Part shown: positions 1-64,000 of the stretch, one piece after another | Layout: each line of letters begins with the position of its first letter | Numbering within the stretch: the first letter of the stretch is position 1 | Assembly: GCA_902560725.1 (NCBI GenBank) | Contig: CACEMR010000001.1 | Location: forward strand, 65,027 to 129,026 | Length of the DNA: 64,000 bases | Direction: 5' to 3' | From: an uncultured Alphaproteobacteria bacterium | GTDB lineage: Bacteria > Pseudomonadota > Alphaproteobacteria > HIMB59 > GCA-002718135 | The notes under the pieces: generated by a model | The model's database searches: none | Seen by the model: the letters and a program-made list of their open reading frames with translations, nothing else | Told to the model about the DNA's origin: nothing | Translations under genes and position numbers: made by a program

Positions 1-1
1 T

Positions 2-487
2 GTTAAAATGGCTCTTCATCCAGATGATCCCCCAATACCATTATTTGGTGTGCCAAGAATTGTTTCAAATCTTGAAGATTATAATTATATATTAAATGCA
101 TATAATTCTAATGCTAATGGAATTACTTATTGTGCAGGTTCTCTTGCTTCAAATATAGACAATGATGTTTATAAAATATTTCAAAAATTTAAAAATAAGA
201 TTAATTTTATACATTTAAGAAATGTTAAAATAGAAAAAGATAAAAAAAGTTTTTATGAATCAAACCATCTATCAGGAGATGTTGATTTTGTTAAAATTAT
301 AAAGATGATAAAAAAAGAAGAAAAAAGAAGAAGTATTAATAAAAAAATAAATATTCCAATGAGGCCAGATCATGGACATAGTTTATTAGATGATCAAACA
401 AAAAAATCAATAAATCCAGGTTATACTGCAATAGGAAGAATGATGGGTTTATCTGAGTTAAGAGGCATAATTAAATCGATTAATTAG
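2..487 (+). CDS. uxuA: mannonate dehydratase, C-terminal ~160 aa (5' end outside window)
   Basis: The frame is open to the window edge. HPDDPP, GVPRIV, FIHLRNV, MRPDHGH and PGYTAIGR segments match the UxuA C-terminal half as I remember it. Confidence 0.8.
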   Translation, partial: VKMALHPDDPPIPLFGVPRIVSNLEDYNYILNAYNSNANGITYCAGSLASNIDNDVYKIFQKFKNKINFIHLRNVKIEKDKKSFYESNHLSGDVDFVKIIKMIKKEEKRRSINKKINIPMRPDHGHSLLDDQTKKSINPGYTAIGRMMGLSELRGIIKSIN

Positions 488-550
488 AAAATATTTCCTT
501 TTTCTAAATTTGTATATTTTTTTATAACATTTATAAAGAGACATTTGTAA

Positions 551-1657
551 ATGAATAATAGAAAAATCAGATTTGGAGTAGTTGGAATTGGCGGTATGGG
601 TGCCAGTCATGCATTGAAATTATTTAAAAATGAAATACAAAATGCTACTTTAACAGCTGTATGTGATGCAGATAATTCACATAAAAATAAATTTAAAGGT
701 ATTCCTTTTTTTGAAAATGTTGAAAATTTTTTAAAAGAAGATTTATTAGATGCTGTAATTATTGCAACTCCTCATAGATCACATATTGAGCTTGCAAAAT
801 TAGCACTTCAAAATAATATTAGTGTAATAGTTGAAAAACCATTAGCTATAACTAAAAAACAATGTCGAGAATTTATTAAGCTATCTGAAAATTATAGCTC
901 TCAATTTACTGTAATGCTCAATCAACGAACAAACCCCGTATATATTAAAATTAAAGAACTCATTAGAAATGGTGAGCTTGGAATAATCCATCGTTATCAA
1001 TGGACAATCACCGATTGGTTTAGGACTAATTATTATTATAAAATCTCTAACTGGAGAGCAAAATGGGAAAGTGAAGGTGGGGGAGTTTTGATTAATCAAA
1101 GTATTCATCAACTTGATTTGTGTCAGTGGTTATTTGGAATGCCTAATAGCATTTATACAGATTTAGGATTAGGTCGTTTTCATGATATTGAAGTAGAAGA
1201 TGATGTTACATCGATTTTAAAGTATTCTGATGGTAAAAAAGGAGTATTTATTACAACAACTGGTGAAGCCCCTGGTGTAAATCGTTTAGAGATTGCCTCG
1301 GAAAAAGGTCTAATTACAATAGAAAAAAATAATGTCAGCTGGCATAAAATAGAATCATCAATAGATTTTATAAATAATTCGAAAACTCTTTTTGAGATGC
1401 CAAAAAAAGAAAAAATTAACTTTAAATTTAAAATTGAAAATGATGAACATGTCGAGCACCAAAGAATTATTCAAAATTTTACAAATTTTTTACTTGGAAA
1501 GGAAAATTTAATCGTAAATGGAAAAGAAGGTTTGGACTCAGTTGAACTTATAAATGCTATGTTACTGTCTGGACTAGAAAAAAAGGAAATAGATTTACCT
1601 TTAGATGAAGTTCAATATGAAAATAAATTAAAAGAACTAATAAATGAGACGAAATGA
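551..1657 (+). CDS. Gfo/Idh/MocA family NAD(P)-dependent oxidoreductase
   Basis: N-terminal Rossmann motif GVVGIGGMGASH, EKP motif (VEKPLA) and a C-terminal GGG..INQSIHQLD dimerisation-domain pattern. Confidence 0.85.
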   Translation: MNNRKIRFGVVGIGGMGASHALKLFKNEIQNATLTAVCDADNSHKNKFKGIPFFENVENFLKEDLLDAVIIATPHRSHIELAKLALQNNISVIVEKPLAITKKQCREFIKLSENYSSQFTVMLNQRTNPVYIKIKELIRNGELGIIHRYQWTITDWFRTNYYYKISNWRAKWESEGGGVLINQSIHQLDLCQWLFGMPNSIYTDLGLGRFHDIEVEDDVTSILKYSDGKKGVFITTTGEAPGVNRLEIASEKGLITIEKNNVSWHKIESSIDFINNSKTLFEMPKKEKINFKFKIENDEHVEHQRIIQNFTNFLLGKENLIVNGKEGLDSVELINAMLLSGLEKKEIDLPLDEVQYENKLKELINETK

Positions 1658-2424
1658 AAATTAATAATATTGCTGTTACCTTATATACTGTTAGAAATTT
1701 TTGCCAAAATGAAAAAGATTTATTTGAAACTCTAAAAAAAATCAAAAGTATTGGATATAGTAGCATTCAAATCAGTGGTGTTGGTTTAATTAATCCTAAA
1801 ACAATAAAAAAAATGTGCGAAGACTTGAGTTTAGTTATATGTGCTACACATGAACCAAATAAACAAATTATAAACAATACCTACGAAGTTATTGATAAGC
1901 TAAATATTTTTAATTGCGAATATTCAGCTCTTCCTTATCCATTAAATTTAGATATGAAAAACTTAAAAAACATTGATAAATTCATAGATGATATAAATAT
2001 TGCGGGCTCAAAGTTTCATGCAGAAGGAAAGGTGTTATGTTATCATAATCATGCTCTTGAATTTCAAAAAATTCAAAATGAAATAATTTTAGATAGAATT
2101 TATAAAAATACAGATAGTAAATTCATACAAGGAGAGCCAGATATTTATTGGATACAAAAAGGTGGTCAAGACCCATTAATGTGGTGCAAAAAATTAGAAC
2201 AAAGAATGCCATTATTACATTTAAAAGATTTTATAATGATCAATGATCAAGAAAGTTTTTTTGCAGAAGTTGGTTCAGGTAATTTAGATATCAAAAATAT
2301 TGTTAAAACAGCAACTGATTCTGGATGTAAATGGTTTATTGTTGAGCAGGATGAATGTAGTGGTAACCCTTTTGATTCACTAGAGATTAGCTATAATAAT
2401 TTAAAAAAATACGCAGTTACTTAA
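1654..2424 (+). CDS. sugar phosphate isomerase/epimerase (xylose-isomerase-like TIM barrel)
   Basis: 256 aa with an HNHALEF / GEPDIYW / FIVEQD metal-ligand-like pattern typical of AP-endonuclease-2/IolE/IolI-type TIM barrels. ATGA overlap with the upstream oxidoreductase. Confidence 0.65.
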   Translation: MKINNIAVTLYTVRNFCQNEKDLFETLKKIKSIGYSSIQISGVGLINPKTIKKMCEDLSLVICATHEPNKQIINNTYEVIDKLNIFNCEYSALPYPLNLDMKNLKNIDKFIDDINIAGSKFHAEGKVLCYHNHALEFQKIQNEIILDRIYKNTDSKFIQGEPDIYWIQKGGQDPLMWCKKLEQRMPLLHLKDFIMINDQESFFAEVGSGNLDIKNIVKTATDSGCKWFIVEQDECSGNPFDSLEISYNNLKKYAVT

Positions 2425-3628
2425 CAAAAAAAATTTTTGCGTTTTGATTTAATAAATTGTTAATATCTCTTTCTATTATAAATTGTGACAGCTCAAAATT
2501 TTTCTTTGAAAGATCTTCATAATATTCATATAGAATCTCATGTAAAATATTTTTGAAATGAGACCATTTATATATAAGCTGATCATTAACTCTTGCATCG
2601 GAATGTTGAGGTATAAATGACAGACCTAGCATATCAATCCTCATTTTTAGAACAATTTTTATAATACTTGGCTGATTCATAAACCACCAAAAACCAAAGA
2701 TTTTTAAATTAGGATGTTTACGAGCCAAAACAGTTAATTCGTACTGATCATTTAAAGATAAACAAGTTACAAGAAATTTGTTTTCTGGAAAAGAGTTGCA
2801 TAATCTACTTAGTTCTTTAAGATTAATATCACCAATCCCATCACCGGCTAAACCAAAACTGCTATTTACAGCTCTTTTAACACCTAGCATTAAAGACAAT
2901 GGGATATTTTTTTCATTTAACCAAGACAAAATTAATTTCCAAAGAGGATCATTTAAAATTTCTTTAAAATTATCTGAATTTGCTGATATAGCTGCGTATA
3001 CTGGATTTGATATTAAAAAACAGCTATCTAAATAATTAATTATCACATCATTTTCTTTTTGATTTATATTAGTTTGATTTTTTGCAACATCAATTGCTTG
3101 AGCTTTATTACTTATTAAATCATCAAGTCGTAATGATGATTGAAATATATTTCTATCCCAGTTATTATTTTTAAATAAATTCCATTCATCAATATCAAAT
3201 GGATTATTAGTCATAACTAAGGAAGAAACATTAGATAATTTTAAAATTTTTTCATCTGTTAGATATTTATTTTCATATTCATTGTTTAGCTCTTCAAAAT
3301 TTTTATTATTGTAATTAATATCTAATTTTTGAAGAACAGTTAATACACCCTTACAAGCCTCAGATATTGGAGTTCTATTTTGAAATAGCTCTTCCCAAAT
3401 AAGTTTTGCTTTATTTTTTTTATCAAGAGAATAAAATTTTTCTGCACTTATATTTACATTGGTTAATAGTTCTGCAATTAAATAATGATAGTTTAATAAA
3501 TTAATCAAACCAGAAAGAGAGTGGCTTTTAAATACTGATGGAAATAAATGCGTATGAATATCAAATATTTTTGTATTATTAATAACTTTGTCTAGAGTGT
3601 GAGATAGTTCCTGATTAGACATGTTCAT
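2417..3628 (-). CDS. uronate (glucuronate) isomerase family protein, short form
   Basis: IFDIHTHLFP near the N-terminus (UxaC has FDYHCHLPP), VMTNNPFD (UxaC TTDDPID) and FGFWWFMNQ...SDAR (UxaC GSGWWFNDQ...TDSR). 403 aa versus about 470 aa for E. coli UxaC. Confidence 0.65.
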   Translation of the reverse strand: MNMSNQELSHTLDKVINNTKIFDIHTHLFPSVFKSHSLSGLINLLNYHYLIAELLTNVNISAEKFYSLDKKNKAKLIWEELFQNRTPISEACKGVLTVLQKLDINYNNKNFEELNNEYENKYLTDEKILKLSNVSSLVMTNNPFDIDEWNLFKNNNWDRNIFQSSLRLDDLISNKAQAIDVAKNQTNINQKENDVIINYLDSCFLISNPVYAAISANSDNFKEILNDPLWKLILSWLNEKNIPLSLMLGVKRAVNSSFGLAGDGIGDINLKELSRLCNSFPENKFLVTCLSLNDQYELTVLARKHPNLKIFGFWWFMNQPSIIKIVLKMRIDMLGLSFIPQHSDARVNDQLIYKWSHFKNILHEILYEYYEDLSKKNFELSQFIIERDINNLLNQNAKIFFVK

Positions 3629-4647
3629 TACTTAATATTGCCCAGCCTAATTGCTTTTTTTTGGGCTTTTATTGCCAATTCCATAACTTTTAAACAATGA
3701 GATTGATCCATTGCTGTGCTAGTTCTATCTACAACATCACTCATTAATCTCTGAAAATATGTAAGAGGCTCTTTAGAAGCATTTTTGTATTCATATTTTT
3801 TGTTATTAACTAAAAACAGATGATCTGTACCCTCTCTACCAACAATATCTACATACTTCCTTAATTCTATGTATCCTTTTGTGCCTAAAATGGTCAATCT
3901 TCCATCACCCCAATTAGGCAAGGCATCAGGTGTATACCAGTCTACCCTAATATAACCTCTCCCCTTATCCCCATGAATTAAAATTTCACCAAAATCTTCA
4001 AACTTATTATGTTTGGGATTTGAAAAATTTCCTGTTGATGAATTTATAATTTCTACATTTTTAGATCCAGTAAAAAATAAAAATTGATCTATTTGGTGTG
4101 ATGCAATATCACATAATATACCACCGTATTGATTATAATCAAAAAACCAATCAGGTCGAGTTTGAATGTTCAATCTATGAGGCCCCATTCCAATTGTTTG
4201 AATAACATCTCCAATTTCGCCCGCTTGAATCAAATCATAGGCTACTTGGACCGAGGGTACTTCAAATCTTTCAGAAAAATCAATTGAAAAAATTTTTCCT
4301 GTTTTTTTTATAGTATTTTCAATTTCTTTAAGTTGTTCTAAACTTGTACAACCAGGCTTATCTAACATTACATCTTTTCCAGCATTCATACATTCAATAG
4401 CTAAAGCTGATCTTTTAACAGGGATGTCTGCTATCAATACTAATTCAATTTCTTTATTTTTTAATAAATCATCTTTATTTTTAAAGCGGGGTATATCAGG
4501 ATGTTTTTTAATAAAATCTTCTGTAATATTGTTATCAGTTTCATTCCACCAACCAACACATTCACATCCCAAATTTAACATACCATTTAATTGTCCAAAA
4601 ATGTGCCTATGCTCAACACCCATTGCAGCTACTTTAATTTTTCTCAT
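3628..4647 (-). CDS. Gfo/Idh/MocA-like oxidoreductase (atypical N-terminal nucleotide motif)
   Basis: MLDKPG (EKP-like) and GGILCDIASHQIDQF C-terminal domain pattern. The N-terminus reads VAAMGVEHRH instead of the canonical GxGxxG. Confidence 0.7.
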   Translation of the reverse strand: MRKIKVAAMGVEHRHIFGQLNGMLNLGCECVGWWNETDNNITEDFIKKHPDIPRFKNKDDLLKNKEIELVLIADIPVKRSALAIECMNAGKDVMLDKPGCTSLEQLKEIENTIKKTGKIFSIDFSERFEVPSVQVAYDLIQAGEIGDVIQTIGMGPHRLNIQTRPDWFFDYNQYGGILCDIASHQIDQFLFFTGSKNVEIINSSTGNFSNPKHNKFEDFGEILIHGDKGRGYIRVDWYTPDALPNWGDGRLTILGTKGYIELRKYVDIVGREGTDHLFLVNNKKYEYKNASKEPLTYFQRLMSDVVDRTSTAMDQSHCLKVMELAIKAQKKAIRLGNIK

Positions 4648-4658
4648 AATTAAATATT

Positions 4659-5687
4659 TTACTCCATTATAATTAATTTATTTTTTTTAGATGATTCTAT
4701 CATTGCATCAATTAGATAATGAACTTTCAATGCTTCTTTTCCGGTAATTTCAAATCTTTCATTAGTACTAATTGATTTTGCAAAATTAATTATGAGATCT
4801 TTATGCCAATCAAATGGGAAGGCCATAGGATCAGCGCTACCACCTGTTCCAGATTCTTCTCCAAACTCTTCTTTTTTACCATTCCTCCAATTAATTATTA
4901 GTGTTCCTGCTTCAAGTTTAACTGTTGCATTTTCACAATGAAGAACAATTGACTCTGATGAGCCTGGAAAAACACTCGTAGTAGCAAATAAAGATGCAAT
5001 TACACCATTTATAAATTTAATACCTCCAGTAACAAAATTTTCTGACTCCATTTTATGAAACTTTGTAGTTTCTGCCATTACCATCACCTCCTTAACATCT
5101 CCTAAAAGACTAATAGCAAGATCCAGTGTGTGAATAGCTTGACTTATAAGAACTCCTCCACCATCTCTTTCATAGGTTCCTCTTCCCGGATCGTCATAAT
5201 AGGATTGTTCTCTCCACCAAGGAACATTGATTTGAGCTGAAAAAATTTGACCAAATTTATTATCACTAATTAATGATTTTAATTTAATTGAGGATTTTCT
5301 AAATCTATGTTGAAAAACTATACCAAGGTTAACTTTATTATTTTCACAAATTGAAACTATGTTTTTTGCATTTTCTAAAGTGCGTTCAATTGGTTTTTCC
5401 ATCAAGATATGTTTTCCATATTTGCTAAATTGTTCGACCAGTTCTAAACGTTGATTTGGAGGAGTAATGATATCAACCATTTCAATTTCAGGATTGTTAT
5501 AAATACTGTCAATATCTTGAAATGTATTAAAATTATAATTTTTAGAAAAATTTTCCTTTCTTTCTTTATTTCGGGAAAAAACTCCTACTACATTAATATC
5601 ATCTTTCAATTCATTCAAAGCCAAGGCATGAGGCTTTGCGGCCATACCAGTGCCAATAATGGCAAGACCAATTTTTTTTGAACCCAT
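4659..5687 (-). CDS. Gfo/Idh/MocA family oxidoreductase
   Basis: IGLAIIGTGMAAKPH Rossmann motif, MEKPIE and GGGVLISQAIHTLD. Confidence 0.85.
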   Translation of the reverse strand: MGSKKIGLAIIGTGMAAKPHALALNELKDDINVVGVFSRNKERKENFSKNYNFNTFQDIDSIYNNPEIEMVDIITPPNQRLELVEQFSKYGKHILMEKPIERTLENAKNIVSICENNKVNLGIVFQHRFRKSSIKLKSLISDNKFGQIFSAQINVPWWREQSYYDDPGRGTYERDGGGVLISQAIHTLDLAISLLGDVKEVMVMAETTKFHKMESENFVTGGIKFINGVIASLFATTSVFPGSSESIVLHCENATVKLEAGTLIINWRNGKKEEFGEESGTGGSADPMAFPFDWHKDLIINFAKSISTNERFEITGKEALKVHYLIDAMIESSKKNKLIIME

Positions 5688-6769
5688 TAATTATTTTTTT
5701 TTGATACAGACATCCCATTCTCTTCAAAAAGATGCACTGAATCTCTTTTAAAACGGAGATATAATTCTTCTCCCTTATTAATTTTATACTGTCCTGTATG
5801 ATGAACGATTAATTGTTTTATACCTTCCCCCTGACAATAAAAATAAGTTTCACTCCCTAGTTGTTCAGTAAAATCAACATTTACTTTTAAATCTGAGTCT
5901 TGGTGTTCACAAACTTCTATATGTTCAGGTCTTATTCCAAAAGAATAAGGTGAATTATTTTTTAAATTTTTGTGATTTGTTTGCAAATTCAATGCATCTG
6001 AAACTAAATTAAATGAACCAGCATTATCAATTGCATTAACTTTTATAAAATTCATTTTTGGAGACCCAATAAAACCAGCTACAAAAATATCACTGGGATT
6101 ATTATATAAATCAAGTGGCGCTCCAGCTTGTGCAACATAACCATTATTTAAAACTACAATTTGATCAGCCAATGTCATTGCCTCAACTTGATCATGCGTA
6201 ACATAAATCATTGTACCGCCTATCTTTTCATGAAGTGCTGATAATTCTTTTCTCATTGTTACTCTCAATTCAGCATCAAGATTAGATAATGGTTCATCAA
6301 ACAAGAAGGCTTTTGGATCTCTAACTATTGCTCTACCAATTGCTACCCTTTGTCGTTGACCACCAGAAAGTGCTTTTGGTTTTCTTTGAAGATACTCTTC
6401 AATTTGTAAGAGTTTAGCTGCGCTATTTACTTTTTCTTCTATTGTTTTTTTATCAATTTTTAGATTTTCTAGAGCAAAGGCCATGTTTTTAAAAACAGAC
6501 ATATGTGGATACAAAGCATACGATTGAAAAACCATAGCTAAACCTCTTTCTGAAGCAGGTATATTACTTACTTCATTGCCATCAATTAAAATTTCTCCAG
6601 AGGTAATTCTTTCTAATCCAGCTATTATCCTTAATAATGTTGACTTACCACAGCCAGAAGGGCCTACTAAAACTAGAAATTTACCACTTTCAACTTTTAA
6701 ATCAACTCCATGGATCACTTCTGTTTGATCATAGCTTTTAAAAATATCTTTTAGAATAATTTCAGTCAT
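5687..6769 (-). CDS. sugar ABC transporter ATP-binding protein (MalK/UgpC type)
   Basis: Walker A GPSGCGKST, signature LSGGQRQR, Walker B FLFDEPLSNLD and a C-terminal TOBE-like regulatory domain. Confidence 0.9.
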   Translation of the reverse strand: MTEIILKDIFKSYDQTEVIHGVDLKVESGKFLVLVGPSGCGKSTLLRIIAGLERITSGEILIDGNEVSNIPASERGLAMVFQSYALYPHMSVFKNMAFALENLKIDKKTIEEKVNSAAKLLQIEEYLQRKPKALSGGQRQRVAIGRAIVRDPKAFLFDEPLSNLDAELRVTMRKELSALHEKIGGTMIYVTHDQVEAMTLADQIVVLNNGYVAQAGAPLDLYNNPSDIFVAGFIGSPKMNFIKVNAIDNAGSFNLVSDALNLQTNHKNLKNNSPYSFGIRPEHIEVCEHQDSDLKVNVDFTEQLGSETYFYCQGEGIKQLIVHHTGQYKINKGEELYLRFKRDSVHLFEENGMSVSKKNN

Positions 6770-7779
6770 CTATCTCTTCTCATTATTGCTTTATCAGGGT
6801 CGGCATGTTGTAAATATGAGGGTGGCACTCCATTTAGAATTTTTTTTATATCATTCATCATCATATCTCTTATATTTTTATACGAATAATCTAAAGCACC
6901 TGCAACATGTGAAGTAAATAAAACATTAGATTTTTTTCTAAAAATTGAATCTTTTGGGACAGGCTCAACTGGATATACATCTATAGCGGCTCTAAAATAT
7001 TCATTTTCAGCAAGTTCAACAAATGCTTCAAAATCAACTACCTCTGCTCTACTAACTAGAATTACTGAACTATTTTTTTTAATTAATTTTAATTTATCTT
7101 TGCTAATAAAACCTTCATTTTCAGTAGTTACTCCCGCAAGTATAAATATAAAATTATTTTTTGATAATAAATCATCAATCGAAACAGGATTTACACCCTG
7201 ACTTTTTAAATATTCATTTGATAACCAGGGATCAAATACTGAAATTTTACAATTAAATGGTTTTAATAAAGGAAGTAAACTTTTTGCTAAATTTCCAAAG
7301 CCAATAAATCCTACATTAGAGTCAAAAAGTGTGTAAGCAAATTTATTTTCTTTAATTCCATATTGCTCTTCAGAATTTATAAATTTTTTATAAACTCCTA
7401 AAACATTTCTAGATAGTGAAATTGCGTAACCAACACAAGCTTCTGCAACAGCAGGAGCCATTGCAGGTGCGGCCGATAAAACATAAATACCTCTTCTATG
7501 TGCTTCATGATAATCAATATTAGGTTCCCAATTTGCTTTGACATTTATAATGGCTTTTATTTTTTTTGATCTATCTAAACGTTCTTTTGGCATGGCAGTC
7601 TGACCAACCAATATTGCAATTTCTTCAATATTTTTTTCTACAAGTTCATCAGGAGCTCGACTGCCAAAGTGATAAACTAATTTTGATATTTTTTTTAATT
7701 CAGACTTAACATCATCAGTAAAAACCATTTCTTCATTTCTTGGATAAGGATCAAAAAATATTAAAGGTTTATCTTGCAT
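6766..7779 (-). CDS. D-isomer-specific 2-hydroxyacid dehydrogenase
   Basis: GFIGFGNLAKS NAD motif, SRAEVVD and TSHVAG catalytic-region motifs. I moved the start to the internal ATG at 7779 (MQDKPL...), which forms a TAATG junction with the upstream permease stop. The 37-aa extension in the ORF track lies inside the permease gene. Confidence 0.8.
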   Translation of the reverse strand: MQDKPLIFFDPYPRNEEMVFTDDVKSELKKISKLVYHFGSRAPDELVEKNIEEIAILVGQTAMPKERLDRSKKIKAIINVKANWEPNIDYHEAHRRGIYVLSAAPAMAPAVAEACVGYAISLSRNVLGVYKKFINSEEQYGIKENKFAYTLFDSNVGFIGFGNLAKSLLPLLKPFNCKISVFDPWLSNEYLKSQGVNPVSIDDLLSKNNFIFILAGVTTENEGFISKDKLKLIKKNSSVILVSRAEVVDFEAFVELAENEYFRAAIDVYPVEPVPKDSIFRKKSNVLFTSHVAGALDYSYKNIRDMMMNDIKKILNGVPPSYLQHADPDKAIMRRDR

Positions 7780-8843
7780 TACTTCATACCTGTACTTGCT
7801 ATTCCAGTAGTTATAAATTTTTGAAGATATGTAAATATAATTGCTATAGGTAATAAAGTTACCATAGTCATTGATAGTACATAGTTCCACTGACTGGTTA
7901 ACTCTCCATGAAATGCATTGAGTCCAATTTGTAATGTATATACTTCACTTTTTGATAAAACTATTAAAGGCCATAAGAAATCGTTCCATCTCCACATTAT
8001 TGAAAAAATTGCTAAAACTGCAATAGCCGGTATAGATAATGGTAACACAACTCTCCAATAAATTGCCCACTCGCTAGCATGGTCCATTCTTGCTGCCTCA
8101 ATAAGCTCTCGAGGTAATGTAAGCATATATTGACGAAGTAAAAAAACTCCTGTTGGTGTTGCTGCACCTGGCAGAATTACACCCCATAATGAATTAATCA
8201 TTCCAAAGTTAGCAACAACATAAAATACTGGAACTAGGATTATGGTTAAAGGAATTAGCAACGTGCCTATTACAAAAACAAGTGCAAAGTTTTTTCCTCT
8301 AAACTCATAAATAGATAGTGCGTAAGCTGCCATTGAATTTATTATTAACGTTATTATTGTTGCAACAACTGTAATAAAAGTTGAGTTTTTAAAATAAAGT
8401 AAAAAATCATACTTCCTTAAAGGGTCGACGTAATTCTCCCATTGTATCTTAAACTCTCTTACCTTTTCTCTTTTATCTATAGGAACCTTGATAGTTTCTT
8501 CTGGATTTAAAGGATCAACCATTTTGGCATTAATTCCAATTCTTTTAATTTGTGCAAGCTGCTTAACTGACCCATCCTCTTGAGTAACATTAAAAATTGG
8601 TAACGGCTTGTCGTATCCTTCAACATCAACTTGAATTTGTGAAAGTGGTAGAATTGTTGGAGGATATTCTTGTATCCCTGCTAATGTTTTGAGTGAAGAT
8701 AAACCCAACCAAACAACAGGACCAAACATTAAAAGAACGCCTAAAAATAAATAAAAATAAGAAAAATAATCTGTCCAATGATATTTATTTTTATATCTTT
8801 TTTTTGTAGCAATTTTTATGATTCTTGAAGCTGTATCAGACAT
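7779..8843 (-). CDS. carbohydrate ABC transporter permease (MalG-like) with a large periplasmic loop
   Basis: Multiple TM segments and the EAA loop EAARMDHASEWAIYWRVVLP. Confidence 0.85.
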   Translation of the reverse strand: MSDTASRIIKIATKKRYKNKYHWTDYFSYFYLFLGVLLMFGPVVWLGLSSLKTLAGIQEYPPTILPLSQIQVDVEGYDKPLPIFNVTQEDGSVKQLAQIKRIGINAKMVDPLNPEETIKVPIDKREKVREFKIQWENYVDPLRKYDFLLYFKNSTFITVVATIITLIINSMAAYALSIYEFRGKNFALVFVIGTLLIPLTIILVPVFYVVANFGMINSLWGVILPGAATPTGVFLLRQYMLTLPRELIEAARMDHASEWAIYWRVVLPLSIPAIAVLAIFSIMWRWNDFLWPLIVLSKSEVYTLQIGLNAFHGELTSQWNYVLSMTMVTLLPIAIIFTYLQKFITTGIASTGMK

Positions 8844-8844
8844 A

Positions 8845-9876
8845 TTAAATTTCTTGATGTTTACTTTCTTTATTTCTACTAAAATATAGTTGCATAAGTG
8901 TTAAAAATAAAAGTACCACACCAAGAACCATTGAGGCTGCAGCTGCAAGTCCAAAATTTTGAACAGATCCTGATGAAGCAAATCCTGTCGTAAATATATA
9001 TTGAACAATTAATGATGTAGATGTTCCAGGTCCTCCACCAGTTAAAACATATATTTCATCGAATGTTTGAACGCCTTTTATTGAAGCAAGAATAAATACA
9101 ACTAATAAATTTGGCATTAAAAGAGGAATAGTTATTCTAAAAAAAATTCTCTCTCTACTAGTTCCATCCATTTCAGCAGCTTCGTATAGATTTGGAGGTA
9201 TTGCCTGAAGACCTGCCAAAACAATCAATGTATAAAAGCCCATATGTGCCCAAATTGATACAAAGATTACTGATGCCATAGCCCAAGAAGGGTCAGTTAA
9301 AAATGATACTTTGTCTCCACCATAAGACTCTATTATAGCATTGAAAGCTCCATTTTTTAAAAGTATCCACTGCCAAATCAAACCAACAACAACAGGTGAT
9401 AATAAAACAGGGAAAAAAAATACCGATCTAAAAAAACCTCTACCAATAATTTTCTTATTTAAGATTACGGCAGTTAAGACCGAAAAGAAAATCATTAAGC
9501 CAACTTGAAAAACAACAAAAAATATAGTGTTATAAACCCCTCTCCAAAAAAAATCTTCTGTACATGTGTTTGGATTTAAGTAGCTCTCACAATCAAATAA
9601 CTGATCATATTGTTTTGTTGTAGGAAGTTCTCTCTCAGCAAATAATAGTTCATCACCTGATGAAAGTGAAAAGAAAAAATTTGCACCAAGTGGGATTATT
9701 ACAAATAATCCAAAAAAAATTAAATTTGGAAGCAAAAAAATATACGGCATATTTCTTACACCAATAATTTTTTGAATTGGCCACATAATTAAATCAATGG
9801 CATGCATTAAAAATGCAAAAGGAATATTTAAAATTCTAAGGAAAAAAATTTTTATTTGATTTCTAATATTTTCCAT
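8845..9876 (-). CDS. carbohydrate ABC transporter permease (MalF-like)
   Basis: TM-rich, with the EAA loop EAAEMDGTSRERIFFRITIPLL. Confidence 0.85.
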   Translation of the reverse strand: MENIRNQIKIFFLRILNIPFAFLMHAIDLIMWPIQKIIGVRNMPYIFLLPNLIFFGLFVIIPLGANFFFSLSSGDELLFAERELPTTKQYDQLFDCESYLNPNTCTEDFFWRGVYNTIFFVVFQVGLMIFFSVLTAVILNKKIIGRGFFRSVFFFPVLLSPVVVGLIWQWILLKNGAFNAIIESYGGDKVSFLTDPSWAMASVIFVSIWAHMGFYTLIVLAGLQAIPPNLYEAAEMDGTSRERIFFRITIPLLMPNLLVVFILASIKGVQTFDEIYVLTGGGPGTSTSLIVQYIFTTGFASSGSVQNFGLAAAASMVLGVVLLFLTLMQLYFSRNKESKHQEI

Positions 9877-9887
9877 TAAAGCACTTT

Positions 9888-9916
9888 GAAAAAAAGCTGC
9901 TCAAAACGAGCAGCTT
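9888..9916 (-). terminator. intrinsic terminator / intra-operon attenuator after the binding-protein gene
   Basis: Read on the minus strand: AAGCTGCTC-GTTTT-GAGCAGCTT (9-bp stem) followed by a T-run. It sits between the SBP stop (9942) and the permease start (9876). Confidence 0.6.
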
Positions 9917-9941
9917 AATTTTTTAATTATTTTGGATATGA

Positions 9942-11222
9942 TTATCCGCCGTATTTTTCTTTAAGTTGTTTTTCAACATCTTCATCCATACGCTCCCAAG
10001 CTTCTTCCATAGTCATTTCACCAACAATAGCTTGTCCTAATCTTGAGATAATTGCGTTAAACATAATACGGTTGTCAACGTGTGCCTGAAGATCAAAAGC
10101 AACTTGATCAATAGTTGGCACTGCGCCAGCAAAAGTGTTTAATGCGTGTTTTGCATTTGGATCATCAGTTTGATAGTCAACTTGTAGATCTAAGTGTCCA
10201 GGAATAGCAAGAACTTGACCAATAAAACTACTTAGTTGTTCTTTACTAGAAAGGTAGTCCATTACTTTTCCAACAGCAGGATTAGCATTGAATGCTAATA
10301 GTGCATTTCCACCTGGCATTCCAGTACATGCAGCAGGACCACATGGAGCTGGTACAGCCCACCAATCAAAATCATCTCCAACTTCGTTTGCGAATCTTCC
10401 AATTTGCCATGAACCACTCATCATGAAAACTACTTCAGCAGCATTCCACCAATCATTTGGGGCATGATATTTTGATCCTGAAACTGATCCCCAAAGATCT
10501 TTAGACATAGTACCTTCTTGATGCCAATCATAAAGCATTTGAGTCATAGCTTTTAAACCATCATCAACAAGTTTTGGATCACCATTTGAGTCAAAATATT
10601 TAGCACCCATTGAAATTGCTGGACCAGAAACACGGTGGCCTGATCTATCCCAAGCCATTGGAATAGGAGTTCCTGTTTTATTTGCTACTTCAATTGAAGC
10701 TGCTGCCCATTCTTCCCAAGTCGCACCAGGGCCTAATAGGTCTACACCAGCTTGTTCAAACAAAGTTTTATTTACATAAGGACCTGTTACAGTCATTGTA
10801 GAATGGAAACCATGTATTGAAGTTGTGTCTCCCGACTTACGATACCAATTTAAAAAAGGTCCAAAACTTTTTTCGTAGTAACTAGGATCAGCTACATAAG
10901 GTGTTATGTCAGCATAATATTTATTTAAACCACCAAGATCTGTAACTCTTGCAATATCAGGGCCTTCTCCAGCTGCCAGCTGAATAGGCAAAGTATTCAT
11001 AATTGCATCGTAAGGTACAATATCTAATATTACATTAATATCTGAATTTGCTGCATTGAACTCATCAATTTGTGCCGCTATTGGCACGTTTTCTTTATCT
11101 CCATCACCATACCACATAATTCTTACGTCAGTGGCAGCAAAAGAAACTGCAGAAATTAAAGTTAATGAGAGTGTAACTAAAGCTACAGAAATAGCTTTAA
11201 AAATAAACTTAAAGTTCATCAT
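9942..11222 (-). CDS. carbohydrate ABC transporter substrate-binding protein (family 1)
   Basis: Sec signal peptide (MMNFKFIFKAISVALVTLSLTLISAVSFAA). About 400-aa mature protein, W/D/G-rich as in CUT1 SBPs. First gene of the transporter operon. Confidence 0.85.
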   Translation of the reverse strand: MMNFKFIFKAISVALVTLSLTLISAVSFAATDVRIMWYGDGDKENVPIAAQIDEFNAANSDINVILDIVPYDAIMNTLPIQLAAGEGPDIARVTDLGGLNKYYADITPYVADPSYYEKSFGPFLNWYRKSGDTTSIHGFHSTMTVTGPYVNKTLFEQAGVDLLGPGATWEEWAAASIEVANKTGTPIPMAWDRSGHRVSGPAISMGAKYFDSNGDPKLVDDGLKAMTQMLYDWHQEGTMSKDLWGSVSGSKYHAPNDWWNAAEVVFMMSGSWQIGRFANEVGDDFDWWAVPAPCGPAACTGMPGGNALLAFNANPAVGKVMDYLSSKEQLSSFIGQVLAIPGHLDLQVDYQTDDPNAKHALNTFAGAVPTIDQVAFDLQAHVDNRIMFNAIISRLGQAIVGEMTMEEAWERMDEDVEKQLKEKYGG

Positions 11223-11358
11223 TTTTCCTCCTATTTTAATTAAACATAAACATATTAAATTATTTTATACAAGTGATAAAATTACAGAAATCATAGCTAA
11301 TTTATTAATAAAAGCTTAATACTATTTAAAAAAAATAAGATAAACTTATAGTAATGTA

Positions 11359-12735
11359 ATGATCGGTTATTTGGCTTTAGCAAGAGATACTTTTGATGTT
11401 AATTATGCAATTGATAAAAAGAATAGATTTGAAAAGTTTATTAATTCTTTTGCAAACGATATAGTAAAATACGATAGAATAATTTCAAATAATGATATTG
11501 GAAAAGAAGCAATTAACTTTTTTAGAAAATTAAATTGTAAGAAGTTTATTATTGCGCAAACAACATTTACAGATGCTAAATTTATCACTAAATTTGCTGA
11601 TATTTTTGATAAACCAATTTATTTTATTAGTTTTAAAGAACCGAGAACAGGAAAAAGATTAAGATTAAATTCATTATGCGGTGTTAATCTTGCTATGCAT
11701 TCATTAATGAAATTTAAACATAAACCTGAATTTTCAATATTCACAAACAATAAACTTTATGATTTTGATAAACTTAATAATTTTATTATTAATACAAAAA
11801 AAAATAAGAAAATTAATAAAATTAGAGAAATAAAAAAAAATAAAAATATTGGTAAAAAGTTATTTTTAAAAAAGAAGAATTTGGGCCTTATAGGTAAAAG
11901 ACCAGAAGGATTTTATACTTGTGATTATGATAGCTTAGAATTAGTTAAAAAATTAAATTACAACCTAAAAAAAATAAAATTAGAATCTTTATTTAATGAA
12001 TCTAAAAAAATAAAAGCTAAAGATATTTTGTTGACTAAAAGCAAAATTAAAAAAAACTTGGATTCTGTTTCTAAACTAAATCAGAAGGAGTTAGATAAAA
12101 GTATATCGATTTTTCATGGTTTAGAAAAAATAAAAAAAGATAAAAAAATTGATACATTTGCAATTAAATGCTGGCCTGAAATGTTTACAGAATATGGATG
12201 TGCTTCGTGCGGCCCAATGGCCATGATGAATGAAAAAGGTGTTAGTTGTGCATGTGAAGCTGATGTATTAGGAAGTGTCAGTTGCGATATATTAAATCAA
12301 ATTACCAATCAGCCATCATTACTTGTAGATGTAGTAGATTGTGATCCACAATCTGATACTGTAGTTTTCTGGCATTGCGGATTAGCGCCAATAAGTATGG
12401 CAAAAAAAAATTCAGCTAGTGCGACTATACACTCAAATAGAAAAAAACCTTTACTTCACAACTTTGCTCTAAAACCTGGAAAGATTACTATTTTTAGAGT
12501 GTCTAAGTCAGAGAATAAATTAAAATTTTTTGTATTAAGAGCAGAAATTTTAAATAAAAAAAATTCATTTTCTGGAACATCGGGTGTTGTTAAATTTGCA
12601 AAAAACACATATCCGAAATTAAAGAGAATATTCTCTTCAGGTATGGAGCATCACTTTGCTTTTACATATGGAAATATTTATTCTGATTTAATAAAAATAA
12701 GTAAACAATTAAATATTCCTATCTACACAGCATGA
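11359..12735 (+). CDS. putative sugar isomerase (L-fucose/L-arabinose isomerase-like family)
   Basis: The C-terminal half (CWPE...CACEADVLG...FWHCG) resembles FucI/AraA-like isomerase cores from memory. The middle is K/N-rich. The assignment is tentative. Confidence 0.45.
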   Translation: MIGYLALARDTFDVNYAIDKKNRFEKFINSFANDIVKYDRIISNNDIGKEAINFFRKLNCKKFIIAQTTFTDAKFITKFADIFDKPIYFISFKEPRTGKRLRLNSLCGVNLAMHSLMKFKHKPEFSIFTNNKLYDFDKLNNFIINTKKNKKINKIREIKKNKNIGKKLFLKKKNLGLIGKRPEGFYTCDYDSLELVKKLNYNLKKIKLESLFNESKKIKAKDILLTKSKIKKNLDSVSKLNQKELDKSISIFHGLEKIKKDKKIDTFAIKCWPEMFTEYGCASCGPMAMMNEKGVSCACEADVLGSVSCDILNQITNQPSLLVDVVDCDPQSDTVVFWHCGLAPISMAKKNSASATIHSNRKKPLLHNFALKPGKITIFRVSKSENKLKFFVLRAEILNKKNSFSGTSGVVKFAKNTYPKLKRIFSSGMEHHFAFTYGNIYSDLIKISKQLNIPIYTA

Positions 12736-13820
12736 ATCAGAAAATTAAATATGGAATTATTGGAACAGGATTAATGGGGCGCGAACATATATCTAACATT
12801 AATCTTATAGAAGAAGCAGAAATCATAGCTATTTCAGATACATGTGAAAATTCTCTAAATGAAACAAAAAGCTTACTAAATAATGATATCAAAATTTACT
12901 CTGACTACAATCAAATATTTAATATTAATGAAATTGATGCTTTTATCATAGCGACCCCTAATTTCACCCACAATGAAATAGTTAAAAAAGCATTAAATAC
13001 AAAAAAACATATACTCGTTGAAAAACCATTATGTTCAAAACTTGAAGATTGCATGGAATTAAAAAAAATATCGTCAGAATATCCTTCGATAATTTGGGTT
13101 GCTATGGAATATAGATACATGCCTCCTATTCAAAAAATGTTGGAAGAAATAAATAAAAAAGAAATTGGTAAATTACAAATGCTATCAATTCGTGAACACA
13201 GATTTCCTTTTTTAAAAAAAGTTGATGATTGGAACAGGTTTCAAATTAATACTGGTGGTACCTTAGTAGAGAAATGTTGTCATTTTTTTGACCTTATGAG
13301 GCTTATAACTAAGAGTGAAGCAGTACAGGTTTATGCTAGTGGTAGTCAGGGAGTTAATCATTTAAATGAAGAATATGATGGTAAAATTCCTGATATAATT
13401 GACAATGCATTTGTTATTGTTGATTTTATAAATGGAATCAGAGGATCTTTAGAACTTTGTATGTTTGCAGAAAACTCTGAAATGCAAGAAGAATTATGTG
13501 TAATTGGTAGTAAAGGTAAAATAGAAACTGGCGTTCCTGCTGATGCATCTGGGAAAGACTCATCTGATGTTAGAATTGGTTTAAGAAATTCAAATGAACC
13601 CAAAAAAGAAAAAGTAATTGTAGATAAAAATATTTTAGCTGCTGGTCAACATCATGGGTCTACTTATTTTCAGCATCTAGAATTCATAAAATCTATTAAA
13701 AATAATTTATTGCCTCAAGTATCTTTGAATGATGGCTTACAAGCTGTTGCTATAGGTCAAGCTGCTGAACTCTCCATTAAAGAAAATCGAGTTATTAAAA
13801 TGAAAGAGTTTATTTTATAA
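12732..13820 (+). CDS. Gfo/Idh/MocA family oxidoreductase
   Basis: YGIIGTGLMGREH, VEKPL and GGTLVEKCCHFFD motifs. ATGA overlap with the upstream isomerase-like gene. Confidence 0.85.
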   Translation: MNQKIKYGIIGTGLMGREHISNINLIEEAEIIAISDTCENSLNETKSLLNNDIKIYSDYNQIFNINEIDAFIIATPNFTHNEIVKKALNTKKHILVEKPLCSKLEDCMELKKISSEYPSIIWVAMEYRYMPPIQKMLEEINKKEIGKLQMLSIREHRFPFLKKVDDWNRFQINTGGTLVEKCCHFFDLMRLITKSEAVQVYASGSQGVNHLNEEYDGKIPDIIDNAFVIVDFINGIRGSLELCMFAENSEMQEELCVIGSKGKIETGVPADASGKDSSDVRIGLRNSNEPKKEKVIVDKNILAAGQHHGSTYFQHLEFIKSIKNNLLPQVSLNDGLQAVAIGQAAELSIKENRVIKMKEFIL

Positions 13821-14744
13821 ATTATAAAAAAAATTTATTATTTTTTCTGCTATAAAATTACTTACTCTTTGATTTGACTCTTCAGTAATACCAGCAATAT
13901 GAGGAGTTAAAATACAATTCATATCAGGATTAATTTTATCTAAAAAACTTCTTTTAACTGGTTCAGTTTCATAAACATCAATTGCGAATCCAGAAATTAA
14001 TTTTTTTAAATAAGCATTTATTAAATCTTTTTCATTTATTATACCACCTCTTGAGGAATTAATTATAATTGGTTTATTTTTCATTTTTACAAATGAATTT
14101 TTATCTATTAAATTTTTTGTATTTTCAGTAAATGGTAAATGAATAGAAATTATATCTGCAGTATTAAAAATATTATCTAGTGTGGTTAATTTAATATTCT
14201 CTTTGCTAAGATCAGTTTCATTTAAATAAGGATCATAGGCTAAATTATTTACTCTAAATGCATTAGCTAAATTTGCTACTTTTCTTCCTATTAAACCAAA
14301 ACCGATTATACCAAGTGTTTTGCCTTGCAGTTCATTAGAACTAATTGATGTTCGAGGCCATTCTCCTTTAATTGTTCTAGAATTTAAATTGGGAATTTTT
14401 CTTAATAGTGATAATGAACTATTAATAACATATTCAGCAACAGAATCAGCGTTCATACCTGTGGCTATTTGAATTTTAATATTATTTTTTTCACAAAAAT
14501 TTGTATCTATATTATCTAAACCAACACCTAATCTACCAATAAACTTAAGTTTTTTTGCATATTGCAAAATATTACTATTTAACTGTGTTTTATTTCTAAC
14601 AATTATAACATCAACATTTTCTATTTTTTTTTCAATCAAATCAGAATTTTTCCAAATTTCATCATCATAAATAATTTCAAATTTTTTATTAAGTAAATCG
14701 ATAGCAGATTGATCCATAAACTCTGTAATCAAGATTTTATTCAT
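13815..14744 (-). CDS. D-2-hydroxyacid dehydrogenase (SerA/GyaR-like)
   Basis: LGIIGFGLIGRKVA NAD motif, SRGGIINE and TPHIAG. Confidence 0.8.
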   Translation of the reverse strand: MNKILITEFMDQSAIDLLNKKFEIIYDDEIWKNSDLIEKKIENVDVIIVRNKTQLNSNILQYAKKLKFIGRLGVGLDNIDTNFCEKNNIKIQIATGMNADSVAEYVINSSLSLLRKIPNLNSRTIKGEWPRTSISSNELQGKTLGIIGFGLIGRKVANLANAFRVNNLAYDPYLNETDLSKENIKLTTLDNIFNTADIISIHLPFTENTKNLIDKNSFVKMKNKPIIINSSRGGIINEKDLINAYLKKLISGFAIDVYETEPVKRSFLDKINPDMNCILTPHIAGITEESNQRVSNFIAEKIINFFYNL

Positions 14745-15649
14745 AAGATTTTTATAACTTTAATTTTTTTTGAAAATCTGCTAACAGAATTTAGATTAGG
14801 AATTGAATACACGCCTCCACTCTTCATACATTTTAATGTAGCAGTTGATGTTGCAAAAATTATACTTTGGGTAATGTTCTTTTTTTGATTTAAAGCTGAG
14901 GCAAACGCACCATGAAATACATCACCTGCACAGTTTGTTTCTACTACTTTTACTTTGGGGGGTTTGCAATGATATAGATTGCCATCCTCAATCCACAAAA
15001 CTCCATTTGAACCTAAAGTAACTGCAACAAATTTATTCGTTTCTTTGTAAATATCTAATAGTTTTTTTTGAATATTTCCTTTTTTTTTATATTCTTTTAT
15101 TCCTTCTTCAGAAAAAATTGGATGAGAGGCATTTTTAACAATCGATTTTATTTTTTTTGATAATTTGAAATTGTCAAGATCAGCAACACAAAATATTTTT
15201 TTCTTTTGTGTTTTTTTAGAAATAAATTCTGATAATTCTACCCATCTACTGTCAATGGAGTAAACTTTATTTTTATTAAAGTTTAAATCTGGTTTCTTAG
15301 TATAATTTAACAATTTAACATCATTATAAGCTGCTAATAACCTTTCACCATTTTTATCTTCAATGACATAGCTTTGTGATGTTTGAGCATTTTTAATAAA
15401 TATTGAATTTTTTGTATTTATTGAATTCTTTTTAAACTCGCTGATTAAAAATTTTGATGCGTCGTCATTCCCAAATCTACCTATAAATTCTGACTTACAT
15501 CCTAATTTTTTCGCTGTAAATGATGCAACTGCTGCAGATCCGCCAAGTCTTCTCTCTATTTTTTTTGATAAAATTTTAATTGGTTTTTTTGGAAGTTTAT
15601 CAACTTTGCTTACATGATCTAAGAATATTGATCCAATACAAACTATCAT
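14741..15649 (-). CDS. PfkB-family carbohydrate kinase
   Basis: 302 aa with the C-terminal PfkB signature TNCAGDVFHGAF. 4-nt overlap with the downstream dehydrogenase. Confidence 0.8.
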   Translation of the reverse strand: MIVCIGSIFLDHVSKVDKLPKKPIKILSKKIERRLGGSAAVASFTAKKLGCKSEFIGRFGNDDASKFLISEFKKNSINTKNSIFIKNAQTSQSYVIEDKNGERLLAAYNDVKLLNYTKKPDLNFNKNKVYSIDSRWVELSEFISKKTQKKKIFCVADLDNFKLSKKIKSIVKNASHPIFSEEGIKEYKKKGNIQKKLLDIYKETNKFVAVTLGSNGVLWIEDGNLYHCKPPKVKVVETNCAGDVFHGAFASALNQKKNITQSIIFATSTATLKCMKSGGVYSIPNLNSVSRFSKKIKVIKIL

Positions 15650-15661
15650 AAAATTTAAAAC

Positions 15662-16231
15662 TTATAAGTAAGGGACCAAGCCTATGTATTTTCTAAACCT
15701 ATCTCTTATTGATATTGGATGAATTGGTATTGGCTTCACTGAAACATTACCTGAATTTATTCTAGATATTATAACATAAGAATTATTTTTATCTTCTATT
15801 GCTTGGTCTAATCTTTTTGATGTATCTTCACCGTTGCACTCTATAACTTTTTTACAACCAGAACCTATTGCAACCTCTTTTAAAGATGTTGCTTCATTTG
15901 TAAAAGTTTTCTGATCACCAGTTGAGCCATAGGATCCATTATCAATTATTAACAAAGTATAATTATTAGGCGCTCTGTTACCTATAGTTGCTAAAGTATT
16001 CATGTTCATTAATACTGATCCATCGCCATCAATACTAACAACTTCTTTATTTTGAGATAAAGCTAAACCTAAACCAATAGAAGATGATAGTCCCATGCTA
16101 CCAAGCATATAAAAATAATTTGGCTGATCATTAATTTGATATAATTCTTGTGATGGTAATCCAATATTACAAATAACAAGTTTATCTTTTAAACTCTCTT
16201 GTAATTTCTCTAATAGGTCAAATCGATTCAT
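15662..16231 (-). CDS. ThDP-dependent decarboxylase beta subunit (ComE-like; sulfopyruvate/phosphonopyruvate decarboxylase family)
   Basis: 189 aa with the ThDP-Mg motif GDGSVLMNMNTLATIGNRAPNNYTLLIIDNGSYGSTG. The size fits ComE. Confidence 0.75.
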   Translation of the reverse strand: MNRFDLLEKLQESLKDKLVICNIGLPSQELYQINDQPNYFYMLGSMGLSSSIGLGLALSQNKEVVSIDGDGSVLMNMNTLATIGNRAPNNYTLLIIDNGSYGSTGDQKTFTNEATSLKEVAIGSGCKKVIECNGEDTSKRLDQAIEDKNNSYVIISRINSGNVSVKPIPIHPISIRDRFRKYIGLVPYL

Positions 16232-16728
16232 TCATCATCCTTCATTAGATCAAAATCACATAAAATTGCTACTGGAGACTCAATAATTTTTGCATGTTCT
16301 GTAAAAGTAGTGATTTTATTTAAATCATTTTCAGAGGAGCAATGAAGCATAGGTATCTTGAGGGTATGTAAAATGTCTTCGGTGATTTTAGCCATACCAC
16401 CTTGTGCGCCAACTTGTTCTCCTGGTGTCCCTCTATAGCTTATTAGAAAAACAACAGGTAATTGATATAGTTGCAAAAGTGATACAATTGCATTTACAGA
16501 ATTACCAATTCCAGTATTTTGCATCATAATACAAGGTAACTTATCGCCTAAATAAGCACCAGCACAAATTCCCATCCCCTCTTCCTCTCTTGGAACTGCT
16601 GAATAATAAACTTCATCATCCTTTTCTAAAATTTCAATCATATTAGCTAACAATTTACACGGGACACTTAAATAAAAGTTTACTCCACCTTTTTTAAGAC
16701 TAGTAATTATTTTTTTACTCATTTTCAT
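16228..16728 (-). CDS. ThDP-dependent decarboxylase alpha subunit (ComD-like)
   Basis: 166 aa with the pyrimidine-binding domain pattern SVPC...REEEGMGICAGAYL...MQNTGIGNSVNA...YRG. 4-nt overlap with the beta subunit. Confidence 0.75.
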   Translation of the reverse strand: MKMSKKIITSLKKGGVNFYLSVPCKLLANMIEILEKDDEVYYSAVPREEEGMGICAGAYLGDKLPCIMMQNTGIGNSVNAIVSLLQLYQLPVVFLISYRGTPGEQVGAQGGMAKITEDILHTLKIPMLHCSSENDLNKITTFTEHAKIIESPVAILCDFDLMKDDE

Positions 16729-16769
16729 TTTTAGCGCTCTTATAGGTATACATATGTTAAAACAATAAA

Positions 16770-17825
16770 TTAATTTAAGAAGTCATTTCTTAGTTTAATT
16801 TTTGTTGATCTTTTATAGATTTCTCCTTTTTTTAAAATTGGTGAAGGAAAACTAGAATGATTTATTGCATCTGGAAATATTTGTGTTTCTAAACACATCC
16901 CAAATTGAATGCCATATGCTTTATTATGTTTCCCATTGTACTTATCTTTCATCATATTACCTGTATAAAATTGTATTCCAGGTTGGTCAGTAAAATATTC
17001 AACACCCATTCCTGTTTTGGAACTATAAATTGTGGCACTTGGATAAATTGTATCACTTTTAATTAGAGAATAATTATGATCAATACCCCCACTATCTAAA
17101 AAAGCTTTATCTATTTTAAAAAATTTATTTAAGTCAAATTTTGTATCCTTAACATCTATAAGATTTCCTGTCGGAATGGACTGGTCATCAGTTTCGCATA
17201 TTGAATTTGAATTTATTTTTACAAAATGATCAATAATATTTTGGTAATGATTATCATGACCATGAAAATTCCAATAGTTGTGATTAGTTAAATTGACTAT
17301 GGTATCCTTATCAGCAGAAGCAATAAAATTAATTAAAATTTCATTATCATCATTCAATTCATAAACTGTTTTGCAATCTAAATTACCTGGATAGTTTTCT
17401 TCTAAGTCTTTAGAATAATAATTTAAAGTGCATCTTGTAAAATTTTTTTCATTTTTTATTTCTTTTATTTTCCATATTTTTTTATTAAAACCCTCTTTGC
17501 CTCCATGAAGATGATTAGGTGGTGTGTTTGAAAATAAATTATACTCCTTTTGATTTAATATAAACTTACTATTGCCAATTCTATTGCACACTCTTCCAAT
17601 AATTGAATTAAAGTATCCGTCAGCTTGAAGAAGGTCTTCAAATTTATCATAACCAAGTAAAACATCTTCCCTGTAATGTGGATTATGAAAATTTGGAATC
17701 AACACTTCATGCATATAACCGCCTAAAGTATAGAATTTTATTTTATAATTATTTGAATTCTCTATTTCAATAATATCAATATCTAAATTATAATTATTTG
17801 GTAATTTTGAAATATTGTATTTCAT
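16770..17825 (-). CDS. aldose 1-epimerase (mutarotase family)
   Basis: 351 aa with NHLHGG, NLTNHNYWN and MCLETQ motifs typical of the GalM family. Confidence 0.85.
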   Translation of the reverse strand: MKYNISKLPNNYNLDIDIIEIENSNNYKIKFYTLGGYMHEVLIPNFHNPHYREDVLLGYDKFEDLLQADGYFNSIIGRVCNRIGNSKFILNQKEYNLFSNTPPNHLHGGKEGFNKKIWKIKEIKNEKNFTRCTLNYYSKDLEENYPGNLDCKTVYELNDDNEILINFIASADKDTIVNLTNHNYWNFHGHDNHYQNIIDHFVKINSNSICETDDQSIPTGNLIDVKDTKFDLNKFFKIDKAFLDSGGIDHNYSLIKSDTIYPSATIYSSKTGMGVEYFTDQPGIQFYTGNMMKDKYNGKHNKAYGIQFGMCLETQIFPDAINHSSFPSPILKKGEIYKRSTKIKLRNDFLN

Positions 17826-18742
17826 TAAACTTTTCTAACGCGTTCTTTATTATAGTAATTTTGACGTAGATAAATAATTATACCACCGGCTATAATAAAT
17901 AAAGCGCCTGGAAATAGTTGATCTACTGGCCATTCACTAAAAAATATCCATCCTAAAATTAAAGCGAAGAATATTTCTATATAATCAAAAGGCATAATTT
18001 TACTTAATTCAGCTTTTCTTGAACCATATATCAGCAAAAGAACACCAGTTCCCCCAGCTAAACCCATTATAAACAATACAACTAAATCATATAAATTTTT
18101 GAAATTTTCCCACATTCCAAATGAAATAACTAAGATTGCTGAACAGATAACAGTCCCAATATTTGCATATAAATTAATTAAAGGCACAGGAGTATCATTA
18201 GAAAAATTTAAAGCTGTAACTCTTGCAAGAGAGTAACCGAATGCAGCCATTACAGGAAGTAACATATAAAAATTAAAACTTTCAGACCAAGGTTGCATAA
18301 TAAATATTATCCCAACAAAACCAGTTAAAACTGCTAATGTTTTATACCATCCAAATTTTTCACCAAGAAGAGGTATTGCTAATAACGTAACCATCATAGG
18401 TCCGGTATATTCCATAGTTGCTACCAAAGCATAAGGTAAATAAAGATATGATGTATATAAACATAGTTGAGCAAAAGACATTATTAGTCCTCTTGCTAAG
18501 CCGAAACGCCATCTTTTTATTACTAATTTTCTTCCACTTGCATGCCAATCTTTAGAGAAATATAAAACGATAAAACATGGAACCATTCCAAATAGATTTC
18601 TAAAAACTGATAATTGTGCGGCTGGATAATCGTTACGTAAATATTTTATTGCAATACCCATGCAGTCTAGCAAAAATAATCCTGATAAAGAAAGGGCAAC
18701 AGCTATAAATAAATTACTTTTTAACCACAATTTACACCACAT
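17825..18742 (-). CDS. DMT-superfamily (EamA-like) transporter
   Basis: About 10 predicted TM helices and a two-EamA-repeat architecture. The start overlaps the upstream ATPase gene by 22 nt, and no alternative ATG precedes TM1. Confidence 0.75.
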   Translation of the reverse strand: MWCKLWLKSNLFIAVALSLSGLFLLDCMGIAIKYLRNDYPAAQLSVFRNLFGMVPCFIVLYFSKDWHASGRKLVIKRWRFGLARGLIMSFAQLCLYTSYLYLPYALVATMEYTGPMMVTLLAIPLLGEKFGWYKTLAVLTGFVGIIFIMQPWSESFNFYMLLPVMAAFGYSLARVTALNFSNDTPVPLINLYANIGTVICSAILVISFGMWENFKNLYDLVVLFIMGLAGGTGVLLLIYGSRKAELSKIMPFDYIEIFFALILGWIFFSEWPVDQLFPGALFIIAGGIIIYLRQNYYNKERVRKV

Positions 18743-19725
18743 CGATCTACCAAATGATCTGGCTCAACTTCAACTAATCCCATTTCTACATTTACTTCCT
18801 TGCCATCTGCTGAGGCATGAGGGCATCTTGTTCTAAAAACACATCCAGAAGGTGGGTTCATTGCACTTGGTATCTCTCCTTCAAGTTCAATTGCTTTTGA
18901 TTTATTTTCAGGATCAATAGAGGGGATAGAAGATAATAATGCTTTTGTATAAGGATGTTTAGGATTGCTAAATAGCTTTCTTGATGGAGCCATCTCCACA
19001 ATGTGACCAAGATACATTACAGCAACAATATCACAAACATGAGCTACAACACTTAGATCATGACTTATAAATAAGTATGTTAAGTTCAATTCATTTTGAA
19101 GTTGTTTTAAAAGATTTAAAATATCTGCCTGAATAGATACGTCTAATGCTGCAACACTTTCATCTGCAACAATAAATTTTGGATTACTCACTAAAGCTCT
19201 TGCAATAGAAATACGTTGTCTTTGTCCTCCTGAAAAAGCATGAGGGTATCTTCTTAAATGCTCTAAATTTAATCGACATTTAGAAGCAATTTCTCTCACT
19301 TTTTCATCAGTTTCTTGACGTGAATTTGTAATCTTCATAACCTCTAAGGGTTCTGCGATTATATCTCTAACTGTCATTCGTGGGCTAAGAGCTGCATAGG
19401 GGTCTTGAAAGATTAATTGTGCTTTTTTTCTATAATCTTTCATTTCCCTTGAAGTAATAGTTGTTAAATCATAATCTCTCTCGTCATCATGAAAAATTAC
19501 ATTGCCTTGACTAATTTTGTTAGCTCCTAATATTGCTCTACCAAGAGTAGTTTTACCTGAACCAGATTCACCAACCAAGCCAAAGAAAGATCCTTTTTTA
19601 ATTTTAATATTAATATTGTTAACAGCTTTTATTTTTTGTTTTTTTGATAGAAAATTTTCTTGATAATCAAAAGAAACGGAAAGATTATTTACTGATACAA
19701 TATTTTCACTCATATTTTTCCACAA
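18721..19725 (-). CDS. Opp/Dpp-type ABC transporter ATP-binding protein (F-type) with a 4-Cys C-terminal tail
   Basis: Walker A GESGSGKTT, FSGGQRQR and FIVADESVAALD. The tail reads [10 protein letters not shown]...DRCGVNCG. Confidence 0.9.
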   Translation of the reverse strand: MWKNMSENIVSVNNLSVSFDYQENFLSKKQKIKAVNNINIKIKKGSFFGLVGESGSGKTTLGRAILGANKISQGNVIFHDDERDYDLTTITSREMKDYRKKAQLIFQDPYAALSPRMTVRDIIAEPLEVMKITNSRQETDEKVREIASKCRLNLEHLRRYPHAFSGGQRQRISIARALVSNPKFIVADESVAALDVSIQADILNLLKQLQNELNLTYLFISHDLSVVAHVCDIVAVMYLGHIVEMAPSRKLFSNPKHPYTKALLSSIPSIDPENKSKAIELEGEIPSAMNPPSGCVFRTRCPHASADGKEVNVEMGLVEVEPDHLVDRCGVNCG

Positions 19726-20696
19726 TCAACACCACATTTATCTAACCAATGACCAGGTTTAACTTCAACTAAACCCATCTTAATATTTTCTTCTTTACCT
19801 TCCTGTGAAGCATGAGGGCATCTTGTTCTAAAAACACATCCAGTAGGTCTATCAAGAGGACTTGGGATATTACCAGGTATTGGTGTAAGCGGGGCATCTA
19901 AATTATTAATATCAGGAAGAGCATTTATTAAACCTTTTGTATAAGGGTGCATCGGATTTTTTAAAATTTCATTTACTGGTCCTTGTTCCACTACACTTCC
20001 AAGATACATTACTGCAACATCATCTGCTACTTGTGCGATAACACCAAGATCATGAGTAATAAATATAACACCCATATTGAATTCTTTAATAATATCTTTC
20101 ATTAAATTTATTACTTGTGCCTGGATAGTCACATCTAAAGCTGTTGTAGGTTCATCAGCTAACAATAGTTTAGGCATTGTTGATAATGCCATAGCAATCA
20201 TTGCACGCTGTCTCATGCCACCTGATAGCTCAAAAGCATATTGATTAAATCTTTTTTCAGCATCTGCTATCCCCACTCTATTTAACATGTCTATTGATAT
20301 ATTTTTTGCCTCTTTTTTATCTAGAGGTTTGTGCAGCATAAGCTGCTCAACCATTTGACTGCCTATTTTAATGGCAGGTGCAAAACTAGCCATGGGTTCT
20401 TGGAAAATCATTGATACTTTTCCACCACGAATCTTTTTTAAATCATTTTTCGACGTAAATTTTAAAACATTTTCACCATCAATTATTATTTCAGCATTAT
20501 CATTATAAATAGTATTGCCTGGATTAAGCTGCATTATTGATTTTGCTGTAACAGATTTACCAGATCCTGACTCTCCAACAATTCCTAAAACCCTACCTTG
20601 ATCCAATGTTAAAGACACATTATCTATTGCTGTTATGCGACCTTCATCAGTATCAAATTTAACATCAAGGTTATTTATTTCTAAAAGATGACTCAT
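19710..20696 (-). CDS. Opp/Dpp-type ABC transporter ATP-binding protein (D-type) with a 4-Cys C-terminal tail
   Basis: [17 protein letters not shown] and [12 protein letters not shown]. The tail reads [10 protein letters not shown]...DKCGVDCG. Confidence 0.9.
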
Positions 20697-20698
20697 AA

Positions 20699-21859
20699 TT
20701 ATTTAGTTTTATGTGGATCTGCTGCATCTCTAAGACCATCTCCGACATAAACAAATGTTAAAATTAAAACAACTAAGAAAAAGACTGGTATGAAATACCA
20801 TTGATAGTTTAACAAAACATCTGCCTTTGTTGCATTTTGTAAAAGTACTCCTAGTGAATTAACAGGCTCTCTAAGACCTAATCCTATAAAACTAAGTGCT
20901 GTCTCTGATAAAAGCATGTAAGGAAAACTGATTACTAAATCTACAATGATGTAACTGGTAAAACTTGGTAATAAATGCCTTATAATAATATGTGTTGATG
21001 ATGCACCACACATTTGAGCAGCTAAAATATATTCTTGACTTCTTTCACTTAATAAATGTGTTCGAACACGTCTTGCTAATGTTGGCCATGAAATTAATCC
21101 TAACAAACACGATATAAAGAAAAATCGTAATTCTGAACTCCACTCAAGCGGTGCAAAAGCTGCAAGGCACATAAAAAGTGGTATAGGAGGTACTGTCCTA
21201 ATTGCATCAGTAAACATTTGAAGGACACTATCTATCCATCCACCATAGTATCCCGATATTCCTCCAATAATAAGTGATAAAACAAATGATATAAAAACCC
21301 CAAGAGTTCCAACTGCAAGAGAGATATATATGGCGCTTAAGGTTCTACTAAATAAATCTTTTCCTGCTTTATCTGTACCAAAGAGATGAATTCCACCTTC
21401 ATCAACACCAAATAAATGCGTATTAAAAGTAAAGCCAGGAATTTTAAAATCAAACATCTTTCCAGGAAGATTAATATTAAAATTAAAAACTTTATACTCC
21501 CAACCTTTCACAAAAAAATAAACATATCTTCTTTTTTCAGTATCAGTTTTATATATCCATCTAAAATTTGTATCTGCTCCTCTATATTTTGTTAATGTAT
21601 GTAAAAATGGTCTTGCTGAAAATCCATTTTCATCCCAAAACATCGGTATTTGTGGTGCGCCATTTTCATAATCTTTATCTCTTCCTTTAATTGTTGGATC
21701 ATAGGGTGATAAAAATTCAGAAAATAAACTGCAAACTATCATGAATAGTAAAATAGAACCTGCAATCATAGCCGCTCTATTTCCAAAGAATCTAGTTCTT
21801 ACTAATTGCATTTGGGTTGCAGTATAATATGCTTCTTTTTTTCTAGAACTAACCTCCAC
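20699..21859 (-). CDS. Opp/Dpp-type ABC transporter permease (C-type)
   Basis: TM-rich with an extended periplasmic N-terminal loop. BPD-transporter core (LSERSQEYILAAQMCGASSTHII). Confidence 0.85.
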   Translation of the reverse strand: MEVSSRKKEAYYTATQMQLVRTRFFGNRAAMIAGSILLFMIVCSLFSEFLSPYDPTIKGRDKDYENGAPQIPMFWDENGFSARPFLHTLTKYRGADTNFRWIYKTDTEKRRYVYFFVKGWEYKVFNFNINLPGKMFDFKIPGFTFNTHLFGVDEGGIHLFGTDKAGKDLFSRTLSAIYISLAVGTLGVFISFVLSLIIGGISGYYGGWIDSVLQMFTDAIRTVPPIPLFMCLAAFAPLEWSSELRFFFISCLLGLISWPTLARRVRTHLLSERSQEYILAAQMCGASSTHIIIRHLLPSFTSYIIVDLVISFPYMLLSETALSFIGLGLREPVNSLGVLLQNATKADVLLNYQWYFIPVFFLVVLILTFVYVGDGLRDAADPHKTK

Positions 21860-22862
21860 CCATAACTCCTTTCCTTATTCTTGGATCCATAATTGCTAAA
21901 ATTATATCTGTTACAAAATTTACAAAAACTATTGTTGCAGTAAGTAAAAATATTATCGCTCCTGCTAATTGTTGATCATTCGATCTAGCTAATGCTTCAA
22001 TTAAAAGTGCTCCTGCTTCAGTTAAAATTAGAATTAATGCCACAATTGGTAGTGCGCTAAAAATTCTATTTAAATCAAATCCAATTGAGTTAATAACAGG
22101 TCCAAGTGAATGTTTTGCAGGATAACGCCATAACAAGCTCATGCCTGATACACCTCTAGCTCTCGCTGCCATTACATATAACTTATCATTTTCATCTAAC
22201 ATTAGTGCTCTTACAGTTTGTAATGCAAAAGCTGTTGCATTCCAGCCTAAAACAAAAATAGGTAACCACGCTCTACCCAAAAAATCCATTAGTTTATCAG
22301 ATGACCAAGGTTGATTTTCATATTCTTGTGAAAATAATCCAGTCATCGTATCTCCGTAATAAACAGTCATAAAAAGCATAATACAAAGAGCAACCAAAAA
22401 ATTGGGGAGAGCTATTCCAAGATAGCTTACGAATTTAAGTGTATTATCTAAGGATGCATATTTCGTCGTGGCTGAAATGATTCCTACAGGTATGGCAATT
22501 AAATATGAAAATATTAATGCAACTAAACATATGGTTAAGGATAAAGTAAACCTTCCACTTAAAAGTTCATTAATATTCATTCTAAGAATACAGCTATCAC
22601 CAAAATCCTGCTTCACCACAATATCAGAAATCCATTTTCCATATCGATATAGAAAGGGTTTATCTAAACCCAAACGAACTTTTTCAGCTTCAATATCTTC
22701 AAATGTTATCTGTGAACCTTGAGTATTCTTAAATGCCAGGTATCTCTCAGCACATGTCCCTGGGACTAATTCCATTAAAGAAAAAACAATAAAACAAACT
22801 ATGAGTAAAGTTACTATTGCTAAAAAAGCTCTTGTAAAAGTAAATTGAATAAAATTAATCAT
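21849..22862 (-). CDS. Opp/Dpp-type ABC transporter permease (B-type)
   Basis: TM-rich, with an EAA-like loop (YVMAARARGVSGMSLLWRYPAKH). Confidence 0.85.
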   Translation of the reverse strand: MINFIQFTFTRAFLAIVTLLIVCFIVFSLMELVPGTCAERYLAFKNTQGSQITFEDIEAEKVRLGLDKPFLYRYGKWISDIVVKQDFGDSCILRMNINELLSGRFTLSLTICLVALIFSYLIAIPVGIISATTKYASLDNTLKFVSYLGIALPNFLVALCIMLFMTVYYGDTMTGLFSQEYENQPWSSDKLMDFLGRAWLPIFVLGWNATAFALQTVRALMLDENDKLYVMAARARGVSGMSLLWRYPAKHSLGPVINSIGFDLNRIFSALPIVALILILTEAGALLIEALARSNDQQLAGAIIFLLTATIVFVNFVTDIILAIMDPRIRKGVMGGG

Positions 22863-22897
22863 AATCCGTTCTTGTTAATTTTTAATTAAGAATATGT

Positions 22898-22936
22898 AGA
22901 AAAAAGAAAAGCGGCAATAAAAAATTGCCGCTTTTT
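22898..22936 (-). terminator. intrinsic terminator / intra-operon attenuator after the binding-protein gene
   Basis: Read on the minus strand: AGCGGCAAT-TTTTT-ATTGCCGCT (9-bp stem) followed by TTTCTTTTTTC. It lies in the 94-nt gap between the SBP stop and the first permease. Confidence 0.6.
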
Positions 22937-22956
22937 ATAATATTTATTTGTTTATC

Positions 22957-25005
22957 TTACTCGTCTAACCACCACTGGGTAGCTAAATAAGGATAAGTTC
23001 TGTAATACTCATAAGAAGTTGTTTTGAATTGAGTAAAGTTTTTCAAAGCATTTCTATGATATGTTGGGAAAGGTGCTTTTACTGTACCAATTAACAAAGT
23101 TTGCTCTGTTAACATTGTAGTAATTTTTTGACCCCACTCATTTGATTCAGCAGTACCTAATTCATATGATTGGAATTTATCAATTCCATCACTTAAATCA
23201 TATACCCATTGAGGAGGCTCTACACCATCTGATCCATTACTATCAATATAAGCAGCCCATAACATTCCTTGCGTATGGTTAAAATAGTTACCAAAAGGCG
23301 CTTTAAATGTTTCAGGATTACCTGCTATAATTGCTAATGGTTGTCCTTTATCCCATGCATGTACATCAAGAGCATTAGAAGATTGAGATCCACGATATTC
23401 ATCTGGAGTAACCTCTTTAAAAGAAGTTTTAACTCCTACATCGTTCCACATACGAGCTACTAATTCAACTTCAACACCACCTATACCTTGAGTAGCATAG
23501 TCAATGTTCATTGCAAAAGGCGCTCCATTAGGAAGTTCTCTAAATCCATCTCCATCCACATCTTTTAATCCAACTTCATCTAGAAGTGCGTTAGCACCAT
23601 CTGGATCATATTGAGTCATGTGCATTTTAATTTCATCAGGAACAAAGTCAGGTGCTGGAGAGATGCCAACAAACTGCTCAACAACTCCCATACCATAGTA
23701 AGCTACATCATTGATTTCATTTCTATCAAGAGCAATTGACATTGCTTGACGGAAACGAATATCACCATAGACTTTACGTTTTTCAGGATCTGGATGTGTT
23801 ACATTAAAACTAAATAATGCAGCGCCACAACCTGGGTTAATTTGAAGATTATAACCACCTGCTTCTGCTCCATCTAACAATTGAGGGGCAGATTCAAGTT
23901 GTACTGATTGTGATTTGTAATCAACTTCACCATTAACAAGTTTTAAAAGTCTAATCTCATTTTCATTGATGTATCTTTCATTTTGATAATCAATGTATGG
24001 TAATTGATTTCCAGCAGTATCAACTTGGTGGAAATAAGGGTTAGCAGCATAAACTCTACCCTCAGTAGTATCTTCAATAGTCATATAAGCTTCTAGTGAA
24101 GGATAAGCTGCATATTGTAATCCACTTACTAATTCTGGATTTCTTAACATAGGTGTAGGAGTATCAGTCCAACCTGAGTTACCATAATAAGCAGCAAGAG
24201 CATCCCAACCATCTGCAAAACCTAATGCTTGAGCATTTGCATCAGCGTTAGAGTCTATTTCTGGATGAAATTGTTCCAAGAAATGTGCAGGCATGAAAGC
24301 TTGGTTGTAAGACCATGCAAGCGTTGCTAATAAACCAGGGAATGGAGATGGTAAGTTAAATCTAACAGTTGTATCATTAACTACATCTACAGTCATAGGT
24401 TCTCCACCAACTAAAAGATATGGATAAGGCTTTTCTCTAATTTTCGGATTCATCATTAGATCTTCATACCAAAACTCAACATCTCTCGCAGTGAATGGCT
24501 CACCATTTGACCACTTGTGACCTTTTCTAAGAGTAAAGGTTAAAGTTGTGAAATCACTATTCCACTCATAATCTTTTGCAACGTTTGGAACAATAGTTGA
24601 TAGATCATCAGCAAAACGCACTAAGTTTACGTGTCTTGTTGATAACATATCAGATGTACCAGCTTCAGTTGCATTTGATAAAAAGTTAATTGTTCCTCCA
24701 TAAGAACCAATTGAGTCGTAAGGCACAACTACTAATGGCTCATCAGGCAATCTGTCTTCCACTGATGGTAGACTTGGGTTACCTTGAATAGTAGCGTTAA
24801 TACTCGCAATATTTGGATTATCATGAAAATGCATATGACAGCCAGCTGCGCTTTCATATTCTGATAATTCATATTGTTGAGGATACTTTCCACCCTGTTG
24901 TCCATCGTTCATTGTAGAACCAGAACAATCTGCTGCAAGAGAAGTGAAACTCCATAATGCAGTGGAGAAAGAAAATACAAACGCTATGAATAGTTTTTTA
25001 AACAT
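22957..25005 (-). CDS. ABC transporter substrate-binding protein, family 5 (peptide/nickel/opine/oligosaccharide type), unusually large (~680 aa)
   Basis: Start moved to the ATG at 25005 (MFKKLFIAFVFSF...SLAADCSG signal peptide), which is preceded by AGGAGA. The 22-aa upstream extension in the ORF track has no signal-peptide logic. Confidence 0.85.
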   Translation of the reverse strand: MFKKLFIAFVFSFSTALWSFTSLAADCSGSTMNDGQQGGKYPQQYELSEYESAAGCHMHFHDNPNIASINATIQGNPSLPSVEDRLPDEPLVVVPYDSIGSYGGTINFLSNATEAGTSDMLSTRHVNLVRFADDLSTIVPNVAKDYEWNSDFTTLTFTLRKGHKWSNGEPFTARDVEFWYEDLMMNPKIREKPYPYLLVGGEPMTVDVVNDTTVRFNLPSPFPGLLATLAWSYNQAFMPAHFLEQFHPEIDSNADANAQALGFADGWDALAAYYGNSGWTDTPTPMLRNPELVSGLQYAAYPSLEAYMTIEDTTEGRVYAANPYFHQVDTAGNQLPYIDYQNERYINENEIRLLKLVNGEVDYKSQSVQLESAPQLLDGAEAGGYNLQINPGCGAALFSFNVTHPDPEKRKVYGDIRFRQAMSIALDRNEINDVAYYGMGVVEQFVGISPAPDFVPDEIKMHMTQYDPDGANALLDEVGLKDVDGDGFRELPNGAPFAMNIDYATQGIGGVEVELVARMWNDVGVKTSFKEVTPDEYRGSQSSNALDVHAWDKGQPLAIIAGNPETFKAPFGNYFNHTQGMLWAAYIDSNGSDGVEPPQWVYDLSDGIDKFQSYELGTAESNEWGQKITTMLTEQTLLIGTVKAPFPTYHRNALKNFTQFKTTSYEYYRTYPYLATQWWLDE

Positions 25006-25121
25006 ATGTTTTCTCCTATAAGATAAATTTATCGTATACTTTTTTTGTATACAAATTAGAAGTTTTAGCAAAAATATTTTACAAATTTGTTACAATTTTC
25101 TGTTAAAAGATGTGTATTTAT

Positions 25122-26030
25122 TTAAAGCCAAATTGGGTTAGACCAAGCAAAACGGCCAAAATTATCAATAATTGTCACCCTAAACCAATTTGTGTCGATA
25201 TTGTTTAAATCAAAAATTGCCTCAGTAATGTTATTACCATTCTCACTTAAAGATCTTGCTCCTTGACCTACTAAAGTAATGTGTTCTGCAGGAGAGGATA
25301 CTACTTTTACTAAATTATTTTGCATTTCAAATTTTAAAATATCTACACCGGTAGAAGAATAATATTTTCCCATCTTCAATGCATCTAAAATAGATCTTTC
25401 GTTAAAATTTTCTGATGCAACCATCACCCACCCTCCACCAGCATCCGCCATTCTAAAATGTGAGTCATCAGTAGCTGTTAAAAGTATTTTCTTATTTTCT
25501 TCTAATAAATAATCTACAGTTGCTGTTCCAAATCCTCTTGCTGCCTCAATATGACATGAGTGATTGTATATTTCTACTCCATGCGCATGACTTACAGAAA
25601 TACATTCATCAAAAGTTAATTTGTACCATTCAGGATGTGCAATTGTTACAAATGCTCCAGAGTCAATAGCTCGCTGTATCATTTCTGGAGCTCTTTCTTT
25701 ATCATCAGCACATGTAAAATCTACTGGTAGTCCGTTTGCCACAATATGCCAAAGTCCATTATTAACATATTGTTTTCCTTTACAATGAAGTTCAGCAGAT
25801 GGAATTACAATAAAATTATTTTCATTTAAATTTGTTGTATCCAAAACTACTTCATTAGCAAATTTCTCTCCTTTCCATAAATGTTCAGAAAGACATGTAA
25901 AATCATAACCTAAATTTTTGTATTCATTGATAACTTCATTTGGCTTTAGTGCTCCATCCGAATGATTTGAATGTCCATGCAAGTTTCCTTTATAGTAACT
26001 AGTGGAATTTTTTGAGGGTAATAAATCCAT
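25122..26030 (-). CDS. PHP-domain metal-dependent phosphoesterase family protein
   Basis: N-terminal HGHSNHSDG motif plus downstream His/Asp ligand positions (SEH, AHPEW, DDSH). Confidence 0.6.
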   Translation of the reverse strand: MDLLPSKNSTSYYKGNLHGHSNHSDGALKPNEVINEYKNLGYDFTCLSEHLWKGEKFANEVVLDTTNLNENNFIVIPSAELHCKGKQYVNNGLWHIVANGLPVDFTCADDKERAPEMIQRAIDSGAFVTIAHPEWYKLTFDECISVSHAHGVEIYNHSCHIEAARGFGTATVDYLLEENKKILLTATDDSHFRMADAGGGWVMVASENFNERSILDALKMGKYYSSTGVDILKFEMQNNLVKVVSSPAEHITLVGQGARSLSENGNNITEAIFDLNNIDTNWFRVTIIDNFGRFAWSNPIWL

Positions 26031-26091
26031 AAAATTTGTATAAAAAACTTAATTTATATTTTATTATAACAAAATCTATATAAATAAATTA

Positions 26092-27141
26092 ATGTTAACT
26101 ACAGTAATTGGCGCTTATCCCAAACCATCTTATATAGAAATTACTGATTGGTTTAATGCTAAAGGTGGAACTGATACTGAACATCCAACTAAATTTTATA
26201 ATAATGAAATTAATAAAATGGGTTATAAAGTTGAAGAACTATTCAATAAAGCAACTAAAGAAATAATTAGTGATCAAGAAGAATGTGGTATAGATATTTT
26301 GACTGATGGTGAAGTTAGAAGAGAAAATTATATTCATTATCATTGTAGATATCTTGAAGGTATAGATTTTGATAATCTTACTGAAAAAGTTGCAAGGACT
26401 GGTAATTACAAATGTTGGCTTCCAACCATAACTGAAAAGATTAAAGCTAAAGGCTCTTTTTTAGTTGAGGAGTGGAAAAATAATCAAAAACTTACCTCAA
26501 AACCAATAAAAATTACAATTCCAGGACCCATGACTATAACAGATACTATAGCAAATACATTTTATAATTCAGATCAAGAGATGGGTGAGGATCTAGCTGA
26601 TGCAATAAATGTAGAAATAAAAAGATTAGTTGATGCTGGATGTAAATATATACAAGTTGATGAACCATTGTTTGCACGAAAACCAGAAAATGCTCTAAAT
26701 TTCGGAATTAAAAATTTAGAAAGATGTTTTAAAAATATTGAAGATCAAAATATTGAAAAAATAACTCACATTTGTTGTGGTTACCCTGATAAATTAGATG
26801 CAATTGATTATCCAAAAGCACCTTTAAATTCTTATAGTAAAATTAGTAGAGAGCTGGATGAGTCAATTATAGATACGGTTTCTATCGAAGATGCTCATCG
26901 TTACAACAACCTAGAATTTTTAAAAGATTTTAAAAATACAAAAATTATTTTTGGATTAATAAAAATTGCAAGTTCTCAAATAGAAAGCAAAGAAGAAATA
27001 GTTACAAGAATAAAAGATGCTTTACAATTTATTGACAAGGAGCAATTAATTGTAGCTCCAGATTGTGGACTAGGTCATTTAACTAGAGATTTGGCAAAAA
27101 TTAAATTAAAAATTATGGTTCAAGCTGCTAGAAGTTTCTAG
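26092..27141 (+). CDS. cobalamin-independent methionine synthase (MetE) catalytic-domain-only family protein
   Basis: 349 aa. Zn-ligand pattern THICCGYP (His-x-Cys) and APDCGLGH (Cys) with the (Y)IQVDEP motif. It lacks the N-terminal barrel of full-length MetE. Confidence 0.65.
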   Translation: MLTTVIGAYPKPSYIEITDWFNAKGGTDTEHPTKFYNNEINKMGYKVEELFNKATKEIISDQEECGIDILTDGEVRRENYIHYHCRYLEGIDFDNLTEKVARTGNYKCWLPTITEKIKAKGSFLVEEWKNNQKLTSKPIKITIPGPMTITDTIANTFYNSDQEMGEDLADAINVEIKRLVDAGCKYIQVDEPLFARKPENALNFGIKNLERCFKNIEDQNIEKITHICCGYPDKLDAIDYPKAPLNSYSKISRELDESIIDTVSIEDAHRYNNLEFLKDFKNTKIIFGLIKIASSQIESKEEIVTRIKDALQFIDKEQLIVAPDCGLGHLTRDLAKIKLKIMVQAARSF

Positions 27142-28253
27142 TGTACTAAAGTTTCTGGATTAACATATTCATAACTCAGATCATCAGCAATAGCTTTATA
27201 CGTCACTGAGCCTTTATAAATATTTAGACCATTCATAAAATTTTTGTCATTTTTTAGAGCTTTATTAAAACCATTTGTAGCTAAATTTTGAATGAAAGGT
27301 AAAGTAACTGCATTTAATGCAAGAGTAGAGGTTCTAGGAACGCCTCCGGGCATATTTGCAACGCAATAATGAACTACATCGTCAACGATGTATGTAGGAT
27401 TTGCGTGTGTTGTTGGTTTACTTGTTTCAACACATCCCCCTTGATCTATTGCTACATCAACAATTACAGATCCGCTTTTCATTTCTTTAATCATTTGTTT
27501 GGTAATGATTTTTGGAGCATTTGAACCAGGCACAAGCACCCCTCCGACTAATAAATCACATTCAGAAATATAATCCTGAATATTTATTTTATCACTATGA
27601 AGAGGTTCAATTTTATCTCCAAATTTTTCTTTCAATTCATCTAATCGTTTTTCTGATTTGTCTACTATGAAAACTTTTGCTTGCATTCCTGTTGCAATAA
27701 TTGCTGCATTTTCTCCAACAACACCTCCTCCTAAAATAAAAACTTTACCCGGTAAAACTCCAGGAGCACCACCTAACAGTAAACCACTTCCACCTTTATG
27801 TCTTTCAAGTGAGTAAGCACCTGCTTGGATAGACATTCTTCCAGCAACAGCACTCATCGGAGCTAAAAGAGGTAGTTTGTTATTATGATCACTTACAGTT
27901 TCATAAGCTATACAAATTGATTTTGAATCAATTAGGCCTTTTGTCAATTGAGGAGCAGCAGATAGATGTAAATAAGTAAATAAAATTTGATTTTCTTTTA
28001 ACATTGCTACCTCATTCATTAGAGGTTCTTTAACTTTAATAATCATGTCAGATGTATTAAAAATATCTTCTGCTGAATTTAAAATTTTTGCACCAGAATT
28101 TTCATAATCGCTATTTGAAAAGCCTGCCCCAAGACCTGCATTATTTTGAATCAAAACAGTATGGTTGTCTTTAACTAATTCTTTTACACTTTGTGGTGTA
28201 AGTCCGACTCTAGATTCTTGGTCCTTAATCTCAGAAGGAACTCCAACTTTCAT
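27138..28253 (-). CDS. ald: alanine dehydrogenase
   Basis: MKVGVPSEIKDQESRVGLTP N-terminus, ILGGGVVGENAA NAD motif, 371 aa. TAATG junction with the upstream aminotransferase. Confidence 0.9.
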   Translation of the reverse strand: MKVGVPSEIKDQESRVGLTPQSVKELVKDNHTVLIQNNAGLGAGFSNSDYENSGAKILNSAEDIFNTSDMIIKVKEPLMNEVAMLKENQILFTYLHLSAAPQLTKGLIDSKSICIAYETVSDHNNKLPLLAPMSAVAGRMSIQAGAYSLERHKGGSGLLLGGAPGVLPGKVFILGGGVVGENAAIIATGMQAKVFIVDKSEKRLDELKEKFGDKIEPLHSDKINIQDYISECDLLVGGVLVPGSNAPKIITKQMIKEMKSGSVIVDVAIDQGGCVETSKPTTHANPTYIVDDVVHYCVANMPGGVPRTSTLALNAVTLPFIQNLATNGFNKALKNDKNFMNGLNIYKGSVTYKAIADDLSYEYVNPETLVH

Positions 28254-29593
28254 TATCTATCATGCATATAGTTTGAGATACCAGTTCGTAATTTTTCGAT
28301 AATCTCATCTATATGTTTTTTCTCACAAATAAATGGTGGAGCAACGATTAAACAATCCCCTGTAGCTTTAAGACTTAAACCAGCTTCAAAAAGTTTTTTA
28401 AAACAAGCGTATCCAGCTTTACCAAGTCTTTCATCCATTTTAATATCTATACCACCCATCATACCATAACCTCTAATGTCAGTAATAATATCCAAATCTT
28501 TAAGACTAAAAAGACCATCTAAAAAATAAGGTGACATATCTTTGGCCCTATTAAATAAATCTTCTTTTTCAATTATATCTTGCATCGCTAATCCAGCAGC
28601 CATTGAAACCGGTATTGCCGAATAAGTATATCCATGAAAGAATTCAATTGCACCAGTTGGTGAAGCATCAATAATTGTATCGTATATTCCATCCCTTGAA
28701 GCAACTGCGCCAAGAGGAACTACACCATTTGTAATAGCTTTAGCCATTGTCATAATATCAGGACATACATCAAAAGCTTGTGCTCCAAAAGGGGCTCCCA
28801 TTCTTCCCCATCCTGTTATAACTTCATCAAAAATTAATAAAATTCCATGTTTATCACATAACTCTCTTAGTCTTTTTAAATACCCTTTTGGAGGAACTAA
28901 TGTGCCAGTTGATCCTGCAACTGGTTCAACAATACATGCAGCAATATTTTCAGCTCCAATATTACCTGCTATTCTCTCTAAATCATCAGCTAAATCTGCA
29001 CCATTCTCTGGCTCACCTTTTACATATTTATTTTCAGGTAAATGAGTATGTCTAAGATGATGAACATTTGGCATTAGAATATTTGAAAAAGTTTTTCTAT
29101 TAGCTATCATACCACCAACAGAAATACCTCCGATATTCATGCCATGATAACCTCTCTCCCTTCCAACTATGTGTGACCGATGTCCTTCTCCTTTTGCTTT
29201 AAAATAAGCAATTGCTGTTTTAATGGCTGTCTCCACGGCAGAAGATCCACAAATTGTAAAAAAAATTTTGTTTAAGTCTTCAGGTGTGTGTTTAGAAATT
29301 TTTCTTGCTAAATCAAATGAGCCACCAAAACCTTGTTGAAAAGGTTGAACATAATCTAATTGTTCTAATTGATTTGAAACTGCTTCACGAATTTCTGGTC
29401 GTGAATGACCAGCTGGACTACAAAATAAACCAGAACTGGCATCAATTAACTGATTACCATAATGATCTGTATAATAAACACCTTCTGCTTTAACCATTAA
29501 TCTAGGGCTATTTTTATAATCCCTATTAGAGGTAAATGGCATCCAATGTTCTTCTAGAGAATTTGGTATTTCAGTTCTTTTTTCTAAGTCCAT
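28253..29593 (-). CDS. class III aminotransferase, omega-amino acid:pyruvate type (candidate taurine:pyruvate aminotransferase)
   Basis: HWMPFTSNR, GYHG, FDEVITGWGRMG, the PLP-lysine context MTMAKAITNG and HGYTYS. Translationally coupled to ald. Confidence 0.85.
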   Translation of the reverse strand: MDLEKRTEIPNSLEEHWMPFTSNRDYKNSPRLMVKAEGVYYTDHYGNQLIDASSGLFCSPAGHSRPEIREAVSNQLEQLDYVQPFQQGFGGSFDLARKISKHTPEDLNKIFFTICGSSAVETAIKTAIAYFKAKGEGHRSHIVGRERGYHGMNIGGISVGGMIANRKTFSNILMPNVHHLRHTHLPENKYVKGEPENGADLADDLERIAGNIGAENIAACIVEPVAGSTGTLVPPKGYLKRLRELCDKHGILLIFDEVITGWGRMGAPFGAQAFDVCPDIMTMAKAITNGVVPLGAVASRDGIYDTIIDASPTGAIEFFHGYTYSAIPVSMAAGLAMQDIIEKEDLFNRAKDMSPYFLDGLFSLKDLDIITDIRGYGMMGGIDIKMDERLGKAGYACFKKLFEAGLSLKATGDCLIVAPPFICEKKHIDEIIEKLRTGISNYMHDR

Positions 29594-29711
29594 TTTTTTC
29601 CTTTGAAATTAATTGAGTATATGAAAATTAGCCTAAATCAAAGAATATTTATTTGATTAAATACAAATATCATAGGAAAAAATGTAGCAGTGGTATAGAG
29701 AGAGAGAAAAT

Positions 29712-30611
29712 ATGACTGCATTACCAGAAGATCTTAAAAATATAGCTATAAAGACACCTAAGATTTCAGCCGCAGTGGTTTGTCCTGATCAAGAGACTGT
29801 ATTATCTGCAGTGAAAGAAGCAAAAGATATAAATTTAATCAATCCAACTTTAATAGGCGACAAAAATTTAATTGCAGAAACTGCAATAAAATTAAATTTG
29901 GATATTAAAGATTATAATATTATAGAAACAAGCGACAGAGAAGAAAGTGCTGCAGTTGCCTGTCAAATGGCAAGTGAAAATAAAATAAAAATTATTATTA
30001 AAGGAAATTTACATACAGATATTTTAATGAGATTTTATTTAAAAAAAGAATTTTCTTTACTTGAAGGTAAAAGACTAAGTCATATTTGGCATATGACAGC
30101 ACCTGAACTAAAAAAACCTCTTTTTATAACTGATGGTGCACTAAATGTTTTGCCTCGAGTTGAAATTAAATTACAAATCTTAAAAAATGCTGTTCAGTTT
30201 TGTAATAAATTAAATATTTCCAAACCAAAAGTTGCAATTTTATCTGGAACAGAGGATCCGATAGATAGTATGCCAAGTTCTATAGAAGCTAAAAAAGTTA
30301 TGGAACAAGCGCATGAAGAAAAAATTAATGCCTTTATTCATGGTCCTCTTGCATTCGATAATGCTGTGTCTGAACAAGCTGCTAAAATAAAAAATATAGA
30401 TAATGAAGTAGCTGGTAAAGCGGATATAATATTAGTTCCTAATTTAGAAACTGGAAATTCTCTATCCAAAATGATGGTCTATTTTATGAATGCTTGTGCT
30501 GCTGGAATAGTTATTGGAGGTAAGACACCTGTAGTTGTACCTAGTAGAGCAGATAGCAAAAATTCAAAAATAGCATCAATTATGGCTGCAGTAGTCGCAA
30601 TCCAAAATTGA
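29712..30611 (+). CDS. pta: phosphate acetyl/butyryl-transferase (short Pta type)
   Basis: 299 aa with PTA_PTB-like segments (HGPLAFDNA, ADIILVPNLETGN, PSRADS). This short form commonly accompanies xsc. Confidence 0.7.
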   Translation: MTALPEDLKNIAIKTPKISAAVVCPDQETVLSAVKEAKDINLINPTLIGDKNLIAETAIKLNLDIKDYNIIETSDREESAAVACQMASENKIKIIIKGNLHTDILMRFYLKKEFSLLEGKRLSHIWHMTAPELKKPLFITDGALNVLPRVEIKLQILKNAVQFCNKLNISKPKVAILSGTEDPIDSMPSSIEAKKVMEQAHEEKINAFIHGPLAFDNAVSEQAAKIKNIDNEVAGKADIILVPNLETGNSLSKMMVYFMNACAAGIVIGGKTPVVVPSRADSKNSKIASIMAAVVAIQN

Positions 30612-30639
30612 TTTCTTTCTATCAACTTTATAAATAATC

Positions 30640-31500
30640 ATGAGTTTAAGACATTATTTGTTAATTTTAATCATTACAATTTTATTTGGTAGCGCTTATC
30701 CAGTTCAAAAAGTTATTTTTAATGAAAATGTCCCTCCTCTATTAATGGGCAGTTTAAGAATGCTAGTTGTCTTCATTTGCTTAATCCCTTTTTGGAAATT
30801 TAAAATTCCAAATAAAAAATATTGGCTACCTCTTTTTTGTTTTTCCATATCAATGGGCTTTTTGGCAAATGTTTTTATGACATTATCTTTAAATGAAGCA
30901 GGAATAGTTTCACCAATAATTATTGGATCACAACTTGCAATACCATTTGCTATATTATTAAGTTCATTTTTTTTAAATGAAACAGTTAGTATTAAAAAAT
31001 GGATCCTAATATTTATTTCTTTTTTTGGTATTATATTACTAGGTTTTGATCCACTAATAAGAAATGAAATATTTGCATTAATTCTTATAAGTTTTATGGC
31101 ATTTTTTTATGCGAGTGCTCAAGTATTTTCTAGATATTTAAAAGATTTAGAGGTTACACTAACTAATGCTGTAATGGGTTTAATAGGATTTATATTTTTA
31201 ATAATTTCTTCATTTATTTTTGAAGGTGAGACATTAAAACAAATTAAAAATATCAGCCTTCAGTCATGGTTATTAATTTTGCATTCCGGAATATTTGTTT
31301 CGATAGGTGCACATATGTCAATGTTCTATCTTTATAGAATATACCCAGTTAATAGAGTTTTTCCATTTTATGCATTATTTCCTGTATTTGGAATTTTATT
31401 AACATTTATGATATTTTATGAAATACCAACTTTAATTACTTTAATAGGTGGTTTTATTGTAATCGTAGCAACATATTTAATTAACAAAGAAAAAAATTAA
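30640..31500 (+). CDS. DMT-superfamily (EamA-like) transporter
   Basis: 286 aa, about 10 TM helices in a duplicated EamA arrangement. Confidence 0.75.
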   Translation: MSLRHYLLILIITILFGSAYPVQKVIFNENVPPLLMGSLRMLVVFICLIPFWKFKIPNKKYWLPLFCFSISMGFLANVFMTLSLNEAGIVSPIIIGSQLAIPFAILLSSFFLNETVSIKKWILIFISFFGIILLGFDPLIRNEIFALILISFMAFFYASAQVFSRYLKDLEVTLTNAVMGLIGFIFLIISSFIFEGETLKQIKNISLQSWLLILHSGIFVSIGAHMSMFYLYRIYPVNRVFPFYALFPVFGILLTFMIFYEIPTLITLIGGFIVIVATYLINKEKN

Positions 31501-31501
31501 T

Positions 31502-31897
31502 TTACTTTAATTCTCCTTTAGTTCGCATTTCATTTCTAATTTTAGTTGCAGAAATATCGTGAATTTCTTTTCCTAAGTCATGTTCAGTAAATGAATATCC
31601 AACTCCCCTTCCATATGAAATATCAATAATATTTGGAACTTTTACTACAACATACTCTTTGCCTTCAGAATATCCATGCTTACTTAACCCTTCATTAATT
31701 TTATTTTTTACTTCTTCAAATTGAAAAGGGTTGTCAGCCTGACCTTCTACACCTGCATCGACCCCGCCTACATCTCTATACATAATACAAACTTGACCAG
31801 TCTTTTGTAAAGCTCTCTTAAATAATTCTGTATGACCATCATGCCATGGTTGCCATCTACCTAGCATTTGTACAGTTGGTTTTTTCCAATCAAACAT
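31502..31897 (-). CDS. minimal HxGH nucleotidyltransferase (cytidylyltransferase-like / NadM-like fold)
   Basis: 131 aa. GRWQPWHDGH (HxGH motif) near the N-terminus and ISATKIR near the C-terminus, which are the two hallmark motifs of the nucleotidyl-transferase alpha/beta phosphodiesterase superfamily. Confidence 0.55.
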   Translation of the reverse strand: MFDWKKPTVQMLGRWQPWHDGHTELFKRALQKTGQVCIMYRDVGGVDAGVEGQADNPFQFEEVKNKINEGLSKHGYSEGKEYVVVKVPNIIDISYGRGVGYSFTEHDLGKEIHDISATKIRNEMRTKGELK

Positions 31898-32303
31898 TCT
31901 TAATCTCCTTTGCTAAATTTTCAATTTCTTCATCTGATAAAAACTTTGTTATTTTAATATCTGTTTTAATTGGCTGTTCGAACATTTTATTTGTATCTTC
32001 AAATCTACCTTCTTTAATTGTATCTAACCAAATAACAAAATCAGGATTGAATGCCTCTCTAGCTTTTTCAGTTGGGGCTACAAAATCACACATTACCCAC
32101 CGACCATTTTGTTTTTCAAAATCAGCAAATGTTTTCATTCTATTTGCTTGTCTAATTCGGCCTTCCATCGAAAAATCCCAATCATTAGCAGATTTTCTAA
32201 CTATATCTGCATTATACCATGCGCAATTTTCAATCACTTTTATAAGTCTCTCAGCAAGCCAAGTTTTTCCAGAACCAGGAAGTCCACAAATAAGTATTTT
32301 CAT
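31890..32303 (-). CDS. P-loop kinase, adenylylsulfate (APS) kinase-like
   Basis: 137 aa. Walker A GLPGSGKT is followed by YNADIVRKSANDWDFSMEGRIRQANRM...FVAPTEKAR, which aligns by eye with the CysC pattern LDGDNVR...LGFS..DR.ENIRR...FISP....R. Confidence 0.5.
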   Translation of the reverse strand: MKILICGLPGSGKTWLAERLIKVIENCAWYNADIVRKSANDWDFSMEGRIRQANRMKTFADFEKQNGRWVMCDFVAPTEKAREAFNPDFVIWLDTIKEGRFEDTNKMFEQPIKTDIKITKFLSDEEIENLAKEIKNV

Positions 32304-32316
32304 TTTTTATATTGAA

Positions 32317-33102
32317 TTAGTTTCTTGCAATAAAGTACGGGTTAATAACATTTTCTTTAGTGTTGTATAGTATTTTATTATTATCAATATTATTGATTGA
32401 GCCACCTGCTTCTTCTAAAATAATATGACCTGCTGCTATATCCCATTCTGAAGTCGGTCCTAACCTAGGATAAATATCTGCGCCTCCCTCTGCAAGAAGA
32501 CAAAATTTTAATGAACTGCCTATTTTTACTAATTCATAAGAATTTAAATTATCGCTTAGCCATTTCTCAAACTTCTTATTAGAATGAGAACGACTACCGA
32601 TAACTCTAACAACATCGTTTGATTTTTTGTAAGTTTTAATGATCTTAAATTCATCAACAGTTTCAATGTTTGAATTAGTAATTATTTTAAAAGCTCCATT
32701 ATTTTTGATAGCATAATAAAGAAGAGATTTTGCAGGAGCATAAATGACACCAAATATTGGATAATTTTTTTCAATTAAAGAAATATTAACTGTAAATTCA
32801 CCATTTTTATTTATAAATTCTTTGGTTCCATCAAGTGGATCTATTAACCAGTATTTTTGCCACTCTTTTCTCTCATTCCAATCAATTAAACTTTCTTCAC
32901 TCAAAATTGGAAAGTTTGGTTCCAAGTTTTGCAATCTATTAATTATAATTTTATTTGAATTAATGTCAGCTTTTGTAAGAGGTGAATTATCTTCTTTAGA
33001 TTTTACAATTATATCATCATTATAAATTTTTAAAATTTCTTTACCGGCATCAATTGCAATGTTTAATATTTCCAAAAGTATTTTTGGATCATTTAATTTC
33101 AT
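32317..33102 (-). CDS. cysQ: 3'(2'),5'-bisphosphate nucleotidase (inositol monophosphatase family)
   Basis: WLIDPLDGTKEF and WDIAAGHIILEEAGG motifs; 261 aa. Confidence 0.8.
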   Translation of the reverse strand: MKLNDPKILLEILNIAIDAGKEILKIYNDDIIVKSKEDNSPLTKADINSNKIIINRLQNLEPNFPILSEESLIDWNERKEWQKYWLIDPLDGTKEFINKNGEFTVNISLIEKNYPIFGVIYAPAKSLLYYAIKNNGAFKIITNSNIETVDEFKIIKTYKKSNDVVRVIGSRSHSNKKFEKWLSDNLNSYELVKIGSSLKFCLLAEGGADIYPRLGPTSEWDIAAGHIILEEAGGSINNIDNNKILYNTKENVINPYFIARN

Positions 33103-33107
33103 AATAT

Positions 33108-34019
33108 CTAAATATAAATAAAATACATATAACTAAAATACAAAACTAACCCTATAACTCCGTAAGTTCTGCCTAGTTTTTTTGATAAATACATAAAACC
33201 AAGAATCATAAAAGTTATCAAAAGCATGAAAATTAAATCTTGTTTTGCTAAAACATTAGGCATTGAAAAATGATCAAAAAAAGAAATAACACCTAATACT
33301 CCCAATACATTATAAATATTAGATCCTAAAATATTACCTAAGGCAAAATCTACTTTTCTCTTAAGTGCAGACATAACACCAACTACTAACTCAGGAAGTG
33401 ATGTGCCAAAAGCAATCAATGATAATCCAATAACAGTTTCAGAAACACTAAAGGTGTTTGCTAAATTTATTGCAGAACTTACAAATAACTCAGATCCATA
33501 AATTAGAAAAACTATACCAATTATAATCAAGGAAATTGAAATTATTGTTGAGTAATCCCCTTTATTAATTTCATCTATGTTTACAGATCCTCTTTTGATC
33601 TGAATGTACATAATAAATGTTAGTAAAGTTAATGATAGAATTCCAAATACAAAATTAAAATAAAAGTAACTCATAAAAATTAGAGCTATGCCTAGTACAA
33701 TATTTATCCAAGCTTGATTAATTTGATTATTATTAATATTAGTTATTGGAAAAATTATTGTAGTTGCTGCCATTACTAAAATTAAATTTGCAATATTACT
33801 TCCAACAACTGCGCCTAATGCTAAATCTGCATGTTGAGTAATAACCGCATTAATACTACTTGCTAATTCAGGAAGAGAAGTTCCTCCTGCAACAATGACG
33901 ACACCTATCGCAAAAAGAGAAATATTTAATTTTTTTCCAAAACTAACTGATCCCCTTATGACTACTTCTGCTCCAGCAACCAGAATAATCAAACCTAAAA
34001 TTAAATATAAAAAATCCAC
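33108..34019 (-). CDS. CaCA-family cation (Na+/Ca2+) exchanger, YrbG-like
   Basis: Two alpha-repeats GGTSLPELASS and FGTSLPELVVG, about 10 TM helices. Confidence 0.8.
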   Translation of the reverse strand: MDFLYLILGLIILVAGAEVVIRGSVSFGKKLNISLFAIGVVIVAGGTSLPELASSINAVITQHADLALGAVVGSNIANLILVMAATTIIFPITNINNNQINQAWINIVLGIALIFMSYFYFNFVFGILSLTLLTFIMYIQIKRGSVNIDEINKGDYSTIISISLIIIGIVFLIYGSELFVSSAINLANTFSVSETVIGLSLIAFGTSLPELVVGVMSALKRKVDFALGNILGSNIYNVLGVLGVISFFDHFSMPNVLAKQDLIFMLLITFMILGFMYLSKKLGRTYGVIGLVLYFSYMYFIYI

Positions 34020-34027
34020 TTAATAAA

Positions 34028-35797
34028 TTATTGAATAACAGTGTCTTTTGGATCTATTCCTGCGACTTCAACAGGTGTTTTCATTGCATCCCTTCTAAAT
34101 GGCTCTCCAAGTTCTTGATTTAACATAACTTCTATAAAAGTTGTGATACCTTCCATTTGTTCCTTACAAGAAAGTTTTAGTGCTTCTGTTAGCTCTTCTT
34201 GTGTATGGGCTATTATTCCTTTAAAGCCACAAGCTTCAGCTATTTTTGCATAACTTAGTTTTGGGTCAAGTTCGGTTCCTATGAAATTATTATCATACCA
34301 AAGAGTTGTGTTTCTTTTTTCTGCGCCCCATTGATAGTTTCTAAATATTATCATTGTAATATTAGGCCATCCTTCTCTATTGCAAGACGTCATTTCACTC
34401 ATACTAATACCAAATGCACCATCACCAGCAAATCCAACTACAGGTGTATTTGGACACCCAATTTTAGCTCCTAACACAGATGGAAAACCGTATCCACATG
34501 GGCCAAACAAACCTGGAGCTAAATATTTTCTTCCATTTTCAAAAGTTGGGTATGCGTTACCAATTGCACAATTATTTCCAATATCACTAGATATGATTGC
34601 ATCTTCCGGTAAGCCAGCCTGTATAGCTCTCCAGGCCATTCTTGGAGACATTTTCTCTGGCTCCCTATCTCTTGAATCCTTATTCCAAGAGGTACCAGGA
34701 TCATCATCTTCATGATCAAGACCAGTTAATGTTTGTAACCATGATGATTTTTTTTGATGTATAAATTCTTCTCTTTCTTTTCTGTTTTCATCTCCGGCAG
34801 TGGATGAAAGATTTTCTAATATTTGCTTAGAAACTAATTTAGCATCTCCACAAATGCCAACGCTAATTTTTTTTGTTAATCCAATTCTATCCGAATTAAT
34901 ATCTACTTGAATTATATCTGCATTTTTAGGCCAGTAATCTATACCATATCCTGGGAGAGTAGAAAATGGATTCAGTCTTGTTCCTAGAGCAAGAACCACA
35001 TCTGCTTTTGAAATTATTTCCATTGCTGCTTTTGAACCATTGTATCCTAGTGGACCAATAGCTAAGGGATGTTTTCCAGGAAAACTATCATTATGTTGAT
35101 AACCACATGCCACAGGTGCGCTTAATTTTTCAGATAATTTTTTACAGTCATCAATAGCGTCAGATAAAATTACTCCTGCACCAGATAATATAACAGGAAA
35201 TTTTGCATTAGATAATAGTCCTGCTGCTTTTTTGATTGCATCGATACCTCCGGTTGGTCTTTCAAATTTAATAATTGAAGGCAGTTCAATATCAACTACT
35301 TGTGTCCAATAATCTCTTGGTATATTTAATTGTGCAGGTGCTGAACCTTTAATGGCTTTTGAAATTACTCTGTTTAATACTTCTGCAACTCTAGTTGGAT
35401 CTCTTACTTCTTCTTGATAACAAACCATATCTTTAAATAAATTCATTTGTTCAACTTCTTGAAATCCACCCTGACCCATAGTTTTATTTGCGGCTTGAGG
35501 TGTTACTAATAACATTGGTGTGTGATTCCAATATGCTGTTTTAATTGGAGTAACAAGTCCGGTTATTCCTGGTCCATTTTGTGCAATACACATAGCGATT
35601 TTTCCTGTTGATCTAGTGTATCCATCAGCCATTATTCCACCGTTTGACTCATGAGCTACATCCCAAAATGTAATTCCAGCTTTAGGGAATAAATCAGAAA
35701 TTGGCATAAAGGCAGATCCTATAATGCCAAAAGCATGCTGTATGCCATGTTTTTGCAAAACTTTTACAAATGCTTCTTCTGTTGTCATTTTCGGCAT
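34028..35797 (-). CDS. xsc: sulfoacetaldehyde acetyltransferase
   Basis: The N-terminus MPKMTTEEAFVKVLQKHGIQHAFGIIGSAFMPISDLFPKAGITFWD matches my memory of Xsc very closely. ThDP motif GDGAFGISMSEMTS...N. 589 aa, with AGGGAG upstream of the ATG. Confidence 0.85.
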   Translation of the reverse strand: MPKMTTEEAFVKVLQKHGIQHAFGIIGSAFMPISDLFPKAGITFWDVAHESNGGIMADGYTRSTGKIAMCIAQNGPGITGLVTPIKTAYWNHTPMLLVTPQAANKTMGQGGFQEVEQMNLFKDMVCYQEEVRDPTRVAEVLNRVISKAIKGSAPAQLNIPRDYWTQVVDIELPSIIKFERPTGGIDAIKKAAGLLSNAKFPVILSGAGVILSDAIDDCKKLSEKLSAPVACGYQHNDSFPGKHPLAIGPLGYNGSKAAMEIISKADVVLALGTRLNPFSTLPGYGIDYWPKNADIIQVDINSDRIGLTKKISVGICGDAKLVSKQILENLSSTAGDENRKEREEFIHQKKSSWLQTLTGLDHEDDDPGTSWNKDSRDREPEKMSPRMAWRAIQAGLPEDAIISSDIGNNCAIGNAYPTFENGRKYLAPGLFGPCGYGFPSVLGAKIGCPNTPVVGFAGDGAFGISMSEMTSCNREGWPNITMIIFRNYQWGAEKRNTTLWYDNNFIGTELDPKLSYAKIAEACGFKGIIAHTQEELTEALKLSCKEQMEGITTFIEVMLNQELGEPFRRDAMKTPVEVAGIDPKDTVIQ

Positions 35798-35931
35798 ATT
35801 TACTCCCTTTAATTGTATTTTATCCCTATAATATATTAAAATATAAATGAACCATAATAATTTTTTTTTAATAAATACTTTATTGTATAAAATTGAATTT
35901 ATAGAAAATTTACTTATTTACGACAGTTAAA

Positions 35932-37764
35932 ATGACGCTTCAAGGACAAGAGATTATCAGAAATATTTCAAAGACCCTTCCAAAGCAACCTGGCGTATAC
36001 CAAATGCTAGATGAAAAAGGGAATATTTTATATATTGGTAAAGCTAAAAATATTTTTAATAGAGTAAAAAATTACGTATCAATCAATAGCCTTACTAGAA
36101 GAATTCAAAGAATGGTTAGTATGACTAAAGATATGAATTTTTTTGTAACAAATACAGAATTTGAGGCAATTATTTTAGAATGTAATTTGATTAAAAAACA
36201 TAAACCAAGATTTAATATTTTATTAAGAGATGATAAATCATTTCCATATATATTTATTTCTTCTGAACATAATTATCCAAGAATTGAAAAGCATAGAGGG
36301 GCTAAGGATAAAAAGGGGAGATATTATGGCCCATTTGCCAGTCCCGATGCAGTAAACAAAACGATAAATACAATTCAAAGAATTTTTCTTTTAAGATCTT
36401 GTACTGACAAAGAAGTTTCAGCAGGAAATAAGCTTTGTTTTAATTATTATTTAAAAAGATGTTCTGGACCATGTGGGGGAAAAATTTCTCAAGCAGAATA
36501 TTCAAAACTTGTTGAGTCAGCGGATGAGTTTTTAACCAGTGGAAACTATGAAAAGATTCAAAAAAAATTTTCCAATCAAATGTTCATAGCTTCAGAAAAG
36601 AAAAACTTTGAATTAGCCGCATCACTAAGAGATAGGCTCAAGGCTCTAAAACATATTTCTCAAAATAATTCTATAAATATTAAAGATATAAATGATGCAG
36701 ATATTTTTGCTATTACAACTAAAGAAGGAAAGACATGCATATATGGGAGTTTTTATAGAAATAATTCATCTTATGGAGGCAAGGCCTTCTATCCTGATCA
36801 CGATAATTTATCTGAAGTAGATGAAATTATTATTGGTTTTTTAAATATATTTTATGCTGAAAAAGAAATTCCAAAATATATAATTACAAATATAGATATA
36901 AATAAAAAATTAGATTTACATGTATTTGGTAAAAATTTTGAAAAAACTAAATTTTTAAGACCTCAAAAAGGTCCAAAAAAAAATTTATTAAAATTTGCTG
37001 AAGAAAATTCTCGAATAAATTTAGAACTAAAATTAAATAAATTAAAATCATTCGATAATTTTACTAATGAAATAAAAAAAATATTTAAGATAGACAGAGA
37101 CATAAAAAAAATTGAAGCATATGATAACAGTCACACATTTGGAAAATTTCCTATAGGAGTAATGATTGCTTATAATAATAATGGGTTTTTAAAATCAAAT
37201 TATAGAAAATTTAATATTAAATTTAATATTGATAATAATAAAAATACAATTGATGATTACTATATGATGAAAGAAATGCTTATAAGAAGATTTAAAAATA
37301 TTAAATTTTCAGAGGAAATAGAATTGCCAGATTTAATAATTATTGACGGTGGTAAAGGTCAGTATAATTCCGTAAAGAGCGCTTTAGATAATTTAAACAT
37401 AAACATTCCTATTATATCAATGGCTAAAGGAGCCGAGAGAGATTCAGGAAGGGAAATATTAATCCATGAGAAGGTTTCTTATAGACTTAATAATAACAAC
37501 CCGCTTTTACATTTTTTACAAAATATAAGAGATGAAGTTCATAGATTTGCTATTACAACTCATAGAAGTAAAAGGTCTAAAATGAGTGTTAGATCAGTGT
37601 TTGATGATATTGAGGGAATTGGTCCACAAAGAAAGAAAATATTAAAAAAACATTTTGGAACAGTAGAAAATATAAAAACAGCTAGTTTAGAAGATTTGAA
37701 ACAGGTAAAATCTATACCTTTTGCTATGCTTAAAAAAATATATGAATATTTTCATAGCACTTAA
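35932..37764 (+). CDS. uvrC: excinuclease ABC subunit C
   Basis: GIY-YIG N-terminus (GVYQMLDEKGNILYIGKAKN), UVR domain and C-terminal HhH region; 610 aa. Confidence 0.95.
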   Translation: MTLQGQEIIRNISKTLPKQPGVYQMLDEKGNILYIGKAKNIFNRVKNYVSINSLTRRIQRMVSMTKDMNFFVTNTEFEAIILECNLIKKHKPRFNILLRDDKSFPYIFISSEHNYPRIEKHRGAKDKKGRYYGPFASPDAVNKTINTIQRIFLLRSCTDKEVSAGNKLCFNYYLKRCSGPCGGKISQAEYSKLVESADEFLTSGNYEKIQKKFSNQMFIASEKKNFELAASLRDRLKALKHISQNNSINIKDINDADIFAITTKEGKTCIYGSFYRNNSSYGGKAFYPDHDNLSEVDEIIIGFLNIFYAEKEIPKYIITNIDINKKLDLHVFGKNFEKTKFLRPQKGPKKNLLKFAEENSRINLELKLNKLKSFDNFTNEIKKIFKIDRDIKKIEAYDNSHTFGKFPIGVMIAYNNNGFLKSNYRKFNIKFNIDNNKNTIDDYYMMKEMLIRRFKNIKFSEEIELPDLIIIDGGKGQYNSVKSALDNLNINIPIISMAKGAERDSGREILIHEKVSYRLNNNNPLLHFLQNIRDEVHRFAITTHRSKRSKMSVRSVFDDIEGIGPQRKKILKKHFGTVENIKTASLEDLKQVKSIPFAMLKKIYEYFHST

Positions 37765-37793
37765 AATCATCTTAATTTAGATATAAATTATAA

Positions 37794-38336
37794 ATGAATT
37801 TATCCAATTTTCTTACTTTAATAAGAATTGCTGTAATACCAATAATTGTTTTTTGTATATATCTTAAAAATCCTTACTTTGGTTGGATAGCATTTGTTTT
37901 ATTTTGCCTAGCAAGTATAACTGATTATTTTGATGGATATATAGCCAGACTAAGAAATGAAGTTACTAATTTTGGAACTTTCCTAGATCCTATTGCTGAT
38001 AAGCTATTAGTTGCTGCAGTAATTTTAATCTTAACTTCTAAGGGCGTGATTAGTGATTGGGATACAGTCCCAGCTCTTATAATACTATTAAGAGAAATTA
38101 CTGTATCTGGATTAAGAGAGTATTTGGCAGGAATAAAAGTGAGTATTCCTGTTTCTACAATAGCTAAATCAAAAACATTATTTCAATTGTCAGCACTTGC
38201 TTTATTAATACTATCTGAAAGTAGTATTGATATGACTCCAATTTTATATCTAGGAAAAATTTTTTTATGGGTAGCAGCTGTGTTAACCTTATATACCGCT
38301 TATGATTATGTAAAAGGTTCAGTAAAACATTTTTAA
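37794..38336 (+). CDS. pgsA: CDP-diacylglycerol--glycerol-3-phosphate 3-phosphatidyltransferase
   Basis: CDP-alcohol phosphatidyltransferase motif DYFDGYIAR...G..LDPIADK. Confidence 0.9.
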   Translation: MNLSNFLTLIRIAVIPIIVFCIYLKNPYFGWIAFVLFCLASITDYFDGYIARLRNEVTNFGTFLDPIADKLLVAAVILILTSKGVISDWDTVPALIILLREITVSGLREYLAGIKVSIPVSTIAKSKTLFQLSALALLILSESSIDMTPILYLGKIFLWVAAVLTLYTAYDYVKGSVKHF

Positions 38337-38337
38337 A

Positions 38338-38583
38338 ATGAAAATTAAATATTTTGCTTGGATCAAAGATATAACAAAGAAAGATTATGAATTTATTGAA
38401 AAAGATTTTCCTAGGAATATCAATGAATTAAAAAAAAATTTAAATACAATGTATCCAGATTTAGAAAAACATATAATGAGTGATATTTTACGTTTTGCTA
38501 TTAATAAGGAATATGTTTCCGAAAATTCAGAAATAAAATCAACAGATGAAATAGCTATATTCCCTCCTGTCAGTGGTGGATAA
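38338..38583 (+). CDS. moaD: molybdopterin synthase sulfur-carrier subunit (ubiquitin-like, C-terminal GG)
   Basis: 81 aa ending ...FPPVSGG. Immediately followed by moaE with a 1-nt overlap. Confidence 0.7.
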   Translation: MKIKYFAWIKDITKKDYEFIEKDFPRNINELKKNLNTMYPDLEKHIMSDILRFAINKEYVSENSEIKSTDEIAIFPPVSGG

Positions 38584-38999
38584 TGATAAAAATACAAAAA
38601 AAAGAATTTAATATTGAAAAAGAAATAAAAATTATAAAAGACCAGTACTCAAGCGTTGGTGCAGTAAATACATTTGTTGGATATGTTAGAGATATAAATA
38701 ATAATAGGGATGTTAAATTTTTAGATTTAGAGGTCTATAAAGAAATGGCAATAAAAGAACTTTCGAAAATTAAAGATAATGCTGTTGATAAATGGAGTTT
38801 AATTGATTGTCTTATAATTCATAGATATGGAAGATTGCATATAAATGAAAAAATTGTTCTTGTTGCTTGTTTTTCAGAACATAGAAATGATAGTTTTGAA
38901 GGTTGTAAATTTATAATGGACTATCTAAAAAAAGATGCTCCATTTTGGAAAAAAGAATTTTACAATGAGGAATCGAGCTGGTTACAAAATACTAGTTAG
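38583..38999 (+). CDS. moaE: molybdopterin synthase catalytic subunit
   Basis: 138 aa with a MoaE-like pattern (GAVNTFVGYVRD...HRYG.L...E..V.V...S.HR...F.......D.LK...PFWKKE). Confidence 0.8.
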   Translation: MIKIQKKEFNIEKEIKIIKDQYSSVGAVNTFVGYVRDINNNRDVKFLDLEVYKEMAIKELSKIKDNAVDKWSLIDCLIIHRYGRLHINEKIVLVACFSEHRNDSFEGCKFIMDYLKKDAPFWKKEFYNEESSWLQNTS

Positions 39000-39876
39000 T
39001 ATCAGTAACTATTTTTTTATAATCTTTCATAAACTGAAAAGTAGTAGTATTATCACCTGTTCTAAAGCCTAGAGAGTCTATAGATTTTACTGGAGTGATC
39101 TCAGCAGCAGTACCTGTTAAAAATACTTCATCAAAATTTTTTAATTCATCAGGTTTAATATGACGCTCAACCAAATTGAAACCTTGATGTTTTACCATTT
39201 CAATTACTGTTTGACGTGTGATACCATTTAGAAAACAATCTGGAATAGGTGTATGAATATCTTTATCTTTAATTAAAAAAATATTTGAACTTGTTGCTTC
39301 AGCAACATAGCCTCTATAATCTAACATTAAAGCTTCATTATAACCTTTATCTTCTGCAAAAGATTTTGAAAGCGTACAAATTAAATATGGTCCAGAAGCC
39401 TTAGCTTCAAAAGGTATCGATTCAGGCGAAGGTCTTTTCCAAGGAGAAGTAATTAAAGTTAAACCATGTTTCATATCTTCCATTTTATAATATGTTGTCC
39501 AATCATCCCAGATAGCAATCGATACATGAACATCAGAATTTGCCGTAGACAATCCCATCAACTTTCCCCCTCTCCATGCAAATGGCCTTACATAACAATC
39601 TTTATAATTCATTTTTTGTATCAATTCGTCTTTTGCATTATTTATTTCTTCTTCAGAGTATGGAATTTTTATTCCGATGGTTTCAGCTGACTTAAATAGT
39701 CTTTTTGTATGCTCTTCACTTTTAAAAATTTTACCATTATAAGCTCTTTCTCCTTCGAATACTGCGCTTGCATAATGTAATCCTTGACCAATTACATGAG
39801 TTGTAGCATTATTCCACTCAACAAACTCTCCATTGTACCAGATCCAACCATCTCTGTTTTCAAATGTTTTAGGCAT
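38992..39876 (-). CDS. ilvE: branched-chain amino acid aminotransferase (class IV)
   Basis: 294 aa with GLHYASAVFEGERAY, YVRP and LNGITR...TGTAAE motifs. Confidence 0.9.
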   Translation of the reverse strand: MPKTFENRDGWIWYNGEFVEWNNATTHVIGQGLHYASAVFEGERAYNGKIFKSEEHTKRLFKSAETIGIKIPYSEEEINNAKDELIQKMNYKDCYVRPFAWRGGKLMGLSTANSDVHVSIAIWDDWTTYYKMEDMKHGLTLITSPWKRPSPESIPFEAKASGPYLICTLSKSFAEDKGYNEALMLDYRGYVAEATSSNIFLIKDKDIHTPIPDCFLNGITRQTVIEMVKHQGFNLVERHIKPDELKNFDEVFLTGTAAEITPVKSIDSLGFRTGDNTTTFQFMKDYKKIVTDTN

Positions 39877-39938
39877 AAATTAATTATTTTTATTTTTTAA
39901 ATGACAATTGACTATCAGTGATGCATAATTAAGTCAAT

Positions 39939-40421
39939 ATGGCTGACCTAAATAAATTGTTAACACCTCTTTATTTGAATGAGAAAGAAATAAGGAAAAT
40001 AATAGAATTAATGTTTTTTTCTTATAGAGATTTCACATCCGGCCCCGATAGAGTGCTTGAAAAAATTAAGTTTGGACGTGCTCACCATAGAGTTATTTAT
40101 TTTGTAGGAAAAAAAAATGGACTTACTATAAAAGAACTTCTTTCAATTTTGCAAATAACTAAACAAAGTTTATCTAGAGTTTTAAATCAATTGGTAAAAG
40201 AAAAGTTTATTATTTTGTCTACTGGTGAAGACAAAAGAACAAAAAAACTTACACTTTCTAAAAAAGGTCAAGAATTAGAAATAAAATTATCGAATATTCA
40301 AATTACAAATATTTATAACGTTATTAAAAATTTTGATGAAATAGATATTAATGGTTTTAAGAAAGTTTTATTTAAAATGATAGATGAAAAAAACCAAAAA
40401 AAATTTAATGAAATAAATTAA
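39939..40421 (+). CDS. MarR-family transcriptional regulator (PetP-like position)
   Basis: 160 aa with a winged-helix segment LTIKELLSILQITKQSLSRVLNQLVKEKFI...DKRTKKLTLSKKG. Confidence 0.7.
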   Translation: MADLNKLLTPLYLNEKEIRKIIELMFFSYRDFTSGPDRVLEKIKFGRAHHRVIYFVGKKNGLTIKELLSILQITKQSLSRVLNQLVKEKFIILSTGEDKRTKKLTLSKKGQELEIKLSNIQITNIYNVIKNFDEIDINGFKKVLFKMIDEKNQKKFNEIN

Positions 40422-40425
40422 ATAA

Positions 40426-41106
40426 ATGAATAAAAATATACTCATTGTCGATGATGATAAGAGACTAAGAGAACTTCTTAAAGATTATTTAACTGAAAAA
40501 AAATTTGCAGTTTTTACATGTGAAGATTTTTTAGAAGCCAAAGATATTTTATCATTTTTATTTTTTGATCTTATTATTCTTGATAGAATGATGCCTTCAG
40601 GAGATGGGATTGATTTAATTGAATTTATTAAAAAAATTTCTAAATCACCAATAATAATGTTAACTGCTTTAAGTGAAGATCAAAATAAAATTGATGGATT
40701 AAAAATTGGAGCTGATGATTATCTGGCTAAACCATTTGAGCCTGAAGAACTATTTCTACGAATTAAAAATCTTTTAAATTTATATGATAATATATCTAAT
40801 AAAAATACTAAAGTTTCATTTGGAAACTTTATATTTGATATGTCTTCTCTAGAATTAAAACATCATAATAACCTTATATATCTTACTGAAGGTGAAAATG
40901 ATCTTTTATTAAAATTAATTTACAAAAAAAATAATATAGTTTTGAGAGAAGAATTAGCAGATCAAGAGTTTGATGAATCTGAATTAAGAAAAGTTGATGT
41001 AAGAATTACTAGATTGAGACAGAAAATAGAAAAAAATGCCAAACAGCCTCAATTTATTAAAACTGTAAGGGGCAAAGGATATAAATTAATTTGTGATGAA
41101 ATATAA
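40426..41106 (+). CDS. OmpR-family two-component response regulator
   Basis: Receiver domain (ILIVDDD, LIILDRMMP, AKPF) plus a winged-helix output (RITRLRQKIE...IKTVRGKGYKL). Confidence 0.9.
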   Translation: MNKNILIVDDDKRLRELLKDYLTEKKFAVFTCEDFLEAKDILSFLFFDLIILDRMMPSGDGIDLIEFIKKISKSPIIMLTALSEDQNKIDGLKIGADDYLAKPFEPEELFLRIKNLLNLYDNISNKNTKVSFGNFIFDMSSLELKHHNNLIYLTEGENDLLLKLIYKKNNIVLREELADQEFDESELRKVDVRITRLRQKIEKNAKQPQFIKTVRGKGYKLICDEI

Positions 41107-42398
41107 TGTATAAAAAAATTATTCCTTCAACGTTAATAGGTCGCTCGATTATAATAATTTTTGTTCCAATAATTATATTAGTATTACTTACTTCACTTGT
41201 TTTTTATCAAACTTCATGGAATATTATTTCAAAGAGATTAGCAGAGTCAGTTGTTGCAGATATTAATGTTTTAGTAAAATTAATAGATGATGATTTGCAG
41301 AATTATGCACGAAACATAGCTAAAAAAGATTTCAAGATGGAAATAAATATTAGGAAAGATGAGTCTATTAATCCTTTATCTAAAAAAATAAGTAGAGGTA
41401 TTTTATCAAGGAGACTTGATCAATCTCTCACAAATTTAGACAAACCCTTTAGTTATGATCTTACTAATTTAGAAAGAGGAGCAATAATTAAAATTCAATT
41501 AGATAATGAATTATTAATCATTAATGTTGATAAAGACAGACTCTACAGTGAAACGGCCTTTGTGTTTCTTCTATGGATGATCTTTGCATCGCTCATTCTA
41601 TTATTTATGTCTTATTTTTTAATGAGCAAACAACTTAAACCTCTAAAAAGATTAGCAATAATTGCTGAAACTTTTGGAAGAGGTTTAGATGCACCCGAGT
41701 TAAAAAGTGTAGGAGCACATGAAATAAGGCAAACATCTCAGGCTTTTAATCAAATGAGAACAAGAATTAAAAGATTTTTAAAGCAAAGAACTGATATGCT
41801 TGCTGGTGTAAGTCATGATTTAAGAACGCCTTTAACAAGAATGAAATTACAAGTATCGTTAATGAAAGATAAAAAAGCACAAGCTGAATTGGAAATAGAT
41901 ATTAAAGAAATGACGGCAATGCTCGATAGTTATGTCAGTTTTGTTAAAACTGAATCCCCAGAAACTATCGAAAATATAAATATTAATGAACTTATTAAAG
42001 AATGTATTAAAAATTTAAATGAGGATAATTATACAATAAAACTAGATGAAAAAAATATTGTTCAAACATCAGGTCGACCTATTCAATTAAAAAGAGCATT
42101 CCAAAATATAATTGATAATTCAAAAAGATATGGTGATAAGATTGAAATTAAAATATTTCTTGATGAAAGTGGTTGTAATATTGACATAAATGATAATGGA
42201 GGAGGTATACCAAAAGAAAAATATGAAGATGTATTCAAACCTTTTTACACACTTGATCCTTCGAGAAATAAATTAAAAGGTGAAAGCGGACTTGGATTAA
42301 CAATTACTAGGGATATAATAAGGTCTCATGGAGGTGAAATAAAATTAGATGAATCTGAATTAGGCGGTCTTAAATTATCTGTTTTATTACCTATTTGA
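41106..42398 (+). CDS. EnvZ-like sensor histidine kinase
   Basis: Two TM segments, a HAMP-like linker, the H-box LAGVSHDLRTPLTRM, and N/G boxes (IIDNSKRYG, DNGGGIP, GESGLGLTI). 1-nt overlap with the regulator gene. Confidence 0.85.
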   Translation: MYKKIIPSTLIGRSIIIIFVPIIILVLLTSLVFYQTSWNIISKRLAESVVADINVLVKLIDDDLQNYARNIAKKDFKMEINIRKDESINPLSKKISRGILSRRLDQSLTNLDKPFSYDLTNLERGAIIKIQLDNELLIINVDKDRLYSETAFVFLLWMIFASLILLFMSYFLMSKQLKPLKRLAIIAETFGRGLDAPELKSVGAHEIRQTSQAFNQMRTRIKRFLKQRTDMLAGVSHDLRTPLTRMKLQVSLMKDKKAQAELEIDIKEMTAMLDSYVSFVKTESPETIENININELIKECIKNLNEDNYTIKLDEKNIVQTSGRPIQLKRAFQNIIDNSKRYGDKIEIKIFLDESGCNIDINDNGGGIPKEKYEDVFKPFYTLDPSRNKLKGESGLGLTITRDIIRSHGGEIKLDESELGGLKLSVLLPI

Positions 42399-42400
42399 GC

Positions 42401-42745
42401 TTAGTATAACTTTATTCCATTTTTTAATCTATTGGATGGTACTACTAAAATTGGTTCATTATTTTCATCAGGCAAACCAAGAACTAATACTTCAGATATA
42501 ATTTTACCTATTTGTTTAGGTGCAAAGTTCACAACAGCTATAACTTGTCTATTTAGTAAATCTGCAGATTTATAATTTCTTCTGAGCTGGGCAGAACTTT
42601 TTTTGATACCAATTCCTTTACCAAAATCAATTTTTAATAATATTGAGGGTTTTAGCAATTCATCATATTCTTGGGCGTCAATAATAGTTCCTAGTCTAAT
42701 ATCTACTTTTTCAAAGTCTGAGTAACTTATAGTTTTATTGTCCAT
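42401..42745 (-). CDS. tRNA-binding domain protein (CsaA/Trbp111-like)
   Basis: 114 aa with an OB-fold tRNA_bind pattern (VDIRLGTI...KIDFG...VNFAPKQIGK..SEVLVLG). Confidence 0.7.
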   Translation of the reverse strand: MDNKTISYSDFEKVDIRLGTIIDAQEYDELLKPSILLKIDFGKGIGIKKSSAQLRRNYKSADLLNRQVIAVVNFAPKQIGKIISEVLVLGLPDENNEPILVVPSNRLKNGIKLY

Positions 42746-43281
42746 TAAAATACAAATGAAAGTTTATCAACATTTGTTAAATAGTTATCTAAAGTTGTCA
42801 TAGTTTTTTCTAGTGATTCAGTTTCGTCTTTGTTCCATGTATAGATAATCAAAAAATACAAAATCATAATAACTTTAATATTAGCTAAACCTTTTATACC
42901 GTTAACTTTAATATTAGATATTGTAGCCATTAATATTATACTTTCTGCAAAAGAAGGAAATATTTTAGCAAAATCTTGAGGATTAGATGATAAATATTTT
43001 AATAAGTTTTTTATAGATTTTCTATATGAATTTAGTATGTCTAATCTTGCCATAAAGACTTCAAAAAGCATATCTTTTTTTGATGAATCTTCTAAGTTTG
43101 ATAAATTTTTCTTTAGCAAATAATCAAAATATCTATTTATGTTTATTAAAAGTTCAATTTTATTTTTGATAATTGTTTTTTTTTCATTTTTTATAACACT
43201 TGAAATTGAAATATTTTTCCAAGATTTCTTTTCTAACAACAATAAAGTTTTTTTTGCCAAAGAAATTTTATTAATTTGCAT
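42745..43281 (-). CDS. hypothetical protein (possibly a TetR-fold/COQ9-like accessory protein)
   Basis: 178 aa. Only weak resemblance (KSWKNISISSV N-terminal pattern, helical C-terminus). Function unsupported. Confidence 0.3.
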   Translation of the reverse strand: MQINKISLAKKTLLLLEKKSWKNISISSVIKNEKKTIIKNKIELLININRYFDYLLKKNLSNLEDSSKKDMLFEVFMARLDILNSYRKSIKNLLKYLSSNPQDFAKIFPSFAESIILMATISNIKVNGIKGLANIKVIMILYFLIIYTWNKDETESLEKTMTTLDNYLTNVDKLSFVF

Positions 43282-43282
43282 T

Positions 43283-44092
43283 TTACTTACCTTGATTTTT
43301 TGCTTTTTTATATGAGGCTCTTGCTAAATCTTTAAAAATTTTATGAATCTTGTTAATGTTCATTATTTTAAGTCCTGCTTCAGTAGTGCCTCCTCTAGTA
43401 GCAACAGTGTTGACTAATTTATCTGCGCTCATTTTATTTATATCTAACAAATTGATAGACCCTTTAAATGTTTCTAATACTAGAGTTTTGGCAATATTTT
43501 TTTTAAATCCTAAATTAATTGCAGCTTTTTCAAATGCATCTATAAGATTAAAAACAAAACCAGGACCACTTCCTGAAATAGCAGTAGCCATGTCTATTTG
43601 ATTTTCATTTTGTAAAAATATAGTCTTGCCAGAGTATTCAAATAGCTTGCTAACATCTTTTTTTTTCAAAATATTTGCTTTTTTGTTTGAAACAATACAA
43701 TTCATACTTTGCCCAATTAATGCTGGCATATTTGGCATAATCCTAAAGAAGTTACTAATATTTTTAAATTTTTTTTCAAAAACTCCAATTTTTTTTCCTG
43801 CAATAACACTTACGATTGCGCATTGATTTTTAATTTTAATCTTTCCTAATTCTTTTAAAACATTAATAAGATCACTTGGCCTTACAGCTAATACAATAAA
43901 ATCAAAGTTTATAAATTTTCCTAATTCTGATATGGATTCAATAAATTTATTATTTTTTCTTTTATATTTGAGTCTCAACGATTTATATTTAATTGGATCT
44001 ACTACAGTTAATGAATATTGATTTGATTTAATCCATGAAACCAATAATGCATTGCCCATATGACCGCATCCAATTAATAATATTTTTTTCAT
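43283..44092 (-). CDS. proC: pyrroline-5-carboxylate reductase
   Basis: ILLIGCGHMGNAL NAD motif, SGSGPGF and the C-terminal TTEAGL motif. Confidence 0.85.
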   Translation of the reverse strand: MKKILLIGCGHMGNALLVSWIKSNQYSLTVVDPIKYKSLRLKYKRKNNKFIESISELGKFINFDFIVLAVRPSDLINVLKELGKIKIKNQCAIVSVIAGKKIGVFEKKFKNISNFFRIMPNMPALIGQSMNCIVSNKKANILKKKDVSKLFEYSGKTIFLQNENQIDMATAISGSGPGFVFNLIDAFEKAAINLGFKKNIAKTLVLETFKGSINLLDINKMSADKLVNTVATRGGTTEAGLKIMNINKIHKIFKDLARASYKKAKNQGK

Positions 44093-44128
44093 AATTTAAA
44101 AAAAAGCAAGATAGTAATAATATATTTA

Positions 44129-44602
44129 TTATGCTCTGCCAATTATTTCAAATTCAGAAAATTTAATAGCTTGTTTTGGTAATGTATCATCAAATAGTAC
44201 TTGCTGAAAACTAGGATAAAATTTTTCGCATTCATAGATTCCTATATCTACCAAATCTTCAAATTTTTTATGAAGTACATCAGACTCATTGTTTGATAGA
44301 ATTGTGTGTCTAAAAGCTGGAATACCATTTTTACTTGTTATATCAAAATGCCCTATCCACAAATTTTCGTTAATTAATGCTAATAACTCGTAAGCTTTAT
44401 TTAGTTTTGTTTCAGGGAACCTTATGTCGAAAGTTATTGATAAACTTAGTGCATTAATATTTTCTGACCATGAAAAATAAAGTCTATATGCGCACCACTG
44501 AGAGGAAATTTCTGCTACAAGTTCATGGTCAGCAGCACGACTAAAATTCCACTTTTTTTGGTGAATTACATCCTCAACAATATCTATTGGATTTAATAAC
44601 AT
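44129..44602 (-). CDS. YbjN-domain-like protein (function unknown)
   Basis: 157 aa. The size and the position next to proC resemble alphaproteobacterial YbjN-domain genes. The sequence evidence is weak. Confidence 0.35.
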   Translation of the reverse strand: MLLNPIDIVEDVIHQKKWNFSRAADHELVAEISSQWCAYRLYFSWSENINALSLSITFDIRFPETKLNKAYELLALINENLWIGHFDITSKNGIPAFRHTILSNNESDVLHKKFEDLVDIGIYECEKFYPSFQQVLFDDTLPKQAIKFSEFEIIGRA

Positions 44603-44735
44603 ATTTTGATATCCATACTTTATCTAGTACTATAATCGAAACGAAGTACTAAATATTGATTACTAAAATTTTACGATGTTTTGCAAGGTTATTTATTAAA
44701 AATATTTAAATTTTGTGAATAATTTTGGAGTTTTT

Positions 44736-45026
44736 CTAGCTTTTCTTAGTTTTCTTTTTAGTTCTAGCCTTTTTAGTAGTTTTTTTGCTTTTAGTTGCTT
44801 GTCTTTTTGTTGATTTATTTAACTTCGCGTTTTCTATCATTAACTTTTGAACCATTTTTTTTAAAACTTCAAATTCATCTTTTTTTACCAAATTCATTTT
44901 TTTAATTACCTTATCTACTCTTAGGGATACAATAGTCTCTATTTCCTCTTTTAAACCAGAAAAAGCTCCCATAGCATCTACTGCAAATTTTGATAAATCT
45001 GATAATATTTTGTTTTTATTAACCAT
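44736..45026 (-). CDS. UbiK/YqiC (BMFP) family accessory protein with a lysine-rich tail
   Basis: 96 aa with a coiled-coil core (LSKFAVDAMGAFSGLKEEIE...LVKKDEFEVLKKMV). Positioned beside lgt as in other alphaproteobacteria. Confidence 0.5.
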   Translation of the reverse strand: MVNKNKILSDLSKFAVDAMGAFSGLKEEIETIVSLRVDKVIKKMNLVKKDEFEVLKKMVQKLMIENAKLNKSTKRQATKSKKTTKKARTKKKTKKS

Positions 45027-45049
45027 AATTTTATTAATAATGTAGATAT

Positions 45050-45844
45050 ATGAATTTTATTCAACCTTCAATAGATCCTGTAATATTCTCATTCGGTTTT
45101 ATAGATATACGCTGGTATAGCTTGGCTTATATTTTTGGGCTGATATTTGGTCTTATCTTAATTAAAAGGCTAAATAGAGTAAAAGGAAATTTGATAAGCA
45201 TTAATCAATTAGATAATTTTTTTATTTGGGCTGTAATTGGTATTATTTTTGGAGGAAGAATTGGTTACGTACTCTTTTATCAAACATATTTATTTATCGA
45301 GAATCCATTTTATATTTTTGAAATTTGGAATGGGGGTATGTCTTTTCATGGAGGATTAATTGGAATAATAGTTAGTACTTATTTTTTTTGTAAAATTAAT
45401 GATATAGATTTTTTTTATCTTTCAGATTTAGTATCTATTGTTGCTCCAATAGGATTGTTTTTAGGTAGAATTGCTAACTTTATTAATACCGAACTTATTG
45501 GAAAACCAACAGATTTTTTTATTTCAGTTATATATCCAACTATTGATAATTTACCTAGACACCCCTCACAGCTTTATGAAGCTCTGTTTGAAGGCTTAGT
45601 ATTATTTATAATATTAATTTCTTATTTTTTTAAAAATAATAAAAAAATAAACAATGGATTTATTACTGGTCTATTTTTAGTTTTGTATTCTTTTTTTCGT
45701 TTCATTATTGAATATATAAGAGAACCAGACTTGCATTTAGGCTTATTTTTTAATTTTATTTCAATGGGACAAATATTAAGCATACCATTATTTATATTAG
45801 GTATTATTTTATTAAGAAAAAATGAATATAGAAAAAATAATTAA
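45050..45844 (+). CDS. lgt: prolipoprotein diacylglyceryl transferase
   Basis: GGMSFHGGLIG, GRIANFIN.EL.G and HPSQLYEALFEG motifs. Confidence 0.9.
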   Translation: MNFIQPSIDPVIFSFGFIDIRWYSLAYIFGLIFGLILIKRLNRVKGNLISINQLDNFFIWAVIGIIFGGRIGYVLFYQTYLFIENPFYIFEIWNGGMSFHGGLIGIIVSTYFFCKINDIDFFYLSDLVSIVAPIGLFLGRIANFINTELIGKPTDFFISVIYPTIDNLPRHPSQLYEALFEGLVLFIILISYFFKNNKKINNGFITGLFLVLYSFFRFIIEYIREPDLHLGLFFNFISMGQILSIPLFILGIILLRKNEYRKNN

Positions 45845-46859
45845 ATCTAAAATCATTGAAAAAAAAAGAGATATGCGTTTAGATTACTTCCTAAGCAGTG
45901 CACTTTATGAAGATAAGGGTTATTATTCTAATCAAAATCCAATAGGGGGAAAAAATGATTTTGTTACCGCTCCTGAAATTTCTCAGATGTTTGGAGAAAT
46001 AGTTGGGCTTTATTTGTATTACATTTGGAGAGAAAATATAAATTCTAAATTCAACTTAATAGAATTAGGACCTGGAAATGGTACTTTATTTAAAGATATT
46101 TCGAGGAGTGTATCATCTTATCCAGATTTTTTAAAAAATGCTAAAATAAAATTTATAGAAATAAATAAAAAATTAATAAAAATACAAAAGGAAAGCCTTA
46201 AAAAATTATCATTAAATAATATAAATTGGAGTAAGCAAATAAATTATAAAACAACTAGACCGTCAATTATATATTCTAATGAATTTTTTGATTGCTTCCC
46301 AGTAAGGCATTTCATTTTAAAAAAACATTGGTACGAAAGATATGTGAGCTTTAATCAAATAGAAAAAAAATTATTTTTTAAAAATATGCATGTAAAAAAT
46401 AAAAAATTAATATCTTTTTTAAATTTATATAAAAAAGAAAAATTGTTAGAAATTTCAATTCAAAGAAATAAATATTATGAAAAAATTTGTAAATTTATTA
46501 AAAATAGAGGAGGTCTGTTTTTGACTATAGATTATGGTTATTTTGAAAATATTGATAATTTTACTCTACAAGCAATACAAAATCATAAATTTTCAAATGT
46601 TTTAGAAGATATAGGAAAAAAAGATATTTCAAGTCATGTGAATTTTAGAGAATTTATAAATATTGCTAAAAAATATAAATTAAAGATTGAAGAGTATTGT
46701 TCACAAAGAGAATTTTTAATTAAATATGGTATTCTAGAAAGAAAAAAAACTTTATCTAAATCAAATATTAATAAAAAATTTAATATTGAACTAGAAAGAT
46801 TAATAGGAAAAGATGAAATGGGTGATCTATTTAAGTGTTTAATTGTTTCTAATCTTTAG
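45822..46859 (+). CDS. SAM-dependent methyltransferase, MidA/NDUFAF7 (DUF185) family
   Basis: DFVTAPEISQMFGE and ELGPGNGTL motifs. 23-nt overlap with lgt. Confidence 0.75.
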   Translation: MNIEKIIKSKIIEKKRDMRLDYFLSSALYEDKGYYSNQNPIGGKNDFVTAPEISQMFGEIVGLYLYYIWRENINSKFNLIELGPGNGTLFKDISRSVSSYPDFLKNAKIKFIEINKKLIKIQKESLKKLSLNNINWSKQINYKTTRPSIIYSNEFFDCFPVRHFILKKHWYERYVSFNQIEKKLFFKNMHVKNKKLISFLNLYKKEKLLEISIQRNKYYEKICKFIKNRGGLFLTIDYGYFENIDNFTLQAIQNHKFSNVLEDIGKKDISSHVNFREFINIAKKYKLKIEEYCSQREFLIKYGILERKKTLSKSNINKKFNIELERLIGKDEMGDLFKCLIVSNL

Positions 46860-46861
46860 TA

Positions 46862-47626
46862 ATGCAAAATTTTATTAATATAAATAAATTTATAGATATT
46901 GTAAATTTAGGTTTTTTTACTTCTAAGGGAGGAATTTCTAAAGGTGATTTTAATTCTTTAAATTGCAGCAAAAGTAATGATGATAAAAAAAATAATGTAT
47001 CAAAAAATATTAAAATAGCAATTAATGCACTTGGCATAGAAAAGAAGAGGTTAAAATTAATTAATCAAATACACTCAAATAAAATATTTTTTGTCAATAA
47101 TAATAATTTAAATAAAGATATTTACGGGGATGGATTAATTACTGAAAATAAAAATATTGCATTGGGTATATTAACTGCAGACTGTGCGCCAATATTTATT
47201 TTTGATAAGAAAAAAAGTATTGTTTGTTGTCTTCATTCTGGCTGGAAGGGGGCTTTAAATAATATTGTAAGTAAAGGAATTAAAAAAATTAAAAGAAAAA
47301 AAATAAAAAGTCAAAATATTATTGTAATAGTTGGACCATGTTTGGGGTTTAATAATTTTGAAGTTGATAAAAAATTCAAATTAAAATTTATAAAAAAAAA
47401 TAAATCGTACCAAAAATTCTTTAAATCAAAAAATCGTAATAAGGATATATTTGATCTACGTAATCTTATTAACTTCCAAATTAGCAAAGAAGGGATAAAT
47501 AATGTGTTTAATATAAGAAAGGATACCTATAAAAATAGTCATATTTTTTTTAGTCACAGAAGAGCAACTCATCAAAATAAGATTCAAACTGGCAGAATGA
47601 TAAATATCATCTCTTTAAGAGATTAA
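46862..47626 (+). CDS. pgeF: YfiH/PgeF family (purine nucleoside phosphorylase / peptidoglycan editing factor)
   Basis: LTADCAPI, HSGWKG and FFSHRR motifs. Confidence 0.8.
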   Translation: MQNFININKFIDIVNLGFFTSKGGISKGDFNSLNCSKSNDDKKNNVSKNIKIAINALGIEKKRLKLINQIHSNKIFFVNNNNLNKDIYGDGLITENKNIALGILTADCAPIFIFDKKKSIVCCLHSGWKGALNNIVSKGIKKIKRKKIKSQNIIVIVGPCLGFNNFEVDKKFKLKFIKKNKSYQKFFKSKNRNKDIFDLRNLINFQISKEGINNVFNIRKDTYKNSHIFFSHRRATHQNKIQTGRMINIISLRD

Positions 47627-47673
47627 TTTCTATTGAACTATTTTAATTCTGATATAGTACATAAAAAGATTAA

Positions 47674-48609
47674 ATGAAAATAATCGCCTGTAATAGCAGT
47701 AATTCTCTTTCAGAAAAAATTTCTCAACATATTGGTGTCTCTTTAGCAGATGCTTCCGTAAGAACTTTTAACGATAGAGAAATTTTTGTAGAGATAAACG
47801 AAAATATTCGAGGAGAAGATGTTTTTATAATTCAATCTACATCTCATCCTGCAAATGATCATTTAATGGAACTGCTAATAACAATTGATGCTGCACGGAG
47901 AGGTTCAGCTAAAAGAATAACTGCGGTTATTCCTTACTATGGATATTCAAGACAGGATAGAAAAACTGGACCAAGGACTCCAATAACTGCGAAACTAGTT
48001 GCAAACTTAATTACTTCAGCTGGAGCTCATAGAGTTCTAACTATGGATTTGCATGCTGGTCAAATTCAAGGGTTTTTTGATATTCCTTTAGATAATATAT
48101 TTTCAGCCCCTCCTATAATTAAAGATATAAAAGAAAAATTTAATGGAGCGAATGATTTGGTTGTGGCTTCTCCAGATGTTGGTGGTGTCGTGAGAGCTAG
48201 AGCTTTTGCAAAAAGACTAAATGCTGGATTAGCAATAGCTGACAAAAGGAGAGAAAAAGCAGGTGAGTCAGAAGTTATGAATATTATAGGGGATGTAAAT
48301 AATAAAACCTGTATACTACTTGATGATATTGCAGACTCTGCAGGAACATTGTGCAATGCAGCTGAGGCTTTGAAAAATAATGGGGCAAAAGAAATTTATT
48401 CATATATTGTTCATGGAGTATTATCAGGTCAAGCTTTGTCAAGAATATCAAATTCTCAAATAAAGGAACTAGTATTAACTGATACAATAGAGCCAACTAA
48501 AGAAGTAAAAAACACAAAAAACATTAGACATATTAGTATCGCTCCTTTAATGGGTGAGGCGATTAAAAGGATCAGCAGTGATGCTTCTGTCTCTGCTCTT
48601 TTTGATTAA
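47674..48609 (+). CDS. prs: ribose-phosphate pyrophosphokinase
   Basis: [17 protein letters not shown], and the PRPP-binding loop [12 protein letters not shown]. Confidence 0.95.
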
Positions 48610-48620
48610 AAATTAAAATT

Positions 48621-49304
48621 ATGGATAGTTACAAAGCACTAGATAGAAATAAAGAACCTAGTTCTACTCACAGCCTACTTAATAAGGGTATGGTGCCTGG
48701 TATAATTTATGGAAAAAACTCTGAACCTACAAAAATTGCTATTGAAGATAAAGTTTTAAGAAAACTTATGGAAACAGGATCATTTTATTCTACAATTCTT
48801 GATATTGATATTGATGGAAAATTGGAAAAAATACTTCCAAAACAGCTCCAATATCACCCTGTTAATGATAAGCTTATTCATTTTGATTTTCTAAGAGTTC
48901 AAGAAAATACAAAGGTAACAGTTGAAATACCTGTGGAATTTTTAAACCAAGATAAATGTCCTGGTCTAAAAAAAGGTGGAGTTCTTAATACTGTAAGAAG
49001 ACTAGTAGAGCTATCCTGTTTTGCAAATAAAATACCAAGTAAGCTTGAATTTGATTTACTAGAAAGTGAAATTGGTGACGCAGTAAAAATAAGCAATATT
49101 AAATTACCTGAAGGTGTTACTCCTACTATATCTGACAGGGATTTTGTAATTGCAACTTTAGTACCTCCAACTGTTGAAGTCGAAACAAAGTCAGAAGAAG
49201 AAACAACTGAGGAAGGAGGAGCAGAGGAAAAAACTGACGAGAAGACTGAAGCAAATAAAGAAGAACCTAAAGATAAAAAAGAAGAAGATAAAGAATCTAA
49301 ATAA
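48621..49304 (+). CDS. rplY: 50S ribosomal protein L25 (Ctc form) with an acidic/lysine-rich tail
   Basis: GMVPGIIYG and HPVNDKLIHFDFLRV motifs. Gene order prs-rplY-pth-ychF. Confidence 0.9.
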   Translation: MDSYKALDRNKEPSSTHSLLNKGMVPGIIYGKNSEPTKIAIEDKVLRKLMETGSFYSTILDIDIDGKLEKILPKQLQYHPVNDKLIHFDFLRVQENTKVTVEIPVEFLNQDKCPGLKKGGVLNTVRRLVELSCFANKIPSKLEFDLLESEIGDAVKISNIKLPEGVTPTISDRDFVIATLVPPTVEVETKSEEETTEEGGAEEKTDEKTEANKEEPKDKKEEDKESK

Positions 49305-49324
49305 AATAATTTATATCATAATAT

Positions 49325-49885
49325 ATGTTTATAATTTGTGGGCTTGGTAATCCAGGAGTTAGGTATACTAATACAAGGCACAATATTGGCTTTAAATTAG
49401 CAGATAAAATAATTACTAATTTTAATATAAGTAAAGTTAAAGAAGATAAATCGAAAGAGTTGTATTCAGGATCAATAAGTGGTTTAAAAATATTTGTCAT
49501 AAAACCTCTTACTTTCATGAACTTATCAGGTAAACCTATTTTTGAAACAGTTAATTATTATAAAATAAAAAAAGATAATATTTTTGTTATTCATGACGAT
49601 CTAGATTTAGAATTATCAAAAGTTAAAATAAAAAAAGGTGGTGGTAATGGGGGTCATAATGGTCTTGCTAGTGTAGATGAATATTTAGGAGAAAATTATA
49701 ATAGAATAAGAGTTGGTATTGGTCATCCAGGTCACAAAGATTTAGTATCAAATTATGTGTTAAATAATTTTTCTGAAGAAGAGGAAAATTTAATTGAAAA
49801 AAAACTAAAAAAAATGACAGAAAATTTTAATTTAATATTATCTGATATGCCTCTTTTTTTGACTAAAATAAGTGAAGATAAATAA
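49325..49885 (+). CDS. pth: peptidyl-tRNA hydrolase
   Basis: ICGLGNPG..YTNTRHNIGF, HDDLDL and GGHNGL motifs. Confidence 0.9.
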   Translation: MFIICGLGNPGVRYTNTRHNIGFKLADKIITNFNISKVKEDKSKELYSGSISGLKIFVIKPLTFMNLSGKPIFETVNYYKIKKDNIFVIHDDLDLELSKVKIKKGGGNGGHNGLASVDEYLGENYNRIRVGIGHPGHKDLVSNYVLNNFSEEEENLIEKKLKKMTENFNLILSDMPLFLTKISEDK

Positions 49886-49887
49886 AT

Positions 49888-50988
49888 ATGGGTTTTAAAT
49901 GTGGAATAGTTGGTCTTCCAAATGTTGGGAAGTCGACATTGTTTAATGCATTAACTCAATCAAATAAAGCTGAGGCAGCAAATTATCCTTTTGCAACTAT
50001 AGAACCTAATGTAGGAAGAGTTGCAGTTCCTGATGAAAGATTAAAAATTCTTGCCACTATTGGAAAGAGTGAAAAAATTATTCCATCATTTATGGATTTT
50101 GTTGATATTGCTGGATTAGTGAAAGGTGCCTCAAAAGGTGAAGGTTTGGGTAATAAATTTCTTGGACATGTAAGAGAGGTAGATGCAATTGCACACGTTG
50201 TAAGGTGTTTTGAGGATACGAATGTTACACATGTATCAACAAAGATAGATCCTCTAGATGACATAAGCACTATAAATCTTGAACTACAATTAGCGGATAT
50301 AGAGGTTTTAAGCAGTAAGAAAGTAAGTTTAGAAAAAAAATTAAAAGCAAATGATAAAGAAGCTAAAGCACAAAATGAAATTGTTAATAAACTTCTAATA
50401 AGACTTGAAGGAGAAAAATTAATATTGCTAGATGAGTTTAAAGATATTGAAGTAGAATTTATTAATTCATTAAATTTGATATCTCTAAAACCAACAATGT
50501 ATGTATGTAATGTAGATGAACAATCTATTCACAATGGAAATGCACTTTCACAAAGAGTAATTGAATTGGCAAAAAAAAATAATAATTCAGTTGTTTTAGT
50601 TTCTGCTTCAATTGAAGCACAAATTGCAGAATTAGAAAATGAATCTGAAAAAAAAGAATTTCTTAGTGAATTAAATTTAGATCAGACAACTTTAAACAAA
50701 GTAATCAAATCAGGGTATAATCTTTTAAATTTGATTAATTATTTTACATGTGGGCCAAAAGAAACAAGATCTTGGACTATAAATAAAAATACATTGGCGC
50801 CACAAGCAGCAGGAAAAATTCATACTGACTTTGAAAAAGGTTTCATCCGCGCAGAAACAGTTTCTTATGAGGATTATGTAAAAAATAATGGTGATGCAGG
50901 TAGCAGAGAAGCTGGAAAATTAAGACAGGAAGGTAAAGATTATTTAGTAAAAGACGGCGATGTTATGAATTTTTTATTTAATGTTTAA
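49888..50988 (+). CDS. ychF: redox-regulated ATPase YchF
   Basis: GIVGLPNVGKSTLFNALT, DIAGLVKGAS and the C-terminal TGS domain (DGDVMNFLFNV). Confidence 0.95.
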   Translation: MGFKCGIVGLPNVGKSTLFNALTQSNKAEAANYPFATIEPNVGRVAVPDERLKILATIGKSEKIIPSFMDFVDIAGLVKGASKGEGLGNKFLGHVREVDAIAHVVRCFEDTNVTHVSTKIDPLDDISTINLELQLADIEVLSSKKVSLEKKLKANDKEAKAQNEIVNKLLIRLEGEKLILLDEFKDIEVEFINSLNLISLKPTMYVCNVDEQSIHNGNALSQRVIELAKKNNNSVVLVSASIEAQIAELENESEKKEFLSELNLDQTTLNKVIKSGYNLLNLINYFTCGPKETRSWTINKNTLAPQAAGKIHTDFEKGFIRAETVSYEDYVKNNGDAGSREAGKLRQEGKDYLVKDGDVMNFLFNV

Positions 50989-51734
50989 TGAATGTCTCTC
51001 CACAATCTATTTTTGGCTAAATAAACAATTGTTCCCAAAATAATAAAAAATAAAATTACCTTTATTCCTAAATTTTTTCTTACTTCCATTTCTGGTTCAG
51101 CTGCCCATTGAAGAAAATGAGTTACATCTTCAGATAATTGCTGAGCATTATTATCAGTACCATCATCATAGTCTACACTACCGTCAGCAATTGGTGCCGG
51201 CATTGCTATTTGGTTTCCAGGCATCCACTTATTGTAATACATACCATTGCCAATCTCCATTCCCTCTGGTGGCTCAACATAGCCTAGAAGTAAATTATAA
51301 ATATAGTCAGGTCCGTATTTTCTAGCTTTTGTAATAACGCTAAGATCTGGAGGGTAAGCACCATTGTTACTTGCTCTTGCTTCATTGTCATTTGCGTATG
51401 GATTTACAAATCTATCAGCTGGTCTAGCTGGTCTTTCAAACATTTCACCATCATCGTTTGGCCCATCTAAAATAGTATATTCGGAAGCTATAACTTTAAC
51501 TTGTGCTTCTGAAAATCCAACATCTATAAGATCTCTATAATATAGTAACTTCATTGAATGACATCCGGAACACACTTCTGTAAAGACTTTATACCCTCTT
51601 TGAATTGCAGCTCTATCAAATGTTCCAGTTATTCCTTCAAAAGACCAATCGTGTTTGGGCATTTTCTCACTTGTCATTTCTGCAGCGTTAATAATTGATG
51701 AGAAAAATAAAAAAATAATAAAAACAAGGCGCAT
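50985..51734 (-). CDS. petC: cytochrome c1 of the bc1 complex
   Basis: Signal peptide, heme motif CSGCHS and a C-terminal TM anchor. Confidence 0.9.
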   Translation of the reverse strand: MRLVFIIFLFFSSIINAAEMTSEKMPKHDWSFEGITGTFDRAAIQRGYKVFTEVCSGCHSMKLLYYRDLIDVGFSEAQVKVIASEYTILDGPNDDGEMFERPARPADRFVNPYANDNEARASNNGAYPPDLSVITKARKYGPDYIYNLLLGYVEPPEGMEIGNGMYYNKWMPGNQIAMPAPIADGSVDYDDGTDNNAQQLSEDVTHFLQWAAEPEMEVRKNLGIKVILFFIILGTIVYLAKNRLWRDIH

Positions 51735-53026
51735 TATAGATTACTATCTTTTTCCATTGCGGTTGAAGGTATTTCCTTTTGTCCTCCACCTAAACTGGCT
51801 TCGATATTTTTAGAGTATACATCACTGATACTTAATGGCAGCTTATTTGGTTTTTCTATCCATCCAACAAATGGGGTAATAATAAAGAAAAATCCAAAGT
51901 AATAAAGTAAACCAACTCTTGCAATTAAAAGATATAAACCTTCGGCAGGTAACATTCCAACATAACCTAATACAAAAAAGTTTACAAAAAAAGCCATCAT
52001 AAACCACTTGTAGATAGGTCTATAATTACAACTTCTTACTTTTGATCTATCAAGCCATGGTAAAACAAATAATATTGCTATGGCTCCAAACATTAAAAGA
52101 ACTCCACCCAATTTATCAGGTACTGCTCTTAAAATTGCATAAAAAGGAGCAAGATACCAGTTTGGTACAATGTGAGCTGGAGTAACAAGAGGATCAGCTG
52201 GTATATAATTATCAACCTCAGCCATTAGATTAGGTCCAAAAAATATTACAGCCGATATTGCTACACCAAAAACACAGACTGCTATTGTATCTTTAATCAG
52301 CATATATGGAAAAAATTTTACAGAGTCATTTTTGGATTTAATATCAATTCCGTCGGGATTATTTGAGCCATGCACATGTACTGCAGCTACGTGTAAACCA
52401 ACTACACCGAAGATTACAAAAGGTAGAACATAATGAAGAGCAAAGAAACGATTTAATGTTGCATTGCCTACATTGTAATCTCCTAGTAACCAAGTTTTTA
52501 AACCTTCTCCAATAATAGGGATTGCACTAAATAAGTTTGTAATAACAGTTGCCCCCCAATAAGACATTTGTCCCCAAGGTAACGTGTAACCAAGAAATGA
52601 TGTTGCCATCATTAAAAGAAATATAAATACTCCAAGAATCCAGTTAAGTTCTCTTGGATATTTATAAGAACCAAAATACATTGCCCTTACAATATGAATA
52701 TAAACAATTATAAAAAAGAATGCTGCACCATTAGAATGAATGTAACGCATTAACCATCCATAATTTACGTCTCGCATAATTCTTTCAACACTATCGAATG
52801 CCATATCAGTATGAGGAGTGTAATTCATAGCTAAGAATATTCCACTCACAATCATGGTGATAAGAGTGATAGTTGCTAGAGCTCCAAAGCTCCAAAAATA
52901 ATTACAATTTTTTGGCATTGGATAATCACCATACTCTTTCTTAAAATAAGAAATGATAGGTAATCTAAATTCAATCCAATTAAGAACTGGATTTTTAAAT
53001 TGATGTACTTTTCTGTTTTGATCCAT
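51734..53026 (-). CDS. petB: cytochrome b of the bc1 complex
   Basis: 430 aa, 8 or more TM helices, conserved His pairs and a PEWY-equivalent region (PNWYLAPFY). Confidence 0.95.
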   Translation of the reverse strand: MDQNRKVHQFKNPVLNWIEFRLPIISYFKKEYGDYPMPKNCNYFWSFGALATITLITMIVSGIFLAMNYTPHTDMAFDSVERIMRDVNYGWLMRYIHSNGAAFFFIIVYIHIVRAMYFGSYKYPRELNWILGVFIFLLMMATSFLGYTLPWGQMSYWGATVITNLFSAIPIIGEGLKTWLLGDYNVGNATLNRFFALHYVLPFVIFGVVGLHVAAVHVHGSNNPDGIDIKSKNDSVKFFPYMLIKDTIAVCVFGVAISAVIFFGPNLMAEVDNYIPADPLVTPAHIVPNWYLAPFYAILRAVPDKLGGVLLMFGAIAILFVLPWLDRSKVRSCNYRPIYKWFMMAFFVNFFVLGYVGMLPAEGLYLLIARVGLLYYFGFFFIITPFVGWIEKPNKLPLSISDVYSKNIEASLGGGQKEIPSTAMEKDSNL

Positions 53027-53028
53027 TT

Positions 53029-53556
53029 TTATCCAATCTTTATCGTTGTATCATTTAAAAAAGTATAAGGGGGAACATCCAAATTTTTTGGTGCTGGACC
53101 TTTTCTAATTCTGCCTGAAGTATCGTAGTGCGAGCCGTGACAAGGACAATACCATCCATCATACTCCCCTTTCATGTCAGATACTTTCTGGCCAAGTGGA
53201 ACACATCCTAAATGTGTACAAACGCCTACTAATATTAACCATTCATCTTTTTGAACTCTATCTGCATCATCTTGAGGATCTTTTAAATCAGATGCTTGAA
53301 CCTTTTTAGCTGCATCAATCTCTTCTGGTGTTCTTTTTTTAATAAAAACAGGTTTGCCTCTCCATTTAATTGTAATACTCTGACCTTCTTCTATATCACT
53401 TATATCAACTTCTGTTGACCCTGCCGCTAAAGTATCTTCTGCTGGATTCATGCTTTTAATAAATGGCCATATAAAAGCAGCAGTTCCTACAGCACCAAGT
53501 GTTACAGTGCTTAATTGTAGGAAATCTCTTTTCTTTTGGTCAGTTTCTTTTGCCAT
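53029..53556 (-). CDS. petA: ubiquinol-cytochrome c reductase Rieske iron-sulfur subunit
   Basis: Tat-like N-terminus (KKRDFL). Rieske boxes CTHLGC and CPCHGS. Confidence 0.95.
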   Translation of the reverse strand: MAKETDQKKRDFLQLSTVTLGAVGTAAFIWPFIKSMNPAEDTLAAGSTEVDISDIEEGQSITIKWRGKPVFIKKRTPEEIDAAKKVQASDLKDPQDDADRVQKDEWLILVGVCTHLGCVPLGQKVSDMKGEYDGWYCPCHGSHYDTSGRIRKGPAPKNLDVPPYTFLNDTTIKIG

Positions 53557-53649
53557 TTATTTAATCTGCTTATATCTTAAATATTGTAAAAAATACTTTA
53601 TAAATATGTGCCAGCGTGACGCAAGCCTTAAAATAATATAGAAAAATCT

Positions 53650-54102
53650 ATGCGTATTGCCTTATTTGAACCTGACATACCTCAGAATGCTGGAAATATT
53701 TTTCGCCTTGGTGCCTGTCTCGGTATTCCTATAGATATTATTGAGCCAGCGGGATTCGTAATAGATGATAAAAGATTAAAAAGAGCATCAATGGATTACT
53801 ATGATTATTTAGATCTTACAAAGCATGTAAGTTGGGAAAAATTTTATGAATGGTCAAAAAAAAATTCATTCCAACTCATTCTACTCACAACCAAAAGTCA
53901 AAAAAGTTATTACGATTATAAATTTCAAGCTAAAGATATTATTTTATTTGGCAGAGAAAGTGCTGGTGTACCAGATTATGTTCATGAAGCAGTTGATGAG
54001 CGATTAACAATTCCTATGATAAAAGGTCCAAGGTCGATCAACTTAAGTAGTTCTGTTTCAATGGTTGCAGGTGAAATGATTAGGCAATTAAAATCAAGAT
54101 AA
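53650..54102 (+). CDS. trmL: tRNA (cytidine/uridine-2'-O)-methyltransferase, SpoU/TrmL type
   Basis: 150 aa SPOUT core (NAGNIFRLGA, LFGRESAGVP, RSINLSSSV). Confidence 0.8.
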   Translation: MRIALFEPDIPQNAGNIFRLGACLGIPIDIIEPAGFVIDDKRLKRASMDYYDYLDLTKHVSWEKFYEWSKKNSFQLILLTTKSQKSYYDYKFQAKDIILFGRESAGVPDYVHEAVDERLTIPMIKGPRSINLSSSVSMVAGEMIRQLKSR

Positions 54103-54951
54103 TGTCCCCATTTTACCATCTTGATAATCCATCATAGCTTTTTTAATTTCACCTTCAGAATTTGCAACAAAAGGTCCGTAACGCGCAACTGGTTCATTGA
54201 GAGGTTGACCTGCCAATACTAGATAAGAGCCTTCTTCAGATATTGAAGTAAGTTGAACATCATCACTTGATTGATCAAAGAAAATCATATCACCCTTATT
54301 TGCTATTTTTTCTGAGTTAGAAAACTGTAATTGTCCGTCAATAATATAGATCATTAAAATTTGTTCTTTATCAACTTTAAACTTTGTCATATCAGGTTTT
54401 GAAAATTGAATATCAAAAATCGAAACAGGTGAGTAGGTTTGAACTTTTGATTTAATTCCTTTTATTTCACCAACCAGTACTTTAATTTTTATATTATTAT
54501 TTTCTGAAACTGTTGGAATTGTCTCTTTTTTAATATGTTGATACCAAGGTTTAACTTTTTTATTTTTTTGTGGCAGATTTACCCAAATCTGTAAACCTTG
54601 CATAACTCCACCACTCTTCTTAAATTTTTCGGTTACTAATTCAGAATGAATTAAACCTGAGCCAGTAGTCATCCACTGTACATCACCAGTTTCAATCTCT
54701 GCTTGTCCACCAAAAGAGTCGCGATGTTCTACTTCACCGCCAAGCATGTAAGTAATTGCCTCAAAACCACAATGTGGATGAGCCGGAACTCCACTTGCTC
54801 CTCCAGGTTCATAATTTATTGGACCAAAATGATCAAAAAGAAGAAATGGATCATTTTCTCTCATACCAGGAACAGGAAAGGCTCTGGTTACAGGTATTCC
54901 ATCACCTTCAAAAGTCTTCATACATTCTTTGATTTCAATTATTTTTCTCAT
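54094..54951 (-). CDS. pirin family protein
   Basis: HPHCGFEAITYML and HRDS.G cupin metal motifs; 285 aa. Confidence 0.85.
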   Translation of the reverse strand: MRKIIEIKECMKTFEGDGIPVTRAFPVPGMRENDPFLLFDHFGPINYEPGGASGVPAHPHCGFEAITYMLGGEVEHRDSFGGQAEIETGDVQWMTTGSGLIHSELVTEKFKKSGGVMQGLQIWVNLPQKNKKVKPWYQHIKKETIPTVSENNNIKIKVLVGEIKGIKSKVQTYSPVSIFDIQFSKPDMTKFKVDKEQILMIYIIDGQLQFSNSEKIANKGDMIFFDQSSDDVQLTSISEEGSYLVLAGQPLNEPVARYGPFVANSEGEIKKAMMDYQDGKMGTLS

Positions 54952-54988
54952 AAATTTATTTTAAAATCTTACTTTTATAGATATAGGT

Positions 54989-55078
54989 ATGAATATGAAA
55001 AATCAAAATCCAGAACCACCAAAGTGCGGATGTAGTTGTAGCTGTTGCTGTACTTGTGAAGGTGGAGGGTGTTGTTAA
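54989..55078 (+). CDS. candidate 29-aa cysteine-rich peptide (9 Cys; metallothionein-like), absent from the supplied ORF track
   Basis: My own translation of 54989-55078 is MNMKNQNPEPPKCGCSCSCCCTCEGGGCC*. Nine in-frame TGY codons sit in a locally G+C-enriched patch of an otherwise AT-rich 167-nt spacer, and the stop codon lies in the loop of a 9-bp hairpin. The SD is weak, and there is an alternative ATG at 54995. Confidence 0.45.
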   Translation: MNMKNQNPEPPKCGCSCSCCCTCEGGGCC

Positions 55079-55090
55079 ATTAACACCCTC
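55065..55090 (+). terminator. stem-loop whose loop contains the micro-ORF stop codon, between convergent genes
   Basis: GAGGGTGTT (55065-55073) pairs perfectly with AACACCCTC (55082-55090) around an 8-nt loop. The downstream sequence is A/T-rich but not a clean U-run. It may serve both the micro-ORF and the convergent znuA. Confidence 0.4.
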
Positions 55091-55118
55091 AATTTAAATT
55101 TTATATTTAAAATAATTA

Positions 55119-56258
55119 CTAACAGCCTTTAAGCTCATCTCCAAGATTTGTTATCAACTTAAAATAAAGAGATTTATTTGAGTCAATATTAGCACCTAGA
55201 GGATCAAAGACACCTGTTTTGATATTCATATCCTCAGCTATTGTTGTAATTATCTTTGGATTGAACTGTGGTTCAGAGAATATACATTTTATTCCTCTAT
55301 CCTTAATTACATCCTGAATATCAGCAATCTGTTTAGCGCCTGGTAAAACATCAGTGTTTAACGTAAGTGCTCCAGCTGCTCTAACACCAAATCTTTCTTC
55401 AAAGTATTGGTAAGCATCATGGAAGACAACAAACTTAGCATCTTTATTTATACCTTTGTCAATATCATTAACAAGTTGATCAAGTGATTGAATTGTTGCT
55501 TTTGCATTAGCCTCATATTTATCTTTGTTTGCTGGATCTAAATCACCTAACTCATGAGCAATTTCATGAACCATTTCTTTAGCATTCATTGGATCTAACC
55601 ATATGTGAGCATCAAACTCTCCATGATTGTGACCTTCGTGTCCAGCATGATCGTCGTGGTCATCATGGTCATCATGATCATCGTGGTCATCATGATCATC
55701 ATGGTCATCATGATCATCGTGGTCATCATGATCATCATGGTCATCATGATCATCGTGGTCATCGTGGTCATCGTGGTCATCATGGTCGTCGTGGTCATCG
55801 TGGTCATCATGGTCATCATGATCATCATGGTCATCATGATCGTCGTGGTCATCGTGGTCATCATGGTCGTCGTGGTCTTCAAAAATTGATTCTTCTCTAA
55901 ATTTTAATTTATTAATACTTTCAATTTCCATAAACTCAACAACTTCAGCATTTTTAACAATAGACTCAAGTGGTCTCTCCATAAAAGTTTCGATACCTTC
56001 TCCTATCCAAAAAATTATGTCAGCTTCTTCAAGAAGTTTTGCGTGTGAAGGTTTTAATGTAAAACTATGCGGAGAAGTGCTGCCTTCAATTATAAGTGCA
56101 GGCTCTCCCACGCCGTCCATTACATTTGCAATCAGTGAGTGAAGGGGTTTAATTGTAGTAACAACTTTTAACTCTGCTCTGGCAGAGGAAGTTGATACTA
56201 GAATTGCTGAAAAAAATACGATTTTTAAAAACATTAAAAAAAAGTTGTGTTGTCTCAT
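55119..56258 (-). CDS. znuA: zinc ABC transporter substrate-binding protein with a hyper-extended Asp/His loop
   Basis: Signal peptide and cluster-9 SBP motifs (PHSFTLKP, AHIWLDP, VFHDAYQYF, FSEPQF). Divergent from znuCB-zur. Confidence 0.9.
   Translation of the reverse strand: MRQHNFFLMFLKIVFFSAILVSTSSARAELKVVTTIKPLHSLIANVMDGVGEPALIIEGSTSPHSFTLKPSHAKLLEEADIIFWIGEGIETFMERPLESIVKNAEVVEFMEIESINKLKFREESIFEDHDDHDDHDDHDDHDDHDDHDDHDDHDDHDDHDDHDDHDDHDDHDDHDDHDDHDDHDDHDDHDDHDDHDDHDDHDDHAGHEGHNHGEFDAHIWLDPMNAKEMVHEIAHELGDLDPANKDKYEANAKATIQSLDQLVNDIDKGINKDAKFVVFHDAYQYFEERFGVRAAGALTLNTDVLPGAKQIADIQDVIKDRGIKCIFSEPQFNPKIITTIAEDMNIKTGVFDPLGANIDSNKSLYFKLITNLGDELKGC
55647..55877 (-). repeat. 231-bp in-frame tandem repeat of 9-nt period (25.7 units) encoding (DHD)n inside znuA
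   Basis: I parsed it unit by unit: plus-strand units are ATG/GTG-ATC/GTC-ATC/GTC. Two perfect adjacent 36-nt super-units lie at 55674-55709 and 55710-55745. Together they encode 77 consecutive D/H residues. Confidence 0.95.
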
Positions 56259-56297
56259 AAAAAGTGTTCCTATAAATAATTAAGTCTGTTAATGACC

Positions 56298-56315
56298 GTA
56301 ATGTTATAATATTAC
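56298..56315. promoter_or_regulatory. putative Zur box overlapping an extended -10 in the znuA/znuC divergent promoter region
   Basis: GTAATGTTA|TAATATTAC is an 18-bp palindrome with 8 of 9 positions matched per half. It contains TGtTATAAT (56302-56310), a perfect extended -10 for the plus-strand znuC. The zur gene lies in the same locus. Confidence 0.55.
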
Positions 56316-56337
56316 ATATCATAATGTAAATAGAAAA

Positions 56338-57081
56338 ATGAGTGAAAAAAACAATTTGTTGGTAAAATTAGAAAACGGAGGAATTTTCAAATCGTCTAAA
56401 TGGTTAGTTAGAGGTGTGTCCTTAGAAATAAATAAAGGTCAAATTGTAACTTTAATTGGTCCAAACGGATCTGGAAAAACGACAACAGCTAAAATGGTAT
56501 TGGATATTCTTTCTCCTGATGAAGGAGTAATGAAAAGTTTTACAAAGAAGGTGGCTTATGTTCCTCAAAAAATTAGTATTGATTGGACATTGCCTCTTCG
56601 TGTCATAGACTTTATGCAATTAACAAGTAAACTTAGTCAAAATGAAATTATTGAGTCCTTAAGTTTAACTGGTGTAGAACAACTACTTTACAATCAAATA
56701 CATAATTTATCAGGTGGAGAGTTTCAGCGCGTCCTAATTGCAAGAGCCGTTGCTAAGAAACCTGAATTTTTAGTTTTAGATGAACCTGTACAGGGAGTTG
56801 ATTTTAATGGAGAAATTGCTCTTTATGATCTTATTAAAAAAATATCTTCAACACTCAATTGTGGTATTTTATTAATATCACATGATCTACATTTTGTGAT
56901 GTCAGCAACAGATCATGTAATTTGTTTAAATGGACATATTTGCTGTTCTGGAACACCAAGTGCAGTGGTAAAAGATTCTGCTTATATTGAGTTATTTGGT
57001 GAGCATAGATCAAAAACTTTAGCATATTACCAACATGATCATGATCATTCACACGAAACTGATGGAAGTGTAGTTAATTAA
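56338..57081 (+). CDS. znuC: zinc ABC transporter ATP-binding protein
   Basis: GPNGSGKTT, LSGGEFQR, LVLDEP and a His-rich C-terminus (YYQHDHDHSHE). Confidence 0.9.
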   Translation: MSEKNNLLVKLENGGIFKSSKWLVRGVSLEINKGQIVTLIGPNGSGKTTTAKMVLDILSPDEGVMKSFTKKVAYVPQKISIDWTLPLRVIDFMQLTSKLSQNEIIESLSLTGVEQLLYNQIHNLSGGEFQRVLIARAVAKKPEFLVLDEPVQGVDFNGEIALYDLIKKISSTLNCGILLISHDLHFVMSATDHVICLNGHICCSGTPSAVVKDSAYIELFGEHRSKTLAYYQHDHDHSHETDGSVVN

Positions 57082-57884
57082 TGTTTGATGATTTTTTTAT
57101 AAGGGCGCTTGTAGCTGGTATAGGAATAGCTATTGTCGTTGGTCCCCTTGGATGCTTTGTTATATGGAGAAGATTATCATATTTTGGTGATACTTTATCT
57201 CACTCAGCATTATTGGGAGTGACACTTGCTTATTCGTTTAGTTTAAATATTTCTTTATCTGTTTTTATAATATCTGCAGTTGTAGCATTACTTCTGATTA
57301 ATTTACAAAAAAGAACCAAATTAGCTGGAGACTCTTTACTGGGGCTTTTAGCTCACTCTACATTAGCTATTGGTTTGGTTTTAATTGGTTTTTTATCTTA
57401 CATTCGTTTTGATCTTATGGGTTTATTGTTTGGTGATATTCTAGCCGTAACAATAGAAGATATTGCTTTAGTTTGGGTTGGTGGTTTTGTTATTTTAGGA
57501 ATTTTATATTTTATTTGGAAGTCGCTATTTTCAGCAACTGTTAATTATGATCTATCTGCAGCAGAGGGTATGAAGCCTGAAGTTTCAAATTTCATATTTA
57601 CTCTTCTATTAGCAGGAGTAATTGCTCTTTCAATAAAAATGATAGGTGCCTTATTAATTACAGGGTTACTTTTAATTCCAGCAGCAACGGCAAGAAATAT
57701 TAGCAATAGTCCAAATCAAATGGTTTTTTTAGCAACTTTAGTTGGTATTATATCAGTAATTGCCGGTTTGTTTACTTCATTAGAACTTAACACATCTTCA
57801 GGCCCTACAATCATTGTAGTTGCCTTGATACTATTTATTGTATCTTTGGTGCCACTTGAAATTAAGGGTCAGTTGCAAAAATGA
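57081..57884 (+). CDS. znuB: zinc ABC transporter permease
   Basis: 267 aa, TM-rich ABC-3 family pattern. 1-nt overlap with znuC. Confidence 0.9.
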   Translation: MFDDFFIRALVAGIGIAIVVGPLGCFVIWRRLSYFGDTLSHSALLGVTLAYSFSLNISLSVFIISAVVALLLINLQKRTKLAGDSLLGLLAHSTLAIGLVLIGFLSYIRFDLMGLLFGDILAVTIEDIALVWVGGFVILGILYFIWKSLFSATVNYDLSAAEGMKPEVSNFIFTLLLAGVIALSIKMIGALLITGLLLIPAATARNISNSPNQMVFLATLVGIISVIAGLFTSLELNTSSGPTIIVVALILFIVSLVPLEIKGQLQK

Positions 57885-57906
57885 TAACAATTTGGTAATT
57901 TAAATT

Positions 57907-58311
57907 ATGACTTTAGAATCATCTAACTTAACTAAAAACCAACAAACAGTTCTTAATATTTTAGAAAAATCAACAGAACCTCTAAAAGCATATGCTATTC
58001 TTTTTGATATTCAAAAAAAAGGAATAAAATCTCCACTTCAAGTTTACCGAGCGCTAGATAAATTAATTGAGATTGGCAAAGTACACAAAATAGAAAGTAG
58101 AAATTCTTACATAGCTTGTAAGCATGAGGGTTGTAACGCTAAAACTTCTACTGCTTTTTTGATCTGTGAAAAATGTGATAACGTTACTGAGTTAAAAAGA
58201 AATAATTTATTAAGCTATTTTTCAAAACAAGCTGAAAAAGATAATTTTCAATACAGAAAACATAATTTAGAAATTTATGGATTATGTAATAATTGTAAAC
58301 TTAAAAATTAA
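57907..58311 (+). CDS. zur: Fur-family zinc uptake regulator
   Basis: 134 aa with a winged-helix N-terminal domain and two CxxC pairs (CEKC, CNNC). Last gene of znuCB-zur. Confidence 0.75.
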   Translation: MTLESSNLTKNQQTVLNILEKSTEPLKAYAILFDIQKKGIKSPLQVYRALDKLIEIGKVHKIESRNSYIACKHEGCNAKTSTAFLICEKCDNVTELKRNNLLSYFSKQAEKDNFQYRKHNLEIYGLCNNCKLKN

Positions 58312-59099
58312 TTAATTAAATTATCAATTTTATTTAAACATTTATTTAAACCAAGCTCATATTTCGTCCTTATAAAATGCTCTTTAATTATTTCTACCCA
58401 CTTAAACTTTTGTTGATTTTGATGAGATGCATAAAAACAATTTAAAGTATAAGGCATATTAAACATTTTTAATATTTCTTGCCTGATGACATCATTTGTT
58501 AAAATAGAGAGAGATTCATGAATATATTTTTCAACTATTTTTTGATCACTTAATGTAACTTTGGGTATTTCAAAAAGACCGAGAAATCTAAAATATCTAT
58601 AAATTCTTAAATAATCCTCTTTGATTCTATCTTCGATTTCTCCAATAAATTTTATTTTTTTTTCTCTCAAATGTGATTGGCCATCATAATAATCATATAA
58701 TTTATTGTTACCTCCAAGATAAAGAGCATTAAATGTAAAATCTCTTCTTGCTGCATCTTTTTTCCAATCAGTTGTATAAATGACGTTTGTGTGTCGTCCA
58801 AGCTGATTTACATCTTCACGTAAGGTTGTTATTTGTATTTTTTTATTTAAAGGATATGAAATTATAGATCCATATTGAATAGCAAAGTCATCGTATTCAA
58901 TATTATTATTTTCTAATAAATTTAAAACTTCTTTTGGTTCAATTTTAGTAGCAGTATCGATATCCTTGACTTCTCTATGCATTAATTTATCTCTAATACA
59001 GCCTCCCACTAACCTAATATCAGCACTATTTTTTTCAAAAATTGAAAATAATAGTTTTACATGGTTTGTATTTAATAAATCAGTAACATTATTATTCAT
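58308..59099 (-). CDS. cca: class II tRNA nucleotidyltransferase (CCA-adding / poly(A) polymerase family), short 263-aa form
   Basis: Head-domain motifs GGCIRDKLMHREVKDIDTAT (motif A), ARRDFTFNAL (motif B/C) and EDYLRIYRYFRF (motif D). The ORF ends soon afterwards. Confidence 0.7.
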   Translation of the reverse strand: MNNNVTDLLNTNHVKLLFSIFEKNSADIRLVGGCIRDKLMHREVKDIDTATKIEPKEVLNLLENNNIEYDDFAIQYGSIISYPLNKKIQITTLREDVNQLGRHTNVIYTTDWKKDAARRDFTFNALYLGGNNKLYDYYDGQSHLREKKIKFIGEIEDRIKEDYLRIYRYFRFLGLFEIPKVTLSDQKIVEKYIHESLSILTNDVIRQEILKMFNMPYTLNCFYASHQNQQKFKWVEIIKEHFIRTKYELGLNKCLNKIDNLIN

Positions 59100-59137
59100 A
59101 ATCTGGTTATTTCTCTAAAATAATTTATATTACAATA

Positions 59138-59749
59138 ATGATCTCGACTTCTTCAAAAGAAAATACTCATGAAATATTTGAGGAAATAAAAACAAATTTA
59201 ACGAGAGGTGTAAAAGACCGAAAACACGCCTTTCATAACCCGGTATTTTGCAATGTTGATCAAGATGGAGGGGTAGATTCAAGAGTAGTCGTTTTACGAA
59301 AATTTGATCCTATTAATATGATATTAAATTTTCACACTGACTATAGATCTCCTAAAGTTAGTAATTTAAAACAAAATAATAAATCCATGTTAGTTTTTTA
59401 TGATCATAAATTAAAGATTCAAATGAGAATTAAAACTACATCAATTATTAATTATCAAAATGAAATAGCAAAAGAGATGTGGGATAAGACAAAACTATTA
59501 AGTAGAAAATGTTATTTAACATCTAAAGATCCAAGTTCATTAACAACTCTACCCGAGGATGGAATTCCTGAACATCTTATTGGAAAAGAACCTGAATTTG
59601 AAGAAAGTGAAAAAGGATATAAAAATTTTACCGTTATTGAAAATAAAATTAATGAAATAGATTGGTTGTATTTAAAAATTTCAGGACATCGAAGATTAAA
59701 TCTTTTGTTTCAAAATAATAAACCACAGTTTCAGTGGTTAATACCTTAA
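59138..59749 (+). CDS. pyridoxamine 5'-phosphate oxidase-like FMN-binding family protein
   Basis: 203 aa. The RKHAFHNPVF...SRVVVLRKFD pattern resembles split-barrel PNPOx-like proteins. Confidence 0.6.
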   Translation: MISTSSKENTHEIFEEIKTNLTRGVKDRKHAFHNPVFCNVDQDGGVDSRVVVLRKFDPINMILNFHTDYRSPKVSNLKQNNKSMLVFYDHKLKIQMRIKTTSIINYQNEIAKEMWDKTKLLSRKCYLTSKDPSSLTTLPEDGIPEHLIGKEPEFEESEKGYKNFTVIENKINEIDWLYLKISGHRRLNLLFQNNKPQFQWLIP

Positions 59750-60579
59750 TATAATTTAAAATTATCAATAATTCTTATTTCATCAATATATAAAGCTATA
59801 AATAATCTAGAATGAGAATAATCATCAGTCACTGACAAGTTGTCTTCATCTCTTATTTCAAAATAATCTATTTTATTAATATTAATTTTTGAAAGATCTT
59901 TTTTAAAATTTTCTAATTTAATTTTTGTGTTTCTTTGTTTTATTATAACTATTAATTTAGATATTTTTTTTGCTAAATTTTTAAAAATTTCTAGTTGATC
60001 TTTATTTAATTTTGAATTTCGAGAGGACAAACTCATCCCAAGATTATCTCTTACAGATAGGCATGAAATAACATTAATTTTATGATTTTTAATTTTTACT
60101 AGCTCATTAATATATTTTACTTGTTGAAAATCTTTTTCACCAAAATAACTATTATTTGGTTTTATAATATTAAAGAAAGTATCAACAACTGTAGTGACTC
60201 CATCAAAATGACCAGGTCTAAATTTATCACAAAGAATATCTCTATATTTTGTGATAGATTTTTCTCTAATCAAACCTTTTGGATAGATATCTGTAACTTC
60301 AGGCAAGTATAATAAATCACAATTTAAAGATTTTAATTTTTCAACATCATTTTCAAATGTTTGTGGATAGGAATTATAATCTTTTTTGTTATTAAACTGA
60401 GTTGGATTAATAAAAATTGTAGCTATGACAAAATCATTATCTGTTTGAGCTTTTTTGATGAGTGATAAATGACCGTTATGAATATTTCCCATAGTAAGCA
60501 CAAGCCCAATTGATTTTCTTGAGTCTTTTAATGAATGCAAAATATTCTCTAATTCATCAGTTTTTCTTATAATTTTCAT
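59746..60579 (-). CDS. panC: pantoate--beta-alanine ligase
   Basis: TMGNIHNGHLSL (HxGH), FGEKDFQQ and SSRN motifs. Confidence 0.9.
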   Translation of the reverse strand: MKIIRKTDELENILHSLKDSRKSIGLVLTMGNIHNGHLSLIKKAQTDNDFVIATIFINPTQFNNKKDYNSYPQTFENDVEKLKSLNCDLLYLPEVTDIYPKGLIREKSITKYRDILCDKFRPGHFDGVTTVVDTFFNIIKPNNSYFGEKDFQQVKYINELVKIKNHKINVISCLSVRDNLGMSLSSRNSKLNKDQLEIFKNLAKKISKLIVIIKQRNTKIKLENFKKDLSKININKIDYFEIRDEDNLSVTDDYSHSRLFIALYIDEIRIIDNFKLY

Positions 60580-60641
60580 TAAATTTTAAGTAAATAATTG
60601 ACTTATATATGATGAATTCGTATTAGGCCCAAATATTAATT

Positions 60642-60776
60642 ATGAAACGTACATATCAACCAAGTAAATTGATAAGAAAAAGAAGACATGGCTTTAGAGC
60701 TAGAATGGCAACAAAAGCTGGTCGACAAATTATAAACAGACGTCGCGCAAAAGGAAGAGCTCAACTAAGCGCTTAA
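60642..60776 (+). CDS. rpmH: 50S ribosomal protein L34 (absent from the ORF track; too short)
   Basis: My own translation is [44 protein letters not shown], the canonical L34 sequence, upstream of rnpA. Confidence 0.95.
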
Positions 60777-60784
60777 TTGGCCAA

Positions 60785-61114
60785 ATGGCCCAATCATTAT
60801 TTACAATCAAGAAAAGATCAACATTCGTCATGATACGAGATGAGGGAAAATTTATTAAGGGTAAAAATATAAATGTGCAAATTTTACACAACCAAAAACT
60901 AGAAAACTCTATTGGGGTAGGTTACACAGCATCTAAAAAAATCGGAAATGCAGTAAAAAGAAATAAAGCGAAAAGAATAATGAGGGAATTAGCAAGAAAA
61001 ATTATTATTAATGGTAAAATAAATTCATATTATGTGCTAATAGCTAAATCCTCAATACTGAAAGAAAAATTTGATAAACTGTTATTAGAGCTTAAAGAAA
61101 AGATAAATGATTAG
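60785..61114 (+). CDS. rnpA: ribonuclease P protein component
   Basis: 109 aa, basic, with the RNR-like motif AVKRNKAKRIMRE. Position rpmH-rnpA-yidD-yidC. Confidence 0.85.
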   Translation: MAQSLFTIKKRSTFVMIRDEGKFIKGKNINVQILHNQKLENSIGVGYTASKKIGNAVKRNKAKRIMRELARKIIINGKINSYYVLIAKSSILKEKFDKLLLELKEKIND

Positions 61115-61349
61115 TAAATCCATTGCGTATATTTTAGTTTTTTTAATAAAATCATACCAATTATTAATTTCTCCTCTTCTAGGACAGAACTGTAGATATT
61201 TACCTACTTGTTCAGAGTATTCAGCACAATCAATTCGAGAACATGGAGTCATTAAGGGAATAGCTTTATCTTTAAAAAGAATTTCTAAGTGTCATCCTTG
61301 GGGAAGTCATGGATATGATCCTGTTCCAAAAAAAGTTGAAGAAAAATAA
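61107..61349 (+). CDS. yidD: membrane protein insertion efficiency factor
   Basis: YQLLISPLLGQNCRYLPTCSEY and HPWGSHGYDPVP motifs. Confidence 0.9.
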   Translation: MISKSIAYILVFLIKSYQLLISPLLGQNCRYLPTCSEYSAQSIREHGVIKGIALSLKRISKCHPWGSHGYDPVPKKVEEK

Positions 61350-63077
61350 TGAACGAACAAAAAAATTTATATTTAGCAATAGGCATATCCATAGCAATAA
61401 TAATTTTTTTTCAAATTTTATTACCAAGCCAACCAATTCAACCGCCTTCTGAAAAAAGTAATGAGGTTTTAGAACCTGCAACTTCAATCGATGAAAAAAA
61501 CAATGAAAATGTTAAAGAAATAAAAACTAGGGAAGAAATAATAAACGAAAGTCAGAGGGTCTCATTTAAAAATACATCTATAGAAGGATCAATAAACTTA
61601 AAAGGTGGAATACTTGATGATCTTATATTATCAAAATACAAAACAAGTTTAGACACTAGTTCAAATAATATTCAATTATTATTACCAGATGGAACTTCAA
61701 ATCCTTATTATATCGAGACTGGATGGAAAGAACTTAAGGATTCAAATATTGATTTACCAAATCTGGATACATTATGGGAAACAAATTCACCAACATTAAG
61801 CTCTTCAAGCCCTGTTACTTTAACCTGGACTAATAAGCAAAACATAACTTTTAAGATTAATTATTCTATTGATGATGAATATATGTTTTCAATTACTCAA
61901 GAGATCATAAACAATAGTAATAATAGAATTGAAGTATTCCCTTATCGATTAATTAAAAGAATCAATACACCTGAAACAATTAATTTTTTTATTCTTCATG
62001 AAGGTTTGATTAGTCTTATTAACGATGAACTTTTAGAAAAAAATTATGATGATTTAGCAGATGATTGCACATCCTCATTACAAACAAACAAAACTTTTTG
62101 TGATAACAAATCAAAAGGTGGTTGGTTAGGTTTTACGGATAAGTATTGGATGTCTGTTTTGATACCAGACGCTGATCAATCTATTAACGTAAATTACCGT
62201 CACAGTAATAATGGAAGGGATAATTATAGAGCAGGCTATGTTGGTCAAATTTATGATATCATGCCAAATAGTAGCCTAAAATATGATGGTAAATTATTTG
62301 TTGGTGCAAAAAAACTAGATATTTTAAGTTCTTACGCTGATAATTTATCTATTCCTAGATTCACTGATGCAATTGATTGGGGATGGTTTAGTTTTTTAAC
62401 AAAACCGGTTTCTTATGCAATTAATTGGTTTTATGGATATGCAGGAAATTTTGGTTTAGCAATTATCGCATTTACAATTTTAATGAGATTAATACTTTTT
62501 TCCTCTTGCACAAGCTTCATTCAAATCAATGGCAAAAATGAAAAAATTACAACCAGATATGCAAAGATTAAAAGAGACATATCCAAATGATAGACAAAAA
62601 ATGCAACAGGAACTAATGGCACTTTATAAAAGAGAGGGTGCAAATCCAGTAGCAGGATGTTTACCTATACTTGTACAAATACCAATATTTTTCTCGTTAT
62701 ATAAAGTTTTATTTGTAACAATCGAAATGTATCATGCGCCATTCTATGGTTGGATAAATGACTTATCAGCACCAGACCCTCTAGGCCTAATGACTTTATT
62801 TGGAATATTTCCTTGGGATGTACCTCCATTATTATCTATTATTGATATTGGAATTTTGCCAATATTTATGGGTTTTACAATGTGGCTTCAGCAAAAATTA
62901 AATCCTGCTCCCGCTGATCCTACACAAGCAAGAATTTTTGCTATGCTTCCTTTTGTGTTTACTTTTGTTTTAGCTGGATTTGCAGCAGGATTAGTTTTGT
63001 ATTGGTCAGTAAATAATATTTTATCAATAGCTCAACAATGGGTCATTCAAAGAAAAATTTTAGCCAAAGATGGCTAG
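61349..63077 (+). CDS. yidC: membrane protein insertase YidC, interrupted by a +1 frameshift in a T6 run (ORFs 61349-62590 and 62529-63077)
   Basis: The N-terminal ORF carries TM1 and the periplasmic domain up to ...FTILMRLILF. The second frame continues PLAQASFKSMAKMKKLQPDMQRLKETY..DRQKMQQELMALYKREGANP..GCLPILVQIPIFF, the conserved YidC core. Deleting one T at 62496-62501 restores a single ~575-aa protein. Confidence 0.85.
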
Positions 63078-63690
63078 TTCCAATAAAAACTTAAACGGCT
63101 TTTTTAGTAGAAATAAATTTCTTGGATCTTATTATTCCTATAATGAAATTCCTGTATCAAATATTAATAGAGAATGTTGTTTTATTGGAAGATCAAATGT
63201 TGGGAAATCAAGTTTAATTAATTCCATTACAAAAACTAAAAAACTTGCAAAAACGAGTAAAACTCCAGGAAGAACTCAATCCATAAATGTTTTCGAAATA
63301 AGTAATAAGATTAATATTGTTGATTTACCTGGTTATGGATTTGCTAAAGTGTCAAAAGTGATGAGAGATAATCTTAAATATTTAATTGAAGATTACATTA
63401 TTAATAGAAATATTTTAAATCATATTTTTTTGCTTATAGACTCAAAAGTTGGAGTAAAAAATTCTGATATTGATATGTTAGATTATATAAATAGTGGTTC
63501 CAAAAAATTTTCAATTATATTAACAAAAATTGATAAAATTTCTAAGAATCAAAATGATTATCAAAGTAAATCAATATTAAGTTTAATGAAAAATTATGAG
63601 AATAATTTTGAAAACTTATATTTATCTGAAACTAAAAAAAATAATGGTATTATTACAATCCAAAAAATAATATATGAAATGTCTCTATAA
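63070..63690 (+). CDS. engB: ribosome biogenesis GTP-binding protein YihA/EngB
   Basis: [12 protein letters not shown] (G1), DLPGYG (G3) and TKID (G4). Confidence 0.9.
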
Positions 63691-63692
63691 AA

Positions 63693-64000
63693 ATGAAATT
63701 TGATTTTTTATCTGAAAGTGATCAAGCTTATTTTATACATAAAGCATCAACTTTAGTTGAAGCTTTACCTTATATACGACAACACAGTGGAGAGATAATT
63801 GTAATAAAATATGGAGGACATGCTATGGGCGATAAAAAGCTATCTGATAGTTTTGCTAAAGATATAGGTCTATTAAAAGAAGTAGGTGTATACCCTATTA
63901 TTGTTCATGGTGGGGGACCTCAAATTGGAGAAAGATTAAAGAGTAAGAATATATCCTCAAAGTTTGTTGATGGTTTAAGAGTTACTGATAAAGAAACAAT
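63693..64000 (+). CDS. argB: acetylglutamate kinase, N-terminal part (3' end outside window)
   Basis: My own translation is [47 protein letters not shown]...IVHGGGPQI...GLRVTDKET, the canonical ArgB N-terminus. Confidence 0.9.

Follow-up and report, generated by a model that had tools for sequence, protein, structure and literature searches.

Bifurcated sulfolactate degradation has reportedly been found in Roseovarius nubinhibens. In the bifurcated sulfolactate/DHPS routes (SlcD/ComC/SlcC, followed by ComDE, Xsc and Pta), the C3 sulfonate is imported, and sulfolactate is converted to sulfopyruvate, then to sulfoacetaldehyde and finally to acetyl phosphate and sulfite. SlcC falls within the SERA clade or next to it, and it does not accept 3-phosphoglycerate (PMC6303947); its substrate is (S)-sulfolactate, the same enantiomer that is produced by sulfoglycolysis. 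Sulfoquinovose itself, a sulfosugar of plants and algae, is degraded by hybrid sulfo-EMP1/2 clusters (Sharma et al. 2023, PMC10665668; E. coli yih; Bacillus urumqiensis sqv/sqi), in which the end product is excreted. The mutarotase family of sulfo-EMP1 is PF01263 (PMC10665668). GH188 sulfoquinovosidases (ArSqgA/FlSqgA, Kaur et al. 2023; RdSqgA, Ma et al. 2025) are encoded in sulfoquinovose clusters lacking a GH31 enzyme, which in Roseobacteraceae are of the sulfo-SMO type. The tandem sulfofucolytic-sulfolactate sulfolyase system of Paracoccus wurundjeri (PMC12421959) unites sulfosugar cleavage and C3-sulfonate biomineralization in one bacterium and locus, with SlcC as the link between both pathways. 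ComDE, a split alpha/beta ThDP enzyme, also serves archaeal coenzyme M biosynthesis.

The window (i.e. the whole 64-kb stretch of DNA that was analyzed) comes from an abundant open-ocean bacterium of the order HIMB59 (HIMB59/AEGEAN-169 group), and not from the Pelagibacterales proper, which an earlier note on this DNA had named as the group in which to trace the operon. Judging from its genes, we consider it fairly probable that the window encodes a two-part sulfonate catabolic system in which sulfoquinovose breakdown is joined via ComDE to Xsc (Table 1). Neither this wiring nor this lineage has so far been credited with sulfoquinovose breakdown.

Table 1. Features of the window relevant to sulfonate catabolism
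Feature	Length (aa)	Position	Strand	Basis
CUT1-type sugar ABC transporter (binding protein 9942-11222, permeases, UgpC-like ATPase)		5687-11222	-	
Candidate sulfoquinovose-sulfofructose isomerase, SftI/SqvD type (PF02952)		11359-12735	+	NF048012, Pfam Fucose_iso_C
Candidate GH188 NAD+-dependent sulfoquinovosidase (SqgA)	362	12732-13820	+	PDB matches
SerA/SlcC-clade D-2-hydroxyacid dehydrogenase, candidate (S)-sulfolactate dehydrogenase	309	13815-14744	-	Pfam 2-Hacid_dh, 2-Hacid_dh_C
PfkB-family kinase, candidate YihV-type sulfofructose kinase	302	14741-15649	-	PDB 7AG6
Sulfopyruvate decarboxylase beta subunit, ComE type, ThDP-Mg binding	189	15662-16231	-	TIGR03846
Sulfopyruvate decarboxylase alpha subunit, ComD type, pyrimidine-binding	166	16228-16728	-	TIGR03845
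Aldose 1-epimerase (PF01263), candidate sulfoquinovose mutarotase	351	16770-17825	-	Pfam Aldose_epim 2.5e-67
EamA/DMT carrier, possible sulfonate or sulfite traffic	305	17825-18742	-	Pfam EamA, two repeats
Opp/Dpp-type ABC transporter (two ATPases, two permeases, 704-aa binding protein)		18721-25071	-	ORFs
Alanine dehydrogenase and omega-aminotransferase, taurine entry to Xsc hub		27138-29593	-	TIGR00518, NF052567
Phosphate acetyltransferase (Pta type), acetyl phosphate to acetyl-CoA		29712-30611	+	NF006045
Sulfoacetaldehyde acetyltransferase Xsc, desulfonating step		34028-35797	-	TIGR03457, NF005713

The most diagnostic genes are the isomerase and sqgA, a plus-strand pair overlapping by 4 nt that adjoins and converges on the operon; the earlier note missed both and had stated that no sulfoquinovosidase was visible. 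The predicted SqgA matched PDB entries 8QC2/8QC3 (SqgA of Kaur 2023; E 2.7e-106 and 1.9e-102) and 8ZN9 (RdSqgA of Ma 2025; E 3e-94) with 45-48% identity, placing it in the same fold family as the characterized GH188 enzymes, to which its identity is 42-50%, below the 54% cut-off of the Tara Oceans census. Like those enzymes, it has all eight catalytic and sulfonate-binding residues, which are invariant across 58 sequences, including the Arg-Leu-Lys sulfonate triad (58/58), and its cluster likewise lacks a GH31 enzyme; that cluster is of the sulfo-EMP type with ComDE, in contrast to the sulfo-SMO context in Roseobacteraceae. The sole NCBIfam match of the isomerase, over its full length, was NF048012 'sulfoquinovose isomerase SftI' (E 2.5e-87; 293 bits, short of the equivalog cut-off of 700), and it had no relative in PDB.

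Six minus-strand genes are packed tightly at 13815-18742 according to the ORF calls, with overlaps of 4 nt (14741-14744), 4 nt (16228-16231) and 1 nt (17825), exactly as the earlier note described. In that direction of coordinates the Pfam domains run 2-Hacid_dh, PfkB, TPP_enzyme_C, TPP_enzyme_N, Aldose_epim and EamA. The arrangement exceeds chance, because the same order recurs in 49-65 of 80 HIMB59 species representatives (about 60 show synteny of the block), the mutarotase being found in 74, the EamA carrier in 72 and the isomerase in 49 of the 80 related loci. These neighbors are absent from about 68 more distant ComDE loci. The best PDB match of the kinase was E. coli sulfofructose kinase (7AG6, E 1e-39; next match 7e-24), and in the PDB comparison its similarity to YihV (32% identity) far exceeds that to ribokinase or PfkB. 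The window protein and 64 relatives share K27, R138 and the catalytic D244, and N109 of the KRN sulfonate triad of YihV is Ala in all 65 kinases examined. Both NCBIfam and PDB show the mutarotase to be GalM-like, which precludes calling it sulfosugar-specific. In the 309-aa dehydrogenase, a string search, as opposed to a reference alignment, found VRN, GRLG, SSRGG, ETEP and PHIAG, which we read as probable catalytic Arg/Glu/His and anion-binding Arg.

The Pfam set PF01263, PF02952 and PF00294, with PF01791 in some relatives, fits the published hybrid sulfo-EMP1/2 definition, and the dedicated putative sulfoquinovosidase and tight gene clustering are further features shared with those clusters. 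The window differs from them in its host, a streamlined oligotrophic marine alphaproteobacterium, in the Ala that replaces the triad Asn of the kinase, and in the lack of an aldolase and of a sulfolactaldehyde reductase or dehydrogenase. Neither a sulfofructose-phosphate (SFP) aldolase nor a sulfolactaldehyde (or other aldehyde) dehydrogenase was found anywhere in the 64 kb, so the route is incomplete on paper, as had been noted before. Seven or eight relatives (L058, L065, L070, L071, L073, L077, L079, L093) carry a PF01791 aldolase in the cluster, which resembles LacD/8TNF and not YihT (E 2e-17 to YihT).

From gene presence and order, family membership, conserved functional residues and lineage-wide conservation, we infer every substrate and reaction of the pathway, including its two missing steps, the role of the transporters and the flux to Xsc. 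The first part would be a flexible island with a hybrid sulfo-EMP1/2 sulfoglycolysis set, in which sulfoquinovosyl glycerol would be cleaved by SqgA to free sulfoquinovose, the mutarotase would provide the appropriate anomer, the SftI/SqvD-type isomerase would form sulfofructose and the YihV-type kinase would phosphorylate it to sulfofructose-1-phosphate. An aldolase (in-cluster in some relatives; elsewhere or housekeeping here) would then yield DHAP and (S)-sulfolactaldehyde, which a putative aldehyde dehydrogenase would oxidize to (S)-sulfolactate. In the second part, the SlcC-like dehydrogenase would convert (S)-sulfolactate to sulfopyruvate, ComDE would decarboxylate this to sulfoacetaldehyde, and Xsc and Pta would generate acetyl-CoA and sulfite. 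If this is true, one cell recovers five of six carbons and releases the sulfur instead of excreting a C3 sulfonate. The presence of Xsc and Pta 13-19 kb away, claimed earlier, was borne out by model scores (Xsc: TIGR03457, 939.7 bits vs. a cut-off of 676.4, and NF005713, 1015 vs. 620; Pta: NF006045, 295 vs. 282, over the C-terminal PTA part), and the taurine-entry genes scored 484 bits vs. 392 (TIGR00518) and 586 vs. 500 (NF052567).

The predicted lower pathway shares its chemistry with the bifurcated routes; in contrast to these, sulfosugar enzymes here stand in the decarboxylase operon, and the dehydrogenase is SlcC/SerA-like, not SlcD or ComC. As in P. wurundjeri, SlcC would link both pathways, whereas the upper pathway would be EMP-type here and is ED-type for sulfofucose there, and the exit would be ComDE and Xsc to acetyl-CoA rather than ComC and SuyAB to pyruvate. 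Unlike in sulfo-EMP1/2 clusters, the end product is predicted to be wired to the SlcC-like enzyme and ComDE. The earlier proposal that ComDE in a sugar-style operon feeds Xsc from a sulfonated sugar or C3 sulfonate gains support at the sequence level from every computational test applied, namely from the model scores, the gene neighbors of the nearest outgroup ComDE relatives, the kinase and the dehydrogenase clade, and also from the adjacent isomerase homologue and GH188 gene, which lay outside the gene set then considered.

A possible, though doubtful, alternative is that ComDE, EamA and the mutarotase form a general C3-sulfonate core that feeds Xsc, with sulfopyruvate derived from sulfolactate, DHPS or cysteate, and that the sulfoglycolysis genes are an accessory island alongside. 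Sulfoquinovose carbon may then leave the cell as sulfolactate or DHPS, the outcome of classical sulfoglycolysis, and the two parts would not have to be a single pathway. The sole difference from the coupled pathway is the tightness of the link between the two parts. About 10 related genomes keep Opp-EamA-mutarotase-ComDE with no kinase, SlcC-like gene, SqgA or SftI within 10 kb, which means that ComDE is not dedicated to sulfoquinovose; they carry aldo/keto reductase, UxuA and agmatinase-like genes in the island position. A UxuA fragment lies at the very start of the window, and 551-15649 thus behaves as an insertion. Island genes are much more divergent (52-80% amino-acid identity) than the flanks (left sugar-ABC genes up to 97-99%, OppB/OppC 93-98%), and use of DHPS and sulfolactate is documented in SAR11-type bacteria. 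Against a loose association, the kinase gene comes next after comE on its strand, 12 nt away, and overlaps the SlcC-like gene by 4 nt, which suggests one transcript, and the SlcC-like gene, the putative link from sulfolactate to ComDE, travels with the island and not with the core. In locus L059 the SlcC-like gene stands directly after ComE.

The ComD/ComE assignment that the earlier note favored for the split ThDP enzyme is supported. The 166-aa translation contains SVPC, REEEG and MQNTGIGN, and the 189-aa translation contains GDGS...DNG. In the HMM scoring which that note proposed, both subunits passed the NCBIfam sulfopyruvate decarboxylase cut-offs, ComD with 161.5 bits vs. 147.95 (TIGR03845) and ComE with 222.7 vs. 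221.5 (TIGR03846; cleared by only 1.2 bits). The phosphonopyruvate decarboxylase (Ppd) model TIGR03297 gave 132 bits for ComE and 100.5 for ComD, 60-90 bits under their sulfopyruvate model scores and far under its cut-off of 312.5, and the IolD model gave 22.7 bits for ComE vs. a cut-off of 715. Both alternatives raised earlier, replacement of IolD in a cyclitol pathway and a non-sulfonate keto-acid decarboxylase, are disfavored. TIGR03846 was also the best model for all ten nearest outgroup ComE representatives (43-51% identity), none of which reached the Ppd cut-off. The nearest outgroup ComDE relatives (46-52% identity) are found in coenzyme M contexts, with ComA and ComB (L120), a ComC-type Ldh_2 gene (L103) or a PLP enzyme (L105) as neighbors. 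The window pair is of the same enzyme family as archaeal coenzyme M ComDE, yet it lies in a catabolic context with no ComA/ComB/ComC-type gene nearby.

An improbable alternative is a non-sulfonate pathway in which the split ThDP enzyme acts on phosphonopyruvate, 3-phosphohydroxypyruvate, hydroxypyruvate or another 2-oxo acid, accompanied by a short SerA and ordinary-hexose genes. The closest solved structure to ComE, 9IZ3 (E 3.7e-23), is annotated as a putative split phosphonopyruvate decarboxylase, and the narrow margin of the beta subunit and the GalM-like mutarotase point the same way. The top NCBIfam and PDB matches of the 309-aa dehydrogenase are short phosphoglycerate dehydrogenases (1WWK, 3.5e-57), and it could be an ordinary enzyme of this type. 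However, the low Ppd scores, the coenzyme M contexts of the outgroups, the sulfonate triad of SqgA, the proximity of the kinase to YihV and Xsc on the same contig all argue for a sulfonate substrate, and no PEP mutase was found within the window or among the annotated flanking ORFs of the examined outgroup ComDE loci. A cyclitol-like pathway, with the split ThDP enzyme in place of IolD together with IolG-like oxidoreductases, an IolC-like kinase and a TIM-barrel protein, is very improbable, although 551-13820 contains four GFO/IDH/MocA genes and a xylose-isomerase-like TIM barrel and the kinase has a weak IolC match, because besides IolD the IolC (69.6 vs. 300 bits) and IolG (137 vs. 355) models also fail, the GFO gene closest to the operon encodes SqgA, which has a sulfonate pocket, no IolB, IolE, IolJ or IolA equivalogs were found and the split enzyme is without the IolD middle domain.

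The Opp/Dpp-type transporter lies upstream of the six-gene row on the same strand and is syntenic in 64-69 of the 80 loci. A terminator-like hairpin follows its binding-protein gene (22906-22936), and no further one was found between there and 13815. The 22-nt overlap of the row with the Opp ATPase gene (18721-18742), reported earlier, stands only if the EamA gene starts at the ATG at 18742; it is not conserved, because the EamA ORFs of relatives are 299 aa long and start about 30 nt after the end of OppF. The CUT1-type system, divergent from sftI-sqgA, is weakly indicated as a candidate importer of sulfoquinovose or sulfoquinovosyl glycerol; its binding protein has no strong PDB relative (best match 1.1e-08). 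Every island variant has a sugar ABC system here, although its type differs among them.

We have found support in silico for a hybrid sulfo-EMP upper pathway that is joined to an SlcC-like/ComDE exit towards Xsc in HIMB59/AEGEAN-169. All enzyme families here are already known; the combination and its host lineage are new. The earlier note had proposed that a ComDE-type decarboxylase (ComD, alpha subunit; ComE, beta subunit) in a sugar-style operon provides sulfoacetaldehyde for Xsc, and model scores, neighbouring genes, functional residues and conservation now both support and sharpen this idea. The six minus-strand open reading frames (ORFs) of the operon lie where they were first placed, with overlaps of 4, 4 and 1 nt. 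A 22-nt overlap described between the operon and the last gene of the Opp-type ABC transporter stands under one choice of start codon only, and is not kept in relatives.

Positions of the features discussed, in window coordinates unless a related locus (L-number) is named
Feature	Position	Strand	Size or family
GFO/IDH/MocA oxidoreductase	551-1657	+	
Xylose-isomerase-like TIM-barrel protein	1654-2424	+	
ORF	2417-3628	-	403 aa, no family match
GFO/IDH/MocA oxidoreductase	3628-4647	-	
GFO/IDH/MocA oxidoreductase	4659-5687	-	
2-Hydroxyacid dehydrogenase, inside ABC transporter operon (longest ORF, GTG start)	6766-7890	-	374 aa
Permease gene preceding it	7779-8843		
Candidate SftI/SqvD-type isomerase (sftI)	11359-12735	+	458 aa
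SqgA candidate (sqgA)	12732-13820	+	362 aa
Six-gene operon	13815-18742	-	
SlcC-like dehydrogenase	13815-14744	-	309 aa, 2-Hacid_dh
Kinase	14741-15649	-	PfkB
ComE	15662-16231	-	189 aa, TPP_enzyme_C
ComD	16228-16728	-	166 aa, TPP_enzyme_N
Mutarotase		-	Aldose_epim
DMT-type carrier		-	EamA
Opp transporter	18721-25071	-	
Hairpin between Opp binding-protein and first permease genes	22906-22936		13 pairs
Metallohydrolase	25122-26030		CehA/McbA family (PHP-type)
Taurine-type module	27138-35797		
Pta-type gene	29712-30611		
Two small unannotated ORFs	31502-32303		
Xsc	34028-35797		
Core-only loci (L012, L055, L061, L064, L066-L069, L080)	about 10000-12000 in each		
Differently arranged locus L059	1-20567		
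Sulfatase-bearing stretch, L003	18061-20039		
Sulfatase-bearing stretch, L052	2-1048		
Extra GFO/IDH/MocA pair (L001, L024, L029 and ~30 others)	about 5430-7490		329 and 352 aa

Two plus-strand genes, sftI and sqgA, overlap each other by 4 nt and converge on the operon. No sulfoquinovosidase had been noticed at first; the product of sqgA, which adjoins the operon, is a candidate GH188 NAD+-dependent sulfoquinovosidase that may act on sulfoquinovosyl glycerol. Its matches among solved NAD+-dependent sulfoquinovosidases are 8QC2/8QC3 (E ~1e-106; Kaur et al. 2023) and RdSqgA, 8ZN9 (3e-94; Ma et al. 2025), and it has 45-48% identity to the characterised enzymes. The catalytic residues of ArSqgA are Lys107, Tyr136, Glu189, His193 and His321 according to the structural paper, and the sulfonate is bound by Arg166, Leu170 (backbone) and Lys172. 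All catalytic residues are present in the window protein as K98, Y127, E180, H184 and H307 and are kept in 57 relatives, while the binding triad (R157, L161, K163) is invariant in 58 sequences. The sole NCBIfam match of the candidate isomerase is SftI (E 2.5e-87, full length), at 293 bits against an equivalog cut-off of 700, and its Pfam family is PF02952. Within the operon, the best solved relative of the PfkB kinase (PF00294) is the E. coli sulfofructose kinase YihV (1e-39; runner-up 7e-24). The kinase keeps Lys27, Arg138 and the catalytic Asp244, and Asn109 of the published KRN sulfonate triad is Ala in 65 of 65 sequences. The mutarotase (PF01263, 2.5e-67) is a candidate for sulfoquinovose.

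Sulfo-EMP1 and sulfo-EMP2 differ in the Pfam families of their mutarotase (PF01263 and PF16161, respectively), isomerase (PF07221 and PF02952), kinase (PF00294 and PF00365) and aldolase (PF01791 and PF01116), and hybrid mosaics of both sets have been described in Proteobacteria (Sharma et al. 2023, PMC10665668). By Pfam family, the present locus combines a mutarotase and a kinase of the first set with an isomerase of the second. As had been observed before, the window is without a sulfofructose-phosphate aldolase (PF01791 or PF01116) by family scans and tblastn, and family scans of the window found neither an aldehyde dehydrogenase nor a YihU-type reductase for sulfolactaldehyde. Pfam and NCBIfam scans for these enzymes covered most ORFs of at least 110 aa in the window, and tblastn of the window with the L077 aldolase, the L059 class I fructose-bisphosphate (FBP) aldolase, a GH31 protein and an aldo/keto reductase gave no match. 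Seven related genome loci and the metagenome contig L093 carry a PF01791 aldolase gene immediately before sftI-sqgA, on its upstream side. This variant aldolase passes the NF009498 subfamily cut-off, has 8TNF as its best PDB match and is LacD/8TNF-like, not YihT-like; as the literature search returned no paper on 8TNF as a structure, no closer name than LacD/DeoC-type can be given to it.

The dehydrogenase at the end of the operon would connect these genes to ComDE. Its best matches are SerA-type, short phosphoglycerate dehydrogenases, and a string search, made with no reference alignment, found motif strings for the catalytic Arg/Glu/His and for an anion-binding Arg. SlcC has been placed in or beside the SERA clade (PMC6303947), and its substrate is (S)-sulfolactate, the enantiomer that arises from sulfoglycolytic (S)-sulfolactaldehyde. 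By clade and motif strings, the 309-aa protein is a candidate SlcC-type (S)-sulfolactate dehydrogenase.

The earlier note had looked to Pelagibacterales genomes for a co-occurrence test. Single-cell genomes (SAGs) AG-337-I02, AG-912-N10, AG-912-F03, AG-893-F05 and AG-447-C07 are classified as o__HIMB59; f__GCA-002718135; g__AG-337-I02 in the supplement of the HIMB59 paper, and the sugar-ABC flank and OppB of the window share 97-99% protein identity with AG-912-N10 and AG-912-F03. This places the source in HIMB59/AEGEAN-169 and outside Pelagibacterales proper. A conservation scan using one genome per GTDB species yielded 80 loci, whose ComE is 75-82% identical, and gene order and orientation are constant throughout. 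Core genes were counted in most of them (ComE 80/80, ComD 79/80, mutarotase 74/80, EamA 72/80, Opp genes 64-69/80) and sulfosugar genes in many (kinase 65/80, SlcC-like 61/80, SqgA 58/80, SftI 49/80), each locus covering at most 10 kb per side; contig ends explain many of the absences. About 10 genomes are core-only, keeping Opp-EamA-mutarotase-ComDE with the kinase, SlcC-like gene, SqgA and SftI absent within 10 kb per side; there, the place after ComE is taken by an aldo/keto reductase (L061), or else by UxuA with an agmatinase-like gene. A UxuA fragment also opens the window. Because of the core-only genomes and this fragment, the stretch from 551 to ~15649 is seen to behave like a flexible island that was inserted next to a ComDE core. 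Its content varies among genomes, which carry different sugar ABC systems, GH31 genes, a sulfatase with a formylglycine-generating enzyme (FGE), and extra GFO genes. In the core-only loci, ComDE keeps the mutarotase as its neighbour.

The main rival to a single coupled pathway is a looser form of the same idea, in which ComDE serves C3 sulfonates in general and the sulfoglycolysis island is just a neighbour. The core-only genomes speak for such loose coupling; the common strand and near-contiguous spacing of the two gene sets, and a linking dehydrogenase that moves with the island, speak for true coupling. As for the coupled arrangement, ~68 distant ComDE loci from varied metagenomes have no sulfosugar genes, SlcC-like gene or Xsc within 10 kb, and the wiring thus looks specific to the HIMB59 lineage. 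Nucleotide identity to the closest SAG locus (L015, AG-912-F03) is 90-95% at 5.4-10.8 kb; in the comparison over 11400-20400 it is 68-80% from sftI through OppD and 79-84% beyond, a mosaic divergence. The ComDE-sulfosugar block of the window has 55-87% protein identity to every species representative, yet occurs exactly in Tara contigs.

The translations of the 166-aa and 189-aa proteins contain the motifs first cited for them. Encoded by adjacent genes with a 4-nt overlap, the two proteins form a split TPP_enzyme_N/TPP_enzyme_C architecture with a GDG...NN/DNG motif and no middle domain. The suggested comparison with curated models favoured sulfopyruvate decarboxylase: the alpha subunit scored 161.5 bits against an equivalog cut-off of 147.95 (TIGR03845, NCBIfam), and the beta subunit 222.7 bits against 221.5 (TIGR03846), a marginal pass. 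Across 1.84 billion cluster representatives, searched exhaustively, ComE has no full-length relative above ~50% identity outside its own cluster. Among the ten nearest full-length representatives, TIGR03846 was the best model for all ten and none reached the cut-off for phosphonopyruvate decarboxylase (Ppd). In outgroup metagenome loci, ComDE directly adjoins ComA and ComB (L120), a ComC-type Ldh_2 dehydrogenase (L103) or a PLP enzyme with HcyBio (L105). Since models, nearest relatives and outgroup neighbours agree, ComDE is taken to act on sulfopyruvate, which homology and context make its very probable substrate. A phosphonate or other non-sulfonate pathway is disfavoured by the model scores and by context: under the Ppd model (TIGR03297) the subunits scored 132 and 100.5 bits against a cut-off of 312.5, 60-90 bits under the sulfopyruvate models, and PEP mutase was found neither by family scans among the annotated ORFs of the window nor among the annotated flanking ORFs of the outgroup loci. 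Among solved structures, the nearest to ComE bears the label of a putative split phosphonopyruvate decarboxylase, but the match is only E 3.7e-23. A cyclitol pathway in which the split ThDP enzyme replaces IolD is likewise disfavoured by context and scores (22.7 bits against 715 for TIGR04377), the three-domain layout of IolD being absent.

Both genes of the proposed Xsc hub are in the window as previously reported, Xsc scoring 939.7 against a cut-off of 676.4 (TIGR03457) and the Pta-type gene above its curated cut-off. Between Xsc/Pta and the operon are the genes of the classical route by which taurine reaches Xsc, an alanine dehydrogenase and an omega-aminotransferase. The whole taurine-type module contains alanine dehydrogenase, omega-aminotransferase, Pta, a second EamA, CysQ, a Ca/Na antiporter and Xsc, with two small unannotated ORFs inside its span. 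This module and the sulfosugar route would have the Xsc hub in common.

The genes present, their order and families, their functional residues and their conservation lead us to infer a route, together with its substrates, two steps for which the window has no gene, transporters and flux. Sulfoquinovosyl glycerol would be imported, perhaps, on weak evidence, via a divergent CUT1-type ABC system; in a search for likeness to a solved sulfoquinovose-binding protein, the binding protein of the adjacent ABC system gave just weak generic sugar-binding-protein matches. SqgA would free sulfoquinovose, the mutarotase and SftI-type isomerase would convert it to sulfofructose, and the YihV-type kinase would form sulfofructose-1-phosphate. 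An aldolase (in-cluster in some relatives, none in the window) would yield DHAP and (S)-sulfolactaldehyde, which an aldehyde dehydrogenase, none of which was found in the window, would oxidise to (S)-sulfolactate. The SlcC-like enzyme would then produce sulfopyruvate, ComDE would decarboxylate it to sulfoacetaldehyde and CO2, Xsc would release acetyl phosphate and sulfite, and Pta would form acetyl-CoA. That single HIMB59/AEGEAN-169 cells fully mineralise sulfoquinovosyl glycerol in this manner, by a hybrid sulfo-EMP pathway, a LacD-type or housekeeping aldolase, the SlcC-like enzyme, ComDE, Xsc and Pta, is a possibility that we advance tentatively.

About 10 billion tonnes of sulfoquinovose are made yearly, and the marine share, counted as sulfoquinovose compounds, has been put at about 1.5 Pg C per year. 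Marine degradation has been credited to Roseobacteraceae, Alteromonadaceae and Oceanospirillaceae in reviews and primary papers to mid-2026, and Pelagibacter/SAR11-type oligotrophs have been described as scavengers of small sulfonates only. The AEGEAN-169 genomics paper notes an 'expanded sugar metabolism' and does not mention sulfonates. A 2025 study regards sulfoglycolysis and biomineralisation together in one bacterium as unusual, and its example exits via SuyAB. Our literature search returned no paper tying ComDE to a sulfoquinovose cluster, nor any tying sulfoquinovose to HIMB59. The Tara Oceans census of sqgA used a cut-off of 54% identity to RdSqgA; all 58 of 58 HIMB59 SqgA homologues have 41.6-49.3% identity to RdSqgA and, being below the cut-off, could not be counted. 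If the route is correct, it would be a new exit from sulfoglycolysis via ComDE and Xsc and the first sulfoglycolytic pathway to end in acetyl-CoA and sulfite, not an excreted sulfonate. It would also add an abundant oligotrophic degrader, in that these cosmopolitan, streamlined bacterioplankton would be a large sink, so far left out of the accounts, for the carbon and sulfur of sulfolipids in oligotrophic surface oceans, and would give a concrete reason for part of the expanded sugar metabolism of AEGEAN-169.

Several further features surround the cluster. At the left end of the window, 551-7890 looks like a second sugar system, with three more GFO/IDH/MocA oxidoreductases, and in gene set it is similar to systems for oxidoreductive (3-keto) glycoside cleavage. 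In this region, the 374-aa dehydrogenase has a longest ORF that runs 112 nt into the preceding permease gene, and its real start is probably further downstream. The window lacks two extra GFO/IDH/MocA genes that 32-33 loci have between OppF and EamA. Around the cluster, sulfatase genes occur repeatedly, including upstream of OppA in 26 loci, and are accompanied by FGE in L003-type islands, which hints that the flexible region also handles sulfated sugars. Locus L059, from a Pelagibacteraceae-labelled MAG of the ETNP oxygen minimum zone, is arranged differently, in the order sugar ABC, GH31 glycosidase (804 aa, in the place of the mutarotase), ComD, ComE, SlcC-like gene and SqgA, followed by a second ABC system, a class I FBP aldolase, a GFO oxidoreductase, an aldo/keto reductase and a LacI regulator; kinase and isomerase were not found within this locus. 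A promoter scan gave fewer matches than in shuffles, and an Rfam search gave none. The hairpin within the Opp operon is strong, bidirectional and terminator-like, and no comparable hairpin occurs from 22936 down to the operon end at 13815. Immediately upstream of the Opp operon, the metallohydrolase gene holds the same position in at least eight related loci.

Follow-up and report, generated by a model that had tools for sequence, protein, structure and literature searches.

The window, the 64,000-nucleotide stretch of DNA analyzed here, carries five consecutive genes on its minus strand: xsc, a CaCA-family transporter gene, cysQ, and two small genes coding for a kinase and a nucleotidyltransferase, hereafter K and NT (Table 1). 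In agreement with the original prediction, the open reading frame coordinates leave gaps of 8, 5 and 13 nt between successive genes from xsc to K, so that cysQ sits 13 nt upstream of K, and K overlaps the start of NT by 8 nt. No terminator-like site was seen on the minus strand from xsc to NT; a single xsc-to-NT transcript, and with it co-transcription of all five genes, is therefore possible. Xsc is the sulfite-releasing step in taurine breakdown, and the remainder of a taurine-dissimilation cluster, encoding alanine dehydrogenase, an omega-aminotransferase and a phosphate acetyltransferase, occupies positions 27138-30611. A scan of the window for CoA and NAD motifs returned no matches.

Table 1. 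Genes of the K-NT locus and of the taurine-dissimilation cluster in the window
Feature	Position	Strand	Evidence and remarks
Alanine dehydrogenase	27138-28253	minus	TIGR00518 484 bits
Omega-aminotransferase	28253-29593	minus	NF052567 586 bits
Phosphate acetyltransferase	29712-30611	plus	NF006045/NF008852 270-295 bits
NT, 131-aa HxGH nucleotidyltransferase	31502-31897	minus	ORF and conserved motifs
K, 137-aa minimal APS-kinase-like P-loop kinase	31890-32303	minus	Pfam APS_kinase 29.9 bits
cysQ (3'(2'),5'-bisphosphate nucleotidase, PAP phosphatase)	32317-33102	minus	TIGR01331 295 bits, cutoff 228.8
CaCA-family membrane transporter	33108-34019	minus	Na_Ca_ex 169 bits, TIGR00367 196 bits; between xsc and cysQ
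xsc (sulfoacetaldehyde acetyltransferase)	34028-35797	minus	NF005713 1015 bits, TIGR03457 940 bits

The small kinase resembles APS kinases

All of the K motifs originally quoted are present in the translation, namely GLPGSGKT (residues 7-14), NAD (31-33), DIVR (33-36), FSMEGR (44-49) and FVAPTEKAR (74-82); like those of NT, they are invariant or nearly so across the family and hence are not chance matches. K passes the gathering cutoff of the Pfam APS_kinase family (PF01583; 29.9 vs 21.1 bits) and scores 21.6 bits against the NCBIfam equivalog TIGR00455, for which the cutoff is 138.7. Its best sequence match in the PDB is the APS kinase 2yvu (7.8e-7), and a Foldseek search with the AF2 model of K (pLDDT 96.6) retrieved APS kinases as the top matches (TMq 0.77-0.84). 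An hhalign comparison with the flavobacterial CysC from the operon context described below aligned the two proteins over their full length with 97.7% probability, with the lid shortened. The NCBI label of the SAR11 Ia homologue is likewise adenylyl-sulfate kinase.

The correspondence reaches individual residues. The P-loop (Walker A) is present, with G7, G12 and K13 invariant in 69 sequences; D33, R36, F44, R49, F74 and P77 are invariant across the K family, and F101 is kept in the family consensus and in all inspected sequences at the canonical spacing F(+7)F/Y(+10)P. In Mycobacterium tuberculosis CysC, the APS contacts are Asp480, Arg483, Phe492, Arg497 and Phe576 (PMC4373884); these match D33, R36, F44, R49 and F101 of K. 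The two arginines of this set lie on the phosphosulfate, and its two phenylalanines sandwich the adenine. In the LDGD motif, the first aspartate binds Mg2+ via water and the second is positioned at the 3'-OH of APS (PMC4373884). The window K reads Y-N-A-D at this position; the second aspartate (D33) is invariant, while the first is replaced by asparagine in most K members and retained in that of phage Salvo.

K thus shares with CysC (PF01583, TIGR00455) the P-loop, the catalytic LDGD aspartate, the Arg/Phe/Arg/Phe set of APS contacts and the F-x-x-P strand motif, and the likeness extends to the overall fold and the full-length alignment. Unlike CysC, which has ~175-200 residues, K has 137, its first LDGD aspartate is usually an asparagine, and its lid helix is cut short. 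In CysC the lid comprises ~30 residues and bears the canonical Arg, which stacks on ATP, and the catalytic Lys; alignment with CysC places the deletion in K, of ~16-20 residues, over KGLYK. A residual IKEGR stretch might take over from the lost part. Judged by its sequence and its model, K is probably a shortened APS kinase that would convert APS to PAPS, and the shortened lid and the asparagine could conceivably accommodate a larger adenylylated acceptor.

NT is nearest to NadM-type adenylyltransferases

The two NT motifs quoted in the original prediction, WHDGH (residues 18-22) and ISATKIR (115-121), are both found in the translation, the former within GRWQPWHDGH (13-22); NPF (56-58), VPNI (87-90) and YGRGVGY (95-101) lie between them. 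HxGH and ISxTxxR are invariant or nearly so across the family. The sole significant sequence relatives of NT are the NadM/NadR NMN adenylyltransferases: the NT family profile finds the NadM-type NMNAT 1f9a as its best PDB match (3e-11), the alignment being confined to the N-terminal two thirds, and the best NCBIfam NadM/NMNAT matches (e.g. NF002243, 5.7e-7) score far under their cutoffs (e.g. 29.3 vs 127 bits). These alignments end at NT residue ~83-87. The AF2 model of NT (pLDDT 88) has only three DSSP strands, and in Foldseek it matched NMNATs (4yp7/2qjt/2r5w) at a TMq of ~0.5, phosphopantetheine adenylyltransferases (PPATs) at ~0.45 and ATP sulfurylases of the Sat type at 0.35-0.43; the C-terminal third matches no solved nucleotidyltransferase by fold comparison. 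A BFVD fold search with NT added nothing. Resemblance to CoaD lies at the fold level only, as the NT profile matches PPATs of the PDB with E values of 0.04-0.9 and NF001985 with 17 vs 104 bits.

In both sequence and model, therefore, NT is nearest to the NadM-type NMN adenylyltransferases, over its first ~85 residues only. It shares the GRxQPxHxGH, NPF(T) and ISxTxxR motifs with NMNATs such as 1f9a, 1ej2/4yp7 and 2qjt, and its first three strand-helix units superpose on these enzymes with an rmsd of 2-3 Å over ~85 residues. At 131 residues, compared with 168-181 for NadM NMNATs, NT is ~40-50 residues shorter and does not possess the full five-stranded domain; the NMNAT part that follows residue ~80, which we take to carry the NMN/nicotinamide pocket, is without counterpart and is replaced by a family-specific VPNI...YGRDVGY segment. 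The loss of this segment fits a much smaller second substrate.

Homology to the Sat family (PF01747) was considered and rejected. Sat catalytic domains were rebuilt from PDB alignments, using as seed a B. subtilis Sat sequence that matched real Sat entries with up to 388 bits; when the NT profile was compared by hhalign with four of these PDB domains, 23 columns around HxGH were aligned with 46% probability, and the Pfam match to Sat extends over 19 residues (E = 0.11). The sulfate-binding QxRN that precedes HxxH in Sat was not found in NT, which carries GRxQPWHxGH in the NadM register instead. The YGRDVGY segment resembles the GRDHAG loop of Sat by eye only, and hhalign leaves it unaligned. 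Pfam searches for a CysD-type sulfurylase gave no PAPS_reduct or PP-loop match for NT. The profile searches and structure predictions that had been proposed for both small proteins thus lead K to the APS kinases and NT to the NadM-type NMNATs, with Sat ranking lower. Existing annotation is mixed: some NT members are labeled NMN or NaMN adenylyltransferase by JGI, the SAR11 Ia NT is labeled 'phosphopantetheine adenylyltransferase', and the family as a whole goes by no fewer than five names that conflict with one another.

K and NT are an obligate pair

The NT homologue search returned near-identical SAR11 metagenome sequences; diversity was obtained from a 50%-identity library and a phage-fusion query. 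NT proteins form more than 1000 clusters at 50% identity. At least 293 genomic relatives were confirmed among the 599 pattern matches listed, the best 80 being mainly SAR11-like and SAR86, and relatives occur in more than 563 viral contigs. The viral relatives are 60-73% identical to the window NT, and the SAR11 Ia copies 56-58%. Gene order was counted in the loci of the best 80 genomic relatives and in 80 viral loci. K immediately precedes NT in 63 of the 80 genome loci and 50 of the 80 viral loci, and in a further 20 viral loci the two are separated by one small gene, which encodes a DUF2061 protein in 19 of the 20. Single polypeptides that join K to NT, in that order, are found in PHROG 10255, in phages of Xylella, Stenotrophomonas and Xanthomonas, and among metagenomic proteins, where they are numerous. 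K and NT are a fixed, obligate pair. A literature search on the kinase-transferase fusion found nothing relevant. The phage fusions and the very large viral reservoir, together with the aprMBA neighborhood and DUF2061 described below, had not figured in the original prediction.

Gene neighborhoods connect the pair with APS and PAPS

Genes flanking the pair were searched at 165 pairs. CysQ adjoins K-NT in five loci (L006-L010) and NT in a sixth (L038), and the CaCA gene next to cysQ is conserved in L006, L008, L009 and L010. The link to xsc, around which the original prediction was built, does not extend beyond the window's own clade, as xsc lies within the flanks in only 2 of the 80 loci (L009 and L010). 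In other SAR11-like clades, aprM-aprB-aprA flanks the pair in seven loci and two arrangements (AprA 1002 bits, AprB 190 bits), and in L011 and L012 cysQ, aprMBA and K-NT share one 5-kb island. DUF2061 stands not only between K and NT but also beside the fused K-NT gene in two further phage groups. The closest cellular relatives of the phage DUF2061 proteins, 54-73% identical, are encoded in a Flavobacteriaceae operon with the order cysQ-DUF2061-cysC-cysD-cysN; a sulfotransferase lies next to this operon in one of the two contexts read (L172, which also carries polysaccharide genes). No literature relevant to the function of DUF2061 was found.

Sulfur genes adjoining the pair are missing from most of the SAR11 Ia and SAR86 loci; linkage to sulfur genes in other genomes was recovered, through cysQ and aprMBA, in some clades only. 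In SAR11 Ia, the downstream genes encode an enoyl-CoA hydratase (346 bits) and, by eye, a CoA-binding-protein-like product. Phage neighbors are mostly T4-like replication and nucleotide-metabolism genes (DnaB, UvsX, ThyX, PurA/PurZ-like, QueC-like, NADAR domain); the PurA/PurZ-like gene is translationally coupled, MazG is also among these neighbors, and phage Salvo carries a NADAR-domain gene two genes upstream of its K-NT fusion. In phage early regions genes are grouped by timing rather than pathway, and these T4-like neighborhoods are uninformative on function. Three independent contexts, namely cysQ in the window's clade, aprMBA in other SAR11-like clades and DUF2061 in phages, nevertheless tie K-NT to APS and PAPS.

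None of the 165 pairs has a CysD, CysN or Sat gene within 8 kb. Searches of the flanks by regex and Pfam found no firm sulfotransferase next to the pair: a strict PAPS-loop regex had no match, and a looser two-motif regex matched one phage ORF, in L169. Two sulfotransferase-like phage matches that fell under the Pfam threshold, Sulfotransfer_2 in L169 and Sulfotransfer_4 in Salvo gp29 (6e-4 each), were dropped as too weak. The 'cysteine dioxygenase' annotation of Salvo gp24 was not reproduced by Pfam.

Discussion

Our best reading, at about even odds, is that K and NT make up a minimal PAPS-synthase-like module of two polypeptides, with NT in the slot of ATP sulfurylase. NT would be a truncated, NadM-derived HxGH adenylyltransferase that interconverts ATP and sulfate with APS and PPi; K would phosphorylate the 3'-OH of APS to yield PAPS and so drive the unfavorable first step, a coupling that would account for how rarely the two genes are separated; and CysQ would clear PAP. 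In SAR11-type cells that possess AprBA and lack sat and cysDN, NT could run in reverse, from APS and PPi to ATP and sulfate, and might in this direction dispose of APS formed from the sulfite released by Xsc and other organosulfur pathways. Five lines of evidence favor the PAPS-synthase-like module: i) K is APS-kinase-like at every level tested, ii) the pairing is obligate, iii) three contexts concern APS or PAPS, iv) CysD, CysN and Sat are missing around the 165 pairs while SAR11 is reported with aprBA and without sat, and v) in NT the ATP-binding HxGH and ISxTxxR are retained while the NMN-pocket segment is lost. Set against it are the NadM/NadR kinship of NT, the lower rank of Sat structures and the missing QxRN; the many SAR11 Ia and SAR86 loci without sulfur genes and the prevalence of replication and nucleotide genes in phages; the sub-threshold status of the phage sulfotransferase-like matches; the short lid and LDGD asparagine of K; and DUF2061, a domain of no assigned function that is under iron regulation in proteobacteria. 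We put at slightly less than even the further possibility that NT founds another class of ATP sulfurylase, one descended from NadM, ~120-130 residues long and active only alongside a miniature APS kinase.

Known systems offer three more comparisons. The PAPS synthases (metazoan PAPSS1/2, and Sat-APS kinase fusions such as Aquifex 2gks) likewise combine an APS-kinase fold with an adenylyltransferase of the HxxH superfamily; in K-NT, as in these systems, the two parts are neighboring genes or one fused polypeptide, and the fusion order, kinase then transferase, is that of PAPSS1, where residues 262-614 align as the sulfurylase part. Where PAPS synthases have a ~200-residue Sat catalytic domain and a PUA-like N-domain, however, the transferase half of K-NT is NadM-like and 120-131 residues long; QxRN is absent, the hhalign alignment to Sat covers the HxGH region only, and the kinase lid is cut back as described. 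The flavobacterial PAPS-supply operon shares with the K-NT sets cysQ, DUF2061, an APS-kinase-type gene and one more adenylyl-transfer gene, and NT occupies the place held there by the GTPase-coupled PP-loop sulfurylase CysDN; DUF2061 is, in contrast, absent from the SAR11 and SAR86 loci, and the pair has no firm adjoining sulfotransferase. Finally, the seven SAR11-like loci with aprM-aprB-aprA directly beside K-NT recall the Sat and AprBA sulfite oxidation of sulfur oxidizers, the pair standing where sat would be expected by function. Unlike that pathway, K-NT loci have no Sat homologue, and the K-NT/aprMBA loci carry an APS kinase and cysQ, neither of which the classical pathway needs.

The original prediction had offered a sulfate-activation set and an NAD-salvage pair as alternatives. 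Support for the APS side came from K (Pfam, fold and APS contacts) and from the cysQ, aprMBA and DUF2061 contexts, while NT proved nearest to NadM-type NMNATs and not to Sat. That the pair serves NAD metabolism is, in our estimate, unlikely. NT would then be a small NMN/NaMN adenylyltransferase and K would phosphorylate its precursor or product, e.g. yielding an NADP-like cofactor through NAD 2'/3'-kinase activity, the two acting as a split NadR-type analogue that would boost the cofactor supply of phages. The best sequence and fold matches of NT are indeed NadM-type NMNATs, whose signatures include GRxQPxHxGH, NPF and ISxTxxR; the NADAR-domain gene of phage Salvo, some of the JGI names, and the frequent phage neighbor ThyX, an enzyme that uses NADPH, point in the same direction. 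However, the NMNAT alignment stops after the first ~85 residues, the following segment being gone from NT, and all family scores are far under their cutoffs. K keeps the two Arg and two Phe that clamp an adenosine 5'-phospho-anion and so does not look like a nucleoside kinase. Moreover, nadV, pnuC and nudix genes are not among the common neighbors of the 165 loci, whereas cysQ, aprMBA and DUF2061 are.

It is similarly improbable that K is a true APS kinase and NT something other than a sulfurylase, whether an enzyme of another adenylyl transfer, such as APS + phosphate to ADP + sulfate, or a regulatory or catalytically inactive partner whose truncated fold is complete only with K. The APS/PAPS contexts would be accounted for equally, AprBA alone can supply APS from sulfite in SAR11, and the NT model, with its three regular strands and its C-terminal third unlike any solved nucleotidyltransferase, is in keeping with such a role. 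K-NT phages, on the other hand, have no Apr genes nearby and therefore need an APS source; the conservation of HxGH and ISxTxxR argues for an active enzyme; and in the flavobacterial operon the slot beside DUF2061 and cysC is filled by a sulfurylase, CysDN.

A phage-derived module without a role in sulfur metabolism, which would synthesize or modify a different 3'-phosphorylated adenylyl compound (pAp, a modified nucleotide or a signal) for host takeover or counter-defense and which streamlined marine bacteria would have acquired from phages, is very unlikely. The abundance of viral relatives and their closer identity to the window NT than that of SAR11 Ia copies would fit such an origin, as would the translationally coupled PurA/PurZ-like gene, QueC-like, MazG and NADAR neighbors, but early-region neighbors are weak evidence, being grouped by timing and not by pathway, and both the repeated cellular linkage to cysQ and aprMBA and the link of DUF2061 to cysC-cysDN would be left unexplained. 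A CoA pair, with NT as a small PPAT, K as a dephospho-CoA 3'-kinase (a chemistry identical to that of APS kinase) and CysQ clearing PAP from phosphopantetheinyl transfer, hardly seems credible: the structural match of the NT model to PPATs is almost as close as that to NMNATs, the JGI name and downstream genes in SAR11 Ia concur, and the short K lid could admit a bulkier acceptor, but PPAT sequence similarity is not significant, and the CoA-type neighbors are confined to that one clade, whose genome is tightly packed; in phages, in SAR86 and in the window, nothing near the pair points to CoA. Both the NAD reading and the CoA reading are weaker than the PAPS-synthase-like one.

SAR11 is the most abundant bacterial group of the surface ocean and consumes organosulfur compounds on a large scale, among them taurine, the breakdown of which releases sulfite. 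AprBA, cysQ and 'cysC' are reported to be present in SAR11, and sat and cysDN absent (PMC5069961). K-NT is a concrete, testable candidate for the step by which APS is made or consumed there and may supply the ATP sulfurylase activity reported missing. In virome studies, phage 'cysC' genes are scored as auxiliary genes of the sulfur cycle purely from homology (PMC10914622); if NT is a sulfurylase, the phages carry a complete sulfate-activation unit and not an isolated step. Should NT indeed represent a new, NadM-derived sulfurylase class, it would fill the 'missing sat' step beside AprBA in SAR11, PAPS would come within reach of SAR11 and SAR86, and the many auxiliary genes known as viral 'cysC' would in fact be complete two-step PAPS synthases.

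Gene organization in the window

Five minus-strand genes of the window end with K, a 137-aa APS kinase-like P-loop protein, and NT, a 131-aa HxGH nucleotidyltransferase. Their coordinates bear out the order and spacing of the original prediction, with gaps of 8, 5 and 13 nt separating xsc, the CaCA transporter gene, cysQ and K, and an 8-nt overlap joining K to NT; all motifs that it quoted were found in the K and NT translations. The run belongs to a taurine-dissimilation cluster that includes alanine dehydrogenase, omega-aminotransferase and phosphate acetyltransferase genes. Terminator-like sites were not found on the minus strand within the xsc-to-NT run, and the pair may be co-transcribed with xsc. 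The G+C content of the window is ~29%. Single-cell genomes with the labels uncultured Alphaproteobacteria and MarineAlpha5 are its nearest relatives, and Pelagibacteraceae come next.

Genes of the xsc-to-NT run in the window
Gene	Position	Strand	Evidence
xsc	34028-35797	minus	Xsc match, 1015 bits
CaCA transporter	33108-34019	minus	solid family assignment
cysQ	32317-33102	minus	TIGR01331, 295 bits (cutoff 229)
K (kinase, 137 aa)	31890-32303	minus	ORF
NT (nucleotidyltransferase, 131 aa)	31502-31897	minus	ORF

K resembles APS kinases in fold and acceptor site

The originally proposed resemblance of K to the CysC core is supported by Pfam score, fold and APS-contact residues. K passes the gathering score of Pfam APS_kinase (29.9 bits against 21.1) and scores below the NCBIfam equivalog cutoffs; among PDB sequences, it best matches the Aeropyrum APS kinase 2yvu (7.8e-7), and its AlphaFold model (pLDDT 96.6) has its top structural matches (TMq 0.77-0.84) in APS kinases of M. 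tuberculosis, archaea, fungi, plants and humans. In hhalign, the whole length of the K-family profile is matched by a flavobacterial CysC that is encoded in a cysDN operon (97.7%). In M. tuberculosis CysC, Asp480 of the LDGD motif contacts the APS 3'-OH, Arg483 and Arg497 contact the phosphosulfate, Phe492 and Phe576 sandwich the adenine, and the backbone amides of Ile523 and Ser524 also contact APS (PMC4373884). The respective counterparts in K are D33, R36 and R49, F44 and F101, and V75 and A76. All 69 family members share D33, R36, F44 and R49, along with F74 and P77 of a strand motif, and F101 is kept in the family consensus and in every sequence inspected. Relative to CysC, the K lid is ~16-20 residues shorter, and the first Asp of LDGD is usually Asn. 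From sequence and model, we read K as a putative minimal APS kinase-type 3'-kinase, the acceptor of which would be an adenosine 5'-phospho-anion, most simply APS.

In the apr-linked SAR11-like clades (L011-L017), K is 164 aa long (e.g. L016:7514-8008), with a ~27-residue insertion exactly at the shortened lid. Proteins clustering with the window's K at 90% identity (K-NT pair at window 31502-32303) include members of 226-259 aa, which may be fused or frameshift-joined K-NT proteins of very close relatives.

NT is a putative truncated offshoot of the NadM branch

Single-sequence matches of NT were weak and fell on NadM-type NMNATs. The family profile retrieved archaeal and NadM NMNATs (3e-11), NadR (1e-3) and PPATs (0.04) from the PDB, with alignments spanning the first ~85 residues only, and no Sat entry up to E = 1. 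The NT model (pLDDT 88) possesses three strands and a C-terminal third without regular sheet; in Foldseek, where every alignment spanned ~85 columns, TMq was ~0.5 with NMNATs, 0.45 with PPATs and 0.35-0.43 with ATP sulfurylases. The motifs GRxQPxHxGH, NPF, VPNI, YGRDVGY and ISATxIR are invariant in the family. The ATP-handling motifs of NMNATs are kept, but the segment following NMNAT strand 3 is missing. Because the best profile matches are to NadM, the alignments end near residue 85 and this segment is absent, NT appears to have arisen from the NadM branch by truncation. It does not qualify as a Sat, a CysD or a full NMNAT, and by sequence belongs to neither the Sat family nor the bona fide NMNATs; assignment to Sat was rejected, as the profile-profile match to Sat catalytic domains was confined to 23 columns around HxGH (46% probability).

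Pairing, fusion and annotation

The NT family comprises 1063 clusters at 50% identity, with NT either stand-alone or C-terminal to K. Among the best 80 of at least 293 genome loci, which come from Pelagibacterales, MarineAlpha5, SAR86 and a few Bacteroidota MAGs, K lies directly upstream of NT in 63 and further upstream in 5; the corresponding counts for 80 viral loci are 50 and 2, and one small gene intervenes in another 20 (0/80 in genomes). Fused K-NT proteins of ~245-270 aa are encoded by the Xylella phages Salvo, Sano and Bacata, the Stenotrophomonas phages DLP_6, Suzuki and Bhz60, and Xanthomonas phages; fusions are also present in very many metagenomic sequences. In PHROG 10255 (230 positions, labelled 'kinase'), K matches positions 2-122 and NT positions 124-229. 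Viral copies are nearer to the window's NT (60-73% identity) than SAR11 Ia copies are (56-58%), which suggests phage-host exchange.

Nine of these best 80 genome loci have no nearby K. In MarineAlpha5_Bin9 (L038:7177-8396), NT directly follows cysQ, with no K within 8 kb. In five SAR11 Ia loci (L048, L052, L063, L070, L076), a 2.4-4.4 kb insert splits K from NT; the one read (L070:3378-8363) encodes large repeat-rich, autotransporter-like proteins.

Annotations within this large family conflict: source names for NT include 'ATP sulfurylase', NMNAT, NaMNAT, PPAT and cytidyltransferase, and those for K adenylylsulfate kinase, AAA ATPase and riboflavin kinase. Among the proteins that cluster with the window's K at 90% identity, the same proteins carry names for five or more functions. 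Viral 'cysC' genes have been counted as sulfur auxiliary genes from homology alone (PMC10914622). Our literature search found no description of a K-NT fusion or of a 120-130-aa sulfurylase.

Neighborhoods in cells

Among the best 80 of at least 293 genome loci, Xsc lies within the flanks of the pair in L009 and L010 only, both of the window's own clade (L006-L010); the xsc linkage on which the original prediction drew is thus not general. The cysQ linkage holds in part: cysQ adjoins the pair throughout this clade, stands beside NT in L038, lies <5 kb from the pair in L011 and L012, and is adjacent nowhere else among the loci compared. Neighbors are one-carbon and CoA-type genes in SAR11 Ia and variable in SAR86. 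No CysD, CysN or Sat homologue was found within 8 kb in the 165 pairs examined.

In seven loci, aprM-aprB-aprA flanks the pair (AprA, TIGR02061, ~1000 bits; AprB, TIGR02060, 190 bits) in two arrangements: divergent from the pair in L011/L012, with cysQ at the operon's other end, and convergent in L013-L017. According to Smith et al. 2016 (PMC5069961), Ca. P. ubique is without cysDNCHIJ, sat and phsABC yet has AprBA, for which they propose a role in sulfite detoxification; in their table, every strain has cysQ, and a 'cysC' shares the strain distribution of aprA. As NCBI names the SAR11 Ia homologue of K adenylyl-sulfate kinase, this 'cysC' is very probably K.

The L011/L012 island (~3050-8400, ~5.3 kb) consists of cysQ (+), a 116-aa ORF with aprA, aprB and aprM (-), and K-NT (+), with only 125 bp between aprM and K. 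The 116-aa ORF is kept directly 3' of aprA throughout L011-L017 (e.g. L016:8393-8743, minus), matches nothing in Pfam or NCBIfam, and possibly encodes an Apr accessory protein. An ArsC-family gene (PF03960, 3.7e-22) immediately follows NT in the alphaproteobacterial L012:8413-8766, and an ArsC-like gene, recognized by eye, is convergent to NT in SAR86 (L024:8385-8735). In some SAR11 Ia loci (a cluster of 12; e.g. L081:8370-9221), a 283-aa HalD/WelO5-like Fe(II)/2-oxoglutarate enzyme (PF23169, 4.5e-12) is encoded between NT and enoyl-CoA hydratase.

Phage modules and DUF2061

The phage K/NT module includes DUF2061, a membrane protein of 70 aa with two helices: its gene is the small one that separates K from NT in 19/20 such viral loci, adjoins NT in 23 viral loci overall and stands beside fused K-NT genes in two further phage groups. 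The nearest cellular relatives of DUF2061 are flavobacterial (54-73% identical) and sit in a cysQ-DUF2061-cysC-cysD-cysN operon beside polysaccharide genes; a Sulfotransfer_1 gene also adjoins this operon in the Bizionia-like L172. Three independent observations, cysQ, aprMBA and DUF2061, tie the pair to APS/PAPS. With these contexts and the flavobacterial operon, the phage/SAR11 module shares the parts list of a known PAPS-supply operon, with NT in the place of CysDN.

In Salvo (L001:5647-6677), gp30, a NADAR domain protein (3.4e-25), is encoded two genes upstream of the fused K-NT (gp32), and gp29, three genes upstream, gives a sub-threshold Sulfotransfer_4 match (6e-4) with a degenerate PRSRS loop; the 'cysteine dioxygenase' annotation of gp24 was not reproduced by Pfam. 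On phage contig L169 (9393-13652), two QueC-like ORFs and DUF2061 flank the fused K-NT gene, with UDP-glucose dehydrogenase and carbamoyltransferase genes upstream and, 2.2 kb downstream, a 239-aa ORF with PKTGT and RNPYKRFIS motifs (sub-threshold Sulfotransfer_2, 6e-4). In L003-L005 and L166-L168 (e.g. L003:8979-10768), a 341-aa PurA/PurZ-like adenylosuccinate synthetase homologue overlaps the fused K-NT start by 4 nt; with a nearby IMPDH-like gene and several B12-binding radical SAM genes, it may form a nucleotide-modification cluster.

A predicted role in sulfate activation

Of the two roles offered originally, sulfate activation and NAD salvage, K and the gene contexts support the APS side, but the nearest relatives of NT are NadM NMNATs rather than Sat. 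These relatives, and the NADAR gene near the Salvo fusion, would suit an NAD pair; we judge this unlikely, as NT is missing a pocket segment, the K acceptor site suits an anionic adenylate and NAD genes do not recur nearby. There is a similarly small chance that K is an APS kinase and NT performs a different task in APS turnover. A phage nucleotide or signal module devoid of a sulfur role is less probable still and would leave the cellular contexts unexplained. A CoA pair is highly improbable, the similarity being at fold level only and CoA-type neighbors limited to one clade.

Sulfate activation is the best supported reading of the pair's predicted activity. NT would move an adenylyl group between pyrophosphate and sulfate, K would phosphorylate the 3'-OH of APS, and CysQ would clear PAP. 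The ATP sulfurylase reaction is strongly unfavorable; known systems drive it either by GTP hydrolysis (CysDN) or through APS kinase together with pyrophosphatase (Sat, PAPS synthase). A 131-aa NT without a GTPase partner would need K, and this dependence would account for the fusions and for how rarely the two genes are found apart. Beside AprBA, and downstream of the sulfite-releasing Xsc, NT could run in reverse, converting APS to sulfate and ATP. We read the pair as a predicted PAPS synthase-like module with a non-orthologous, minimal transferase.

What the first reader, a model, noticed from the sequence alone, without database searches (positions are those of the whole stretch)
54989..55090. 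Unannotated 29-codon ORF encoding nine cysteines, with its stop codon in a hairpin loop, next to the zinc-uptake locus
Seen: the largest non-coding gap in the window (54952-55118) contains ATG AAT ATG AAA AAT CAA AAT CCA GAA CCA CCA AAG TGC GGA TGT AGT TGT AGC TGT TGC TGT ACT TGT GAA GGT GGA GGG TGT TGT TAA. This translates to MNMKNQNPEPPKCGCSCSCCCTCEGGGCC. All nine TGY triplets are in one frame, in a locally G+C-enriched patch. The last four sense codons form the 5' arm of a perfect 9-bp stem (55065-55073 / 55082-55090), and the stop codon lies in its loop. The ORF diverges from the pirin gene (37-nt spacer) and converges on znuA, whose product carries a 77-residue Asp/His loop. Established: C-x-C and C-C clusters with Gly/Ser/Thr spacers are the signature of metallothioneins. 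Known bacterial metallothioneins (the SmtA/BmtA type) are about twice this size and also use His. Inference: this is a candidate ultra-small metallothionein-like or metal-buffering peptide, possibly tied to Zn homeostasis. Alternatives: a Cys-codon-rich leader peptide whose translation controls the hairpin and hence antisense read-through into znuA; a RiPP-like precursor, although no maturase is nearby; or a chance ORF.
Basis: partly seen in the sequence, partly recalled or inferred. Interest (0 to 1): 0.78.

Follow-up and report, generated by a model that had tools for sequence, protein, structure and literature searches.

The report
Tiny cysteine-rich peptide gene beside zinc importer
An unannotated 27-codon gene encoding a peptide that is one-third cysteine is strongly conserved and always sits at the end of the zinc-uptake gene cluster in a group of abundant ocean bacteria, so it is probably a miniature metallothionein-like metal-binding peptide, although metal binding has not been tested.

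Summary
The ORF is real, and it is a gene. It is present in all 58 related single-cell genomes whose pirin is at least 88% identical, and in 48 metagenome loci. That gives 103 full copies, 53 DNA haplotypes and 20 peptide variants. Change is overwhelmingly synonymous (pN/pS 0.065). Eight of nine Cys codons toggle TGT/TGC, while Cys is kept in about 99.8% of cells.

The conserved start is the second ATG (54995), which gives 27 aa: MKNQNPxPPKCGCSCSCCCTCEGG[G/D]CC.

The gene does not belong with pirin. Its upstream neighbour is pirin, murJ or something else. It is always convergent with the last gene of the znuA operon, and it moves, inverts and disappears together with the znuA / znuCB-zur block.

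The hairpin is the gene's own intrinsic terminator, built from its last codons. It occurs only where znuA directly abuts.

No Pfam, NCBIfam, PDB, Rfam or literature match exists. A HMMER scan of 1.84 billion proteins found only mis-called copies of the same peptide.

Best reading: a new, very small, all-thiolate metallothionein-like peptide of the zinc module in HIMB59/AEGEAN-169-type bacteria. Coding status is near-certain. Metal binding and regulation are inferred only.

The parts
54995..55078 (+). Coding sequence of the 27-aa Cys-rich peptide MKNQNPEPPKCGCSCSCCCTCEGGGCC plus stop (conserved start codon)
   Evidence: Found in 58 related genomes and 48 metagenome loci. pN/pS is 0.065. Segregating sites by codon position are 6/4/19. 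Start codon variants are ATG, GTG and TTG.
54989..54994 (+).
   Evidence: This ATG is replaced by ATC, ATA, ATT or GAA in many relatives, while the rest of the gene is conserved.
54982..54987 (+). TATAGG hexamer 7 nt before the start codon; candidate -10 element of a leaderless or near-leaderless transcript (inference)
   Evidence: A TAnnnn hexamer lies 5-8 nt before the start codon in all upstream contexts. There is no Shine-Dalgarno sequence in the murJ context. No consensus sigma-70 promoter was found by the simple scan.
55065..55090 (+). Hairpin whose 5' arm is made of codons 24-27, with the stop codon in the loop; intrinsic terminator of the peptide gene
   Evidence: dG -20.1 kcal/mol, z -4.3. 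Picked up by the terminator scan. In other lineages it is a longer two-tier hairpin followed by a run of four or five T. It is absent where p84 or DUF1636 lies downstream.
55091..55118 (+). A/T-rich tail after the hairpin and the spacer to the znuA stop codon
55119..56258 (-). znuA, the periplasmic zinc-binding protein with an Asp/His repeat loop; always convergent with the peptide gene, directly or through an inserted cassette
   Evidence: Pfam ZnuA, E = 5e-58. Synteny.
56298..56315 (.). Zur-box-like palindrome GTAATGTTATAATATTAC in the znuA/znuC divergent promoter region
   Evidence: It is the only match to the full palindrome in the window at up to 3 mismatches. A similar palindrome appears at the same place in L216 and L252 (output).
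56338..57884 (+). znuC and znuB (ABC ATPase and permease)
   Evidence: ORFs. Conserved in the block across loci.
57907..58311 (+). zur (Fur-family zinc uptake regulator), the last gene of the block
   Evidence: Pfam FUR, E = 4e-10. Sister clades join pirin directly to the next gene (PolyA_pol/CCA-type, 58308-59099) and lack the whole block.

Best explanation
The locus 54995-55078 is a genuine, independently transcribed gene for a 27-residue cytoplasmic peptide. The peptide has a short, hydrophilic, Pro-rich N-terminus (MKNQNPxPPK) followed by a 17-residue core with nine cysteines (CGCSCSCCCTCEGGxCC).

The most likely function is that of a minimal, thiolate-only, metallothionein-like peptide. 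The nine thiolates would wrap one small metal cluster, by analogy a Zn3/Cd3-Cys9 cluster like the beta-domain of animal metallothioneins, or a Cu(I)4-6 cluster. The peptide would buffer or bank zinc (or co-imported cadmium or copper) delivered to the cytoplasm by the ZnuABC importer encoded next to it.

It is a fixed part of a movable zinc module: [peptide ->][<- (DUF1636)(p84)(WD40)(COG0523) znuA][znuC znuB zur ->].

In the window, transcription ends at a hairpin built from the gene's own last codons.

Shown: the gene is under purifying selection as a protein, its linkage to the zinc module is invariant, its composition fits the definition of a metallothionein, and no relatives are known.

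Inferred: metal binding, which metal, stoichiometry, leaderless transcription and regulation.
For: 1. It codes for protein.
- Among 60 copies collected without reference to the peptide (found through pirin), there are 28-29 DNA haplotypes. Mean pS is 0.326, mean pN is 0.021 and pN/pS is 0.065.
- Segregating sites by codon position are 6/4/19.
- In the Cys codons, 8 of 9 third positions are polymorphic against 1 of 18 first and second positions.
- Over 103 copies there are 53 haplotypes but only 20 peptides. The start codon varies only among ATG, GTG and TTG, apart from one ATA.

2. It is linked to the zinc module and not to pirin.
- In 47 of the 48 metagenome loci the downstream convergent gene is the last gene of the znuA operon: znuA in 34, p84 in 11, DUF1636 in 2. 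The 48th contig ends right after the peptide gene. The upstream gene is pirin, murJ or other.
- Sister clades with pirin at 86% identity or less join pirin directly to the PolyA_pol/CCA gene and lack the whole block, peptide included.
- The block is inverted as a unit relative to pirin in L069-type genomes.
- The unforced ends of the peptide stay nearly invariant while znuA falls to 67-70% identity.

3. Composition. The peptide is 33% Cys in C-X-C, CCC and CC motifs, with no His, no aromatic residue and no hydrophobic segment (sequence). Nine-Cys domains bind Zn3/Cd3, and CCC motifs participate fully in Cu(I) clusters (PMC13107397).

4. Precedent. In the marine cyanobacterium Synechococcus WH8102 one Zur sensor controls both znuABC and a metallothionein, which allows zinc banking (PMC9337993).

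5. It has its own terminator.

6. No co-directional gene lies downstream, and no maturase lies within about 10 kb.
Against: - There is no experimental evidence of transcription, translation or metal binding.
- No Zur box, or any other recognisable operator, lies upstream of the peptide gene.
- No consensus promoter or Shine-Dalgarno sequence is found.
- No sequence homology links it to any known metallothionein family. Pfam gives 0 hits at E <= 1. BLASTP against the Neurospora Cu-metallothionein shows only compositional similarity, E = 0.1 (one search is not relevant here).
- Synteny with an importer fits a store or buffer, but it fits a chaperone or a small-protein regulator of the transporter equally well.
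- A few copies are damaged: L048 has a 1-nt deletion, one metagenome copy has a stop at codon 4, and there is one C->F and one C->Y change.
- The metagenome set was collected with a pattern that forces the CGCSCSCCC core. Conservation of that stretch counts only in the genome set.
Confidence: 0.6

Rival explanations
1. It is a small metal-sensing regulatory or chaperone peptide, not a store. The Cys cluster binds zinc, and the loaded or empty peptide modulates ZnuBC, Zur or the COG0523 GTPase, or hands zinc to client proteins. This would resemble small proteins such as MntS or MgtS, which tune metal transporters.
For: The gene is strictly co-inherited with the importer and regulator genes, not with efflux or detoxification genes. 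The non-Cys N-terminus NPNPPK is also conserved, which suggests a protein-protein contact surface. A COG0523 metallochaperone cassette is often inserted right next to it.
Against: Nothing distinguishes this reading from storage or buffering at the sequence level. The peptide is present with or without the COG0523 cassette. Nine cysteines in 17 residues is more than a simple sensor site needs.
Confidence: 0.17
2. It is a precursor of a ribosomally made, post-translationally modified peptide, such as a thiazole/oxazole-type, lanthipeptide-type or chalkophore/zincophore-type product. The Cys/Ser/Thr core would be modified by enzymes encoded elsewhere in the genome.
For: The core CGCSCSCCCTC consists almost wholly of residues that can be heterocyclised or cross-linked. 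Runs of Cys with Ser/Thr occur in such precursors (my own knowledge, not tested here).
Against: All genes within about 10 kb are housekeeping or zinc genes: cytochrome bc1, SpoU, pirin, znuABC, zur, PolyA_pol, panC, yidC and others. The only constant neighbour across contexts is the zinc module. The possible leader is only 10 residues long. No exporter or protease is nearby. The host genomes are streamlined.
Confidence: 0.07
3. It is a Cys-codon-rich leader peptide. Its translation would control formation of the overlapping hairpin, and so control antisense read-through into znuA.
For: In the window and in other znuA-adjacent loci, the terminator's 5' arm is made of the last codons and the stop codon lies in the loop. 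A ribosome at the stop codon would therefore mask the hairpin.
Against: About one third of family members (p84 or DUF1636 downstream, Asp codon GAT at position 25) have no hairpin at all, yet they keep the peptide unchanged. No co-directional gene is ever downstream. Non-Cys residues are under purifying selection as well. There is no alternative anti-terminator pairing. The ESEG variants break the outer stem without compensating changes.
Confidence: 0.04
4. It is a chance ORF, or a conserved non-coding RNA or DNA element.
For: The ORF is short, is unannotated in the source records, and has no database match.
Against: Variation has a period of three, with pN/pS of 0.065. Start and stop are conserved over 53 haplotypes. 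The flanking spacer is far more variable: 24 of 43 spacer columns vary, against 14 of 81 ORF columns. There is no Rfam match.
Confidence: 0.01

Closest known systems
Bacterial metallothioneins of the BmtA/SmtA type (cyanobacteria, Pseudomonas; Pfam PF02069)
   Same: Both are small cytoplasmic Cys-rich peptides of bacteria tied to zinc homeostasis. In marine Synechococcus the same Zur sensor governs znuABC and bmtA, and this allows zinc banking (PMC9337993).
   Different: BmtA/SmtA proteins are about twice as long. They use His as well as Cys and fold around a zinc-finger-like core that binds 3-4 Zn (PMC10612145). The present peptide has no His, gives no Pfam match, and is physically embedded in the znu locus.
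Beta-domain of vertebrate metallothioneins (nine Cys, about 30 residues)
   Same: Both have nine cysteines in about 30 residues, use only thiolate ligands and contain C-X-C motifs. The beta-domain forms Zn3Cys9 or Cd3Cys9 clusters and can also hold Cu(I) clusters (PMC13107397).
   Different: The beta-domain is one half of a two-domain eukaryotic protein. There is no sequence homology, and the CCC and terminal CC motifs and the spacing differ.
Fungal family-I copper metallothioneins (Neurospora crassa, Agaricus bisporus; seven Cys) and Yarrowia MT with a CCC motif
   Same: All are stand-alone peptides of very small size with CGCS / CSCS-type motifs. In Yarrowia MT all three cysteines of the CCC motif take part in Cu(I) binding (PMC13107397).
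   Different: They are eukaryotic and copper-induced, and bind about 6 Cu(I) with 7 Cys. BLASTP against the Neurospora sequence (which I recalled from memory) gives only compositional matches, E = 0.1. They have no link to zinc importers.
MymT, the mycobacterial copper metallothionein
   Same: It is a small bacterial Cys-rich cytoplasmic metal-sequestering peptide that is unrelated to BmtA (PMC10612145; PMC11672702).
   Different: It is copper-specific, regulated by a copper sensor, longer, and actinobacterial. No sequence comparison was run here.

Membership tests
Metallothionein (operational definition) | Low molecular mass (well under 10 kDa) | tested here: met
   27 residues, counted from the conserved start codon.
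Metallothionein (operational definition) | High Cys content arranged in C-X-C, C-C or CCC motifs | tested here: met
   9 Cys in 27 residues (33%): C-G-C-S-C-S-C-C-C-T-C ... C-C. The Cys residues are kept in about 99.8% of 927 cells.
Metallothionein (operational definition) | Few or no aromatic residues | tested here: met
   The consensus has no Phe, Tyr, Trp or His. F and Y appear only as singleton Cys replacements.
Metallothionein (operational definition) | Binds several metal ions in metal-thiolate clusters | not testable with these tools
   This needs ESI-MS, UV or CD titration of the peptide with Zn, Cd and Cu.
Metallothionein (operational definition) | Expression responds to metal status | tested here: inconclusive
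   The gene lies in the znu-zur block, but no Zur-box-like site is upstream of it. No expression data were available.
BmtA/SmtA bacterial metallothionein (Pfam PF02069) | Match to the family profile | tested here: not met
   Pfam-A scan gave 0 families at E <= 1. NCBIfam gave 0 at E <= 10. PDB sequence search gave 0 at E <= 10.
BmtA/SmtA bacterial metallothionein (Pfam PF02069) | Mixed Cys/His ligand set and a length of about 50-56 residues | tested here: not met
   The peptide has no His and is 27 residues long. Family properties are taken from PMC10612145.
RiPP precursor peptide | Gene clustered with a modifying enzyme, protease or exporter | tested here: not met
   No such gene lies within about 10 kb in the window. 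Across 47 loci the only constant neighbour is the zinc module.
RiPP precursor peptide | Recognisable leader peptide, usually at least 20 residues | tested here: not met
   Only 10 residues precede the first Cys.
Transcription-attenuation leader peptide | Co-directional regulated gene downstream of the terminator | tested here: not met
   The downstream gene is always convergent: znuA, p84 or DUF1636.
Transcription-attenuation leader peptide | Terminator and anti-terminator structures conserved together with the ORF | tested here: not met
   The hairpin is absent from the p84- and DUF1636-adjacent members.
Intrinsic (rho-independent) terminator (for the hairpin only) | GC-rich stem-loop followed by a T-rich tract on the transcribed strand | tested here: met
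   Window: 10-bp stem followed by AATTTAAATTTTAT. Other lineages: a two-tier stem followed by TTTTT.

The most novel reading that the evidence does not exclude
This is a previously unrecognised family of the smallest known bacterial metallothioneins: 27 residues, nine thiolates and a single cluster. It is hard-wired into the ZnuABC-Zur zinc module of HIMB59/AEGEAN-169-type bacterioplankton. It would give abundant oligotrophic heterotrophs a way to bank or buffer scarce zinc (and to handle cadmium), and so would add an unaccounted biological sink to marine Zn/Cd cycling.
Probability: 0.5. Interest if true: 0.75.

Novelty: new variant of a known kind. Interest (0 to 1): 0.62.

Why it matters
Metallothioneins are known in few bacterial groups, mainly cyanobacteria, pseudomonads and mycobacteria. 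None is known in the streamlined heterotrophs that dominate the open ocean, where zinc is picomolar and cadmium behaves like a nutrient.

A 27-residue metal-thiolate peptide that is co-inherited with the high-affinity zinc importer would show how these cells hold on to imported zinc. It would be a minimal natural model of a single M3S9-type cluster. It also illustrates how functional genes below annotation length thresholds are missed: in public protein sets this peptide exists only as mis-extended, unnamed ORF calls.

The hypothesis can be tested directly with a synthetic peptide and with existing marine metatranscriptomes and metaproteomes.

Tried and rejected
- **Family and structure libraries.** Pfam, NCBIfam, PDB-sequence and Rfam searches of the peptide or region found nothing meaningful.
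- **Direct protein search.** A 40-aa over-extended form, and an exhaustive HMMER scan of 1.84 billion representatives, found only the same peptide as mis-called ORFs, plus one unrelated 465-aa Cys-repeat protein.
- **Literature.** A search for the string CGCSCSCCC and for a metallothionein in SAR11/HIMB59 found nothing relevant.
- **Generic Cys-spacing pattern.** The pattern C-x-C-x-C-x-C-C-C-x-C on viral contigs returned only low-complexity TG-rich repeats and was abandoned. About 60% of hits to the more specific metagenome pattern were also unrelated Cys-rich repeats.
- **Zur box upstream of the peptide.** None was found. An everted ATAACA-A-TGTTAT palindrome overlaps the start codon in some murJ-context loci, but it is not conserved in other contexts and I dropped it.
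- **Shine-Dalgarno sequence.** The 'AGG' upstream in the window looked like one, but it is absent in the murJ and other contexts. It is better read as part of a -10-like hexamer.
- **Functional link to pirin.** Rejected, because the peptide occurs next to murJ or other genes while keeping the znu neighbour.
- **Structure prediction.** Not attempted. The peptide is below the length limit, and metal-cluster peptides are not modelled meaningfully without the metal.

Full report
**1. Observation**

An ORF at 54989-55078 (+) encodes MNMKNQNPEPPKCGCSCSCCCTCEGGGCC. It lies in the 167-nt gap between the start of a pirin gene (54094-54951, minus strand; Pfam Pirin and Pirin_C) and the stop of znuA (55119-56258, minus strand; Pfam ZnuA, E = 5e-58). 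It is the only ORF in the 64-kb window with at least 5 Cys at a density of at least 20%.

The hairpin is real. It has a 10-bp stem at 55065-55074 / 55081-55090 with the stop codon in the loop. Folding gives dG -20.1 kcal/mol, z = -4.3, and 0 of 200 shuffles fold as well. The terminator scan flags it on the + strand.

Next to znuA lie znuC, znuB and a Fur-family regulator, zur. The znuA/znuC intergenic region carries a Zur-box-like palindrome at 56298-56315.

**2. Is it a gene?**

I used the pirin protein to fetch 80 loci from species-representative genomes. The closest are single-cell genomes of uncultured marine Alphaproteobacteria. More distant hits carry HIMB59, Pelagibacteraceae or MarineAlpha labels, so the organism is a HIMB59/AEGEAN-169-type bacterium.

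tblastn finds the peptide next to pirin in all 58 loci whose pirin is at least 88% identical. The alignment and codon tables give the following for 60 copies:
- There are 28-29 DNA haplotypes.
- Eight of nine Cys codons toggle TGT/TGC, the Ser codons toggle AGT/AGC, and the Gly and Pro codons vary at the third position.
- Only one Cys is ever replaced.
- Mean pS is 0.326, mean pN is 0.021, and pN/pS is 0.065.
- Segregating sites by codon position are 6/4/19.
- Cys codons vary at 1 of 18 first and second positions, against 8 of 9 third positions.
- The spacer upstream is much more variable than the ORF: 24 of 43 spacer columns against 14 of 81 ORF columns.

This is the signature of purifying selection on a protein. 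A chance ORF or an RNA element would not give it.

The first ATG (54989) is not conserved. The second (54995) is conserved, or is replaced by GTG (L014, L207) or TTG (the L205 group). The product is therefore 27 aa: MKNQNPxPPKCGCSCSCCCTCEGG[G/D]CC.

**3. What does it belong to?**

Three lines of evidence show that the gene belongs to the zinc module and not to pirin.

(a) In relatives the DNA between the peptide and znuA is variable. The peptide either abuts znuA, as in the window, or a cassette is inserted. The cassette holds a COG0523/CobW GTPase, a WD40 beta-propeller and an 84-aa protein with no Pfam hit, with or without a DUF1636 gene. All of these are co-directional with znuA. The peptide gene is always convergent with the last gene of that operon.

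(b) In sister clades (pirin 86% identical or less) pirin is joined directly to the PolyA_pol/CCA-type gene that follows zur in the window. The whole block [peptide, znuA..., znuC, znuB, zur] is therefore an insertion or deletion as a unit.

(c) A metagenome scan with a degenerate pattern for CGCSCSCCC gave 48 family loci. In all 47 with downstream sequence, the convergent neighbour is znuA (34), p84 (11) or DUF1636 (2). The upstream neighbour is pirin, murJ or something else.

In addition, L064/L069/L072-type genomes have the block inverted relative to pirin. They are about 86% identical in nucleotide sequence to metagenome loci that carry murJ-peptide-znuA.

Over all 103 full copies there are 53 haplotypes but only 20 peptide variants. 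The unforced parts (N-terminus; T-C-E; terminal C-C) stay almost invariant while znuA drops to 67-70% identity. One caveat applies: the metagenome pattern forces the nine-residue core, so conservation of that stretch counts only in the genome set.

**4. The hairpin**

In znuA-adjacent loci from other lineages the structure is a longer two-tier hairpin, GAAGGTGGA-GGGTGTT-loop(stop)-AACACCC-...-TCCACC. It is followed by a run of four or five T, which makes it a canonical intrinsic terminator on the peptide's strand. The window keeps only the inner stem.

Where p84 or DUF1636 is downstream, codon 25 is GAT (Asp) instead of GGG. No hairpin exists there (z = -1.5), yet the peptide is otherwise unchanged.

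The hairpin is therefore the gene's own terminator, economically overlapped with its last codons. It marks the gene as a separate transcription unit and is not a conserved regulatory device.

**5. Expression signals (inference only)**

- The simple scan finds no consensus sigma-70 promoter.
- No Zur-box-like site lies upstream.
- A TAnnnn hexamer sits 5-8 nt before the start codon in every upstream context. Most contexts lack a Shine-Dalgarno sequence. This is compatible with a leaderless or near-leaderless mRNA, but in such A+T-rich DNA the evidence is weak.

**6. Function**

The peptide has no signal sequence and no hydrophobic segment. It is 33% Cys in C-X-C, CCC and CC motifs and has no His or aromatic residues. 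These are the compositional criteria of a metallothionein.

Nine-Cys domains of about 30 residues form Zn3Cys9 or Cd3Cys9 clusters, or Cu(I) clusters. CCC motifs take full part in Cu(I) binding (PMC13107397).

Known bacterial metallothioneins are the SmtA/BmtA type (longer, with His ligands and a zinc-finger-like fold) and the mycobacterial copper protein MymT (PMC10612145; PMC11672702).

In the marine cyanobacterium Synechococcus WH8102, Zur represses znuABC and activates a metallothionein gene, which lets the cell bank zinc (PMC9337993). That is the functional precedent for pairing an importer with a thiolate store.

I therefore propose that the peptide buffers or stores zinc, and possibly cadmium or copper, brought in by ZnuABC.

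- Shown: coding status, selection, synteny, composition.
- Inferred: metal binding, metal identity, stoichiometry, regulation.

**7. Rivals**

- **Zinc-dependent small-protein regulator or chaperone** acting on the importer, Zur or COG0523. Sequence cannot separate this from storage (about 0.17).
- **RiPP precursor.** This is disfavoured. There is no maturase, exporter or protease within about 10 kb, the only constant neighbour is the zinc module, and the leader would be only 10 residues.
- **Attenuation leader.** This is disfavoured. No co-directional gene lies downstream, the hairpin is missing in a third of members, and the non-Cys residues are conserved.
- **Chance ORF or RNA element.** Rejected.

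**8. Novelty**

There is no Pfam, NCBIfam, PDB or Rfam match. An exhaustive HMMER scan of 1.84 billion cluster representatives returns only eight mis-extended, unnamed copies of the same peptide and one unrelated repeat protein. No paper in the library contains the core sequence, and none describes a metallothionein in this lineage. BLASTP against the Neurospora Cu-metallothionein, whose sequence I recalled from memory, shows only compositional similarity.

It is therefore a new family. It fits the operationally defined and polyphyletic class of metallothioneins. It is unusual for its size (about half of BmtA), its thiolate-only ligand set, and its fixed place in the zinc-uptake module. I classify it as a new variant of a known kind.

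**9. Verdict**

- Confidence that it is a translated, selected gene is about 0.95.
- Confidence that it acts as a metallothionein-like zinc (or Cd/Cu) buffer or store is about 0.6.
- Interest is 0.62.

Noticed in passing
window 55587-55919 (inside znuA); L011 121-1038; L023 440-1513: The Asp/His loop of ZnuA is a 9-nt tandem repeat of about 24 units. Its length differs between related genomes (379 aa in the window, 357 aa in L023). In L011-type genomes the DNA upstream of the C-terminal ZnuA lobe stays open and encodes at least 100 residues of non-repetitive sequence with no Pfam match, followed by only a short His-rich stretch.
   Followed up: partly
L023 1585-3855; L011 1110-3809 (between znuA and the peptide in relatives; absent from the window): A variable cassette is co-directional with znuA. 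It holds a COG0523/CobW GTPase, a WD40 beta-propeller protein, and an 84-aa protein with a CHEPDCPP motif and no Pfam hit, with or without a DUF1636 protein. It is probably an optional zinc-limitation extension of the znuA operon.
   Followed up: partly
window 61349-63077: yidC appears split into two overlapping ORFs in different frames: 61349-62590 (YidC periplasmic domain) and 62529-63077 (60KD_IMP domain). This suggests a frameshift or a sequencing or assembly error.
   Followed up: no
window 56298-56315: A near-perfect palindrome, GTAATGTTATAATATTAC, lies between the divergent znuA and znuC genes. It is a likely Zur operator, and similar palindromes occur at the same place in L216 and L252. 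No copy lies upstream of the peptide gene.
   Followed up: partly
window 54952-58307 versus L056, L060, L066, L073, L076 and L064, L069, L072: The whole block from the peptide gene to zur is absent between pirin and the PolyA_pol/CCA gene in sister clades. It is inverted relative to pirin in others, so it behaves as a small flexible genomic island.
   Followed up: yes
P0004 (ENA metagenome contig, 1079 nt): A called 65-aa protein fuses the first 20 codons of the 84-aa cassette protein to the spacer and the peptide gene. This is either a chimeric assembly or a local rearrangement at an 'LIS' microhomology.
   Followed up: no
L048 about 3886-3960; L234; one metagenome copy of the L205 group; L044: A few copies of the peptide gene look damaged. 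L048 has a 1-nt deletion that removes the terminal CC. L234 has an ATA start codon. One copy has TAA at codon 4. L044 has C11F plus E22K. These are either sequencing errors in single-cell or metagenome assemblies, or occasional pseudogenes.
   Followed up: no
window 46862-47626: A Cu-oxidase_4 (multi-copper polyphenol oxidoreductase/laccase-like, YfiH-type) gene lies about 8 kb upstream. It is probably unrelated housekeeping. I mention it only because it carries a copper-related name.
   Followed up: no
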